Shown here: positions 1-64,000 of the stretch, in pieces | Position numbering within the stretch: the stretch's first letter is position 1 | Layout of the letters: each line of letters opens with the position of its first letter | From: Mizuhopecten yessoensis | Taxonomy: Eukaryota | NCBI RefSeq assembly: GCF_002113885.1 | Contig: NW_018407191.1 | Coordinates: 520,744-584,743 of the forward strand | Length of the DNA stretch: 64,000 nt | Direction of reading: 5' to 3' | The notes under the pieces: model-generated | Told to the model about the DNA's origin: nothing | The model's input: only the letters and a program-made list of their open reading frames with translations | Databases searched by the model: none | Translations under genes and position numbers: made by a program

Positions 1-918
1 TAATAGGAGAGCATTTACACATTTTGATTGACAATCTCAACATGACAAGGAACAGTAATGGTAAGCATCTATATATTTATACATTTTCCACAAAGGATTA
101 TAAACAATATAAGAATAATAAAATATATCAAAATGCATAGATGAAATGATTCCTTCAAAGCACTGATTTACTATATGTAGACAAACAACACGAGGAGAAT
201 ATTGCATGTACAAACCAACACATAGTGAGCCTATCGATCAATACTTGTTCTCTCTCTGAATTTACATATTCTTTAATTTATTACAAAAAACAATCTATAA
301 TTAGTAAAAGCTCGTTAATCAAGAAATTCTCCTCAGATAATGAATGTAAGCCATGATCCACAAAAGCCGTGTTTCGTTTATCTATAAATTAACTACAGAT
401 TTTTTCGCTTGGAACCGGAGTGTCCAGATTAACCAAGTCCATCAGTATTCTATAAACAAAAGTACCAGCTATATACATGTGGTACAATGTTTTACGTATA
501 TTTTCTTCACAAGCTGTTGTTGGTTTTCCTGATTGTATCTAATGTGATCGTTACGAGGTACGAGACAATTTCCACAATAATATTCAAATAATAACCTATT
601 TTAAATATGGAAACTTAATATTTTATAAGTCAAGAAAACCTTTTGAATTCCATAATGTATCTATCGATATGTACCTACATATATTTTATGTTCATATCTT
701 ATCATAAATTGTAACAGATTTTTTAACATACAATCAACAATATGTATAATAATTACTAAACAGACAACATCTTTAAATCACACATTCTTGGTTTTTTTCT
801 TCATAAAAAGTATTTGCATTCGGAATTTCGTTAAGGATTTCTCATCCGGTAAAACCTTGATTTCATCTGGAACAGCCAACGACTTATTTTATTACAAAAC
901 CCCGATGGCTAGCATGGC

Positions 919-943
919 TATATATATATATATATATATATAT
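919..943. repeat. (TA)n microsatellite
   Basis: Run of about 12 TA units. Confidence 0.9.
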
Positions 944-1523
944 AGTGAAATAGTGCAGAGTGCATGACTACTTCTGGCTTTTTTAGTGCGTATTTCAATA
1001 ATATTGCGCAAATTTCAATTTTTGGAAGGATTAGGGATAACAATTAGCATACAAATGTTATTATACAACATTCTGATATGAAATTAAAGAATTACTTGCA
1101 TAATTCCTGCAAACCAAAAGAGGCACATGCATTATTCCTGCAAACCAAAAGAGGCGACTAAGTGTGGACCCCCTGCTGTGACTGTTAGATCCATCGCAGT
1201 ATTGAGAGGCGACTAATGAGATATTCCGTAGCAAATTGGAGATTTTTTCATATTTACCGGGCCAGATTTCCACAGGCACATGTTCCACGTTTTTGATATC
1301 TCTCGTTGACTCACTTTATATGACAGTGTATCTTGCGCAAGAATAGGTCCTCTACATCAGCGTTCCTTGTCTGCGATGCTCTCAGCTTAATTGCTGCCTT
1401 CGGCTGTCTTTAGCCGAGGGGACTTTTTTTATATATATAATAGCTATATTTTCAATTATAGTATATCATTTCTATCTTCTTTTAATATGATGTATATGTA
1501 CATGTAACTGTTCTGTTTCACTG

Positions 1524-1562
1524 TGTCTTGAAAAAGCAGCGGTACGCTCCGAAAATTTGACA
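1524..1562 (+). ncRNA. Candidate minimal type I hammerhead ribozyme, U3-A8 core variant, probably in a Penelope-like terminal repeat
   Basis: Stem I TGTC(1524-27)/GACA(1559-62); core TTGAAAA(1528-34); stem II AGCG-gta-CGCT; GAAA(1551-54); palindromic AATT as stem III; putative cleavage after 1558. Confidence 0.45.
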
Positions 1563-1850
1563 ACCTAAACTTGTCCACACTGTTGGAATTACTTCTTTGC
1601 CCCTACGGACATACCTCCATTAGGATCCAGTGTTATATGGGATTTTTACCGTCTATATTACTTCTTTGACCCCAAACTGTTCATATATGTATATATATTA
1701 ATTATAATCAGAACAAAGATACATGAAGTGAACAAATTTCATTCCCAACAGAAACAGAACTAACTGTTGATCTGTAAACAAATCACTTTTACAACACAGT
1801 CCCTTTGTTCCATAATAACGCATTCACAGACCTGTGAAGATTGACCTAAA

Positions 1851-2738
1851 TAAAGTGATAGAAAGATGAGCCAGGCTTCATCCAAAGAGATAGAAAGGGG
1901 GAGCCAGGCTTTGTCCAAAGAGTTGGAAAGGGGAGCCAGGCTTTACCAAAAGAGTTGGAAAGGGGCGCCATGCTTTGTCCAAAGAATTTGAAAGGGGAGC
2001 CAGGCTTTGTCTGAAGAGTTGGAAAAGGGAGCCAGGCTTTGTCCAAAGAGTTGGAAAGGGGACCCAGGCTTTGTACAAAGTGATAGAAAGGGGAAGACAG
2101 GCTTTGTCCAAAGAGTTGGAAAGGGGAGCCAGGCTTTGTCCAAAGAGTTGTAAATTGGAACCAGGCTTTGTTCAAGGAGTTGGAAAGGGGAACAAGGCTT
2201 TGTCTAAAGAGTTGGAAAGGGGAACAAGGCTTTATCTAAAGAGTTGGGAAGGGGAACAAGGCTTTGTCCAAAGAGTTGGAAAGGGGAGCCAGGCTTTGTC
2301 CAAAGAGTTTGAAAGGGGAGCCAGGCTTTGTCCAAAGTGATAGAAAGGGGAGCCAGGCTTTGCACAAAGTAATAGAAAGGGGAGCCAGGCTTTGTACAAA
2401 GTGATATAAAGGGAGAGCCGGGCTTTGTCCACGGAGTTGGAAAGGGGAGCCAGGCTTTGTCCAAGGAGTTGGAAAGGGGACCCAGGCTTTGTCCAAAGAG
2501 TTGGAAAGGGGAACAAGGCTTTGTCCAAAGAGTTGGAAAGGGGACCCAGGCTTTGTCCAAAGTGATAGAAAGGGGGAGCCGGGCTTTGTCCACGGAGTTG
2601 GAAAGGGGACCCAGGCTTTGTCCAAAGAGTTGGAAAGGGGAACCAGGCTTTGTCCAAAGAGTTGGAAAGGGGACCCAGGCTTTGTCCAAAGTGATAGAAA
2701 GGGGAGCCAGGCTTTGTACAAGCACATAGAAAGGGGTG
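1851..2738. repeat. Minisatellite, 32-33 bp unit, about 27 copies
   Basis: Unit GAGCCAGGCTTTGTCCAAAGAGTTGGAAAGGG interspersed with a GTGATAGAAA variant. It accounts for the nine overlapping ORFs between 1846 and 2777. Confidence 0.95.
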
Positions 2739-2890
2739 CCACAAGGTGACAATCAGATTTTGATTCCGTACATTCAATCAGATTTAGTCTGTTCTGGATT
2801 TTTCACTCAGTCAAGTGAAAACCAGTATACACAAATATAAACCAATTGCTCAAATGTCATTTTCATTTACATTTTCTTACTCCTACAAAA

Positions 2891-3197
2891 GATGACAATC
2901 TCTAAATTACTGACAGAGACAGAAAAAAGGGTCTTCCTGCAGCTCATACATAAGCAATATTCAGATAAGTTATTACCATAATCTGTATGAACATGCATAT
3001 CTAAACCTAACTTTCAACTTAAGCTCCTGCGATTTGCACATGTCTAACTTGACAATGACAACCTCTCACTTACTGACTGAGACAGAAAATGTGTCTTCCA
3101 GCACCTCATACATTAGAGAGGTTCATATTAATTATTATCACAATCTGTCTAAACATGCATATCTCGACCTTAGTTTCAACTAAAACTCTTGCGATTC
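2891..3197. repeat. Diverged tandem duplication, period ~163 bp
   Basis: 2891-3036 aligns with 3054-3197 (shared TTACTGAC.GAGACAGAAAA, CTCATACAT, CAATCTGT/TAATCTGT, AACATGCATATCT, TTTCAACT, TGCGATT). Confidence 0.8.
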
Positions 3198-4809
3198 TAT
3201 CAAATGTCACATGGTACACTACTGCAACGATGAAGGACTAATATATTTTGCTATCCAACTCTGGACATTTGCATCAACTTTAACTTGTCTGCAATTTTTC
3301 TGAGATCGTATTCACCTTCAAAAGGCTGATTAAGGTATAGGTATTGTTAGATCAAAGATAGTTGTACTTACAATATGCAAGGCCTACATCAGACAAAACC
3401 TCACTCAGAAGAAACATCTTGTTCTTCTCGAGATTCCTGAGACAAAGTTCCTCCACTAAATATGATCTAAGTTCACAGTGCTGTTCCCTCTGTGTAAACC
3501 ACCACTGAATCGTTTTTAATGAGATTGTCCGTATCGTTTCCGTGATGTGTTCCTATGTCGGGGATAGCACTTGTTCTCATCACAGCTACGGCCGCCGCAG
3601 ACTAACTCCGCATGCGGTTCTGCCTTTTTAGCGTGTTGCTTGCCTGTCATAGAAGTTCATACTATTATGTATCACTGGGTATTTACACAGGTGGGACTTT
3701 TTGTAGATTTATTCCAAAGGTCAGTGTATTTTGTAGTTTCTATTTTTCACCACTTAAACTTCCTGAAACATCTGTATTATTTGATCGGAATCACAAACCC
3801 CACAGAACAATATATTTTTTAAAACAGAGTTTCATTAAAGCCTTATAAAACATCATGTACATTATCATGGAACGCCACCTAGATAGGAGTTTCTTATACA
3901 TCCAGCAGTGTTATGTCTTGTCATGATTCTTACACAGCCATGTTGTATATTACTATTACTGAGTGAACACTTATTCACCTACTTACGGGTGTTTGAGGTA
4001 TATGGTTCCATACAGTGTCATGAAAAAACATTATAGATATTTTCAAGGTGGAAATTTACGCTACCCATATAAAGTTCCTGATTTACCACAAGGCTATAGA
4101 TTAATGAAATACACATTAAAAGATTTAAGATATTGAACCTTTCAAACATTTGTTGACCTTGAGAAATTATCATATTACTAATTTCAGAAGTACAATTCTG
4201 AGTTACCTCTGCAGAGAAGTGATGACTTAAGGGAAGCTTACCTGTGAGTAGACCTCTTCTGCTGTGAAAGTGCCATGGAAACCGCCATGGATTCTTGATC
4301 TTCCTCCTGGTAGCCATGGTGATGTTGATCCTCCATAAACATTGGATTATGTACTCCTATTGAAATCATTAACAGAGCAGTATGTTGATTCAATTTTCAA
4401 CGATTTCATAGACATGGTAATAAATTATTAGTTTTCAGTAACTCAATAAAAATTACCCCTAGGATTACTGTGAAAAATTAACTGTATAAAGGTGATCCAA
4501 ACATTGATAATATTTACCTGTGACCGAGTGAGCACTCCTAGCCAGACTTGGTACCTGTAGTGTCATATTAATGGCTCACTTTAGACTACCATAACCCTGG
4601 ACAATGTACATGCAGGGGTCAACATAATTTTAATATAAGAAAATATTTTGCAAGTTAAAACAAAACATTGTATAAATAATATCGGGTAAAAATACATTCA
4701 TAAATAGTTAACCTTAATAATGCTTAACAATATTGATGAACATTTTCTGCGTATCATAAAGTTTTGTTTTATCCCATTTTCCAAGGCTGCTCTATATCAT
4801 ATAACTTTA

Positions 4810-5885
4810 CTTTTTAACTCTGACTTATTTCAATGAGTCAATTATAATCAAGAAACAATGATTTATTTTAATGATTTAATTTGTTAACAAGAATTGATGA
4901 CTCACTTTTAATTTTATGGATTAATTACTGAACAAACAAAAATCACTGACTTTCATACATTAATGATTTGATTTGTAAACCAAGACATTGACTTACTCAT
5001 TGGAGTACTTTCTCAACAAGAAACACTGATTTACCTCAAAGGTTTATTTTCCAATCGAGAAATGTTGTCTTTAATATTTCAATAATGTAATTCGTAAACA
5101 AGAATCACTGCCTTTCTTTAATTGATTAATTTTTAAATAAATACACAGACTTGCTTCAATGGGTTAACTTGTTATCTAGGAACTCTGACTTATGTAAGTC
5201 CATTAGTTTATAAACAAAAATATGTTGACTTTAATACTTCATTAGTTTAATAAGTAAACAAGAGTTAATGAATCACTTTTTGAAACACTGACTTTCATTC
5301 ATTAATGAGTGAATTTGTAAACCAAAAACATTGACCTACCTAAGTGGATTAGTCTGTAAGCAGGAAACACAATTTACATTAATTTACTTCAAAGGATTAA
5401 TTTGCAAATACGAAATGTTGACTTCCTTCTAAGGTTTAATTTGTAAAGTATATAGACTTACTTCAATGTGTTAATTTGTAAATAAGATTTTTTTTTTATT
5501 TCAATGGTTGAATTTGTAAACAAGAAACACTGAATTTCCTTAAAGTATTAATTTTCAAATAAAAACACTGACTTACTCAATGGATTTGTTTTCTTTTATA
5601 ATTGCCTAATGGCCCAGCAATAGTTAACGAGATCATATTAAACCAGCAATAAAATATTTATATGAATGGTTGAATTGTAAATAACAGAAATTATATTGTC
5701 TTACTTCAATGGTTGAATTGTAAACAACAGAAATGATATTGTCTTACTTCAATGGTTCAACTGTAAACAACAGAAATTATATTGATTTACTTCAATGGTT
5801 CAATTTGTGAACAAGAAAGACTGACTTACTACAACACCAATTTGTGAAAAGCGATGTTGACTCATTTAAAACATTGAATTGTAAA
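4810..5885. repeat. Degenerate AT-rich tandem array, ~38-43 bp unit
   Basis: Recurrent TTTGTAAACAAGAAACACTGACTTACTTCAATGG-like unit; three better-conserved units at about 5666-5805. Confidence 0.75.
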
Positions 5886-6958
5886 AAAAAAAAAAAAAAA
5901 AATTTATAATGGCTTGTTTTTTGGAACCAAGTAACACTGTCTTCATGGTTTAATACTGTACACCTGGAATTTTTTGTTGCAGTTTAATTTTCACCTTTTT
6001 CGCCCAACGTAATGAGGATGAATTGATAATTTACACCAAACATTAGTAAACAACATACATAGTAATTAAGAGGGGATGTCACGAACCATCAAGCTTCAAA
6101 TGGAAACTAGAAATATTTTATATTTTCTAACTTTATATGGACCATCTTAATGGTAATTATCTGTTGCTGCCATATGAATTAAATTTTATAAAATTTTTGT
6201 TACTTTTGTTGAGGATTAAAGTTGTTACCGTGGAAACTGCTGATATTACCAAAATAAACTCAATTTCCATGATTTTACTGACATTTTCTAATGTTCAACA
6301 TATTTTAATTAACAAGTATTTTAATGTAACATATATATAGTTTCAAAATATATTTCAAAAATCAACATATTGTTATAATGTTGCTATGGTAACCAATATT
6401 GGACCTACTTTATAAAAAAAACACAATTCTAATAAAAAAACTTACATTAAAGTGATTATTTCAATTCTGCAACAAGATAGTCATAAAATACACAGTGTTT
6501 ACAATTGAGCAACAGTGTCCTGACCAAAAGACTTTTTGTTTAGACGAGGAAAAACATGGAAACAAAATCACTAATTTCTTAAAAATTGTAAAGGACCTGT
6601 TACAGGAACAAAAGAATTTTGCCCACAAAGNTTTCAAAGCTACAGTTAAACTAAATCATAGGCATAGGTTTGCGTAGGAATATTTGCAGTAAAAAAATTT
6701 CTTATATAATAGCCTAGAAAACTAAGTGATGAATTTGCAAAAATACTCCTTAGCAACCAGTTTTATCCCGTAGCAACCAATGTTATCCCTTAGCAACAGC
6801 ATCAAAAATGGTATTTTTGTAAGCTACCAAACATTATTTTGTATTCTTGAAAGAACATATAGTGCTATATTGAGAAGTAAATAACAAATTTGCCAAAATA
6901 CTCCTTAGCAACCAGTTTAATACCTTCGCAACCACTTTTTTCCCTTACCAACAGGTTT

Positions 6959-7697
6959 AAACAAGAGGTCCATTGGCATTAACGGTCACCTGAGTTCTGA
7001 TATATTTATACAAAGAGTTGATTTTAAAACATAAACATAAATATTATTCAAAGTGACAAAAAACAATAAAACCACCTTATTCAATATCTAGCATACAGAT
7101 TTAAGATTGAAAAGTATTTGAAACTAGCACCTCTGATTCTAAACAAAGAAAATGAAGAAATTTTAGCACACTGACTCGTTTGGGCCCCGCCCTACAGCCC
7201 TTGGTGGTAGGGCTGGCTCAAAATGTTCAAAGTATCAAACTTTCTACTCAGGGTTATAATTCCAATCAAGTTATCAACATGTAATATTCAAAGTATCATT
7301 TGCCATTATAAACCATAATATATTTTGCCACCCCCCTTCCCCAGGGGTAAACGTGAGACCCTAAGGTCATAAAATTCACAATTTTGGTAGAGCACCTTAA
7401 AACCCTTCAATCTTTAAAGAGTATTTGATTCTACCATATCTAGGTCTTGAGAAGAAGATTTTTGAATTATTAGTCAAGTTGACCCTTTTTTGCCCCGCCC
7501 CTCAGGCCCCTGGGGGCTGGGGACCAAATTCACAATTTTGGTTAACCTTCGGCCATGAAAGGTTTCTGGAAAATTTCATTGAAATTGGTTCAGGGGTCGA
7601 AAAGGTAAATTGTTTACGGACGCACGACAGACGACGGACAACGACGGACAAAAGCCGATCGCAATAGGTCACTTGAGACTTTGTCTCAGGTGACCTA
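6959..7697 (+). mobile_element. Non-autonomous Helitron/Helentron-type element (HINE-like)
   Basis: Starts AAACAAGAGG; subterminal GGTCACCTGAG at 6984-6994; GACGAC/GGAC microsatellite at ~7620-7650; terminal hairpin TAGGTCACTTGAGAC-ttt-GTCTCAGGTGACCTA at 7665-7697. This layout is typical of mollusc HINEs. Confidence 0.7.
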
Positions 7698-8702
7698 ATA
7701 AAAGAGGAGAAGAATACGAATGGACAGTCCCAACAAGATATCGTTCCCATTTGAAGATACATTGTGTTGCTCGGCCTTTTAAACACAGGACAATGCAAAT
7801 ACCAAGTACAATATCACGCCAAATTCATTCGGAACTCCTCCGCTCGATAAAATGACCGTGCCTAAAGTACATGTAATTATATAATCCCGTGTATACAGAA
7901 TTAAGTCCCATGTAAGCTTTCAAGCAAATTACTTCATAATAGATATCGACTCACAGTCTACAGATGTCCGCAACCGTTACACTTTTTTGATGTAAAAATA
8001 ATAAGGATCCCAACGTAAAGTAAGGTGTGTTATAGAAATGCGATAGTTCTTATTTGGAATGCTTAAATACACAGTCTGTAATATCAGTATTTCTGAAAAG
8101 TATCAACTTGTCAAATCTTAAATGGAGTACCGTAAAAGCAAATATTAATACAATTAAACTTGCTACGGTTTGTGTTTTGACTTAAAATACGAAGAGAGAG
8201 CTGCCTTCTTGATATCTTATCTATAATTTCTTACATTTATGGTGTTCGAACCTAGTTAGAGAATGTTAAGTGGAGATTTAAAATGCGTTTTTCTAAAAAT
8301 ATTTTATAGTTTGCTGAAAAATGATCTTGTGTATCATTTAGTAATTTGAATCCCACGTATAATGTTTGTTTTTAGGTTTTATTATCTTATTTATTTTTGC
8401 TTGAATGTCTTATCAATCTTTTGAAAATATTCGAAGTACTATAAGCTTAATGGAAACATTGAAATTACGTAATTCATATTTTATGAATACATGAAATATG
8501 TATATTATTTTATATATAAATCGATTTTTGTATTTGTAGATAGAAAACAAACCAATAATAAGAAAACAAACGAAACGTATTATTCAAAAAACGTTGTTGA
8601 AAAGTGAGATTATGAAAGTCTACTCAAGCTTTCAAACCAGAGAAAACCTTGACCTAGATAAGCAGAGCTGATTGTATGATAGTGGCAGAGTAGAAGGAAA
8701 GC

Positions 8703-11365
8703 ATGGCTGCCAAATATGCTATAGTCTTAACACTGATTAGTTTTTGTTCTCCATGCGTGGCGGCGGAGTGGACACGCGAGATTCAAGAGAAGCTGGTCAA
8801 TGTGAGAAGTGTCACATTTCTAGTAACTGTTAATGACACGTGGGATCCTAAGTAAGTACAAATCGTCATATCCGGTTTAGAGTTTGAAACAGAAGACGTG
8901 AATTCATTCAAATTTCCAGCAAAGTCAACGGTTTGGCTGTCGATATTATAAGTATTTAGTGTATTTTTTGTTTGTTCACTAGTGGATGCATTGCAACGGT
9001 AAAAACACCTCCTCTAAAACCGAATGTCAAATACAACCATACGGAGCAGATTCATGTTGGAAGCTGTGATCACGGTCCATTGGATTTTCGGGTTTCGTCT
9101 CTCAACGACAGTGTGAATGCTATGGTACGTGTAAGGAACATAAGAAACTATATACAAAGCATTAGAGAGGAGTCTTCATTTCACATGAAATAGAAACAAA
9201 TTCAAGATCCTCTCTATCACAATTGTGCTAAATCTATTATTCACAGCATAATATAACAGTCATGCGATATCACCTGAGTTCAGTAAATCGCGATTATGTA
9301 TCAATATATATTTAAAACAATTTATTTTGTTTGGCTTTCTGCATAACTACATTAATTTTGTATATATGTTGTTTTTTTTGCTTTTTTTAATGTCTGGTGA
9401 TTATTTTGCGCCACAAGGTACATTTTTAATTTCCAAAAAGACGCTTACCCTTCCTGAACACCTGGTCTCAACTGTTTGTCATGTTCGAAAAGTCTCCATG
9501 TAAAGCTTTCATTTGTTAATGTCTTTCCCTACTTTTTTTTTAATTTCGAGTTCGATTTATGGTTTTGTTCATACTTCGATAATTTCTTGCTTTTGTGTGT
9601 GTGTCGTTGTGTTGTATTTAACACATGACGTAGTATGTGACGTTTTAGTATGTTGAGTTATTTTACTGATGAGTGTGACGTATGTGCGTCAATATGACGT
9701 CAGGTTTGAATGATGAGGTATTCTTCACTATTATACTGAATAAAAAAACCGCACAATTACATTATGCAATCAATAGCCTATGATATTTTTTGTACAAAAT
9801 TTTATATTAATATGAAGGGACAAGTCTACTCTTTACAATACTATAAAAGAAAATTCTGTGTGACGTCACTCGTGTCATCAGTAGTTACTAAAAGAGTGGG
9901 ATACCCGCGAAAAACAAATTGACACTTCAGTACCTGGTGTGTGCACCTTTTGCACGTATCCCTGCATGAATTCATGAGAACATTTATTCGCCTTAAGGAA
10001 ATGTTGTTCCATCTTGTGTTAAAGCTGCGATCAACTGGGCGCGGTTNNNNNNNNNNNNNNNNNNNNNNNNNNNNNNNNNNNNNNNNNNNNNNNNNNNNNN
10101 NNNNNNNNNNNNNNNNNNNNNNNNNNNNNNNNNNNNNNNNNNNNNNNNNNNNNNNNNNNNNNNNNNNNNNNNNNNNNNNNNNNNNNNNNNNNNNNNNNNN
10201 NNNNNNNNNNNNNNNNNNNNNNNNNNNNNNNNNNNNNNNNNNNNNNNNNNNNNNNNNNNNNNNNNNNNNNNNNNNNNNNNNNNNNNNNNNNNNNNNNNNN
10301 NNNNNNNNNNNNNNNNNNNNNNNNNNNNNNNNNNNNNNNNNNNNNNNNNNNNNNNNNNNNNNNNNNNNNNNNNNNNNNNNNNNNNNNNNNNNNNNNNNNN
10401 NNNNNNNNNNNNNNNNNNNNNNNNNNNNNNNNNNNNNNNNNNNNNNNNNNNNNNNNNNNNNNNNNNNNNNNNNNNNNNNNNNNNNNNNNNNNNNNNNNNN
10501 NNNNNNNNNNNNNNNNNNNNNNNNNNNNNNNNNNNNNNNNNNNNNNNNNNNNNNNNNNNNTACAGCAGTCTTGAATCTGTTGCGCAAATGCGACAATCGA
10601 ATCGCCCTGTCTTGTCCTGCGGTCGTTACACGCGGACGACCGCTCCTGGGACGATTGGAAACTAACCCAGTACATGTAGCACGGAAACGTGTACAGAGAC
10701 GGTTAATTGTACGCGGGCCAACACCAAACTGCCGTGCGACAGCAGTTTGGCTATGACCATCCATCAACATCGCAATTGCTCTACCCCTCTGAATTTGCGT
10801 TAAGCGTGGCATCTCAGTCAATGGCGAAATCAAAATGCCAACTTGGACAATTAATGTGGCTGAACTTTGAGTATCCGTTGAGATTATTTGTTTGAAAAAC
10901 TCCGGCTTGGCTTGATCACGCCTCTTGATTCGGACTAAAGAAGCTCACAAAGTCACGCAATGACATCGTCACGCTTGGCTGATTTTAGGGTAGATTGTTG
11001 AGAAGAGAGATCGTTCTTGATGTAATACCTGACCAAATATTCCATTATTACCTTACAGCTAAGGTGTACTGCAGGGGGGAACTTTGTGCGTTTCATTTTT
11101 TTTGTTCAGTATATATTAAAGGTTGACGTCATTTGACGCGTTTTACGTACATCTGTTGTAGACTGTTGACTTAGTGTTCCACTCCTCCGTAGTAGAAGAT
11201 GCTGATCCCCCTGCCTGTAGTATTGGATGGAACGGTACCTACCTCGTTCCCCGGGCTTCAAATATACCAGACCAGTCCCTGCTCCCGGGCTGTATGACTG
11301 GTGACTCCAGGGAGGGCTATCACATGACTTACTACTGGTTCCATATTTTGGAGTGGTCTTTTTAG
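8703..11365 (+). CDS. Uncharacterised secreted glycoprotein, 164 aa, 3 coding exons
   Basis: Exons 8703-8851 (AA|GTAAGT), 8983-9124 (ttcactag| ... ATG|GTACGT) and 11162-11365 (ttgtag| ... TAG) join in phases 2 and 0 with no stop. N-terminus MAAKYAIVLTLISFCSPCVAA resembles a signal peptide. Four mature Cys, four N-X-S/T sequons, and AATAAA at ~11379. Confidence 0.8.
9734..11111 (-). mobile_element. Tc1/mariner transposon, decayed, spanning the assembly gap; in intron 2 of the secreted-protein gene
   Basis: TIRs TACTGAATAAAAAAACCGCACAA and TTGTGCGTTTCATTTTTTTGTTCAGTA, flanked by TA. Transposase starts at 10812 (MPRLTQIQRGRAIAML...VARQFGV...RPRSGRPRVTT, Tc1 HTH plus GRPR) and ends GAHTRY* at 9927 after a frameshift. 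Confidence 0.9.
10047..10560. other. Assembly gap (514 N)
   Basis: Run of N. Confidence 1.
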
Positions 11366-14300
11366 TGATTTTGTTTTGAATAAACATACTGTAAACAAAC
11401 ACGTTTTTGATCCGACTCATATTTTAGCACATTATTACGTTTTCGCAGATGAGTGCAATGATGCAGTCGCGTACGATTCATGCAGTAACAGTTATTTATT
11501 GAAACTCCAATTCACGCAGTTATAATTTAGCGCAATATAAAGAGCGCGGAAAGCGCTAAATTCAAAATACTGTTATAATATGTTACGTATGCAGTATGTT
11601 CCTTGCTTTGAATTATTTTATATCTACAGATGTATCAAGTAGAAAATAAAGTTGATTATGACATAGAAGATAGCGATTCCTCAACGAAAGATGGTTACAG
11701 GTTTTAATACAGGGTAAGTATATTAACCAAAATATACCTAAAACTTAACCGAAACATTTCTGCACGGAGTGCAACTTTTGCTTAACAAGCTGGAAATCAA
11801 TTTCATATAGGAAGGCATATCCCTTTATCATAAACTATTTAATGCATTCATGAAGTTCCCACTACACAATAACTTCGTGATGTCTGCTCTTAATATGAAG
11901 AACTGTCATCTATGTATTAATTTTTAATAAGGGGTGACATGTACGTGAAATCGTGTTTGCTTCCAATACATTTGGTGAATTACTGAAGAGGTGTTAAATG
12001 TATTGTGTTGTGCTGAGTATTTTAAATTCCAGTTTGCACATATTTGTTTTTAAGTTTCAGACTTTTAGATTGGTTAACATACAATGTTGATGCAATGTTG
12101 GAATATGGTATGCTTTGAACATTATCACCTGACCTTTTATAATTAATACAAATGCCAAATGAAAACAGCAACAACCATGAAGCAAGATTGCTGTTTTCTA
12201 GAGACCACCAAGTACGATATTTGGATTTTTATGGCGGTTCAACGAAGAAACTACATGTATATGCTCTTCACAGATAAGAATATCGGATGAACAAAAGATA
12301 ATTCAATTCTGTTGGATAACATTTATTGAAGAACCATTCTTTTTAAACAACCTTACATTTGACAACAATTTTGGGTCGAAATCGCTCAGAAATGTTCCGC
12401 AACAACAGAATGTTTTATATATAGCACTGCGGTTGAAATCAATAACAATGAAAAATACGTCAATTTAATATGAAAGTATAAATAATTACTGATCAATATA
12501 ATTCATAGATTAACATTGAAGGAGTAACAAAACAGCACGTTATCGTCGTGGTTACCGAACTGGTATAAAATAAAATACTCTTACAGAAACTGTATTCTCC
12601 CAACGTTTGGTATTTTTGTTTTGTTTAGTTACATCAGCGTCATTATCTTTGATGGAAGAAGAACTCAAGTTTAGGATATATGTGTGTATCAATACGAAAA
12701 ATGCTTATTAATAATGGATTTCCTTTCCGCCAACAAAATACAGTTTTACATTATTTTCCGTAGAAGAGTTCAATCTACTAAAATTCACATACTGAATTTC
12801 TTCTTCCATTCAAAGACTATGGAGAGATGTTTGTATCGCACACCAATCTTTATTTAATTTAAATTGCTTTGTTACCTTCAAAATACATCATATCCAGTTC
12901 GGATGTATTAGTTTAATCTTATATGCGTTTTTAAAGCGGTGTATTGACCGTCTTCTGTCGTTTACTTCCACTGGGATGTCTATACCAGTGGTCTAACTCC
13001 TCAACTGTGGTCGGGAGCTCACGGCCTGATGTCTCGGACAACAGAGGTAAAAGTATCGTCACTGTTAGACACATTATTCCAAATACTGCACCTGGGGCCC
13101 AACTTACTCTTTCAGCCTGAAATATCACAAACGTTCGCAGTATATTATTTATCTTATACAAATACTAATAAATGTGTGGATGAGTTAAGGAATGTATATG
13201 TTTACTGTGAAATATGAGGACGGAATTGGTGTGGAGGTTTTCCAACAACAAATGCGCACTTATTGTTTTGTTTACGCTTCGGTATATCTCAGTTGCTCCC
13301 TTATGCATGGAAGATTGTATAACCCCTTTGAGGTTCTGATCAGAAACAAACTGCTTGCCCCTATTTGAAGATTCATTTTTAAAAATAATTGTGGTCTCAT
13401 GGAACTCACTTACGATAGCTGATGTGACAAACTTCAGAAAATGTTCAATCGTTGTCATTTGATATTATTTAAAGAGTTATAAGTACAAAGGACACAAATA
13501 TGTTATATTCAAACAATCTCATCAGTGATGATAGTTTTACAACAATGAAAGACAAAAAGGTCAAAAGGAATATTCCAATTAAGGTTCAGAGATAAAGCAA
13601 TGCTCAATATGTACCCACCAGTGGACCAGCAAACGGTGCCAACATTCCACCAATTCGTCCAGCAGCGGAGTTTTAATTCCTACGACGATAATGCAAAAAT
13701 AAAAGGTATGAACAGTGCACCCGAATTGAAACTAGAAAATAGTTGCCCTGTGTTAACGAACTGCTGCCGGGTGTCCACGAATAAATATTTCCCTCGTCTC
13801 TACGGAATCGTAGTGCATATATGTAGCTATTGACATTCTTGCTAAACCAAACATTGCTACTTTTATCAGAGTGGTGTATTCAATATGTATACAGAAAGTA
13901 TCACGTAGGAATAGTCATTCGCAAATATTTCTTCAAGTATGATTTGATATGTGTAAATTTCCGTTTCGTGATCTTTTTGTAATGAAGATGTTCAATGTCG
14001 TACGACACGAAACAAAATAATTTGCGAAAAAAAAACTATTTAGAATATATACACGGGATCTTCCACCCCATGAATCTTGGTAAAATCTATAAAGGGATTC
14101 AATCATTGAAATCTTTCAAATAATTTGAGCTTTATTAAATATAAATAGCTCTTTTTAGAGATACGCGTCAACAAATTTTAAAGGGCAAAATAATAAAAAA
14201 AAACACAACAACACCCCAACTCGGGTAGTCTCACTAAATCACGATCCTGTACTAAAATATATAACATGCCTTCAACATGTAGTATGCATGGAATAGTCAG

Positions 14301-15232
14301 CCATTTGGAACTAGCTGAAAGGTAAGTTTGCGACATTATTATGGCTACAATCAGCATATCTATGAACAGTAAAAGAAGTTAAAGTAGATACTAACAAAAC
14401 TTGACTCAGGTGATTGCTAATTCAAAAACCACTATCGGTTGTTCCCTTTTTCTTGACTGCATATTGGTCCATTATATAAATTCTTGAACACTTCATTTAC
14501 AAATAATTTCTTACATAAATTGTATAATCGAACTCAAATGACTCAAATACCCCCATTAATTTATTTCACCTACCATTTTGGAACCATAGAAAACTAAAAA
14601 TATGTGTTTACATGATTTTCAAGTAAATATTCTTCAATATTCGCAAGTTTTACAAAACTGTTTTTAAGTCGAATTACGTTGCACATGACAAGTCGAATTA
14701 CGTTGCTCATGATTGATAAATGAATATACTTTTCAGCGACATAAAATAGAAATGTGTTGAATACATATCTTATAATTCGTTAGCATAATAAATATTCATG
14801 CTTAATAAGCTATTTATTAATCTTTGAAAGTCCTACACAATTTATTCTCTTGAAAACAAAACACTTAAATATAACTCGACGCTGTATACATATATGTATA
14901 TGTTTCACTTTGTCCATGATAAGATAAATATTGTAAATAAAATGTTTACCTGAGATTCGTAGGGTAGAGCTCCGGAGTCAGGAGGAATATCGTACTAAAT
15001 GACCCAGATATACCAAGCTTTCCCAGAAAATAGAATATCATCAATGCTATTTTGGCGCCTGCTCTCTCTAAAATTAAAATCGAAAATTAAAGTTAACTTT
15101 GTTTTTACAAACTTATCCCGTTCTCTTACGCTCAGGGACAAAAAAAGTTTTACAAAAGTTTGTGTTTTACATATATCTTGGGACTTCATAAATCACAGTT
15201 TAGGAATGCTCTCTGTTAATTCTTAAGATGAA

Positions 15233-15464
15233 ACTGTAAAATTGAAAATTTTCGCGGTGTGGATATGTTCGCGTTTTTTTGCGTTGTGTTAATGAGTGTG
15301 AAAATATTCACATGCAATATCTATTAATGTACGATATATATTATAGATATATAGAATATATCGATTTTTTAATCATTGCCAACGCGAATATTTCCACATT
15401 GCGATCATATTGAAGAGTAATAGCGCAAACATTTCCCCGCGCGAAAATATCCACTTTTACAGTA
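15233..15464. mobile_element. MITE (Tc1/mariner-type ends)
   Basis: TIRs ACTGTAAAATTGAAAATTTTCGCG and CGCGAAAATATCCACTTTTACAGT. Confidence 0.7.
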
Positions 15465-18400
15465 CATTAATTTTAATGAAATTCTTCTTTTCGAAAGATA
15501 ACTTTAAATTGAAAATCAAAGCCGAAATATTTCCCCGCGTCTCCTAATGGGTATTATAGGGTTAAAACTGTCTGTACCAGACATCCTTATGAAACAACAT
15601 TCTATTGTTCTGAGTGTACGGATTTTCATGTGTTCTGCGTTTACATATAAATGTTTGGTGTTCTGTTTCACTGGTTTGACCGTGAAATATTTTTAATTGA
15701 ACAATGATTAAACACTTGGAGTGGGAAAAGTTCTAGCTAACATTGTTGTTCATACACGTTAACATTAATTTCTAATTAATATTTTTTAACATTACACCTA
15801 CCTGAAAAGTAGTTTGCTATAGTTCCCGCAATGAGCGACACAGCTGCCAGGGCATGGAACAGAATACATATTCTTTTCCTCCCAAACCTGAACAAGATGA
15901 TTTCAATATTTAAATAAAATTTAGAAAAAAAAAATCCTTCAATAAAATATATAATACAGTAATATTTGTATTGTTAGTGTTTATATATTTCACGGTGGCG
16001 AAGTGATATGTAAATATAGACCTATACAAGTTTCTAAGTTGTAGCAATGGTATTTGGCATGTATTGAAGCAGTGTTACGTTAGTTCCAATTTGAAATAGC
16101 AACAGCTTGATACCTTCCGATTGCATTCTGTTAGACTTTGATGTAAATTGACGGGTCCATTTTTCACGGTCTTCTTTATTTTTATGAATAATAAAGAATA
16201 AGCAATTTTAATAGCGTTGATATGAGACAGAGCAAGCATTTTACTTACTTATTCAATGTAAAGTACTCTATAACTGCCACAGGATATTCCGCTAAAGAGA
16301 GGAGTAAAAAGCTCAAGTAGCGATCGAGAGGCAGGGAAGCAGACGACAAAACAAGCCCGTAGTACGTCAAACTATTCACAGCCCTGTAAGAAAAAAAAAG
16401 TAAACAAGTAATCCTTGTAAACTAGTGATTAGTTTGGTGTACATGGTTTAATGTACTTAAACAGTTAATTGTCGCTTTAGGACGTGTCTCCAAACCAGTT
16501 GTAGCCTTTACCTTAAATAACAGCTACCATTGCTTCTGACTTTGGAATTTCTATGCCTGGGGACATTATCCATTGCCTTCATCACATCTAGTGCAGGTTT
16601 TGCAGAATTGTCTATACTTCGGCCAATATAAAAGATATACAGTAGAATATCTATCATTTATCACATAATGTACTGTGTAATCCAGTGAATATTACCCATG
16701 TAATATTTTTTGCATTTAATATGACCTATCAGGCCTGTGATTGGTTGTAAATTTCAATTGTTTCGATTGTGACGTCACGCCTAGGACAAGTACATGACGT
16801 CACAGACTTACGCACTGGAGTCAAAATGGCGACTTTTTACATTTCAATGTTGCATGATAATTGTCGTTTTACATAAATAAATGCCACAAGTCTTGATTAT
16901 GTGATAAAAAGGATCGTACTATCGTTTTCATTTCATATGAAAATACTATGGCGTTGTTAGGAATGCTACAAATGAGTTTAACTTTAGAGCGTTGATGTCA
17001 ACGACACAATCGTGATGCTTTTTGCTCGTTTGTTTAACGAACATGGACTAAGATGCCTACTAAAGTATTTGAGTGTTATTTTCCTAAAACCTGTCCATTT
17101 GGCTATGAATACGTAAGCAATATAAGAAGAGGAGGTAAACCCATCTATGGTTGTTTAAAAAAAAGTATTATAACATTGCAACCAATGCATCACAGCTATT
17201 TATCTTACCAAGACGACGTCAAATAGTGAGTGATGACGTCTTATGCGTCGGCACCTTATGGGTTAAATTGTTCAAAAGGTGAATAGCTTTTTTATATTTT
17301 ACTTTTTTTTGTGTATTTTTAAAGCTCACCCATTAACTGAGTAAAATCTTTCAAAATAGGAAATATTTTAGAAGAGTAAAATTACTTGCAAAATAACGAG
17401 GTTTTACCTTGTATATTGATCAAATTGTTAAAGAATAATAAAAATGTCGTTAAGTAGTCTTTAAGCTTATCACATTTTGAACAACTTGACCAAGGTGTAT
17501 TAGACTTGCACAAGTCCGATAATTTCGATACCATCAAAATGGTCAAAATGTCATTGAATGTAAATACGAGGAACGAATCCTTAAATAAAAGACTCGCTTA
17601 CCAAGTATACGACATGATGATGGTGATCATCGCTATTCTCCGCCGTGTAAACAATGTCAGTACCGTGTATTTTGGTAGGGCAGAGTTGGATGGGTCCTGG
17701 ATATCTTCTCTTCGTCTTTCACCTTTTTCATCGTGTGTATTCCCACTTTCGTCTTGTTTCAAAACCAGTGGTTGTGATGAAGAGGCGTAATCTATTATCC
17801 GAAGGACATCGCTTTCGTTGACTTTATTCATTTTTGCAGCCTTCTTCAATATTGCCTTAGCTTCCTCTATCTTATCATTAGCCAAAAGCCAGCGAACAGA
17901 TTCGTGATATAGCCTGTGTCGAAAAAATGTGACATATCTTTTTTATTTTCGGAATTTGTAATTTCTTTGTTAGTGCAAAAGATAGAACAATATAGCATGT
18001 TACAAGCAACTGTGCTTAACGAAACATCATCGTAAATATTCTTAACGTTCGGAATCGACAAATTTCTTCATAGTTAGTAAACAAACATATTTTATATAAA
18101 ATACAATATACAATGAAATGTATTAAATATTTTTTTCAATATAATTCAGAATTCGATTAAGTGGGTCTATTGACACGACTTTGAATACATATATAATAAT
18201 TATCGTTTCCCGTAGTAGTTTTCTAGCTTAATTTTGTTTTGACCTGATACGTACATAATATGTGCAAAGTCCTCATAGTAATAAAAAAAAAATGAAATAT
18301 TCAAATATTTTCATATTGTTACTTACATTATAATTAAACGTAATCAAGACAAAAACAAGCTTAGACAGGAACAAAAGTGATTGAGCAAGAATTGAATCGC

Positions 18401-19279
18401 AATGTAGATTAGCTAGATTATGATGCGTCTATATTGTTATTTCAATGAAACTGTTTGATGTTTGTGTCTTTTTCCATAAACGAATTGTCTATAAACGTAA
18501 GGCAAAAGGTAAGCGTACATATTTCAGCGGTATTCCTTTTTTTTAATATTTTAAGTTTTTAATATTGATTACGCTGATTGAAGGTCTTGTATCATCTAGT
18601 TTTCAGTTGTATAAATGGACAGTACGCCACGTGATCAATGTGCAAATAAGTTAAAAATCGATTGTACGCTGAATTTAAAGTCCGAAAAAATAAGTGATTT
18701 CTAAGTATTATGTTTTCCGCACTGTCAGACCCACTGTAACATTTCTAGGTATATACAAATATCGATTTAGGTGCACACTCTCAAGAAAAATCCGTTTGTT
18801 CGGACCCCCTGTGATGTTCATATTGGATATCACTGTCGTAATTGTTTGGTAAAAAATGAATTTGAAAGATTGTCTGGACACAAATAAAGGATACAATTTG
18901 GTTACCATAGCAATTTGGTTACCATAGTTATTTGGTTACATTGCTATTGGTTACCATAGCATTATAATCCAAACAATATGTGTTGTATACACACCAATAG
19001 CCGACAAGACTGTATGCAGAGTACATTGTCATGATAAGGTAGGTGTTTCGCCACGAGAGGTTCCGAAGGAGGTAAGCAACTGGAGCTATTACGATGATGC
19101 CGCATGTCCAGAAAGTTACCCCGAGTACTTCAGTCATGTATCTGGATTCTGCCGGAAGTAGTTCAATAGTCATCACTGTCCGAGTCATAGACACTCCCTG
19201 TTATTTTGGGAGAAATGTTTTTTCTTTGTTATTAGAAGCTAAATTATATCAAGCACAAGTTTGTATTATACCTGTTTAA

Positions 19280-19362
19280 CCCTTTCACCACTGTGGGCCA
19301 TAATGGGTTCATCCAGGTCAATGCATGTTAGAGTTAACTAAAGTTGGATAGGGGTGAAAGAG
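19280..19362. mobile_element. 83-bp piggyBac-like MITE
   Basis: TTAA|CCCTTTCACC ... GGTGAAAGAG|TTAA. Confidence 0.6.
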
Positions 19363-21116
19363 TTAACATGCGTTTACCGCGATAAATAAAAAAAGAAATA
19401 CCACCAAGGCCACTTCGTGTTTATTGAAACTATTATAGAATTCGTATTTAAATTCTTTCTTACATTGTAGGATATTGCAACAGTATCCACAATGCTTTAA
19501 TTCAAATGATTCGAGTTATGAACATTGCACAAATAGGGTAAAGTTATTGGAACATATGATTATCGGATCAACAAATGTGCACACTTTTGTTGCAAATTCA
19601 TCCACTTTGGCACACACTTTCTACCCAATCGATTACAGTGTAATAAAAACAGGAGTCATCAAAATTATAAAGAAACATGATTGTAATATGCGCCTCCTTT
19701 TCATAAGAGTTCTTCACCCGGAAATGTATTATTATTATTTACGACAGGAAAATGCAGCAAAGCTGCTGGACACCAGATCTTTAAATGAAAATCACTTACT
19801 GACAGTCCAACAACCACGAGGAACACATACTGCATACTTTAATTTATTCTCCGACTATTAATGGCATTAATTTTAATGTTCAGAATGTTCTGCTCACGCC
19901 CAATATCCTCACATATTGCTTTATTGTCACTTAGAAATTTTACCAAGGCAAGAAAACGTCCAATTTTAACTGCATGTTAGATGTCAACAACTGACGCTTT
20001 CTCAGAAAATAACGACATTTTCTGAGAGAGAAGATGCAGAACATGATGAACGAAAATTACAATTTATACCTGCCGCAATTTTTACAAAGATTTCATTTGA
20101 TAATACACTTTTAGATAAACTATTAACTGTCTTCTGGGTTAAGGTGTTAGTCACAGCCGATTTTGAGTTGAATTTTTCATTTATAACTGGTGGAGGGTAC
20201 TTGTCAAAGAAATTGTTACCTCTCGAGTCTTAAACGAAAACAAACTCCGCCATGACGCTAGTTTTCTGGTTGTTATTGAATATTTGTTTTAAACGGGTGA
20301 AGTACATATCTAGTGTTTAACGGTAAAATTATACCATTTTCTTTTTATAACACTTTTTAAGTAGCTCGACTTAAATATTGACGTTGGTTATATATACTTG
20401 TACGAAAATAGTTTTCATACCACAAATGTATATTCTGTTTTCATGCCGTCTACAAACATGTCTACAATATCCTTTAAACTCGGACCTTTCATGAATTCAT
20501 GAATACGTACATGTGCAAATTCTCTGACGGCTCCTTCGTGTTTGTTCATGATTATGTTCGGGCTAATATCAAATCTTATCCGATTTAATTTCGTGTCCAT
20601 AAATGCCCTTTCACATTTGCAATTATTTTTACACACGATAGCTTTCGTGTTTTTTCATAGTACAAACGGTTTTACATCCATGTTGTCACTCATGTTACAT
20701 TTTTGAATCTACATCCGTGTCGGCTTTCACGTATGAAAGTTTGAGTTTATGCTCATTCATGATTTCATTGATGTACATATTTTTGTCATCATTTTTGTTA
20801 CAATATATATGCTCATCCGTGTATTTACTCATATTTAATTAACATTATCTGTCTGACTTAAACAGGGTGTCCATATCATGCGATACGACTAGTTGATCAC
20901 CCGCAAACACAATGTCATTTTTGTTTTTTCGATGTTGTGTAACTGTGGCAAATGTGTTTATATTGTTCCCTACCTCTTGTCTTTCATTCCCCACTCTTTG
21001 TTCCCCTCGCTCTTACCTTTTAGTTATCCTGGTTATCTGGCAGTCGTACACGTAACAATAACAGAACTATCCGTTAGCAGTCTCCATGTCCATACTTCAT
21101 ACTTTTTCTATCGCTC

Positions 21117-23570
21117 ATGACGGGGTGCTCATTATCCACATGGAGATGTGCTTTCGGACTATATTACTCTAAACAAACCCATTTAAACAAAACGTACAGA
21201 TTCCACAACAACACTTATTCCTGTTACGATATATTTAAGCTACATTTTATATATTTGCCTGTAGCAGTTGTTTTTATTGTTTTTCTACAGACATATAGCA
21301 ACCCAAACAACATCGCCCTTTTCTTAATCTTAATCTTACTTCTGTCAGGGGATATACATACAAATCCAGGACCAGCAGACAGTTATCTAACGACTTCGAC
21401 TCCGACAATATATCCTTTTCTGTTTCTGACGATAACTCATTAAAAATCATGCATTTGAATATTCGAAGCGTTAGAAATAAAATTATTTTCTTGAGAGTTT
21501 TACCGATGACGTAGACATATTGTGCTTAACAGAAACACATCTCGATCCTTCTATCCCTGATTCTGACCTACTTCTTACTAACTTCTCAACAATATTTAGA
21601 AAAGACAGGAACGCTTTTGGTGGCGATATTGTGATTTTTTCAACTTAAGACATACTGCCTAAACGCAGACTTGATATTGAATCACCGAATGACGAAATAA
21701 TTTGGATTGAATTTTGTACTGATAATAAGAAATATCTTCTATGGGTACTATACAAACCTCCATGGAAAAATACTAACTCTGGAATTTGGACTCTACTGAA
21801 ACATTCTTTTGACATAGCTTTTGACTACACACCTCAGGTTATATTAACACAGGATACTAACATTGACTTATTAACAGGAAATAACATCTAAGCATTGTAA
21901 CACAGCAATATAATTTAACTAACCTGATTACCAGTCCAACTAGAGTAACAAATACTACACAATCCCTTATAGACCCATACAAAATGATATCCAATAAAAT
22001 ATCTGCACCCCTTACACTTCTATTCAACGAATCCTTTCGTACTTCTGTATTTCCTGATTCATGAAAATTTGCCCATGTGACACCTATTTTCAAAAAAGGG
22101 GAATCTGAATTGGCAAATAACTACAGACCCGTTTCTTTACTTAGCTGCATTGGCAAACTCTATAACTATTTCTTCAGCAACAAACTTCTATATACTTTAC
22201 AGTCCATCTTCTTACCAAATCACTCTACAACTCACCAACTCATCGAACTCTATCATAGCATACTTACAGCACTGAAGAATCGTGAAATGCTGCTCTTGTT
22301 TTTTGTGACTTTTCTAAAGCTTTCGACCGAGATAAAGGTCTATTAACAAAATGAGAAACATACGGAATAAAAGGTAAACTTTTAGATTGGATAAAAAACT
22401 ACTTAAGTAACAGACGCCAGTCAGTCGTACTAAAAAATGCTATATCTTCTGAAGTATCTATCAAATCCGGAGTTCCTAAAGGTTCAGTGTTTGGGCCACT
22501 TCTTTTTCTTGTATACATCAACGATATTTCAAATACACTACTTTCAATTACTAGACTTTTTACTGACGACACCGCATTAGCAAACTGCTCTTAAAATTTA
22601 CACGATATACAAAAAGTAATAAACTATGACATGGAATAATTAAACCTTTGGTCAAATAAATTGTTAATGAATTTCAACCCAAATAAAACCGAAATACTCT
22701 TAATTTCTAACACAAATATACCTTCTAACCCACAATTTCTTTTCGACAACACACCTATCCCTATTGTTAAAAACCACAAACACCTAGGAGTCATCATTAG
22801 TAACAACGGCACATGGAACTCTCACATTGAACATGTATTAACAAACACAACAAAGTACATTGCAACTTTAAGGAAATTAAAATACATCCTAAATAGAAAA
22901 AAAATGGAAAAATATACCTTGTTTTTATAAGACTACTATTTGAATGTAATATCACATTTTCGAATAAATCAGAGAACATGCAGTAGGAAGCAGGTCGAAT
23001 AATAACTGGATAACCTATTTTTACAAAATAAAACAAAACAAAATACAGAGACCTCGGATTGAAATCATTGACAGATAGAGGCAGGATTAGAAAATTATCC
23101 ATGTTTTATAATATTTATCATGATACTGCTCCCCCATTTCTAAAATCTCTTCTACCACCTATTGTGTCAAACTTCTCTAGCTATCATCTTAGAAACATGA
23201 ATAATTTTCAAAACCCATACTATAGACTGCAAGTCACAAAAGCATCCTTCATACCAAGTACTTCAGACTCCTGGAATAATCTACCAATGGAGACAAAGTC
23301 ATCAGAATCCATTAAACAATTCAAAACTCCACCTCAAGTCACTACCCCTTCTTGTATTAAGTGCTTTCTTGAATATGGGTCTAGAAAAGTTAATATTATA
23401 CATTGTCAATTACGAAACCGCAGTAGCTCTTTAAATTACGACCTTTATAAAGCTCTCCTTCGAGACAACTACTTGCGAATGCGGAAATGACTCAGAAGAC
23501 TCTTCCCATTTCTTACTTAACTGTAAAAAAAAATGATCAATACCGTAATATAATGCTTCAATCCCTCATA
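21117..23570 (+). mobile_element. CR1/L2-group non-LTR retrotransposon, decayed and internally deleted, antisense in intron 3 of paralogue A
   Basis: LLLSGDIHTNPGP; APE endonuclease remnants (MHLNIRSVRNK, DILCLTETHL, RKDRNAFGG); RT motifs (VTPIFKKG..NYRPVSLLS, SGVPKGSVFGPLLFLVYINDI, LFTDD, HKHLGV); C-terminal Cys/His remnant. Many stops and frameshifts. Confidence 0.9.
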
Positions 23571-25119
23571 TATAAGATGTTTAAGATGGCATACAGCAAA
23601 AGAGGTAATGATAGGATTAGGGACACCAACGTATAGTTTTTAAATATGTATTCGGAGAGTTTACTTGAGATCGCGTGTATGATTTTTCTAATCGAGTCGG
23701 CGTAAGTAGTATACCTAATCTATACACACATATCCTTCTGCTTTTCTAAAGTTCAATTGCAATTGTGCTGTTGCTGCTATAATCTGGTAAAATTTCCAAA
23801 CGAAAATGACATCAATGATGTAATTTTGTAAATACTATAATGTAAGTTGCAAAAGTTGAACAAAGCCACCATGATATCTTCACTTGTGAAGATATGACAT
23901 TTCGTAGGTCTTGACTGCAGTGAAGATAAAATAATTTGTCAAAGGAGAGTTAAGGACATTTCGATGGAAAATAAAATAAATACGGATAGTGTAATGTTAA
24001 CTATCATATTATTGTAGATAGTATGCGGCATCAATTTCCCAGAAGGCTTTCACGCATCGGGAAGCACCGGAAGTGGACTAAGTGTTTACAGATCAAACAC
24101 TGCGGCGCTTTGCGCCGCTTAGGGGTTTGAAAAAGACATTTTAAAAGGAGATAGATCTAACATAATTTTACGCATACTATCAAAGATTACATGTAGAAGG
24201 TATACCTGATGTGACACGCCGCAAATGAACCGCATAATGGCAAACACAATGAAAGTTGGTGCGAGAGAAGCGGTCACTCCTGCGGCGAATAGAACTATAT
24301 GTGACGTCACCAGAACCAACTTGCGTCCGAATCTGTCTGATAGCTGAGGAAGCAAGGCTGCCCCCACCATCTGTCCGATCATCAGTAACATTTGGGAGAT
24401 TTCTGCTCTCTCCGCTCCATCACACACGAGATTCCACTAAGGCATGCAAACTAACGTTTAACATTCATACAAAAAGCAAAATACACAAATTACGTTAAAA
24501 TCGCCTTATGTTAAAAGCGCATAAAACGCTCTCTTTTCTCAAAAATACGAATTAAATATTGCATTGACAATTGCTCTGACTTTCTCTTCCCGATAACATT
24601 TACGCTATACTAAATGCCGTTCAGGAGGAATTTAGAATTTCAATATTTGACGGAAGCATTATTACGTAGATTTATATGAATTATCCATTACTCTAAAATA
24701 AACCGATAGCGCTTGTTCCATGTCTCAAAATTGTGCTGAAAATGTGTTTTGTTTTTCTTGGATTGTTTGGGACCAATTTGCATTCACAGATTTGTCGAGA
24801 TAAAAACAAGTAGGAACACGATATGTTGTGCAGAATATACAAATGTAATTACCCATTCGGTCGGAGCATTAGGTTTTGCCTGCGGTTTTTTGTCGGATTC
24901 GTGATATCTCTGCTTTTGTTTTTTCGTGCGTTTCGTCTTTTCATGTCGACTTTCATTTAAATGATTTTTCCTTACCCTCTTAGTTAAGTTGAATATATTT
25001 TTAATTTGAAAAGAAGCATTTTGTCAAATATAATTTAACATGTCCTTCTCTAGATCGTACGTTACGTATAAATGCAACTTATCCAAATTACAAACGTTCG
25101 CTGATTCTCTCGCCTGTTT

Positions 25120-26095
25120 ATCGATCGGGAATCGTCGGCACTTTCCGTAATGCTTCAGTCACATTCGCGCCGGCCGCCGGCCAGGAAGCAGGAAGCGGCC
25201 GTCTTCCTGGCGTCCCGGGGACTTTTTTTCCGATGTCTGGGATTAACTTGAGCATGTACACATGAGATACGGGCACCGCACGGCCCCAGCAAACATTTTG
25301 CAGGATTAAATCGAACGGACATCTGAAGTATACCGTAGGGATCTCGTAAGACTATCGAAAGGATACCGCAAGGCTATCTGACAATGGCCGGGCTGTCGTA
25401 CAGTAGCTGGAAGATGTTCGTGCGGTCGTGTGACGGGCGGGTTACGTACGTAGCCCGTATGATTATAAAGATGCGGCGCATCAGTACTACTTTGGTGGCA
25501 TACGGTAGTACTACAGTATCACATCAGTACCGGTACGGTACACATTGAGGCAACCTGAGAGCCGCCGATCCATTACCGGGCGCTACCGGTGTTCTACCGG
25601 AGTACTGCCGGAGTACTGCCGTTGTGGTCCCGTTGCTCGGTCCGACATCGCAACGGCGGACATTTTTGAGCTCCGGCTCCGGCGACCCAAATCGACTAGG
25701 TGTGACAGGCCCTTTTTACGATGTTGTACGGTACCCGTCCGGACATCGGGCGGTCTACAGGACAGTTGGGAGTATGTAAAATTGTAAAAATATCCCAAGA
25801 TGACCGTACAATGCCACCGGAAGCCGTGAGATAATCTTACAAAATCCTTGCGGGACACCTATGGGAGACTGCTGGGTAGGTTCCGATGAGTTTGGGTCAG
25901 AAAAAAACGGGCGGACACCGCAACTATTATCTCTGCTCTAAAGCTCCCGGCGACCCGTGCGGCGTCTAAAAATCGGCCGTTAGTGGCCGATAACCTCCCG
26001 GCGTCCTTATAACGGTTCCCTAGCTTGCTGGCCGATTTTGACCAAAAAACTAATCGCCCGGGCGTCTTTTCGGAAAAACGAGACAGTATAATAAT
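25120..26095. mobile_element. GC/CpG-rich ~1-kb insertion, probably a non-autonomous DNA transposon
   Basis: Abrupt GC-rich block with many short CCGG/ACCG/CGGT motifs and no credible ORF. It lies between units of the 58-bp array, and no such block is present in the matching intron of paralogue B. Confidence 0.5.
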
Positions 26096-26310
26096 TTTGT
26101 AACACACATTCGGCCCACCTTTAGCACGTACTTATGTTAACTAATGAAGTACCTTTGTTATACACATTCGGCACATCTCTAGCCCGTACCTATGATTACC
26201 GATGAATCAACTTTGTAACACTCATTCGGTCAATCTCTATCCCGTACCCATGCATACCGACGACTTACCTCTGTAACAAACGTTCGATCTTTCTCTAGAT
26301 CGTACGTATA
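26096..26310. repeat. 58-bp tandem array including the 3' end and splice donor of SLC22-A exon 2
   Basis: TAG/TAT anchors of the CTCTAG-like motif at 26122, 26180, 26238 and 26296; remnants at 25046-25112. Confidence 0.8.
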
Positions 26311-27109
26311 TCCTGCCGGACATGGTGACAGTTTCATCAGAGTCGTGTTGGTACCATTTATGAGGATATCTACGTGACAGGCTTGGTACAGAGGAGTGAG
26401 ACTGGCGTTCGACAGTGTGTCATACATACTGGTCGTATTCCCGAGGTCAGCACATTGGTACGATGGACGATATCCTAAGGACGTAAAATGTATACTGATA
26501 ATTACTGATCGTAAAATAATCATGAGAAAACCGGACAGTATTTTTTTTTCTTCCTAATCGCAAGTTTTCACACAACTTTTCACAAATTATATTAATTGCA
26601 AATGATGCAATTATACTAACTTATTTTGTGGGTAAAAGTTTAGAATAAAAATTAACGAATAAATGAATAAATACAAAAAAATAAAAATAAAAGATCGATA
26701 AATAAATTCATAAAAAATTACAAAAAGTAAATTAAAAACAGAAAAATATAAAAGAAGACCACATTTTCCCCTCAAATCAAATCAATAATAAATGATTTAG
26801 TTAAACTTAATTATTACCAATGACACTGTATTTTAGGGTTTTATTTAAAATAAAAAATGTAGATATAAACAAATGAAAAAAAGTCCTATACAAAATAATG
26901 ATGAGAATAACAAAATAACAGTAAATAAATAAAAAAAAAAGTCCATAAAGCTATTGTTTCGCTCGTAGTTATGGAAATGTATACGCTGGTAACATAATAC
27001 AGTAACATTACGGATGATTTGGCGTGAAACGTAAAAATAAATATTTTGATTACGAAAGTCTATAAAACTAAAGACAGCTGAAGCTTAATACATTTTAGTA
27101 CATCACATG

Positions 27110-27702
27110 ATAATTACTAGGATAGCTATTGGATAACTACCCTTGCTCTATTTGGAATAGTTAGCATCCGCCCTTGACGACGGGAACTATACCTGGAGAC
27201 GGGCACTACACCTTTTTTTGGACCGCTGAGACTGCGGGAAAAGTAGCGTGACGCCAAGAGTTGCGCCCCTTCTCCTAGGGGGCGCTGTTCATATTCTACT
27301 TTCAGTTCATTGTTGTCGTCTGCCAAAATGGCTTCGAGAGTCGGGACCGGGATTGCCGATTGCTTTGCAGAGGCTCAGCAATGTATGAAAACGAAGCAGG
27401 CGACACAATTTACAGTCACAGTCCTTAAAGAGTTCCTCCTGGAAAGGGGAAATGTATGTGATCTTGCGACGATTCAATGCAGTGAATTTAACGGTGTGTT
27501 GGCGGATTTCTATGCCAATATACGCAATGCATTTCCTCGTGTTTGTCTTTTTATGGTCAAATGGCAGTCATGTGATGAACTAAATCTATTATGACCCTTT
27601 CCCTCGGGAACAGTTCTCTTATAGTGTTGTCTGGGGAGGGCACTATACCTCCCCAGACAACACTATAAGAGAACAGTTCCCTCGGGAAAGGGCCATAATA
27701 GA
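27110..27702 (+). mobile_element. Crypton-like (tyrosine recombinase) element remnant with terminal palindrome
   Basis: ORF 27310-27594 (KTKQATQFTVTVLKEFLLERG...EFNGVLADFYANIR) resembles the SAM-like region upstream of Crypton/DUF3504 YR domains. Nested inverted repeat at 27585-27702 with CCCTCGGGA motifs. Confidence 0.6.
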
Positions 27703-29949
27703 ATATTGGTAAATGCTAACTTTGTTTTGAACACCAATCGTAATGGTAAACTTCTTTGGCGAGCTTTTGAAAACGTCGGTTTCCTTTGACAAGAAAAGAG
27801 ATCAGGGGACCGGTGTCTCGACCCAAACCAGAACAACTGATTGAGTAGTCTCGTTCAACCAGACTCTTGTTGTCTGAGCAAGCTACGCCGAACAGAAAAT
27901 TACAAGTGATCAAGCGTCTGGTTGAACGAGCTATTGACTGAGCCACAATCTGACGAAACAGGAAATTCAGAATGTATCGAAATATTTCACCATATAGCGC
28001 TATGTTGAATTTCATTCCGAAACATTTTGGTATTCTAGAAAAATAAATTAAATGGGTTAAATTATTTTAGCAAACAAAGAAACTCTATCGTTTCAGACAA
28101 AGCAATGTTAGGCTCGATATCATTATTGTCGTTTGGTATATGACGTAACAAAATGGATGACGATGATGACGTCAGAACCGAACCAGTGGTACTCGTTTGT
28201 AACACACAAAATTTTAATAGACTCAATAGGGGAGCAAATAGCAGGAAACGTTGGACAAAATCAGAAATCAAACTCATTATGAATCGAAAAGACAACATAT
28301 ATGAGACACCAAAATGAAAAACTGAAATAAACAAAAGGCACCATGAATTCCCTCAAAAGTACAAAAGAGAAACCATATTATAAGGAAAAAACATCGTTAT
28401 ATATAAAATAGATCAAGTTGATAAGATACTTGTCTATCATAAATTTCATAAACGGCAGTGATGTAGATTCAGTAAAATCTTTTTAGAAAGGATCCCATAC
28501 CACAAACAAAAAACTATACCTTATAGGACTTTTATGAAAAAGTATAAAAATGAAAATAAGCAAAATACAATCAGCAATAGTGTTTTGGTTGTGAAACGTT
28601 GAGCGGGGCTAGACCAGGATTTGAACTCTTGGCCGGCTTTAGGTTGTGTTATCGCACCTCGGACAAAATTGTTGCATCTGATTGGTTAAAATCGGGTCAC
28701 GTGGTGACCCCCTATGAGACTATAGGGGTCAGTAAAATTTCTTAGGCGGCAATTTGGCGGCCCTTGTCTGTCGCTTCGAAATTTAAACAAATCAGGTCTA
28801 AAATACGCCTTCCCAAATATCCCCGAACGAAGACCTTCCTGTGTGTATTTTTCGCACAGAATTGTCCTGAAAAGGTTAAAAAAAACGTTTAAAAACATTT
28901 ATAAGAGTTGCCTCCCCTATGCCCTCGTCCTCACTCCCTATGAATTTGACTGACCCTTTATGGTTCCATTGTAGGTCAGTAACAAACCATTTAACTAATA
29001 ATATGCAGTTACATCAAAAACAAAATTAAGGGGAGGTTACTGTATACATGTAAACCATATTATGCAGTGGGACAGGGATCCTTATTTTCCACCAATGGAG
29101 TTATATTTGCATTATTCATCAAACAAATACTGTTGACGACATCAAAATAAAAAATAAGTCGCCACGTGCGAATTGAACACATGTTTCATATCTCGCAAAA
29201 TCATAATTGTAAAACACAAACGTTACAATAATTATTCGTGAAAAGTTTATAACATACAATATGAAAAGGTTATTCTGATGGCCGAAAATATTGTTACGCA
29301 CTGTTAATCAAAAACAGTACATTTGATTATATTTACCAATGAACACTATGATCATTAGTTGGAAGGCCTCGCTCCCATAGGTCGCCATGTGTAAGGCCAT
29401 CTGAATTCGCTGGTAACGCCCCCATGTTCCTAGTGTACGCCAGATGTTGTCCAGAAAGTGCTGGTCAGTCATGGTCAGTGCGGGACAACTGATGCTGTAT
29501 GTGTCTTAAACATTTGTTATACTACACAGCTATGACGAAATAATGTAATAAGTAATCAATAATGTGATACAACATATCACAAACCAACAAGGAAGCATCC
29601 GAAAGACATCAGAGCAAAGTCAATGATGTCAAATTCTCTCGGAACATCTCTTTGTTTATGTTACAGACATGAGCTATTGTCATGTGCTTTATTCATACCA
29701 GTATCCTTTCTAGGGAACACTGACTTTTTTAGTGACTTACTTTTATATTCGCAGGTCAAAATATCTATCTCGTGTAATATACATGCTATTCAAAGGTGTT
29801 ATTCTTGTCACGAACCATAAAGAGTTGCCCGATGGACCGGACACAAAATATTCATTTACTAGTATGAAATCCCACGCTCACGCCTGATGATGAACCCTGT
29901 CGTCTAAGTAAAACATTCATATGGTGAACTTTGCTAGTTCCTACATTTT

Positions 29950-30315
29950 AGGGTACATTCGCGTATAAGGTTGAAACGGTTGAACCGGTTGAACTTGTAA
30001 AGAAAACGACAGATCTGAAGCGTGGCTGACCTCAGGAAAATTTGGCACGTGTAGATTGAGGGGTCCAGACGTACCTAGCCGAAACTAAAATGCTGACTAT
30101 TGCCAGTTTGCGTTATTTCTTTCTAAAACAATGTCAAGTCACATGTAGTTTTTAAGATACGTTATGTAGCTCAGTGGACGGATGAAAGAAGGTCCTAATA
30201 TTCTTGATACACTGTTTTTTTATTCTCCGAAACTGTGCATTTTTAGTTTTCTGCATATCGTGGAATATTTCTGCGCCACACGTACCGTTTCAACCGGGAT
30301 ATGCGAATGCAGCCT
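29950..30315. mobile_element. PIF/Harbinger-like MITE upstream of SLC22-A
   Basis: TIRs AGGGTACATTCGCGTATAAGGTTGAAACGGT and ACCGTTTCAACCGGGATATGCGAATGCAGCCT in a TTA/TAA context. Confidence 0.6.
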
Positions 30316-30431
30316 AAGTAATAACATGTACCCGGTTTGTGTAGCATTCGGGACTAGCGAAATGTAAACAATAAAAGTTATCCAATTTTCGGAGATCTTG
30401 TGTGTCAGAATTTAATTCAATTAAATGTATT

Positions 30432-31314
30432 TGTAATGTTGTATAATAATATGTCCGGTATAGAGGCCAGTAGTGTGACGTCAGTATATATCTATTATAT
30501 GATACCTTTGTATGACTTTAGGTAGATGAGAGAGCGACGACACCGACGACTGACAAGAGTATAAGTGAGGTATAAACTCGGGTTTTTTTTCGATTTACAA
30601 ACTTACCTGTCGATCTATTCTATTTGTCCTTTCTCCTGTCCGGCGTGCGGTATTTCCCGCGAGCAGTATCTGATATTCTTTGTACGGTATTATATATCAT
30701 TTTAAATAAAACATGTATGTGTGCAAACGCGGGGTTTACCTGAGTGACCGCCATTACACCGGTAGGTACGTATACGATTGTATTTAATTTATGTTTAAAG
30801 AGTTGAATACGTGTACAGACTTATATATGAGCTGGACATGCAGACAGCCTTCTGCCACACAGAGGTGATTATTTCATTATAAGTCATAAAAATCCCAATA
30901 TGTATATATCCTTTTTTAATGTCCTGTAACAGTGTGTACGTCCGTGAATGGTTTTCACCATTTGCTAGTTACGTCAAAAGTAAATGCCAATAGGCCATAT
31001 GTGTAAAGGTGAAATGTAATACATATTGTAACTAATAGATAAGGAAATAGTATATCTCCTATTTCCAATTCATTATTTGTTATCATATCATTCCCGGCAC
31101 ATAATTTACAGCTAAGTGCTAATTGTCAGATTGTACTCGTATCTGATATATGTGTATCGATAGTGTTATGTGTACGTGTAGTAACAGTCTTGTATTTTGT
31201 ATCGTTGCAGGGTAAAATATTTATCTACAATAAACCACTGGTTCAGAATCAAAACGTCGAGCTTGGGTTGTTTATTCATCCCCAAATATCCCTCGATTTT
31301 TTACCAGAATAACA
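30432..31314 (+). mobile_element. Possible solo LTR
   Basis: TGT...AACA ends and AATAAA at ~31229 followed by a U5-like stretch. No clean target-site duplication found. Confidence 0.3.
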
Positions 31315-31409
31315 AAATATATTTTTACCACACACTATAAATCACCATTCTATAAGAGAGATATTTTAATATCAATTGCCGATTGCCGATCGCGACTTAT
31401 AATGTCTCA

Positions 31410-32250
31410 CGAGAAATTTACATCAGAAGAAGAAATTCCATTCCTGGACATCCTTATCGAAAAAAGAACTGACGGTTTCATCAAATTGCTGGTATACAGA
31501 AAAAAAACACTCGCACAGATCAGTACCTCAGCTTCAATTCACACTATTCATCGCATCAGAAGTTCGGGGTAGTTCGCCCTCTCCTGGACAGATGCAATAT
31601 CATCGTAACTGAACAGGAATACATTGAAATGGAAAAGCGACATATCATCCCAAATGGTCGATAAGGAAAGTAAAAAAAAAAATGGAAAATAAAAGCAATA
31701 CAAATGACCCCCAGAAACAAAAACGTACAGACGCAGAGAGAAAAAGTGACGGCATGGTCACTATCTCATACACTTTCAAGAGTGTTGCGCAAATATCACA
31801 TCAGCACGCCCTTGAGACCACACAACACTATCAAACAACTATTAGTTCATCCGAAGGCAAATTGCCGAAGGAAGATAAAACAGGGGTGGTTTACCAGATT
31901 CCATGTCACAGCTGTAACCTTACATACATCGGGGAAACTGGCCGGAAATTTGGGACACGCCTTAAAGAACATTAGAAAGACGGTGAGGCAATGAAACAGC
32001 AAGTCGACACTAGAAATACAAGGGAAACATCGGAGAAACAATACGATAACTCAGCTATTGCAGACCATGCTAACACACACAATCGCATCATAGATTGAAC
32101 AATAATCGCAAGTGCTTGAAAGGGAGGACAACTGGATAGTCCGGAAAATCAAAGAGTCCATCTGGGTTAGGAAGGAAGGGATTTCGATGAATAGCGACGA
32201 AGGGGGTCACCAGCTGAGTCACCTCTATGACCCCATTTTAACATCCTCTT
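31410..32250 (+). mobile_element. Penelope-like retroelement fragment (RT thumb plus C-terminal GIY-YIG endonuclease), decayed
   Basis: IPFLDILI, VYRKK..TDQYL, GVVYQIPCHSCNLTYIGETGRKFGTRLKEH, SAIADHA, RKIKESIW, DEGGHQLSHLYDPIL, read across frameshifts. Confidence 0.9.
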
Positions 32251-33034
32251 AATATAGGACCAATCCTTCTGGCTGCCTTTATAGTGCAATTGGGCGAAAT
32301 GTCTCTATGGTTTTTGACAGCTGACTTAACTGATTCGGCACAGTGTGGCTAAGTGATTTGTTTTCAGCGGTTTAGAGTCGAGACACTGGTCATTTGCAAA
32401 ATTCAAAAATCTGTACACTTTCTTAAATGTACTTAATGGTAATGCTAATTCTAACTTCATGCTAGTGTTTATGTTCAGTGCAGTGACATTTCATTTACAG
32501 TGATTTTCGTAAACTTTGGGATCTGTTGCAGTATATTTTTGTCATCATGCATAATAAAAACATTTTTTTTAGTTATAAAGAATATGACATTACAACTATG
32601 TGTTTGCGATTCTTCAATGCAACTGTCTATTTTCTTTATTAGAACGGAATGCTATAATTTGTTTTAACTAAATATATTGAAGTACCTTTTGCTATAATAA
32701 ATGTTCTGATGTATTTCAATGAAGTCCCCGAATACACATTTAAATTTTTGATTTGATGTTATGTTAAAAGCTATGAATTCAAAACTTCAGCTGAAAGGGT
32801 TTGCACACAGCGTGGTAGTCCATGATTGAAATCCATATGTCATCTGGGATGGTACATGCATCACACCTCTAAAGTATTTCTTAAAATAAACATGTACAAA
32901 TTATATACATTGCTACTTCAGGGCAGCCCTTGAAGATTTCATTTCTCGGTAGCCTCAGTATTTTTTGCAGATCCTAATGTGAATATTTAAAAACTAAAGA
33001 GCCATTTTGAAGATTCAACTTATATTAATCACTC

Positions 33035-33140
33035 TTGCGGAAGAAAACGTATGCATCCGGAGAAAAACCCGCGCGGTCAGGCAGGTGACTTTTTACCTTC
33101 TTCACGTCCGACCGGAGAATCGAACTCCGGTCGTCTTGCG
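33035..33140 (-). mobile_element. tRNA-derived SINE fragment, same family as 47715
   Basis: Minus-strand B box GAGTTCGATTC followed by GGTCGGACGTGAAGAAGG..GTCACCTGCCTGACC and GGGTTTTTCTCCGGAT. Confidence 0.55.
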
Positions 33141-34140
33141 TTATCCGATTGCGTCGCCCAACCGAATTTAATTTGGAGATACCGTCGCATAAAAATGTTC
33201 AATGGTACTTTAACTCGATTATGATTTACATGGCGGGTGTCATCGATGAAGCAGAAAACGCTTACCCCTCCGATACACATGGTCTTATTCTCCTTGTGCT
33301 TTTGTGAACCTTTCCTTTGTTCATATGTTGCCCTAGTTTTATCAATTTTGAGTTCGAATCATTGTTTTATTGACGCTTTTGTATTCCCTTGTTGTCTTTT
33401 GCCCCGAAGTAATCTATAAATGAATCATCGGGCTACATGCACATGTAAAGGCGAGTTGGAGCCAGGGTTCTTATTCATGAAACCATTTCCGTGCTCAAGC
33501 ATAAATTCCCTGCTCAAACCATTTTTATTTCAAAAAATCATATAAATCTGTCAGAAAGTATAGTCTATCCATTGAAAGCGTTGGTTGGCTTATTTTTCCC
33601 CAAAATTCTTTCAAAGCATGGGACAAAAATGGGAAATTTGAATAATTTCACCGAAACAAGCAATAGGTCTGAGAACAAATCTGAGTTTGGTAATGAGTTT
33701 TCATGATTATGGGCCCTTGTTCTTTGTACTACTCTGAACAATGCATTAAAGCATTCATGTTGACGTCAACGCCAACAGACAGGTCTTAATCGACCAAATA
33801 CATAATACAGTAATTCTAATTCATATAATAAAAGATAAACAATATTAGTTCATGTACATCATGAAACATATTTATACCAGCTGAATTTATGGAATACTTC
33901 TCTTAAAAAGGACTTAAACAAATATTTCAAATAATGCTGATAACGTGGAATAGCACAAATTAACAAAATAATACTGTGTATTGCACAAATACAACAATTG
34001 ATGAGTAACACATGTATTTTCATTTCTGAAGAAATGAACCAATGCATAATCTTACAGCATTTAATGTTATGAATGATACAAACAGGTGGTTCGATTACTG
34101 TTTATCTCGGTGAGGTGTATCCTTCGAAATACGAAGAGTT

Positions 34141-37100
34141 CTAAAGTGAAGTATCTACAGTCTTTTTCCGTTGCATTCCGCTGTGTTGTTTATACCAGCG
34201 CTCCAATTCTTCAACTGTGGTCGGGAGCTCGTGGCCGGTCGGCTCGGGCAACAGAGGCAAAAGCATAGCAACTGTTAGACACATTATTCCAAATATTGCA
34301 CCTGGAGCCCAACTTATTCTTTCAGCCTATAAACAAAATACATACAAATAACAAAACGACGATCCCATTAGTTGACCGTACACAGTCGTGTCGTATTAAG
34401 TTGTCGTTTATTTACAACTTTGACACACGAACTAATTTAACGTAACTTCATAAATGATAACATTTTTGTGAGAAAAGCATACAATATAATAGCATAAAAA
34501 TGGTAGAACTTCCCCGAGTAAGTCATTAAAAATATCGCGAGGCCTTCCAGACTAGCGTGATGTAATGAGAACATGGTGCTAAAGAAAACGCGAATTATCC
34601 CAACACTTGGTTGATACGGTTACAGTTCCGTTGTCGCGCTAAATTGTTCCTGTTGAATTAACATTTATATCTCACTCGTTTGGAAATATTAACCGATACG
34701 TTCACTCGTGCTTTGCACTGGTGATAAAAAATCATTATTCTGCTGCACATAAGAAATTATTATGGTATTCAACAGGAAATTTTTAAATATCTTTGTATGC
34801 TTACACCATGAACGAATTTGAAATAACAACCATGCGAAAATAAACCTTTATATTAGCAAGATATACCGAATGTACTTACCAGCGGACCAGCAAAGGGTGC
34901 CAACATTCCACCTATTCGTCCGGCAGCGGATGAAAATCCAATGCCAACATTCCTGAATAGAATGATTTTAATAGTTGAATTATGTCCCTAAGGAAATATC
35001 TGACTTCTATGTCATCCGCTCTCTTGGATTTAGAGAAGTTTCCCGAGAGTCAAAAATGCGCTGATGTATTCATAATGATGATGGAGCTAGGGTCAAAAAA
35101 GTTGGAAATCCGAACAGGTCTAAACTATGTTGAAACAGAATGGAAAGTTTATTAAAACCGTCAATTCCACAAATTTAAAACAAAAATAGAGGAGTTCTGG
35201 TTAATTTCAAATTCATTGCTAAAGTGTGTATATTATGAACCGTGTCAATACTCAAAAATTGGTTTGAGTATTGGCATAAGACGTTTGCGAGTAATTGTTT
35301 TATAAATTATACTGACAGAGTTGATATGTGATTGAATATGTAAGTGTGTTATTGCAGGTTGTGATAAATATTGTTTTCTATTTTGCTTATTGACCACATG
35401 TGTTGTTCTACAATCCATTGTTGTCGTGTTACGCTGTAGTGTGCGTATAAACAACAACCCATTTGCAAGTTATAAACGAGTGTCTGTTCGTATTGATTAA
35501 GAAGTTCCATCAGATCGTCTACTTCTAACTTTTCGCCTGCTCTTTTCTTTCAACGTCTTTCTTGTCCATTCCTAAATTCATCTACCTTTTCGAAAAAATA
35601 TCCCCGCTTTTGGCTTTAGTTTTGTTGAGCATGCACCGAAGTGTAATGCGAGCGGGAACATGCACGGCCAGACTTTGGATCGAACCCGGGACCTTTCGAA
35701 CTCTAGACGGACGCTCTACCAATTGAACTACCTGATCGCCGACGATCGACCCAGTCCAGTTCCGCTACATTCCTCCTGTCTTTTTCTAAGTCTTCGCCCT
35801 TGAAGACACAACTATTTACAACGTTTGTTTGGGTATCCCCTTGTTAAGCATTCACCTAGTACTTGAAACAAGGTTTGGTCACAGGCAGCAAATGTTTTAG
35901 GAGCGGGAAAAATTCACGGCAAAACAGGGGTTCGCACCCGGGACCTTCCCAACTCTAGACGGACGCCCTTCCAATTGAGGTACCTGGTTGCTTATATTCG
36001 ACCTAGTCAGTTCCACTACATTAGAACATATCTTCTTCTGAATCATAATGCACCGTATCAACATCGAAGACAAATGAGTCGTCGAAGATATAGGTCTAAA
36101 TTTCTTTTCATGACGTTTGACTTTCTCCTTGTCTTCACTGTTTTTTCTTTTAAAAATCTGGGCACCCGCGTTGAACGTCTCTTTGTTGATAGCGTATACG
36201 TATATTCTAACAATCAGACCATAGTCGCCACAGTATCGTTACCTTGTCGGCCATGTTGTAACTTCTGAATGGTCAATATATACATGTAAGTCACCAATAC
36301 AAATCTGTACGGGTTGGTGGTAGCCTATTCGAAGTAGCGTTTCAAGTGATGGGTAAGTCCGAGTACATATGTCGTGTAAGTGTCAGTATTTGCCATCCTC
36401 CTTTTAAGTTGTTTAATGCCACCATTGACCAATGACGCCGACTATCCCCGAAATAATATGAATCCATTATTCAGGATAACACGAACAATAGTGTGACCCA
36501 GACAGCTCTATGTAATTCCGCCTCACTTTTGAATATTCCTGGTGTCACCAGTCTATGGCAGGTGACCAAGATTTTGAAGAAAATATCTTCAAATTGTCGT
36601 TTCTTTTGGTGGTTTGAGTTTTATAGCGTCGACAGTAAAACTCAATTTTAGACAGTATAATCACAAATATTGCCGCCATTTTAATAAATAATAAGGTTTT
36701 CCAAGGCATTCATCTTATGCTAACCATGATCTCATTTAGAAATAAGCTATTTCTTTGTGTGATATGAAGGTCGATGCCTTTTATTATGCTCATTAGTGTG
36801 CCTTGTCGATTTGTTGAAATTAAGCGAGTTCTAGATGTGAGGAGGTGATGTTTCTTGGATGTTTACCTGATTTACAAGACGGGTGTCATAGATGAAACGA
36901 AATTCACGTACAATGCAGTTACCCGTCTGGAACTCCTGATCTTTTTCTCCTTGTACTGTGTTCATTTTGCCTTAATCGTATCGGTATTGAGTTCGAATTA
37001 TTGTTTGTTTACGCTTCGGTATTCTCTTGTAGCTTTTTGTTTTCGTTTTTGTTTTTAACTGATCATCATTATGAATACATTATTTTATAATTGTCCCTCT

Positions 37101-40100
37101 TAGGAAAAACCTTCAAAAATCCAAGAAGGCGGGTTACATAGACATAAAAGAAAAATAGGGGTCAACAAAGACGACCAGGACTACTCCGGTATTCAAATAT
37201 TTAACAAGCATAAGATTTCAGCATTAAACTGTAAAGAAAACATATTGATTTGTACTCATAGAAATCGGAAACATTCGTTTTTCATCGGCGGTGAATAGTT
37301 CAACGCTGATCTCATTTGAAGATATCCAAATTGAATAACAGATATATATTCAAAACGAACGTTAAATAAAGAAAGCTCAGTACGAACAATCCGCAGATTT
37401 CGCCGTGTTTGCACAGAGCAGTGTGTTACCTGAGATTTGTAGGGTATAATTCTGGAGTGAAGAGGAATATTGTGCTGAAAGAGCCAGCAATGGCCATTTT
37501 CCCGAGAAAATAGAATATCATCAATGCTACGTTAGCACCAGCTCTATCTTCAAAGAGATAAGAAAAACACAATGATTGTAATGGGTATGTCAATCATGAA
37601 CTGTTAAATAATTTTATATACATTTATCACATACCTGTTGAATCTTGTTATAGTAATACAAGTAATTTTCATATCATGAAATACAACGTTCTGTATTGCA
37701 CATGTGCAATACGGAATGTTGTATTTACCTACTAGCCGGAACTACTTTTTATGGTAATCCCCTTGTCATGGCGAACTGAAAAATTCCCGGTATTTGTAAA
37801 ATATATCGATCTCTACCAAATACGGAAGGTATGTGATTAAAGCAAGACCACACACTTGTGTTTTTCTAACGAATCAGAAAGCACTCATTTATTTTCGGGG
37901 ACGTATATATTCACTCGTTGCGCTCCGCGCACTCGTGAATATATTCGTCCGCGCAATAAATTCATGCTTTCTGATTCGCTAGAAAAATACAAGTCTTTCA
38001 TATATATCTATTTTAGGCGTTGTCATTTTCGCGGTTCAATAGTAAAAATGCTCGATAACAATTGTTTTAATAAATATTGTATACAAAGTGACTTTGATGT
38101 TGCATATATATTTTATTTTGGAGTTTGCAGTGATGCATGTAGAACATTTGTAAGTCGACATACTGTTTTTAAGATATTGACATAGCGTCAGTTATATATT
38201 TTATTTAGGAGTAAAAGTGAAAACAGCACTACGTCAAATCAATGAGTAGGTAATAAGTAGCATTTTCTGCAATTCACTTGCTATCTTGTTTCTTGGAAAA
38301 CGATTCATTAACGACAATTGTTTCATTTTGCATAAATAGCTGAAAGTCATTATAACACCCAGGTATTACCACGGTGAAAAATTTTGTAACCTACTTACAT
38401 GATAATCATCCCGGAAGATGTGACATTTTAATAAATTATGTGTACAGATTTTCTAAACAAATATGCCGACGCACGTAGCTCTTGAGCAACCGTATGGTGC
38501 AGTAAAATGGTTAATTTATTGGCTTTCAGCATCTTGTCACAACAACAGGGTCACAATACGCTTCATTTTCCGTATTTCTAATGATTGTATCAAGTTTTCT
38601 TTCTGTCTTACCCTTTAAATCCAAAACAAAATCGCTAAAACAGATGTAACGTCACGCTACCACAATTGGTACGCTACCCTAATCGGTACACAGTCAGAAA
38701 AGGGTTCGAACGGTACTTTAAAATAAAAATTATGTATTTTGTGAGATATTTATCAGCATTGCCGCAAAATAGTTTTGTTTTCAGCGACATTTTAAGAGTA
38801 CATGATTACTTTAAAGCAAACATGTCTGAAAACCAGAAAAAAAACCGACGTAAGTCGACGAAAATTTTAGTTCAGTAAGGTATTTATAAAAAGAATTATT
38901 TTTTATGCAATCAGAGCATCAACTAGTATAATTCAAGTTTCATAGCATGTGATAAGTAAGGTGTATTTTCATCATTGTCGAAAAATGGACGAAATCTCAC
39001 AGCGAGTTTAGCGTTCTATTTTTAAAAACAAATTTTCTTACATTTATAACTTATTCCTGAAAAATAAACCTACATGGACAGTCTTTGTCAAGAACAAGGA
39101 AACATTCCAGATACATTATCTGTATTTTTAATAATCACTGGAAAACTGTCAAAATTGTACCAATTGTGGTGGCGTGACGATACACAATCTACTGCTGGAC
39201 GTATAGACAGTATGTAAATTTAAGGATCAGTGAGACAATATGTAATGTTAACGATAATGAAATGACTCGTATATGCGAGGATTATTTTGATAAGGAAGGA
39301 TCTTGTGTATAGGGTGATGTCTAATCTTATCAATACGTAACCACTAGCATGAATCTGGAGTAAATAATGCCATATGGTCAATTCTAACTTGCTTACCTGA
39401 TAAATAATTTGCGACAGTTCCCGCTATGAGCGACACGGCTGCCACGGCATGGAATATGATACACAACTTCTTTCTACCTAGTCTGAACAATAAAGAAAAA
39501 ATGTGTATGATGATCATAATAATAAGCGAATATTTATGAAAAGTTCAATGTCACCAGGCGCGATATTCTGCTGTCCGGACAGAGTGCAGCCAATACACTT
39601 ATTTGGCACCATGTGGACCTTTTTTCCGCTTTCAATAATTGGGTCTTTTTCTTAAAAAATGTTTTATAGAAAATTTTATACTGTAAAACCTCGATTTAAT
39701 GCCCTTTGTTTGATTTTCTACTTCGATTACCGCCAATATATTTCAAGGTCCATTTTTCTTGATTTTCCTTTCGAATTTCCGTTTCCTACGTTTCCACAAG
39801 TTTATTGCCAAACCCTTTATAATGCCAAAAGTCATTTGGACAAATAGTGGCAGTATAAAGAGGTTGTTTGGAATCGGTATTTAATAATGTTGAATTAGGT
39901 AATTGTGTGTACGTTGTATGGATCTCATTCTTTATTCATCGATTTGATAATAAAATATAATGCAATTAATTTAATAGCCAATTTAAGACATTTTAACAGC
40001 GCGAAATTAAGTAACAAACTGCGAAAAAAACATGAAAAGCTGTACCCCAAACCCATTTTCAGTTTCTTATTAGGTTTTTATTTCGTTTAATATATTTGCG

Positions 40101-43100
40101 TGAAAAGATTATATTGAAAAAGAATACCTTTTTTATTTATTTTTTATATATTTTCCATTTAAATATTGTAGATTTCATTTATTTGCTTCATAGATCATCA
40201 GATGAAACTTGTGCATTCGTGATTTAGCTTTGTTTCTTTTAACAGATATTTTCAAACATTTTCCCTTCAGATGATCAACATGTTTAAATCATAATATTTA
40301 TCCAGGAGAATTAATGTTATAATTTTGTGTGCTACTCACCTATTGAATGTATAATATTCAATTACTGCCACGGGTAATTCCGCAAGAGAAAGGAGAAAAA
40401 AACTCAAATAGCGATCTAGAGGTAGAGAGGCAGAGGATAGAGATAATCCGTAGTATGTTAGACTATTAACAAGCCTGAAACATAGAAAAAATACCAAACT
40501 AACAAACTGATTAAAAATACGAAAACAAGAGAATATAGAAGTGTCAAAAGAAACATATTTCCAACTCTTAATGGCAAAATATGAACCAACGAAAGATTCA
40601 CATGGTGACCTCTTAAAAATACATAATGAGGGAGAAGACCAGGTGCTCCGGAGGGGTAAGCGTTCCCCGCCTCATCGAAGTTTAAAGATGTGGAGTATTT
40701 ATATGTACAGTTGTACCTTCGTGATCAAGCACTACTTACCTAATAGTATAGTCCCACTATCCGACCAGATAGAATAGACTTTTCCTATTCAAAATTTCTC
40801 TATAATCCAACAACTTTTGATTGGAAAAAAGATGGTTTGATTATCAAGGTTTCTTTAGTATGAAGGGGATGTACCTCGTTTTTTACGTGTTGGACTAGGA
40901 ATTTTCTAGAACCTGAATCATGGTTTAAACTCGTGACCGATAAGTAGTATTATTCTGATGTCTATTTCGATGTTAATATCTGCACTTAAGTTGACATTTG
41001 ACTTTGAAATTTTATTTATTATGTATTTTTGGTGAAAATGCGTTTAAAGGATGTAGAAGTAGGCATTAAAGAAAACATAAATATATGTACATGTATTCAT
41101 ATCTGTAGCGATATATTACAAGATAAACACAGCAGTGTTTAATCTCAACTAATTCTCTCTGAGTGCCGATTCAAAGTGGAAAACGAAATTAGAACAACTT
41201 ACAATCGGAACACCTCGTGTTGCAACGTAAGCCAAATAATAATTGATTTCAGTCAGCTACAAGGTTGAAATTCGAAAGGATTATTAATTGCTTTGAAGCA
41301 ACAGTATATCATTAATTGATCACTATGAGTATGTGATGGCGAATACGTTAATTGGAAATGAAAATGTCTCTAAAAAAGAAAAGAATACATCTCACCAACG
41401 ATCAACATTTCTTTTTTAAATCTTATTGAAATTTCCACATTACTAAACTCACATCAGTTACTAGTATTAAGATTTTAATCGTGGTACTGTCAATGTAATC
41501 GTTCGCTTTTCTCAGAGCGCGAAATGTCACTCTCCTATTCTCTTACAGAGTTACAGAGTTGCATATATTTATTTAAAACAACGAAATATGCATGATCGCT
41601 AACTGTTGAGTTGATTTGAAAAGTTGAAGAATATTTAACCTCCCTTAAGTAATCCTACTGTGATTAAGGCACACCCTGAATATTCTGCCAAATTCGAGTG
41701 TTTTTGTGATGCTATGTTGAAAATATTGTTTCAAACTGGGATCGCTTCGTATATAGTGATATTAATTCAATTAAATTGTGAAAAATCGGCAAACTTTGAT
41801 TGAAAAGATATCGAAGTTATATTTTATAATCCTTAAAGTTTTTAAGACGGTACACGGCGCATATAAAGGTGTATATTTACATTTGCCTTCCATTACAACG
41901 CATAAATAAGGCAAATGTTGTTATGAGACTATAACAATATTTGCTATTGTAACGTCATCACCTCTATTGTGACGTCATCAATTTCATTGTTGTCAATACT
42001 TAATTTGCTGTTCAAAGAACTATTCGAAATAACTAAATAAAGCATTACTACTCTATTGCTAATGCCGGGTTTGGTTCAGTTTGTTATTAATAGCGATGCG
42101 TTTTATAGGACCATTACAACATTTGCTAAAACATTCATTGTTTAATTAACACAGTTTTATTGTCCATCCGTTAAGGAACCTCGCATTACTGCCAAAAACG
42201 GTAACTATACAATAAAAACCAAGTTTGCAGGCATGATTATATTGTTAAGTGTGATGATAATAATAATGTTTTGGTAAATACATTTATAAACTTACCAAGT
42301 ATACGTCATGATGAGGGTGATCATTGCTATTCGCCGGCGTGTAAATAGAGTCAAAACCGTATACTTTGGTAGCATAGCCGGCGACTGCTCCAAAATGACT
42401 TCCTTTCGCTCCTTTTGCTTGCCATCCACATTTTGATTTTGGTTTGGTTTCTTTATTAGTTTTTCTTGTAATACAGTCGATGTACATGTAGCATTGTCGA
42501 CAATCTGCAAGACTTCTTTTTCGTTTACCTTATTCATTTTTGCAGCCTTCCTTAAAAGTGTCTTTGCTTTGTCTATCTTACCATTGGCAAGGAGCCAGAG
42601 AATAGATTCGTCAAATGTCCTGCGATGGAAATATAATTTATTAATATATAAAGTTCTTATTATTTTTAGAAGTCTACATTATATTATAGTTTAAAAACTA
42701 AAATTATAAGGTAAACCGAAAACATTGGTGTAAAATGACCGTATTTCACTTGATTCTGAGTAAAGATTATTTTTATTATTTTTATTTTACCAAAAGAATA
42801 GTTTATTTCCCTTCTAATTGTCATACTCATCAGTATTGTTTTATGATTTAAAGATAGTTACATGTACAAAATTGCTAAATGTCTTGTCTATTCAAAGCAC
42901 TTACTAGTTGAATATGAACGGATATTTGAGGAAAAATATTTAAAATGAAACAATGACAGTTCTCATTATGTAGTTTTAGTTGTTACAATACGAACCAAAA
43001 TCCGAGAAGACAGTGCACTGATGTTAAGGAGAGGACAAGGTAAAGATATCGCCAAGACAGATCCCTCATTATATAGGCCAGTGGTGCAATCACGCACAGC

Positions 43101-46100
43101 CCAATTGTCCATACTGTGCATCCGAGTACTTCTGCCATGAACCGGCTTTCCTCCGGAAGTATCTCTACAGTCATCACAGCCCTTGCCATGGCCATTCCCT
43201 ATAATACGAATATAACATTTTACACCATATAAATCGGAAGGTGTGTCTGTTAATTTCTTACCATTTATTTCTTAAAGATTAAAGTTTGTTTGTGTTTTAC
43301 GTCCTAATAACAGCTTTGGTCATTAAAGGACGTGTCGGGATTTGATGATGGAGGAAAGACGGAGTTTTCGGAGAAAATCCACCGACTTTCGGCCAGTACC
43401 TGGTGACTGCTCCAAGTAGGTCTCGAACCCTCAAAGCACCATGACCCCTTATTTATAGAGAAGGGCAATCTTTGATGTTAGGGTATAGCTAACATTTTGC
43501 AACAAATATGAAACAAATTATATTAACTTGTAATGTTAACCTGAAAGGGTTCTTAATGCCTTATGCACTGAGCCACCCGATCACCCAATAGATATATTGA
43601 TATTTATATACATAGGGAAATATGCTGTTTTCCTTTGGTTACTTATTTTTTATCTAGATTTACATTTAGGTTATCGTCGATGAAGCAGACGGTGCTTATC
43701 CTTCCAGAACACCTGGTCTTATTTTCCTTGTACTTTTTTGCGGGTCTGTATTCAAATCTTTCCTGTTTTCTTATTTCTGCCTTAGTTTTATCAATGACAA
43801 TTAAATATTTACATTTGCATGGCATTGTCACTATATAGCCTCTTTGAAAGCTGTGTCGTTGATGGGACTTTAATTACCATGCATCACGAAACACAATTCT
43901 TAGCGTATTAATACAACACTGACCGGAACTACAATATCTAATATAAATAAACATGACGGCTGCATTGTGACATTTGACAATGCCATTGTAAATTTATGTG
44001 CAAAATAAAAAATAAAATAAAAAACACTTTTATTACAACGAAAACAAGACCAATGTCTGCAATATCGTACAAAATGCACATCGGTTGAAATCACCAATAC
44101 TGGCAATGGAAACAATTTTAACGCTCATGCAATCCTACATGTATCAGAAATATCGTCTGTTACACTGCACTGATCAACAGGGGTTCGTTACAAATGTCTG
44201 AAATACACATATTATATAGACCTACTGACACATATGTTACAGACCTACTGATATGAGTCACAGCACACATAAACATTTCAGACATTTGTAACGAACCTGT
44301 GCTCCGTCGCAAGATCACTCACTTCAAATGCTATCTTTCACGCGTCTTGCATCCACCATTCCTCAGTTTCTGACGACATGACAAACAACGAGGATGTTAT
44401 AGAATCTACCGACTGTTGTCAGGTTCCCATACAATCAACAAATACATTCACGCCTCGATTCTTCACAAAATGAGAAAAGTTCGAATTAACTTCCAAAAAT
44501 AACTCCATCGTGGAGGGCAAGGTCGGATTTACGGTGTTCAATGTATTTGTCCATGCGCGAAATTTGTTCCGGGGAAAAATCGAAACAATTTCAAATATAA
44601 CTTTTAGCTCAGAGTTCTATTGATAAACTTAAATCACCCTATAGACATATCATACGCAATTGTATTGATACTGAATTGTGGAATAAAATTGAAGTGTTTG
44701 TAACTTTGTTTGCCAATTAGCACGCGACAATACGCTGTTCAAACTATTGAACGAAATTGTGTGGACTGTCAATAAGGCGATAATTTTTAATTTTAAATAT
44801 AAATTATAAGTTAAAAAAGAACATAACAGGCAGAGAAAACGTAAATATAAGTATTGAACTGTTTTTGTATGGTATTTATGATCTATTTGAATGACAGCTT
44901 TGCAAGCAAACAAATCATAATGCGCTAGCGTGCATTATGTTTCTTTGCTTGCAAAGCTGTGTCATTCAAATATATCATAAATACCATACAAAAACAGTTC
45001 AATGCTTAAGTATTTTCATGGTTTTTTGTTTTCTTTTTGTATGTTTTGTTTGTTTTGTTTTTTGTTTTTGGGTGATAAAATAACATATTTGATGGAATGA
45101 TTTATACCAAACTGCTCCCTTAATAAACAAACATTTACCATTTTGAAAATCCTTGCTTACATAATTATACAAAAGAGTGCATCTTTACATGAAATGTAAA
45201 CCAGAAAATTTGAAATTGATTTGAGTAAGAGTGAGTGAGTGAAATGACCATTTCAATTTGAATTATGTTTATAGAACACCATTAACTATGAAGGGATTCT
45301 GTGATTCTAGAGCCCATAGATCATATCTATTATGTTTGTTCTGTGAAAAAGAAATGCCGATAGACATACCTGATGTGAAAAACCGCATATAAACCGCATT
45401 ATGGCATAGCATGTAAAAGTAGGGAGTAGAGAGGCACCAACCCCCGAGGCAAACAGGGCAATTTGTGACGTCACTAAAACAACCTTCCGTCCAAATTTGT
45501 CCGACAGCTGTGGTAAAAAAGCCGCTCCGACCATCTGACCGATCATCAGCAACATTTGGGACACCTCTGCTCTCTCCGCTCCCTCACACACGAGATCCCA
45601 CTGTGACATGCAAAAAACAGAACAGCTCCGAAAGTCAACATATCCAATATTGGCCCACCTTGCTTCACTTCAACGTTTGGCCAATTTTTGTTCAGCGGAA
45701 GATTTGTGTACAGTAATAACCAATATTTGTTTAGTTATTGAGAAGCATATTTCACAAGATAATGAATAAAATGGTCTTAAATAGGTTGTTTTCTATTTAG
45801 AATTTCTATCCATAATTAAAATATCCTCGTCATCTCTAGCGTTGATGTACAAATAGCAACGTTTCATTTAAACTAATAACGTCTTTTCTATGTTATTATC
45901 ATTGAAAAAGTACCATTTCCTTAACGCTCATTCGGTCCATTTCTGGACCTTATACTGCACAACATGGTAATTTCGGTCATTTAAGACTCATCAATGGTAC
46001 AGTGTACTACATGTCAAAAGAATGGAAACCCAAGTGTAAAGTCTAAACAAATCTGGGAAAATAGCGAAAGAGGGAAAAGGCCTCTTTCCCTTAACAACAT

Positions 46101-48225
46101 CAGATCATATATTGTTTAAATAGTATTCTTGTAAAATGTATCGAACTTAATTCCAATTCACAGTTAGGGCTGAGAGTTCACCAGCAGATCAAACCAACTT
46201 GTTACGTAGAATCTTCACTAGAAATTAATACGAAGTAAGGAATAATTCATTTACATCCGTAATACACATTCGATCCCTCTCTAGTCCGTACTTTTGTATA
46301 CTATTGAAGCATCTTTGTAACACACATTCAGTCTTTCTCTAGCCAGTATTTATGCTAACCGATGAATTACTTTTATAACACATATCAGTCTTTCTCTAGC
46401 CAGTATTTATGTTTACCGATGAATGACTTTTGTTACACACATCAGTCTTTCTCTAGCCACTACTTATGTTTACCGATGAATGACTTTTATAACACATATT
46501 CGGTCTATCACTATCCTGTACCCATGCATACCGACGACTTACCTCTGTAACAAACGTTCGATCTTTCTCTAGATCGTACGTATATCCTGCCGGACATGGT
46601 GACAGTTTCATCAGAGTCGTGTTGGTACCATTTATGAGGATATCAACGTGACAGGCTTGGTAAAGAGGAGTGAGACTGGCGTTCGACAGTGTGTCATACA
46701 TACTGGTCGTATTCCCGAGGTCAGCACATTGGTACGATGGACGATATCCTAAGGACATAAAATATATCCTGAAAACGTGACCAAATATAGAGGGAAAATC
46801 ATATGACCAATTGTCATATGGAGGGGGGATGAATCAATGCCAAACCTGAGAGCTTGTTCAATTTTTCAACAACCAAGAATAGGCTGGGATACTTTTTTTC
46901 GGGAAATGGAACTTGGAGGTTCCCAGGCCCTAACCGTCTATCATAGGAAACGATCGAGACCCACGCCATTCAACACATCCCACTGCATGTGTATCGTAAT
47001 AGGTTACTACTGTGGTATCCCCTGCTGATTCGGAGTTTGTTTTCCGTGTCTTCGTTCAAAGGGACATGGAAGAGATCAAAATTGATCTGCTGCCCCATTA
47101 CCATACTTAGAATTTTTCGTTTCCTATCTTTCCTGTCTTCTTTCTTTTCCATCTACTTTCTCATTCCGCTGGTGTCTCACTAGGTACCCGTCCTCAAAAT
47201 GACATTGGCTGTTGCGAGGACGTTAAACCCCAAACAAAAAACAAACAAAAACGTCTAACGCCATCGAATGGACACTGGTAAACAAGGTGAAAAATAAACA
47301 GTTCTCAAATAGATGAGCGAGTGGACAGAGATGTTGCTTCTGGGCAAAGTTTTGCTAACCTATACAAAATGATAGGATAAATGCAATAGGAGCGGATAAA
47401 ATTGCGTTTATCTATGATTGCTCTGTTTGAAGTGTCTGCATATTGATAACTATTTCATAAATTGTGAGTGCGCCAAATACCCGTCATTGAGTATTACTTA
47501 GACGGTTCCTGTACTCTACTGTCGATTACAATGACAACTTAACCGATAAACACCTATGAAAACAACATATATATTACCAAGGTTACCATGGAAACGTCAA
47601 TAAATGTTACCTACCTACTAGAGACAATAATCAAAAACTGGAAACCTTCGGATACCAACAAAGATTGCACACATTTATAAACCAAAGCCATTAAAGTGAA
47701 CCTTTTAAGGATTGTCGGGTGGCGCAGTAGATAGCGCACTTGCCTTTAACAAAGACGGCCGGGGTTCGACTCCCCGATCGGACGCTAAAAGGTATTGGGT
47801 CACCTGCCCGACAACGTCCTCCGGGTACTCTACAGTGTACCACATCAAGACACTCTGCACACTTCCATCCGTTCCAATAAGAGTGAATAATATAAGTTAT
47901 ATAAGAAATCCTGTTTCATATTTGTTGTAAAATAACTTGGATAATTAAGTTAGATAATTAATGAGTTATTTTAAATATAAACTGAAGGAAACAAACAATA
48001 ATATCTAGCTATTTAGGCGATTACCATAAAATCATCATCAAAGATTACCTAACTAAAATTATTTACCTTGAACACATCATATTACCTACCTATAAATACG
48101 ATAACCATTAGATGTACAGACTCAGAAAACACTGAAGTAAGTTGTAGAAAAATCTGAATACATTGATATCGTCCCCATACTCCTAATGTCCTCCAGGCAT
48201 CATCTAGGTAGTTAAGTTTTGCCAT
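34141..48225 (-). CDS. SLC22-family (organic cation/anion transporter-like, MFS) paralogue B; 10 exons, 565 aa, intact
   Basis: Exons 48225-48090, 46748-46543, 45600-45370, 43198-42996, 42619-42296, 40474-40340, 39482-39397, 37547-37430, 34952-34880, 34326-34141 give 1698 nt of open frame, all GT-AG. Motifs GRYQ, Cys/N-glycan loop ending TFVTEWDLVC, SDKFGRK, ESILWLL, LTYYG, GRKK, TPELYPTNLRNVGIG, LPEP. Confidence 0.93.
35642..36020 (-). mobile_element. Miniature non-autonomous LTR element (TRIM) with tRNA-derived LTRs
   Basis: Two 128-bp direct repeats (35642-35769 and 35893-36020), each TGT...ACA and each containing a tRNA-like A box/B box unit on -. The 123-bp interior has a PBS-like TTTGCTGCCTGTGACC and a PPT GAAAAAGACAGGAGGAA. 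Confidence 0.8.
37853..37995. repeat. Imperfect ~140-bp palindrome, probably the end of a non-autonomous Crypton-type element
   Basis: ACTTGTGTTTTTCTAACGAATCAGAAAGCA and TGCTTTCTGATTCGCTAGAAAAATACAAGT flank a central CACTCGT..CACTCGT motif; a related motif occurs at ~34670-34725. Confidence 0.7.
38645..39184. mobile_element. MITE with 28-bp TIRs
   Basis: TGTAACGTCACGCTACCACAATTGGTAC and GTACCAATTGTGGTGGCGTGACGATACA (2 mismatches). Confidence 0.75.
39681..39865. mobile_element. MITE, same family as those at 54280 and 60655
   Basis: TA|CTGTAAAACCTCGATTTAATGCC ... GGCAGTATAAAGAGGTT; the interior aligns with the copies in the C4-like genes. Confidence 0.75.
43283..43445 (-). mobile_element. SINE fragment (V-domain-like core)
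   Basis: Aligns with 56052-56242 and 62492-62714: TTTACGTCCT, GGAGGAAAG.CGGAG...GGAGAAAA, GGCCAGTACCTGG. Confidence 0.65.
44182..44297. repeat. 23-bp perfect inverted repeat
   Basis: GGTTCGTTACAAATGTCTGAAAT (44182-44204) and ATTTCAGACATTTGTAACGAACC (44275-44297). Confidence 0.85.
44848..45008. repeat. Near-perfect ~160-bp palindrome
   Basis: Arm TAAGTATTGAACTGTTTTTGTATGGTATTTATGAT...GCTTTGCAAGCAAA..CATAATGC and its reverse complement around GCTAGC. Confidence 0.85.
46258..46585. repeat. 57-58-bp tandem array including the 3' end and splice donor of SLC22-B exon 2
   Basis: Anchors at 46282, 46340, 46397, 46454, 46512 and 46570. Confidence 0.85.
47715..47900 (+). mobile_element. tRNA-derived SINE
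   Basis: A box TGGCGCAGTAGA, B box GGTTCGACTCC, then a CTCCGGGTACTC core. Confidence 0.7.
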
Positions 48226-51074
48226 GGTGTTTGTGGACAGGATAAATTGCCGAATGTGAATCGATTTAGACCAGTACTGTTTAGTTCTCTTACAAATATC
48301 ACCCAACAAGTACAGGTAAACATATTACTATACATGTATTCTGAAGCGGCTGCGAAAATGCTTATATATATGCAGTAACATTTGGGAGCTGACATCACAT
48401 GATATTCGCGGTAATAAGTCGTGAACATTGATGGTATTCTAAAATGTATTAAAGTGTTGACACGATGGTGAAATATCTTACCTATCGAGCGGTGATTTAT
48501 TTGGTTGCTTAACCCGAGGCTCTGCCGAGGATAAGAAAAGAGCCGAGTGTAAGAAAAACAAAAAAATATCCGTGTTGGATACTATGCATAAAAACAATAA
48601 GTTTTCTACCCTGAGTTGCACATAATCTGTCCTAATCACCCCTACAGGTCGGGAAACAAGAAAATAATACACCTGCTTTTACCCATTGCATATATAGTTT
48701 AAAGGGGCATCACGCTGAAGTAACTTTTTTTTTGTCTTTTTTCCAAATACTACATAAACATATCAAGTGAGACTCCTTATGGAAAATGCCGATCGGATTT
48801 GGCTGAAATAGATTCATAAAAATGATTAAATCTAAGATAATCATCGGTATTTCTACCTGTCTGACCAACGTTTTGTTCAGGGATTTCCCTCTACTAGCGC
48901 ATGCGCATAGCACACCATTTCTTTGTAAACAAAATGACTGGCCGTGTGAAGTAAGCCAAAGAAAAGTGTTGTACCGTGTCAGCTACGAAGCGAATAGTTG
49001 CCAAATGGTCAAAAGATAGCGCAAGGGGTACGTTACGGAATCATTATTGCCAGTGGGAAGTATTCAAAGCAGAAAATAACTGCCCTAGCAGTCAGTACGG
49101 TGCATGTTTTCTTCCGGATAGCGGCCGGTTAAGCTGAAATAAAATCGACAGAAATGCTAGCGCTGTTTATGTTATGAATAAATATCTAAAACTATTAACC
49201 TCGCTAGTATCATTGTGTGAGTTTGAACACAGATGAACTTAGTTTAATATGTTAATGGGCATGTATCGGAGAGAGTTTACTTTGTGTTTTTTATAATTAT
49301 ACAGTGGTTTATGCAAACGAAAGGGATAAGTGACTGGTTAGTTTGATTTTGCCATGAGGCCCCCCAAGGGATAACTGCTGTGATGGCCACGGCGTATTCT
49401 GTTCTCTGATCCTCTGTCGGTGCTCGGGGTCAAATGAGATACGTGCGCTATTAGATTTACATAATTTATAATATTACCGGGATCAGTAAAATGGTATGAT
49501 TTAATTATATTGCTGAATTAAACGATTGTTTTTTGTTTTGACATGCAAGTTTTAAATTAGTACTAATATAATACCCGGCCTGCCCTGGCGCGACGACGCA
49601 ATATATAAAAAAAAAATCGCTCTTCGTCAGAAAGCTACGTTATCGCAGCTAGATTAAAAATGTCAAAATGACGGACCAGGATGAATAACTGAGGAAGGAG
49701 AACCTACTTCTAGTAAATAGGATCGCATAACACTTTTTTTTTAAATCGTAATTTTTCAACAGTTCATGTTTTCATATGATGTTGACTTAGAATGTATGAT
49801 CATGTAACAACCTTTTCTCTATAAAGAATAAATTTTCGACTTCAGATAGAATCGGAATACGTATTGAAAACAGGGGAAAAAATATTTGATTACGTTATAA
49901 AAATGGCGCGTGCTGCCGATAACTACGGCTTCTGTTTCGGACCAAAGGAACTGATTAAAGAAAAGTTGTCTCAGCATAAAAAGGTCCATTTAAAAGTATG
50001 CTTTAATCTCTGTAAAGTATTGAAAAAATATAATTATCAAGTATCTCAACACGTTCCTTATTGACACATATTCTACATGTACACGTAGTGGTTTTGCCAT
50101 ACAGTTTATTGTGTGTGATGGTTAATATGACTTCCTAAATGTTAGCGTTTGGAGACAGTGAAAGTGGGAAAGAGAGTATACATAGATTTATATTCATGGT
50201 CTAGAAAAAAAATGGCCAAAGACATTGAGTTGTTTAATGTAATAAATAAATTCACAAACGTTTCCTTTTTATATTCGCGTGTAGTTTGTCATTGCATATA
50301 TGCACTTTATGTAAACATTTGAAAAGGGATATTCGTCTCGTGAATATTCCTTTTTACAGAAAGGTTTGTCCCATTGTTGAGGGAGTGTTTAGCCCCGTAC
50401 CACCTGTACCGGTCACGGGAGAAGGCTGTGATAAATTGTAAAAACTTGTGCCCCATCCTTTGTTTAATTTTATTGGCAACAAATTTATGTTAAAAGCTAA
50501 ATAAATTTAAATTCTTAATATTGGCAAGTGTGCAATTAACTTCTGATGATGAATAATTACTGTTCAATAAGTTTGAATACGGAATTAGAAATCATATAAC
50601 TTGGTTTCATAGTGCGGTAAGAAGTTGCAGTTGCCTGACGGCCCCTCTCTGAGGGCCCCTTTGTAAACCGTTTCATCTCGCTCGCACCACTTGTGTTTGC
50701 TGCCTAATCAGGTGACGTTATCGGCGCTATTTTTAGCCGGGCTTTCCCGAACAATTCAAGTGGTCAAACTGGACATTTGGAACGGACTATGAATATGGGG
50801 ATAGCGAGGTAACATAAGTGGAAGTGTATACAATACATACATTCATTAAAAAAAAACCGCCTTTTCACGTGATGTCCCTTTAAGAAGCGAATAATGTGAG
50901 AACCGCGGCAGAATTGTGGATTTGTGCCCTCTACTTTGGGAAACAAAAGTGACAAAATTAAATCTGCTGCATCAACTGCAATAGTTGGGATCTTTATATT
51001 TCTCTCCACCTCTAACTTCCTTTAAATTCCTAGCTTCCTGCCTTGTTTGGCAATACCTCGCTTTTGGATTTGAT

Positions 51075-51310
51075 GTTGAGCGTACGTCCAGGAGAGGAAG
51101 GCAATGGGTTCTGTGCCCAGGCCGGGACATACCAAAGTCCTTAAAAATGGTAGTTGTTATTACCTTCTTAATGTTTAACATTTTAGGAAATGGCAACAAC
51201 TGGTTCACCCGTTGTCAGTATAGTATGACCGGGCAGAATGCTGTGCCTGGTGCCCTCGGCATGGTATTTCAGTGAGATAGCACTATGAAATCGGCAATAA
51301 GTTTCAAACA
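51075..51310 (+). mobile_element. Decayed SINE (Meta-domain-like core)
   Basis: Degenerate tRNA head, then CATACCAAAGTCCTTAAAAATGGTAGTTG and TTTCAGTGAGATAGCACTAT, motifs I recall from mollusc SINEs. Confidence 0.5.
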
Positions 51311-53081
51311 AATTAAAACCCTATATTTATATCGGCGTACGCCTTTGTTTGAAATCGAAGCTCGCATAACACGAGAACATAGGTAGTAGGTGGAATGGTA
51401 CGCAATGTTGAAAAGTCAAAAGTTTTGAAAGAAGAAACATGTTTGAGTAGAGGATGTAATCGATTGGACTACACAAATGTCACTATAAAGCCTTCATATA
51501 TATTCTTTTTTCAATCCAAGAATTAATTAAAACAGATAACACGTCAAACCTCGTTATTTTCCTGTTGCAGCTGTCACAAGCATCCATTTTAACAGCAAAC
51601 AATACAAATGCGTATATATATCAGTATTTGTGTTGACTACTTAGTATAGTGAATACAGTGATATTCGTTGGAAAAGATCTAATCAACAATGGGCATTCAT
51701 TAACTGTATCAAGTATTCTCCACACAGTCAAAATTCATCATGGTTTACAATTTTCTGTTTTCCATAATAAAGTCACAAAAGTTGTACACGAACAAGGATG
51801 ATTTTTTCTGAATGTGATCTCTGAATACAGGTTTGTGATTTCAGTTTACAGTAAAACCCCGCTAACTCCAACTCGTGGGGTCCAGATCAATAGTTCGAGG
51901 GTTACATGGTATTCGACGAATCCGAGGTTCGACCGACATCGTCATTTTGTTTTATCAGGTGTGACGACAGACAGTACGAGCGCACTGTAAATATGGCGGA
52001 TAGTAGAAGATAGAAGTAAAAGAGAAGTTTATTAAAGACGACAACATTTAATAAGATATAAATTAGCTGACCAATGAAAACATGAAGCCATCGGTATTAA
52101 GAAATAAAATGAAATACAAAGGCTGCCTGTGTAACGTACTTGTCGTTTTGACACAGTCCGCCATTCTGTAATAGGCAAAGTTAGTTTTACAAAATATCAA
52201 AATGCAAGGAACTCTTCGTTCATTTTAAAATGAAGAAAATCTTGACTCCCTGTTATCATAATGTTAACTGATAACAAAATTAACAATCACGACGTATTCA
52301 ATTATGAATATCTTTAAAGATGGTCCAGAATCCGCTATGTGATTCCTTTTTAAGATTTTAAATATGTTTTGATTATACAAAAAATATAAAAGTGGTGTGC
52401 ATTTCTAAAGACATATTCATTTTAAACACTTTCACAAAACCATTGCCGATACTTAAAGACATTGAAGTGCCATTTTTACCTTTTCTGTGCTTTAATAAGA
52501 CGTTGGGAGTAATTTCATATTTGCTACAATGTTGACATCATTAACTGCATGGATGGATAGCATAAAAACCTATTGAATGCACTTACCAACTGATTTTAAG
52601 TTGTTGCGTTATCAAATGAAGAATTCATTAAAACAGATAGCACGTCAAACTTCGTGTTGTTATCATTTTCCCGTTGAAATTGTTACAAGCACCAATTTAT
52701 AAAGCAAACAATACGTATGTGTATGTAAATCAATCTTTGTATTTACTACTTAATGTAGTGAACGCAGTTAAGCGATATTCGTTTGAAAATATTTCATTAA
52801 CAATGGACCTCTGAAATTATGAATATAACTCCGTACACATAACGTAACGATATACAATGTGGTAGAAGGAATCTTCATAAACCAATGTTTTTTTTATCTG
52901 AAATGAGCAAAACCACATTATCAGGAACTCTAGTCTTGCTCGGCGTCAAATTGTCAAATGAGTGGGTGTTACATGGCATAAGTCGAGATAAACCTTTGTA
53001 TCTACTAACTGGGTGATTTCTGTCTGCCGGACGTAAGCACTACACGAAGCGATAAGTTTCGAAGTATCTGTCCTTACCAAA

Positions 53082-55250
53082 ATGTCGTTTTCGTGTTTAA
53101 AAATCGCGTTTTTTCTTACTGTTATTTCCTATAGTAACGGGTCTGATGAGAAGCGAATTCTTCTCAGTGATCCACAGTACATACAACAGGAGATGACCAG
53201 ATTCCAGTCCGAGCTTCAGGAGATGAGAGTCAAGTACAACGATCTACAGGCCAAGTATGACGCACAGAATACCGAGCTGTTGTCTCTTCAGGCCAAGTAT
53301 GACGCACAGAATACCGATCTGTTGTCTATTCAGGCCAAGAATGACGCACAGAATACCGATCTGTTGTCTCTTCAGACAACCGTTACAGGACTTCCAGGTA
53401 AGTCGAATTGATTATTTTTGTGGCAAAGCATTTTTTTTTGTTCCTTTTTAGAAAACGAATATGACCATGGTATAGAGGATTAAAAGTATAATAAAGAACA
53501 CATGTTTATTCCGTAACTTCTAAACGATTTTTACTATTCCAAATTTATTAGAAATGTTATGCATCTCCACCGTGCATTACGTCTGATTTTGTCTTCATCG
53601 GAGACATCAACTTCAGTGCTAGAAAAACATAGGTTTATTGTTTCTTCGTGTGTTTTTTGATAGAAATCATATATACAAACTCTAATAATTGATTAAAATG
53701 TCATCACAATGTCATAGCTCAGAATGTTTTCTTTAATAATACAGTTAATTTTGATCATATGCAATATATTGGTCCTTATTGTAACCCACGACAATGCAAG
53801 ATATCGTATTTCCCCAGTAGTTTTAATTCTTTTTTATTTGTAACTCATCGGTTTTTTTCACTGATAGAGTCAGTTCCGAATTTTTAATTAGTTCACTTTG
53901 TGTCCAATATTGCATGATTTAATTTAATTTGCATGACATCAAATTGATTATAATGTCGTTTGAAAACACAATACATCAGTTATCGAGTTGTTCTCGGTGG
54001 TTATACAAGCTAACAAATAAAGTATGCAGAATTACCCGATTACGTTTGTTTATGCATAATTAGAAAAAAATCCAGAAACTGCTTAAAGTTTACGAATGTG
54101 TGTATTTTAGCACGTGACCAGCAGTTTTAACTACTTATTTAAAACTAAAATTCTTAGGACAGTTGTAAATAATCCTTTTACGTTCTATATAAAATTGACA
54201 GGCGGCAGAGGAGCAGTGTTTACAAGGTGGGGAAGGAATGACTGTCCCGCCAATACAACAACCATGGTTTACTCAGGTACATTTAAACCTCGATATAGTG
54301 CCCCTTATTACATTTCCCACCTCGCTTAACGCCAACATATTTCCAGGTCCATTTTTCTCATAATATTGAAAATGGTTTTGTATATTTCCCCACATATCGC
54401 CAATCCCCTTTATAACGCCAACATTTATCTAGACAAACGGTGGCAGTATAACGAGGTTTTACATTAGTTGATTTATTTTCCATAGTTCATATCAACATTG
54501 GCTCGGTGTAATATTGGTGTGTTGAATTATCATATAACCTAAATAATTAACAAGACATGACTTTATAATATTGTCACTATACATGTTTGATAATAGACAT
54601 ATGTCATTGTAGTTTCAAAATACACACGTCAATGTTGAATGAGTGGCTGAAGAAGAACACGCAAACCTTCCTTTTTCAGACCGTAATAATTATGAAGATT
54701 TATTTGTTTCGGTGTTATTTTAACTTAATGCCAAACTAACATGCTATGTGTATGTATTAATACAGGATATGCTGGTGGGTCTTATTTTACCCACCCTGGA
54801 GCGGCAGCAGAATACGTCTGTATGCCTACCGATCCAATATGGGGACCCTACAAGGATTACGTTTACGGCAACGAAAATGTTGGATACATATATGGGGCTG
54901 AGTACGAAGAACCTGCACATATTTTTAGTATGCCAAATTCCGCAGAGGACGTACCGTGCTCCGTCTGTCTTGGTTCATCGCACAGCGCCTCCCTCATGAT
55001 CCCGGGTAGGACACAGTGCTATCCCGGATGGACGGAGGCCTATCATGGTGAGCTAGCCTCCGGTTACCATGGCCATGCTGCAGCCTCGCAGTATGTCTGT
55101 GTTGATCAAGATCCACAAACCCTTCCCGCGGGAGGTACCCATGATGAGAATGGTAAATTATTCTATGGTGTCAAAGCTAAATGTGGATCATTACCTTGTC
55201 CACCGTATGAGGACGGGAAATTCCTCTCGTGTGTTGTGTGTATGAAGTGA
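53082..55250 (+). CDS. Secreted coiled-coil plus short-chain collagen C4-like domain protein, copy 1 (291 aa, 3 exons)
   Basis: Exons 53082-53397, 54202-54276, 54766-55250 (876 nt, phases 1/1). Signal peptide, DEKR, heptads, then TRWGRNDCP, YSGYAGGS, YGAEYE, DVPCSVC, MIPGRTQCYPGW, CGSLPCPPY, CVVCMK*. AATAAA overlaps the stop. Confidence 0.9.
53247..53372 (+). repeat. In-frame 42-bp x3 coding tandem repeat (14 aa)
   Basis: Units CAGGCCAAGTATGACGCACAGAATACCGAGCTGTTGTCTCTT at 53247, 53289 and 53331. Confidence 0.95.
54280..54464. mobile_element. MITE inserted at the intron 2 donor of C4-like copy 1
   Basis: TA|CATTTAAACCTCGATATAGTGCC ... GGCAGTATAACGAGGTTTTACAT|TA. Confidence 0.75.
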
Positions 55251-56051
55251 ATAAAGTATCAACATGTATTCAAATTATGAAAATAAAAGAAAGCAAATAT
55301 ATCGTTCCTGCTCCTTTCTGTTCAGTGATATAATAAGTCTTAATATACTTGAAATTTTCAAGGAGGTTCACCTGCCAAAAAATGCATTGTCTTACAGTAA
55401 ATCGAATACAGCTATCAAAATATAATTTACTCCGTATGAAAACAATTGTATTTGCGTTTTAATACTACTGTTTGCTTCCAGAAGAGAATTATGTAAAACT
55501 TCATCATATTCCTACCAAAGTGACGATAGAAGTAAATGACTCATAGAAATAATTTGAACATTTATCCCTCTGATACAAAGCAGACTATGGTTATGATCAA
55601 CTGAAATGCAAATGCAACGTTTCACTATTTATTGTTTGATTTATTTGTTTCTAAATGAAAGAATTCCTCCCTATCTTCTGCAAATCGGTGTTTAGATGGT
55701 ATAGCATTACCTCATCAACTGATATGTGATCAATATAAATCGGATAAAAAGGTAAATTATAACACCACAGGATTATAATTGCATAAACATTTAATCGGAC
55801 GTCAACATCCTTTTAATAATAATGGTTGAACCATCCGCGAAATTCCAAGAGTTATGCTCACTTAAGTTATCTGCACCCCAGGAATATACCATGGCACAAT
55901 AGAAGGCACGCGGTTAGATATTTGGCAGGTTTCAGATTAAAACAAAACTGACAAAAAACGCCTCGCTGGTACATGTACATAACCAATTTTACCGTTGTAT
56001 TGCCGAGCAAATCTTTTGGTGTACATCAAAGATCACCCTAGCCTAATTGGG

Positions 56052-56242
56052 TTGGTTTGTTTGTGGTTTACGTCCTGTTAACAGCTATGTTCATTTAAGG
56101 ACGTGCCAGTGTTTTGTTGGTGAAGGAAAGCCGGAGTTCCCGGAGAAAAACCACCGACCAACGGCCAGTACCTAGGGCCAGTGTTGGATGACTAGCGGAA
56201 GCAGAATGCCAGACGCCTTAACCACTTGGACACTGCGGCTCC
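56052..56242 (-). mobile_element. tRNA-derived SINE (V-domain-like), internally deleted
   Basis: Head GGAGCCGCAGTGTCCAAGTGGTTAAGGC, core TTTTCTCCGGGAACTCCGGCTTTCC, (CAAA)n-like tail. Confidence 0.7.
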
Positions 56243-56619
56243 CATTGTTTACTAATTGTATCCTCCACAGGGTTACACGTACCGAGCCTTAGATTTAGTT
56301 GTGGCACATCCCAAGGTAGCAGAGAACATAAGAGAGCGTAATCCATGGGATTGCAAGGATCTTTTGATTCAAACGCAGAAAAAGACAATAAAACTACCGC
56401 AAATAATCTGTGAGTAAAATTTGCATGATAAGCATAATAATGTAACTTTTTAACTGTTACTTAAGCGACAGGGAGGCTAAGCATGAACATGAAATACCAG
56501 TTATACGTCTACTAAACACTTATGTGTATACCATTCATACAATCACCAAAGTAATATTTATATGTTATTATTACCGTGATTTAACAAATAATTCCAAAGT
56601 ATTGCAGTCTGTTTTTAAA

Positions 56620-57610
56620 CAACGAGAGAATACTGAAGAACAAAACCACAATTCGAACTCAAACTCAAAATCATTGATAAAAATAGGGTAAATATGAACA
56701 AATGAAAAATGTACATGGAGACCCCTGCAAAAGGAGAAGGAGTTTAAGACCTGATGGTCCGAAAGGGTAAGCGTCTTTTCCTTTCTCGAGGACACACGTC
56801 ATGAAAATCTCAGTCGAAATATAGTAATGTCACGACCTCGCATCGAGAACTCGGGAAGTGATAACAAAACCACAAGGAACTCTAGTGAGCATAATAAAAA
56901 TATAGACCCTCAGATCACACAAAACAGTAATATATTTCCTGTGATATCCTTATGAGAACTATAAAACTTGTCCATAGTCTTTATCAACCTGCATCTTAGG
57001 AAACCCTGTTTTGTAAGTTTGTCCGGCAGCAGTCGACATCTAACACTGAAGTCATGATATTCGGAGCAAGCTCTTGAGTATCGAATCAACTGCGACATGT
57101 AAACACCGTGCGTAGGTGAAGTAGAGATGTTGCTATCAAGGAGTGAAAGATCACGATAGGAAAGTCGAAATCGTTTCTCTTATCATACAGCTTAGTAGGA
57201 TGCCGTCCCTGTTGGTAATGTTGTAAGTAAAGACCGAGGAAAGCGGCTGAAGCTGAAGAGTCTTTATTGTCCTCGATTCAAGCTCTTGAGTATATACAAT
57301 CGATGTGATTACTAAATGTTTTTCAAATACAGCACATTGTCGATTTATCTGTGTGAAATTAAAGGAATTTGCTATGTTTTTGTTACCATTCCTAATTAGT
57401 TCATCAATGAATTTGGTTTCGTATGCTAACAGAAAAAAAGTGCCAGCAGAGGGGTACAGTTTCTTTCTATGGGAATGCCTACAGTCTGCTTGAAAATCTT
57501 TGGCAACGAACTCAACATGGATTTTGTCAAACGGAACTCAGTCATTCTCACAATTCCGTCGTCAGAATAGCTTAGCCTCTGTTGTGCTTTTAACGAAACA
57601 AACTCCATAT
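56620..57610 (-). mobile_element. Penelope-like RT fragment with no C-terminal endonuclease (possibly Naiad-type), decayed, between the two duplicated segments
   Basis: IFKQTVGIP..NCTPLLA (RT motif B), ASAAFLGL, KLYDKRNDF, GVYMSQLIRYSRACS...KLTKQGF, followed by the conserved tail at 56747-56802. Confidence 0.8.
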
Positions 57611-59524
57611 TAATTTAAAACACATATTGATATCGGTGTACGCCTTTCTTTGATAAGGAAGCTAGCATAACAAGAGAACGTAGGCGTTCCTTTAGTCTGA
57701 TATGAGGAATGGGACGTAGTGTGCACGATAGGAAAGTCAAAAATTGTGATAGTACAAAACATTCTTGAAAAGAGGATCGCTAAGTACAAGTTTGAAATTT
57801 AAGTATAATTCTTTTTTAAGATTCGAAATATACTTTGATTATATAGCATATAAAAGTGATGTGCATTTCCAAAGACATATTCATTTTCAATGCTTCCACA
57901 AAACTTGTTCCGATACTTGAAGACATTGAATTGCTAATGTTTTACCCTCCCTGTGCTTTATATGACGTTGTGAGCAATTTCAGTATTGCTACAACGTTGA
58001 CATCATTAACTGAATGGATGGATAGCATTAAAAACTCTTCAATGCTATTTACCAACAGATGTATAAGGTGTGGCGCCATTAAATGAAGAATTAATTAAAA
58101 CAGATAACACGTCAAACCTCGTTATTTTCCTGTTGCAGCTGTCACAAGCATCCATTTTAACAGCAAACAATACAAATGCGTATATATATCAGTATTTGTG
58201 TTGACTACTTAGTATAGTGAATACAGTGATATTCGTTGGAAAAGATCTAATCAACAATGGGCATTCATTAACTGTATCAAGTATTCTTCACACAGTCAAA
58301 ATTAATCATGGTTTACAATTTTCTGTTTTCCATAATAAAGTCACAAAAGTTGTACACGAACAAGGATGATTTTTTCTGAATGTGATCTCTGAATACTGGT
58401 TTGTAATTTCAGTTTACAGTAAAACCCCGCTTACTCCAACTCGTGGGGTCCAGAACAATGGTTCGAGGGTTACATGGTATTTGACGAATCTGAGGATCGA
58501 CCGACATCGTCATTTTGTTTTATCAGGTGTACATGTGACGACAGACAGTATGAGCGCACTCTAAATATCGCGGATAGTAGATGATAGAAGTAAAAAAGAA
58601 GTTTATTAAAGATGACAACATTTAATAAGATATAAAATAGCTGACCAATGAAGACATGTAGCCACCGGTATTAGGAAAGGAAATAAAATACAAAAGCTGC
58701 CTGTGTAACGTACTTGTCGTTTTGACACTGTCCGCCATTCAGTAATAGGCAAAGTTAATTTTACAAAATATCAAAATGCTAGGAACTCTTCGGTCATTTT
58801 AAAATAAAGAAAATCTTGAATTCCTGTTATCATAATGTTACTTGGTAACAAATTAACAATTACGACGTATTCAAGTATGAATATCGTTAAAGATAGTCAA
58901 GAATCCTCTATGTGTTTCCTTTTTAAGATTTGAAATATGTTTTGATAATAAAAAATATAAATTTGATGTGCATTTTCTTAAGATATTCATTTTTACCACT
59001 TTCACAAAACTATTGCCGATACTTAAAGACATTGAAGTGCCATGTTTACCCTTCCTGTGCTTTATAATTAAGACGTTGAGAATTAAAACAGATAGCTCGT
59101 CATGTTTTAATAATTTTCCTGTTGAAGCTGCTACAAGCATCGATTTAAAATTTAAACAATACGTATGTGTATGTAAATCAATCTTTGTATTTACTACTTA
59201 ATGTAGTGAACGCAGTGAAGCGATATTCTTTTGAAAATATTTAATAGACAATGGACCTCTGAAATTATGAATATAACTCCGTACACATTACGTAACGATA
59301 TACAATGTGTAGAAGGAATCTACATGAACCAATTTTATATCTGAAATAAGCAAAATCATATTATCAGGAACTTTAACCTTGATCGGCGTCAAAATGTCAA
59401 ATGAGTGGGTGTTACATGTCATGAGTCTAGATAAACCTTTTTATCTACCGACTGGGTGATTTTTGTCTGCCGGGCGTAAGCACTACACGGATCGTTAAGT
59501 TTAGAAGTGTCTGTCCCTATCAAA

Positions 59525-61670
59525 ATGTGGTTTTCGTGTTTAAAAATCGCTTTTTTTCTAACTGTTATTTCCTATATTAACGGGTCTGATGAGAAGCGAA
59601 TTCTTCTCAGTGATCCACAGTACATACAACAGGAGCTGACAAGATTCCAGTCGGAGCTGCAGGAGATGCAGGTCAAGTACAATGCAATATCGAACCAGAA
59701 TACCGAATTGCAATCCCTGCAGGCTACCGTAACAAATCTGCAAAACACCGTGTTAACTCAAGACGCAATTATCAAAAGACTACCAAGTAAGTCGAATTAT
59801 GGCACAGCATTTTTTTCCATTTTTGAAAACAAATCTAAGTATGGCATAGATGGTTGTGAAAATGATAAAGAAAATGTATGTATATTCCTTAAATTCTAAA
59901 CGGTTTTTAGTATTCCAAACCTATTAGAAATGTTCAGTAGCTTGTCCGTGCTTTGTGGTATCACACCTGCAAAACAGCTAATTTTGTTTGCATCGGCGAC
60001 ATCAATTTCAGGTCTAGAAAAAAGGTATGTTTATTCTTTGTCTGTTTGTTTTCTGATAGAAATTATAAAATCATCACAGTGCCATAGCTCAGATATTTTA
60101 CAACTGATTTGTATAATATGCATTACATATTCTCATTTAGCCCACGACAATGCAATGTATTTTCCTAGTAGTTATAATTCCTTTTTATTTGTAACTCATC
60201 GGGTTTTTTCACTGATATAGTCGACAAATAGGTCAAATTCGAATTTTTAATTAGTTTACTATATATCCAATATTCCATGATTTAATTTAATTTGCATGAA
60301 ATCGAATTGATTACAATGTCGTTTTAAAACACTATACATCAGTAATCGAGTTTTTCTCGGTGGTTACAAAAACTAACAAATCAAGTATGCAGAATTGACC
60401 GATTGCCTTTGTTTATAAATAACAAGAAAAACCCTCAAGAAACTGCTTACCTTACGAATGTGTGTTTTTGAGCACGTGACCAGCAACTTTTTAATATATA
60501 AAACTACTAATTTGAAACTCTAAAAATCTGATGACAGTTGTAAATAATCCTTGTACGTTCTATATAAAATTGACAGGCGGCAGAGGAGCAGTGTTTACAA
60601 GATGGGGAAGGAATGACTGTCCTGTCAATACAACAACCATGGTTTACTCAGGTACATTTAAACCACGATATAGTGTCCCTCATTACATTTGCCACCTCGC
60701 TTACCGCCAACAGTTTTCCAAGTACATTTTTCTCATAATATTGAAAATGGTTTTGTATATTTCCCCACATATCGCCAATCCCCTTTATAACGCCAACATT
60801 TATCTAGACAAACAGTGGCAGTATACCAAGGTTTTACATTAGTTGATTTATTTTCCATAATTCATTTCAACATTGGCTCGTTGTGATATTGGTCTGTTGA
60901 ATTATTATATAACCTAAATAATTAACAAAAATGAGTTAATAATATTGTCACTAAAACAAGTAAGTAGATTTGGTGAATATTTGCAAAAGTTCCTTGGTAA
61001 GATACATGTTTGATAATAGACGAATGACATTGTAGTTTCAAAATACACACTTCAATGTTGAATGAGTGGCTGAAGAAGAACACGCAAACCTTCCTTATTC
61101 ACACCGTAATAATTATGAAGATTTATCTTTTTCGGTGTTATTATAACTTAATGCCAAACTAACATGCTATGTTGATGTATTTATACAGGATACGCTGGTG
61201 GGTCTTATTTCACCCACCCTGGAGCTGCAGCAGAATACGTCTGTATGCCTAGCGATCCAATATGGGGACCATACAAGGATTATGTTAGCAACGAATATTT
61301 TGGATACGTGTATGGGGCTGAGTACGAAGTACCTGCACATATTTTTGGTATGCCGAATTTATCAGAGGACGTACCGTGTGCCGTCTGTCTTGGTACACAG
61401 TACACAGCCTCCCTCATGATCCCGGGTAGGACACAATGTTATCCCGGATGGACGGAGGGCTATCATGGTGAGCTAGCCTCCGGTTACTATAACCATGCTG
61501 CAGCCTCTCAATATGTCTGTGTTGATCAACATCCACAAGCCCTTCCCGCCGGAGGTAACCATAATGAGGATGGTAAATTATTCTATGGTGTCAAAGCTAA
61601 ATGTGGACCATTACCTTGTCCACCGTATGAGGACGGGAAATTCCTCTCGTGTGTTGTGTGTATGAAGTGA
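59525..61670 (+). CDS. Secreted coiled-coil plus short-chain collagen C4-like domain protein, copy 2 (272 aa, 3 exons)
   Basis: Exons 59525-59786, 60577-60651, 61189-61670 (819 nt, phases 1/1). Same motifs as copy 1; AATAAA overlaps the stop. Confidence 0.9.
60655..60839. mobile_element. MITE inserted at the intron 2 donor of C4-like copy 2
   Basis: Same position and sequence as 54280-54464. Confidence 0.75.
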
Positions 61671-62491
61671 ATAAAGTATCAACATGTATTCAAATTATGA
61701 AAATAAAAGAAAGCAAATATATCGTTCCTGCTCCTTTCTGTTCAGTGATATAATTAGTCTTAGTATACTTGAAATTTTCAAGGAGGTTGACCTGCCAGAA
61801 AATGCAGTCTTACAGTAAATCGGAAACAGCTATCAAAATATAATTTACTCCGTTTGAAGACAATTGTATTTGCGTTTTAATACTACTGTTTGCTTCCAGA
61901 AGAGAATCATATAAAACGTTATCATATTCCTACCAAAGTGACGATAGGGAAGATATGACTCATAGAAATAATTTGAGCATTTATCCCTCTGATACAAAGC
62001 AGACTATGCTTATGATCAACTGAAATGCAAATGCAACGTTTCACTATTTATTGTTGGATTTATTTGTTTCTAAACGAAAGAAATCCTCCCTACCTTCTGT
62101 AAAATCAGTGTTGAGATGGTATAGCATTATCTCATCAACTGTGGTCAATATAAATGGGATAAAAAGGTAAATCATAACCACAACATTATAAATGCATAAA
62201 CTTTTTTCCGGAAGTCAACTCATTCATGATAATGGCTGAACCATCCTTGAAATTCCAAGAGTTTCGCTCACTTATGTTCTGGAATACATCATGGCAAAAT
62301 AGTAGGCACGCGGTTAAGTATTTGGCTAGTTTCAGGTTAAAACAAAACTGACCAACGAACGCTACACTGATACTTGTACATAACCTTTAAAGATCACAAA
62401 GAACGACGCCCGACCGGTGAAGTTTACCGTTCTACTGCCACGTAATTCTTTTGGTGTACATCAAAGGATCAAACTAGCTTAATTGGTTTAG

Positions 62492-62714
62492 TTTGGTTTG
62501 TTTGTGGTTTACGTCCTATTAACAGTTATGGTCATTTAAGGGAAATGCCATGGATTTGTTGGTGGAGGAAAGCTGGAGTTCTCGGAGAATAACCACTGAC
62601 CAAAGGCCAGCACCTGGCGACTACCCCACGTAGGCCTCAAACACGCGACCCAGTGGTGGAAGGCTAGTGGTAGCAGAATGTCAGATGCCTTAACCACTTG
62701 GCCACCGCAGCCCC
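62492..62714 (-). mobile_element. tRNA-derived SINE (V-domain-like)
   Basis: Head GGGGCTGCGGTGGCCAAGTGGTTAAGGC, core TTCTCCGAGAACTCCAGCTTTCCTCCAC; duplicate of 56052-56242. Confidence 0.7.
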
Positions 62715-63339
62715 ATCGTATCCTCAACAAGGTTACACGTACAGAGCCTTAGCTTTAGTTGTGACACATCCCAATTTAGCAGGAAACATAAGAGGGCGCA
62801 ATCCCTGGGGTTTCAATGATGTTCTGATTCAAACGAAGAAAAAGACTATAGAGCTACCGCAAATTATCTGTGAGGCGTGGTAAGCAAAATATTAGAATTA
62901 AGAATGAAGCGACAGCGAGGCTAAACATTAATCAGATCAGTTTGGCCAGTTAAAGGGTCATTGATATCATGATTTGATGATATAAAGCTGCCAAACACTA
63001 ATAACAACAGTAAGATAGGACTTTTATCAATCAGCGATAAGTTAACACGCACGAGACACTAACCTGAATAATAGTTCTTCATGAGGATGTAAATAGAAAT
63101 CTTAAAGCTGAAATGGCTTGCACAATATTACAAAAATAATTGTTGATAATACAAGATAAAAAAAAATATCATAAAAATAACAAAGTGGCATTTACATTTC
63201 TGTATATGTTTTCAATAAATTGGATTTAAATTGGTCAGAGAAAGAGACAACCATGCAATAACAAAAACTATGAGAATTAAACTCATAACTGTTATTCATT
63301 TATGCAACGGTGATCATATCTATCCAGCTACGCTTCGTT

Positions 63340-63910
63340 GAAAATCTTGCTATAGATGTTGGAGAGTCCACAGACCCCCTCATCTCGATCCAGAACTTGC
63401 CCGCTGCGGCGTATCAAGATGGCTTCCTTTATCTGCTACTTGAACAATTGCTCCATGTCCAACAATTTGAAGTTATCCAAGTCAATTATATGGTTTTGAT
63501 GTATGGCATGGTCTGTGGATGCCGATTTATTTATCTGGGACTACGACTGCTTCCTTTCTGGTTAGGAGAATTCCTTTCCCTCTTGATTTTCTGTTTCTTT
63601 CCGGTGTTCACTAAGTCGGACCCCAACTCGCCTTCCAGTTTCTTCCATACATGATGCACCGCCGTGCTTGAATCCGATTTTGTGTATGCCTTCTGCGACG
63701 TTTCCTTTGGATGTTTTATCTTTAGGGTTTATCAGGATAATACGAAGCTTCTTGTGGGGATTCATGGCTGTCGCTATGTCGTGGCCGCAATATATCTTCT
63801 GAATGGTTTTTAATAGTCCCTTTGTATACGAAATGACCATTTGACCTTTCATGTTGCCCCTCTCCTTACTTTGACACTGTTTTTTAGGATATACACATGT
63901 TTTCATTTCC
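63340..63910 (-). mobile_element. Penelope-like GIY-YIG fragment, heavily decayed
   Basis: VISYTKGL, NPKDK, ETGRRVGVRLSEHRKE, TDHAIHQNHIID, IKEAILIR, DRDEG. Confidence 0.8.
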
Positions 63911-64000
63911 TAAGCAATGTGATTCTGCTGTTGCATTCTGTTCTTTTGTTCTGTGACAATTGTATCTCATCTGTTGAGCAAAGACCGTACTATGCCAAAA

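Follow-up and report, generated by a model that had tools for sequence, protein, structure and literature searches.

The window analysed is a 64,000-nt stretch of the genome of the scallop Mizuhopecten yessoensis. The locus considered here, LOC110454209, is an expressed, three-exon, protein-coding gene on the plus strand of the window, and its product is 164 amino acids long. The features of the locus, in window coordinates, are as follows.

8672 to 8702, plus strand: minimum 5′ untranslated region (contig starts at 8672 in X1, 8686 in X5 and 8696 in X11)
8703 to 8851, plus strand: exon 1, coding part (translation 100% identical to residues 1-49 of RefSeq protein P0093)
8852 to 8982, plus strand: intron 1, 131 nt, GT..AG, phase 2 (a single contig in each of X1, X5 and X11 carries the joint 8851^8983)
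8983 to 9124, plus strand: exon 2 (translation 100% identical to P0093 residues 51-97)
9125 to 11161, plus strand: intron 2, 2037 nt as assembled, GT..AG, phase 0 (joint 9123/9124 to 11161/11162 in X1, X5 and X11)
9694 to 11132, minus strand: Tc1/mariner-like transposon copy in intron 2 (inverted terminal arms 9694-9748 and 11097-11132)
11162 to 11365, plus strand: exon 3 (translation 100% identical to P0093 residues 98-164)
11379 to 11384, plus strand: AATAAA, putative poly(A) signal (read from the sequence, 13 nt past the stop)

The first-pass annotation had proposed that three exons splice in phase here, and both the translations and the transcript contigs bear this out. In X1, X5 and X11 (three studies) single contigs hold both joints, 8851^8983 and 9124^11162, without anything in between, and the record coordinates run on without a break; because the joints are exactly GT..AG, genomic contamination is excluded as the source of the spliced contigs. 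The donor GT at 8852 is in use in all three runs. Exon 1 supplies 49 codons plus AA, and the first T of exon 2 finishes the split codon AAT (Asn50). As had also been noticed, exon 1 is missing from the track of open reading frames, which starts at 60 amino acids; the reason is that the exon-1 frame is only 50 amino acids long. The stop codon, TAG, is at 11363-11365, and the AATAAA follows it at the distance first described; the transcript contigs stop at or before 11323, short of this putative signal. Expression is not ubiquitous, since one raw run (X20) contained no RNA reads on the exons. An in-frame alternative donor at 9131, predicted to add the residues VR, does exist in the DNA, but it is used by no transcript contig (contigs can miss rare forms), and two extra residues at this position are found in no orthologue.

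The three exon translations are identical to the RefSeq product of LOC110454209, which is named "uncharacterized protein". The gene was thus not hidden, as had been supposed: the exact model is already public, and our gene model adds nothing new to it.

The assembly gap of the locus (N, 10047-10560) sits wholly in intron 2, inside the transposon; 29 nt separate the right end of the transposon from the intron 2 acceptor. The piece at 10561-10833 on the minus strand matches transposase-type helix-turn-helix domains (HTH_28, 1.8e-8; HTH_Tnp_ISL3 and HTH_Tnp_IS630 more weakly), and the reads that lie over the transposon, being just 95-99% alike, derive from other copies. Because contigs span both 8851^8983 and 9124^11162 without intervening sequence, the gap is intronic and conceals no exon, and the continuity of the frame does not depend on it; the 164-aa orthologues are likewise free of indels where exon 2 meets exon 3. 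At a locus that holds a transposon and a gap of uncertain true length, one might imagine a frame that is open by chance, a pseudogene or an artefact of annotation that the gap has broken, but this has a negligible probability, being refuted by the spliced contigs and the identity to the public RefSeq protein and opposed by exactly spliced transcripts in three studies, an intact frame, orthologues of the same length, strong purifying selection and the intronic position of the gap.

The product is predicted to consist of a signal-like segment (aa 1-21), a linker that is short and variable, and a compact antiparallel beta domain of eight strands (aa 36-163). Exon 1 contains the start codon, the signal-like segment (8703-8765), the linker and the first strand, which carries the VNDTW motif and the N44 sequon. 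Strands 2-4, the cysteines C52 and C78 and the GxCDxGP motif are all in exon 2; exon 3 encodes strands 5-8, with SSVxEDAxPPxC, WNGTY (the N121 sequon), LLPGC and the DSREGYHMTYYWF strand. The hydrophobic 9-mer of the N-terminal segment has a KD value of 2.7, and small residues at -3/-1 would allow cleavage after A20 or A21. In a hydrophobicity scan, such a segment was found at the N-terminus of 66 of 84 family members, and a later membrane-like stretch in only 1. These properties, together with the sequons and cysteines, suggest that the scallop protein is secreted.

Several features foreseen for the protein are present in it: the signal-like N-terminus, the beta-rich character (eight strands in the AlphaFold model), the four N-x-S/T sequons (N44, N68, N91 and N121) and the unusually aromatic C-terminal strand. 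N44 and N121 are conserved in the family, as are the four cysteines of the mature part (C52, C78, C116 and C141), all of them invariant or almost invariant; C52 would be expected to pair with C78, and C116 with C141. Conservation across the family is highest in the aromatic C-terminal strand; its hairpin, DSREGYHMTYYWF, is extremely conserved, and both faces of strand 151-157 are conserved. A cluster of polar and aromatic residues is conserved as well (D79, S105, S146, E148, H151, T153, Y155 and W156), and the family conservation table gives column values of 0.9-1.0 at key residues. The motifs common to the family, namely the four cysteines, VNDTW, GxCDxGP, SSVIEDASPPxC, LLPGC and DSREGYHMTYYWF, all occur in the scallop product.

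A paralogue, LOC110454260, is located 37 kb upstream of LOC110454209, and its introns are in the same places and the same phases. Between the two copies pS is 0.80, which is saturated, versus a pN of 0.33; because the synonymous sites are saturated the paralogue is old, and the comparison of pS with pN shows that the gene is under purifying selection. In a tree, each paralogue has its own clade of four scallop genera, with support of 100/99 and 100/98. These two are the only family genes in the scallop genome, apart from allelic contigs. LOC110454209 and LOC110454260 form an old tandem pair in scallops.

Homologues are numerous and widely spread. A profile built from exon 3 alone collected 92 cluster representatives, from Capsaspora to amphioxus, and the full profile gave 102 matches; phmmer and hmmsearch E-values for the named members range from 1e-91 to 1e-28, and the Capsaspora member was matched by hhalign with a probability of 99.8 (E 9e-28). 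Members come from molluscs (Pecten, Argopecten, Ylistrum, oysters and abalones), brachiopods (Lingula), hemichordates (Saccoglossus), amphioxus (Branchiostoma), sponges (Amphimedon and Corticium), one choanoflagellate (Salpingoeca macrocollata) and Capsaspora. No member was found in vertebrates, arthropods, nematodes or cnidarians, and as judged from these sequences the family is restricted to Holozoa. Natural tandem forms with two domains exist (P0157 and P0158), and some members have mucin-like or cysteine-rich N-terminal extensions; a Pfam scan of 10 longer members revealed no informative fusion domain.

The initial view that the protein belongs to no named family is supported by the searches of Pfam, the PDB and the literature. 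None of 87 members matched Pfam at E-values up to 10, nor did the three exon translations or a separate set of 10 family members fall in any family; a sequence-profile search of the PDB returned only a chance match (E 2.3), and a literature search by locus and accession identifiers and by motif strings found no paper on the family. There is no tested function for any member. Database names are all "uncharacterized" or "hypothetical", with the exception of "secretion-regulating guanine nucleotide exchange factor", a JGI name attached to two metagenome members; we reject it as a stray automatic label, because these proteins are 83-155 aa copies of the same domain. The locus had been put forward as the best candidate for new biology in the window. 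This has to be toned down, as about a hundred homologues were already public as uncharacterized proteins, and no function could be shown. The family could reasonably be given a Pfam entry of its own, but in kind it is no surprise.

The AlphaFold models are confident (pLDDT 89.4 for the scallop protein and above 90 over the domain for that of Capsaspora), and both predict the same eight antiparallel strands after the signal peptide. The search for a characterised domain, through Pfam, PDB and Foldseek, produced no confident match. With either model, Foldseek found nothing in the PDB at E-values up to 0.001, and LolA-like matches came up only at E above 0.1. In VIA-align, models of this kind have a background of Z 7-8; wide searches with both models and a second look at the scallop model gave best Z values of 7.4, 7.8 and 6.5, which is background, and each run brought up the same meander sheets and barrels, a generic set. 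Bacterial clusters in the ESM Atlas at 0.87, one of them named "putative copper-binding", and an aegerolysin cluster at 0.78 were rejected, as they are under the noise threshold of the tool.

Weak matches to small barrels of eight strands recur, namely to Cap15, de novo ligand-binding barrels, the TbpB/HpuA barrels and avidins. Ligand-binding barrels of this kind (the Cap15 C-terminal barrel, avidins, lipocalin-like GrlR, the de novo DFHBI-binding barrels and TbpB/HpuA/hemophilin) have a similar size, about 110-130 residues, and like the scallop model are made of eight up-and-down antiparallel strands, about 100 residues of which superpose at 3.5-4.2 Å. However, they have no sequence similarity to the scallop family, and the Z values are only 4.3-5.6, within background; all these barrels also lack the two disulfides and the N-glycans that are probable in the scallop family, as well as its long, conserved loop at 121-139. 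For the calycins (lipocalins, avidins and fatty-acid-binding proteins) there was no Pfam match in 87 members, avidins scoring Z 4.2-4.3 and fatty-acid-binding proteins Z 3.0-3.2. The LAMP domain (PF01299) resembles the family in that it is a beta domain, about 160 residues long, which is rich in N-glycans and lies in a lumen or outside the cell, but it has more strands and is followed by a membrane anchor. LAMP disulfides close two loops between neighbouring cysteines. Against our models this domain, a beta prism, gave Z 4.1-5.4 in VIA-align over 94-101 residues (rmsd 3.6-4.0), with 5.2-5.4 over about 100 residues in the wide searches with both models; these values are not above background. 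The PF01299 profile matched no member, and homology to the LAMP domain would be conjectural. The ML domain (PF02221) and the ependymin-related domain (PF00811) had no Pfam match in any member.

Taken as a whole, the observations are very probably explained by an expressed three-exon gene that belongs to an unnamed holozoan family of small secreted beta-barrel proteins. What these proteins do is a matter for more tentative proposals. The one we favour, while holding it to be possible rather than probable, is that the protein is secreted and would act as a small extracellular binding barrel, carrier-like or lectin-like, in which the conserved polar and aromatic cluster would hold one and the same thing in all holozoans, whether a small ligand, a glycan or a metal. 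Because the structural matches are at background (best Z 7.4-7.8), this proposal is drawn from the fold class and the conservation pattern only.

A different use of the same residues is conceivable. The protein might be a small secreted enzyme, with the invariant D79, S105, S146, E148, H151 and Y155 forming a catalytic site for an extracellular substrate common to holozoans. Polar residues so strongly conserved from Capsaspora to amphioxus are commoner in catalytic or cofactor sites than in the pockets of carriers, and weak matches to barrel enzymes were obtained (DynF and the Diels-Alderases PloI4 and Cyc15, Z 4.4-5.0). We nevertheless think an enzyme rather unlikely: sequence searches of Pfam and the PDB link it to no enzyme family, the structural matches are at the level of noise, the domain is small and the conserved residues are largely within strands.

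Contacts between proteins are a further scenario, which we rate as doubtful. Here the protein would be a secreted signal, an adhesion or matrix component or an obligate oligomer, and the aromatic last strand, with its two conserved faces, would be the interface; the tandem two-domain forms and the mucin-like or cysteine-rich extensions of some members are in keeping with such a role. On the other hand, no partner is known, the fusions are without an informative domain, and secreted signalling ligands are seldom so conserved between unicellular holozoans and animals.

A role in attack on membranes or as an immune effector, for example as a pore-former of the aegerolysin, secretin or outer-membrane-barrel type, is very unlikely. 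The idea arises because the best structural matches (Z 5-7.8) are secretin sheets and eight-stranded outer-membrane barrels, to which the ESM Atlas aegerolysin cluster may be added, but every such score is at or under the stated background. The top matches themselves (InvG, GspD, NspA and OmpA; Z 6.2-7.8) share long twisted antiparallel hairpins with the models; these bacterial membrane proteins, whose barrels are giant or embedded in lipid, have identities of 2-9%, and the resemblance is one of strand arrangement only. A secretin- or OmpA-like membrane barrel was rejected: its Z values are within background, there is no Pfam match to Secretin or OmpA, and the protein is eukaryotic and probably glycosylated and disulfide-bonded. 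The hydrophobicity scan detected no amphipathic membrane-spanning pattern, and a slowly evolving protein with two gene copies per genome contrasts with the fast-evolving, expanded families of effectors.

Returning to the binding barrel, a bolder form of the proposal may be considered, which we regard as a speculation with a modest chance of being right. The domain would predate animals, having been present in the ancestor of Capsaspora, choanoflagellates and Metazoa; its barrel topology would have no true relative among solved structures; and its invariant Asp/Ser/Glu/His/Tyr/Trp cluster would bind a specific extracellular cofactor, metal or glycan. If this were true, the family would represent a new extracellular module, for binding or for catalysis, that marine invertebrates have retained and that vertebrates, insects and nematodes have lost.

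Finally, the interest of the locus lies in the family: a short domain, probably secreted, in which the 25 residues at the C-terminus are almost the same in amphioxus as in a unicellular relative of animals. It is conserved, yet has no Pfam entry, related solved structure, paper or tested function, and blank families of this sort are a minority. Because the domain is small, confidently predicted and easy to express, a function could be assigned quickly. We suggest that the patchy distribution of the family points to a role in a physiology that is ancestral and for the most part marine.

The gene at 8703-11365 (+), LOC110454209, was proposed in the first-pass annotation to be a hidden gene for a small secreted protein of unrecognised family. 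It is indeed a real gene with a secreted-looking product, and it belongs to an unnamed family; it is not, however, hidden, nor is it unique. The three-exon reading is borne out by the sequence in its exon bounds, splice signals, reading frame, stop codon and AATAAA element:

8703-8851, forward strand: exon 1, followed by GTAAGT; translates to 49 residues
8983-9124, forward strand: exon 2, preceded by AG and followed by GTACGT; translates to 47 residues
11162-11365, forward strand: exon 3, preceded by AG; translates to 67 residues
11363-11365, forward strand: stop codon TAG, read from the sequence
11379-11384, forward strand: AATAAA, 3′ of the stop codon, read from the sequence

The codon for Asn50 is split between exons 1 and 2 (AA|T), and the product has 164 residues. 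Exon 1 was missed by an ORF track that lists only ORFs of at least 60 aa, because its own ORF is only 50 aa. The spliced model was searched exon by exon, and each of the three exon translations is 100% identical to P0093, the RefSeq 'uncharacterized protein LOC110454209 [Mizuhopecten yessoensis]'; the gene was therefore already annotated. Full-length analyses used P0093.

Both splice joints are found in transcripts. Many sequencing runs of M. yessoensis contain roughly half of the sequence words in 8650-9200, the share expected from spliced RNA. Region 8600-11450 was compared with three such runs, from three studies, and with one raw RNA run. In each of the three, one contig spans exons 1, 2 and 3 in consecutive record coordinates, joining 8851 directly to 8983 (GT..AG) and 9123/4 directly to 11161/2 (GT..AG, cut +1), in keeping with the predicted junctions 8851^8983 and 9124^11162. 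The run of Ns at 10047-10560, between exons 2 and 3, therefore falls completely within intron 2 and conceals no coding sequence, and the reading frame across it is independent of the gap's true length. Independently of the transcripts, the orthologues in scallops have the same length, 164 aa, and align across the exon 2/3 junction without insertions or deletions. No reads of the raw RNA run (X20) fall on the exons; expression is therefore not universal.

Intron 2 carries a mobile element:

9694-11132, reverse strand: Tc1/mariner-like transposon copy, with inverted terminal arms and a transposase helix-turn-helix (HTH), containing the gap 10047-10560
9694-9748 and 11097-11132: inverted terminal arms, bracketing the HTH piece
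10561-10833, reverse strand: N-terminal transposase HTH; match to transposase-type HTH domains in a domain search (HTH_28 at 1.8e-8; also HTH_Tnp_ISL3 and HTH_Tnp_IS630)

The arms and the HTH match thus place the gap inside the transposon copy. Only 29 nt separate its right end from the exon-3 acceptor downstream; splicing is nonetheless exact. Reads over the transposon are only 95-99% alike, so they derive from other, related copies transcribed elsewhere. A CRE-like octamer, the palindrome TGACGTCA, is present in 11 copies in the window (at 9695, 9861, 11124, 16770, 16795, 24302, 28167, 30476, 33761, 41970 and 45466), where shuffled sequence would be expected to give 0.74; three of these copies are in intron 2. 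Outside the window, intron 1 of the paralogue LOC110454260 has two copies as well. Two of the three intron-2 copies fall within the terminal arms of the transposon, so a repeat family, and not regulation, may account for the excess.

The paralogue (P0114, 163 aa) is a three-exon gene on the same contig (L007 1340-5436; G000:C3864:490339-494436), about 37 kb upstream of LOC110454209 and about 26-30 kb before the start of the window, with introns that match those of LOC110454209 in position and phase. Between the two copies pS is 0.80, with synonymous sites saturated, against a pN of 0.33; the duplication is old, and purifying selection acts on both copies. In a maximum-likelihood tree each paralogue clusters with its own Ylistrum, Pecten and Argopecten orthologues (support 100/99 and 100/98), so the duplication is older than these genera; deeper nodes lack resolution. 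A profile search of the whole genome identified no family genes beyond these two; it also matched two small contigs:

G000:C80208 (L004): duplicates window 7661-9807 (identity 99.2%) but has 237 bases inserted relative to window 9437
G000:C80960 (L002): duplicates window 11035-12858 (identity 98.3%)

Neither extends into the gap, and from their sequence both look like unmerged allelic duplicates. A weak match to the conserved C-terminal strand (E 0.31, 28 residues) at G000:C5572:303213-303299 (-) has internal stop codons and may be a decayed fragment or chance.

The family reaches far beyond scallops. A profile built from the aligned exon-3 translations of gene and paralogue was compared with the whole protein library in one HMMER search; 92 cluster representatives matched, and for 64 the E-value was 1e-10 or lower. 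The named members belong to bivalves, gastropods, a chiton, Lingula, the hemichordates Saccoglossus and Glandiceps, three Branchiostoma species, and the sponges Amphimedon, Dysidea and Corticium; others come from the choanoflagellate Salpingoeca macrocollata and marine metatranscriptomes, and a Capsaspora owczarzaki member was confirmed (hhalign probability 99.8, E 9e-28). No vertebrate, arthropod, nematode, cnidarian or echinoderm is among the named matches; the unnamed metagenome and Logan matches carry no taxon. The family does appear unrecognised: source names are all 'uncharacterized' or 'hypothetical' bar a stray JGI label, Pfam scans of exon translations and members gave no match, the PDB holds no sequence relative, and a literature search by identifiers and motif strings found no paper. 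Some members have mucin-like or cysteine-rich extensions. Two-domain tandem forms (P0157 and P0158, Logan contigs, about 315-319 aa) and a Ser/Thr-rich repeat extension in P0091 (Mactra antiquata) may bear on oligomerisation or mucin-like presentation; no tandem or extended member carries an informative known domain.

An AlphaFold2 model of the scallop protein, built with an 87-sequence alignment (pLDDT 89.4, pTM 0.80), places eight strands within residues 36-163, in addition to a signal helix and a further helix at 17-31. Modelled independently, the Capsaspora member shows these eight strands too (pLDDT above 90 across the domain). Both models agree with the beta-rich protein first proposed. 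Foldseek found no match to either model in the PDB at E up to 0.001. With VIA-align against 48,161 representatives, the best Z scores, 7.4 and 7.8, were both to secretin sheets; by the program's own statement, models that lack a true relative usually reach a Z of 7-8 at best. Lower in the ranking, eight-stranded barrels (NspA, OmpA, de novo, TbpB/HpuA/hemophilin, Cap15 and avidins), the CcsBA periplasmic domain and LAMP domains scored 4-6.5. From the models we conclude that the domain is predicted to be an up-and-down eight-stranded antiparallel barrel or a strongly curved sheet, and that no solved structure can be shown to be related to it.

At least 90% of members keep C52, C78, D79, G81, F103, S105, A111, P114, C116, P127, L138, P139, C141, S146, E148, G149, H151, T153, Y155, W156, F157 and W162; the disulfides probably pair C52-C78 and C116-C141. 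About 85% of members retain the sequon N44-x-T, and about 65% retain N121-G-T/S. At position 68 about 60% have Asn, and about 70% have Ser or Thr at position 70. Of 84 full-length members, 66 have a hydrophobic segment at the N-terminus, and one has a later membrane-like segment. Together, the hydrophobic N-terminus, cysteines and sequons point to entry into the secretory pathway, and to this extent the protein looks secreted, as proposed.

These results show a small beta domain of secretory type, competent for glycosylation, capable of disulfides and under strong, ancient constraint. Its most likely mode of action, put forward tentatively, is that of a binding barrel outside the cell, whose ligand would be one unaltered across holozoans. 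Two other readings are each rather improbable: a small enzyme, with the Asp/Ser/Glu/His/Tyr cluster as its active group, and a protein-protein module acting through the doubly conserved aromatic last strand. A membrane-active effector is very unlikely. The gene itself is ordinary; its family, by contrast, is old and clearly delimited, yet still a blank.

Follow-up and report, generated by a model that had tools for sequence, protein, structure and literature searches.

Conversion between tandem paralogues that is limited to segments of the genes is already well documented. In mammals, partial gene conversion between the tandem genes TLR1 and TLR6 has been described (PMC2077338), and the tandem ATP1A1 paralogues of Leptodactylus frogs are reported to undergo concerted evolution (bioRxiv 10.1101/2020.08.04.234435). 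Mammalian gene pairs that have been under conversion for more than 100 Myr have also been described (PMC2720389).

A pair of scallop genes adds a tidy and well-supported case. These tandem paralogues of SLC22 type share a near-identical second exon, which short-tract non-allelic (interlocus) gene conversion between the two very probably explains.

Locus and gene models

The window (the whole stretch of DNA analysed, 64,000 nucleotides) comes from the Yesso scallop, Mizuhopecten yessoensis, which is also the species named in the NCBI annotation of the encoded proteins. It contains two SLC22-type genes, A and B, arranged head to tail and both in minus-strand orientation. Gene B (34141-48225) has 10 exons with canonical AG/GT borders and encodes an intact protein of 565 amino acids. 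Its exons lie at 48090-48225, 46543-46748, 45370-45600, 42996-43198, 42296-42619, 40340-40474, 39397-39482, 37430-37547, 34880-34952 and 34141-34326 (exons 1 to 10), and the model is identical to NCBI protein P0029, a 565-residue 'organic cation transporter protein-like X1'. Gene A (12931-29472) follows the same ten-exon plan, with exons at 29337-29472, 26269-26474, 24206-24436, 18995-19197, 17602-17913, 16249-16383, 15802-15887, 14950-15067, 13619-13679 and 12931-13116. Its exons 1-4 correspond to NCBI protein P0034, a 280-residue model that runs on into intron 4. Searches with gene A were run exon by exon or with the stored proteins P0029 and P0034, and for alignments and trees the exon translations were lined up, an X marking each junction.

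P0029 matches the profile TIGR00898 over positions 3-506 of 506 (E 1.3e-96), the top match among all NCBIfam models, although its score does not reach the equivalog-style cutoff. Further matches are to the Pfam families PF00083 (Sugar_tr) and PF07690 (MFS_1), and the nearest solved structures of P0029 in a PDB comparison are OAT1, OCT1-3 and URAT1. The MFS fold and the full-length family profile match of B place this transporter, and with it its paralogue A, in the SLC22 family (TC 2.A.1.19). The exon 2 peptide has 68 residues and lies between TM1, in exon 1, and TM2, in exon 3. It carries four N-X-S/T sequons and cysteines at positions 7, 32 and 51, and an alignment of its C-terminal part covers residues 90-123 of the OAT1 structure 8bvr, just before TM2. 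The exon is predicted to encode most of the TM1-TM2 ectodomain.

Several other features were observed. The protein P0001, secreted-looking and 754 amino acids long, has 13 repeats of PCPSGYERKYE, which resembles PCPAGYTYDLE of the SLC22 loop; the likeness may be due to chance or to a distant module resemblance. In the window, a tandem duplication spans 51518-56487 and 58086-62931 (81-93% identity), and both copies contain an open reading frame (54741-55250 and 61245-61670) whose predicted product is a Cys-rich C-terminal domain. A long tandem array at 1852-2741 gives many staggered self-hits at 82-86% identity. Within gene A, intron 1 harbours a high-copy dispersed repeat at 27044-27963, where DNA-run k-mer depth reaches thousands and many loose contig ends occur, and intron 3 contains a run of open reading frames (21117-23490, plus strand) that by eye resembles a degraded non-LTR retrotransposon reverse transcriptase.

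Extent and significance of the exon 2 identity

Exon 2 of A (26269-26474) and exon 2 of B (46543-46748), which lie 20,274 bp apart, are identical at 204 of 206 nucleotides. The two mismatches, at 26371/46645 and 26389/46663, are both synonymous (Val GTA/GTT and Leu CTG/CTT). In both genes the exon is bounded by AG and GT on the minus strand, and identity continues unbroken beyond it, over the adjoining 24 nt of intron 2 (as far as 26245) and the adjoining 8 nt of intron 1 (as far as 26482). The whole tract, 26245-26482 in A and 46519-46756 in B, the probable donor lineage, thus matches at 236 of 238 positions (0.84% difference). Copies of exon 2 in the 988-Mb assembly are restricted to A and B.

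The rest of the gene pair is far more diverged. For exon 2, dS between A and B is 0.04 and dN is 0; for the other nine exons, pS is 0.605, dS 1.23 and dN 0.21, with an amino-acid identity of 69%. Nucleotide identity elsewhere is 57-80% per exon, except in exon 9 (88%), and counted over whole codons only 24 of 45 amino acids in exon 1 and 37 of 67 in exon 4 are shared. From the rest of the gene, exon 2 would be expected to show approximately 29 synonymous and 28 non-synonymous differences, and the binomial probabilities of the observed values are 5e-17 for at most two synonymous and 3e-14 for zero non-synonymous differences. The longest A-B stretch with no more than two mismatches measures 207 nt, whereas 20,000 shuffles gave at most 80 nt. 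Since none of the shuffles reached the observed length and the binomial probabilities are this small, chance is excluded.

A self-comparison of the window confines A-B similarity to the exons, except for the stretch beside exon 2, where weaker homology persists for about 150 nt deeper into intron 2, dropping from 88% to about 75% across a 58-nt tandem array. These results bear out most of what the original prediction had described. The same two synonymous sites were recovered, and the reported reach of identity into the introns (about 24 and 8 nt) was confirmed, with the addition that weaker homology in intron 2 goes further. The earlier counts of 25 of 46 residues for exon 1 and 38 of 68 for exon 4 agree with those given here once split codons are added. 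The proposed glycosylated, Cys-bearing TM1-TM2 loop is likewise consistent with the sequons, the cysteines and the alignment to the end of the OAT1 ectodomain.

Comparison with other scallops

Near-identity within one genome could in principle reflect extreme purifying constraint on the nucleotides of exon 2, imposed by an embedded RNA or regulatory element, with no exchange between the genes. The identity of A and B does cover synonymous sites, as such constraint would demand. The reading makes exon 2 a slowly changing sequence between species as well, and for the comparison B orthologues were obtained from Pecten maximus (L003) and Ylistrum balloti (L004) at the DNA level and from Argopecten irradians at the protein level. 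Against Pecten B, exon 2 of the Yesso scallop has a dS of 0.84-0.99 and a dN of 0.096, with 163 of 204 nucleotides identical (80%); against Ylistrum, dS is 0.76-0.82. The other exons of B give a dS of 0.99 and a dN of 0.088 to Pecten. Between species, the exon 2 loop therefore evolves at the ordinary rate of B, silent sites included. The interspecies comparison refutes nucleotide constraint, the probability of which is now negligible. It had been foreseen that equal conservation of exon 2 at synonymous sites between species would speak against conversion, and the Pecten distances show the opposite. Because exon 2 has diverged normally between species, exchange must be the source of the near-identity of its two copies within one genome. 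A signature of gBGC was not detected; the GC3 of exon 2 is 0.46-0.47, equal to that of the orthologues.

Searches for an orthologue of A, using the exon 2 peptide and word searches with P0002, P0034 and P0034:1-114, returned only B orthologues and members of a more distant C clade. Searching the Pecten and Ylistrum loci by tblastn with all exons of A and B also yielded no A orthologue, and in Pecten maximus no A-like exon was found within 8.6 kb downstream of B. Upstream of the B orthologue, the same species has an SLC22 gene of the C clade in head-to-head arrangement (L003 1-4334, minus strand).

Age of the paralogues and probable direction of conversion

A tree built on the gene minus exon 2 unites the four B orthologues in a clade (support 100/99) that leaves A outside, and an AU test rejects a clade of A and Yesso scallop B (p=0.001; p=0.019 without exons 9-10). 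The branch leading to A is long, which could have displaced it from the B clade. For exon 2, A is equal to Yesso scallop B, unlike in the tree of the rest of the gene, in a comparison of A with the B orthologues of other species. At a pS of 0.60, A and B differ as much at synonymous sites as species do from one another (0.55-0.61), a comparison in which those sites are near saturation and ages are accordingly rough. The position of A outside the B clade, this high divergence and the lack of intron similarity together indicate that the paralogues are old or have long been without exchange. A and B would thus have separated, or ceased exchanging, before Mizuhopecten split from the lineage of Pecten, Argopecten and Ylistrum.

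A different history would make A a recent copy of B in which every part but exon 2 changed very rapidly. Such a history would fit the long dN branch of A, the slightly closer match of A to Yesso scallop B than to Pecten B in most exons, and the lack of an A orthologue in the 8.6 kb downstream of Pecten B. However, the A-B pS matches the interspecies values, which relaxed selection cannot cause; the AU test rejects the required grouping; and a young duplicate is hard to reconcile with a self-comparison that aligns no intron sequence of A and B except beside exon 2. A recent duplication is consequently considered highly unlikely, and an old pair with recent exchange in exon 2 remains the preferred history.

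The non-synonymous distance from exon 2 to Pecten B is compatible with B-like divergence (P=0.41) and scarcely with A-like divergence (P=1.3e-4), which indicates that exon 2 of A is of B type. At both variant sites A has the Pecten letter and B a derived T, suggesting that the two changes arose in B after conversion. Conversion therefore likely ran from B into A, and B then acquired two silent changes; the evidence for this direction is the distance to B orthologues. The difference across the tract (0.84%) does not exceed the flanking difference of about 1% between the reference and an independent DNA run (X14), so that the event appears as young as allelic variation.

Independent DNA and RNA data on gene A

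The reference assembly is fragmented (988 Mb in 82,659 contigs), and a repeat of 238 bp is a classic site of collapse. An assembler, or a gap-filling step, might for these reasons have placed a single exon 2 into both loci. Contigs of one independent DNA run (X14) and three RNA-like runs (X15, X16 and X19) were compared with 24100-29600. RNA contigs from X15 and X16 contain the splice 29337|26474, which joins exon 1 of A to exon 2, and all 205 nt of exon 2 are matched without mismatches and with the letters of A at both variant sites. An RNA contig from X19, a third study, has the same joint. The contigs of X15 and X16 also contain the joint 26269|24436 between exon 2 and exon 3 of A, and a loose contig end at 24205 in both runs is read as the start of exon 4. 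Gene A thus truly carries a B-like exon 2, and it is transcribed and spliced.

The DNA data agree. In X14, one contig spans 26220-26482 with a k-mer depth of 20.1, against 7.5-12.6 in its neighbours. It breaks at 26482, exactly at the first upstream difference between A and B; its left break, at 26220, does not coincide with the first mismatch in the reference, at 26244. The flanking introns differ between the reference and X14 at 34 positions in 3,477 nt (approximately 1%). With about twice the flank depth in reads compared at the A locus, the tract is present in two copies in another individual. In addition, 14 DNA runs from five studies contain 94-100% of the words of exon 2 of A with its flanks.

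These observations, together with the two sites at which the copies differ, weigh heavily against an assembly artefact. Moreover, B needs an exon 2, and exon 2 is of B type. The artefact is largely refuted for A, and its overall probability is very small. A divergent exon 2 in one copy, the mark of an assembly chimera that had been named as fatal to the idea of conversion, was contradicted for copy A by the RNA joints and the twofold DNA depth, in reads that covered the A context.

A further observation concerns intron 2 of A (24409-26298), which is covered end to end by low-depth contigs in two RNA-like runs, at roughly one-ninth of exon depth. Intron 1 is mostly uncovered in the same two runs. 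This coverage suggests partial retention of the intron, which carries an array of pseudo-donors.

Proposed mechanism and exon-sized borders

A plausible course of events begins with a break in or near exon 2 of A, very recently, that was repaired from B 20.3 kb away, so that approximately 238 bp were overwritten. Both the direction and this repair mechanism are inferred. The tract ends near the exon borders, where A-B homology ends. Prior to the exchange, no alignable sequence would have been common to the introns of the two genes, and a heteroduplex could not have reached far past the exon. Because the introns share no homology, the borders fall at the exon, and selection is not needed to explain why the exchange is restricted to it.

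In A as in B, the start of intron 2 is occupied by a 58-nt tandem array on the minus strand, comprising three units in A (26095-26268) and five in B (46258-46542). The unit is a diverged copy of the tail of exon 2 and its splice donor, and several units keep a GT after AG. The similarity of 86-91% among units 2-4 of B suggests that the array expanded recently. Identity between the arrays of A and B is 88% in unit 1 and approximately 75% in later units. Genome-wide, the array is found only at the A and B loci, and a dispersed repeat was rejected as its origin. Intron 2 of Pecten and of Ylistrum has no tandem array, and its start resembles a single unit by eye. This adjacent minisatellite may have favoured breaks or pairing.

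Whether conversion has recurred bears on the original prediction, which spoke of recent or recurrent conversion across 20.3 kb between old paralogues. A recent event and old divergence are both supported by the distances and trees, and recurrence is suggested. Conversion needs high prior similarity, and most other exons are only 57-80% identical, which suggests that earlier rounds may have kept exon 2 similar enough to convert. The decaying homology in intron 2 and a lower dS in exons 9-10 would likewise fit several events of different age, without proving them. Exon 10 of A (12931-13116, minus strand), with exon 9 a candidate for older conversion, has a pS of 0.39 to B, against 0.65 between B and Pecten. 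Taken together, exons 9-10 give a pS of 0.36 between A and B and of 0.59 between B and Pecten (Fisher p ~0.03, from small numbers), and their silent differences between A and B are fewer than in the rest of the gene (binomial 4e-4); these are distances, used because quartet trees cannot discriminate between the hypotheses for these exons. For intron 2, the decay of homology could also have arisen from separate expansion of the array in A and in B, or perhaps from patchy repair at the end of one tract.

A more ambitious reading would treat exon 2 as a lasting island of concerted evolution, which the lineage-specific 58-nt minisatellite, acting as a hotspot of breaks and pairing, re-copies and in which selection retains a shared external face. 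This is regarded as improbable, and the present results do not require either the minisatellite hotspot or the shared ectodomain. Short-tract conversion, guided by where homology ends, is sufficient.

Integrity of gene A and the proposed role of a shared ectodomain

An intact frame of 12 TM segments is lacking in the reference allele of gene A and present in gene B. Exon 9 of A has an in-frame TAA (13673-13675, minus strand) that adjoins a 12-nt deficit relative to B, corresponding to the loss of the VGIG codons conserved in B. Exon 10 of A is still open and is 70% identical to that of B. As judged from the reading frame, the reference allele would end after exon 8, without exons 9-10, which by comparison with SLC22 relatives are taken to encode the two final helices. 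When the distances are roughly partitioned three ways, omega on the A branch comes to about 0.19, so the damage to exon 9 would be recent. Gene A may be a recent pseudogene, may be represented here by a null allele, or may encode a truncated product.

The state of gene A is relevant to the idea that selection maintains concerted evolution because both transporters need the same loop, whether for hetero-oligomerisation, for a shared external partner or for trafficking. That exon 2 should encode most of the TM1-TM2 ectodomain, with its four sequons, three cysteines and alignment to the end of the OAT1 ectodomain, lends this idea some appeal, as do the transcription of A and the hints of more than one event (the drop in intron homology from 88% to about 75% and the lower dS in exons 9-10). 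However, the loop changes between species at the same pace as the other parts of B, and the restriction to the exon follows from the missing intron homology. The in-frame stop in exon 9 and the NCBI model of 280 amino acids also argue against a second transporter that needs the loop. Furthermore, the RNA path from exon 1 to exon 2 of A is unbranched, so that those samples give no evident sign of B being co-expressed. Maintenance by selection is thus an unlikely explanation, and recent conversion between adjacent genes accounts for the shared exon more simply.

Comparison with known systems

Within their protein family, the scallop genes resemble OAT1, OCT1-3 and URAT1 in the full-length TIGR00898 match, the Sugar_tr and MFS_1 domains and the predicted glycosylated, Cys-bearing TM1-TM2 loop. 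Unlike the vertebrate members of SLC22, A and B are mollusc lineage-specific paralogues without a one-to-one vertebrate orthologue.

The consequences extend beyond this family. The pair shows cleanly, in an invertebrate, that the reach of conversion between old paralogues can contract to a single exon when intron homology has been lost. Annotators and phylogeneticists should also take it as a warning, as the history recorded in one exon of these two SLC22 genes is not that of the rest. Were the minisatellite hotspot or the shared ectodomain to prove true, a local repeat would be tied to concerted evolution at the level of a domain within a transporter family.

Among systems of conversion, TLR1/TLR6 as described (PMC2077338) shares with the scallop pair a tandem arrangement in which part of the coding sequence is homogenised while the rest diverges. 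That system differs in being seen across mammals and in a known heterodimer, whereas the scallop exchange comprises one exon-sized tract of 238 bp in one species. The account of Leptodactylus ATP1A1 (bioRxiv 10.1101/2020.08.04.234435) similarly features ongoing non-allelic conversion between tandem duplicates of a membrane transporter, and a mosaic of homogenised and divergent segments. There, however, the gene is mostly homogenised with small islands that resist, whereas the scallop genes have mostly escaped and exchanged one exon. The criterion applied to the mammalian pairs of more than 100 Myr, as given in their description (PMC2720389), is the same as here, namely that paralogues are more alike than orthologues over a stretch; unlike in those pairs, the scallop exchange is seen in a single species.
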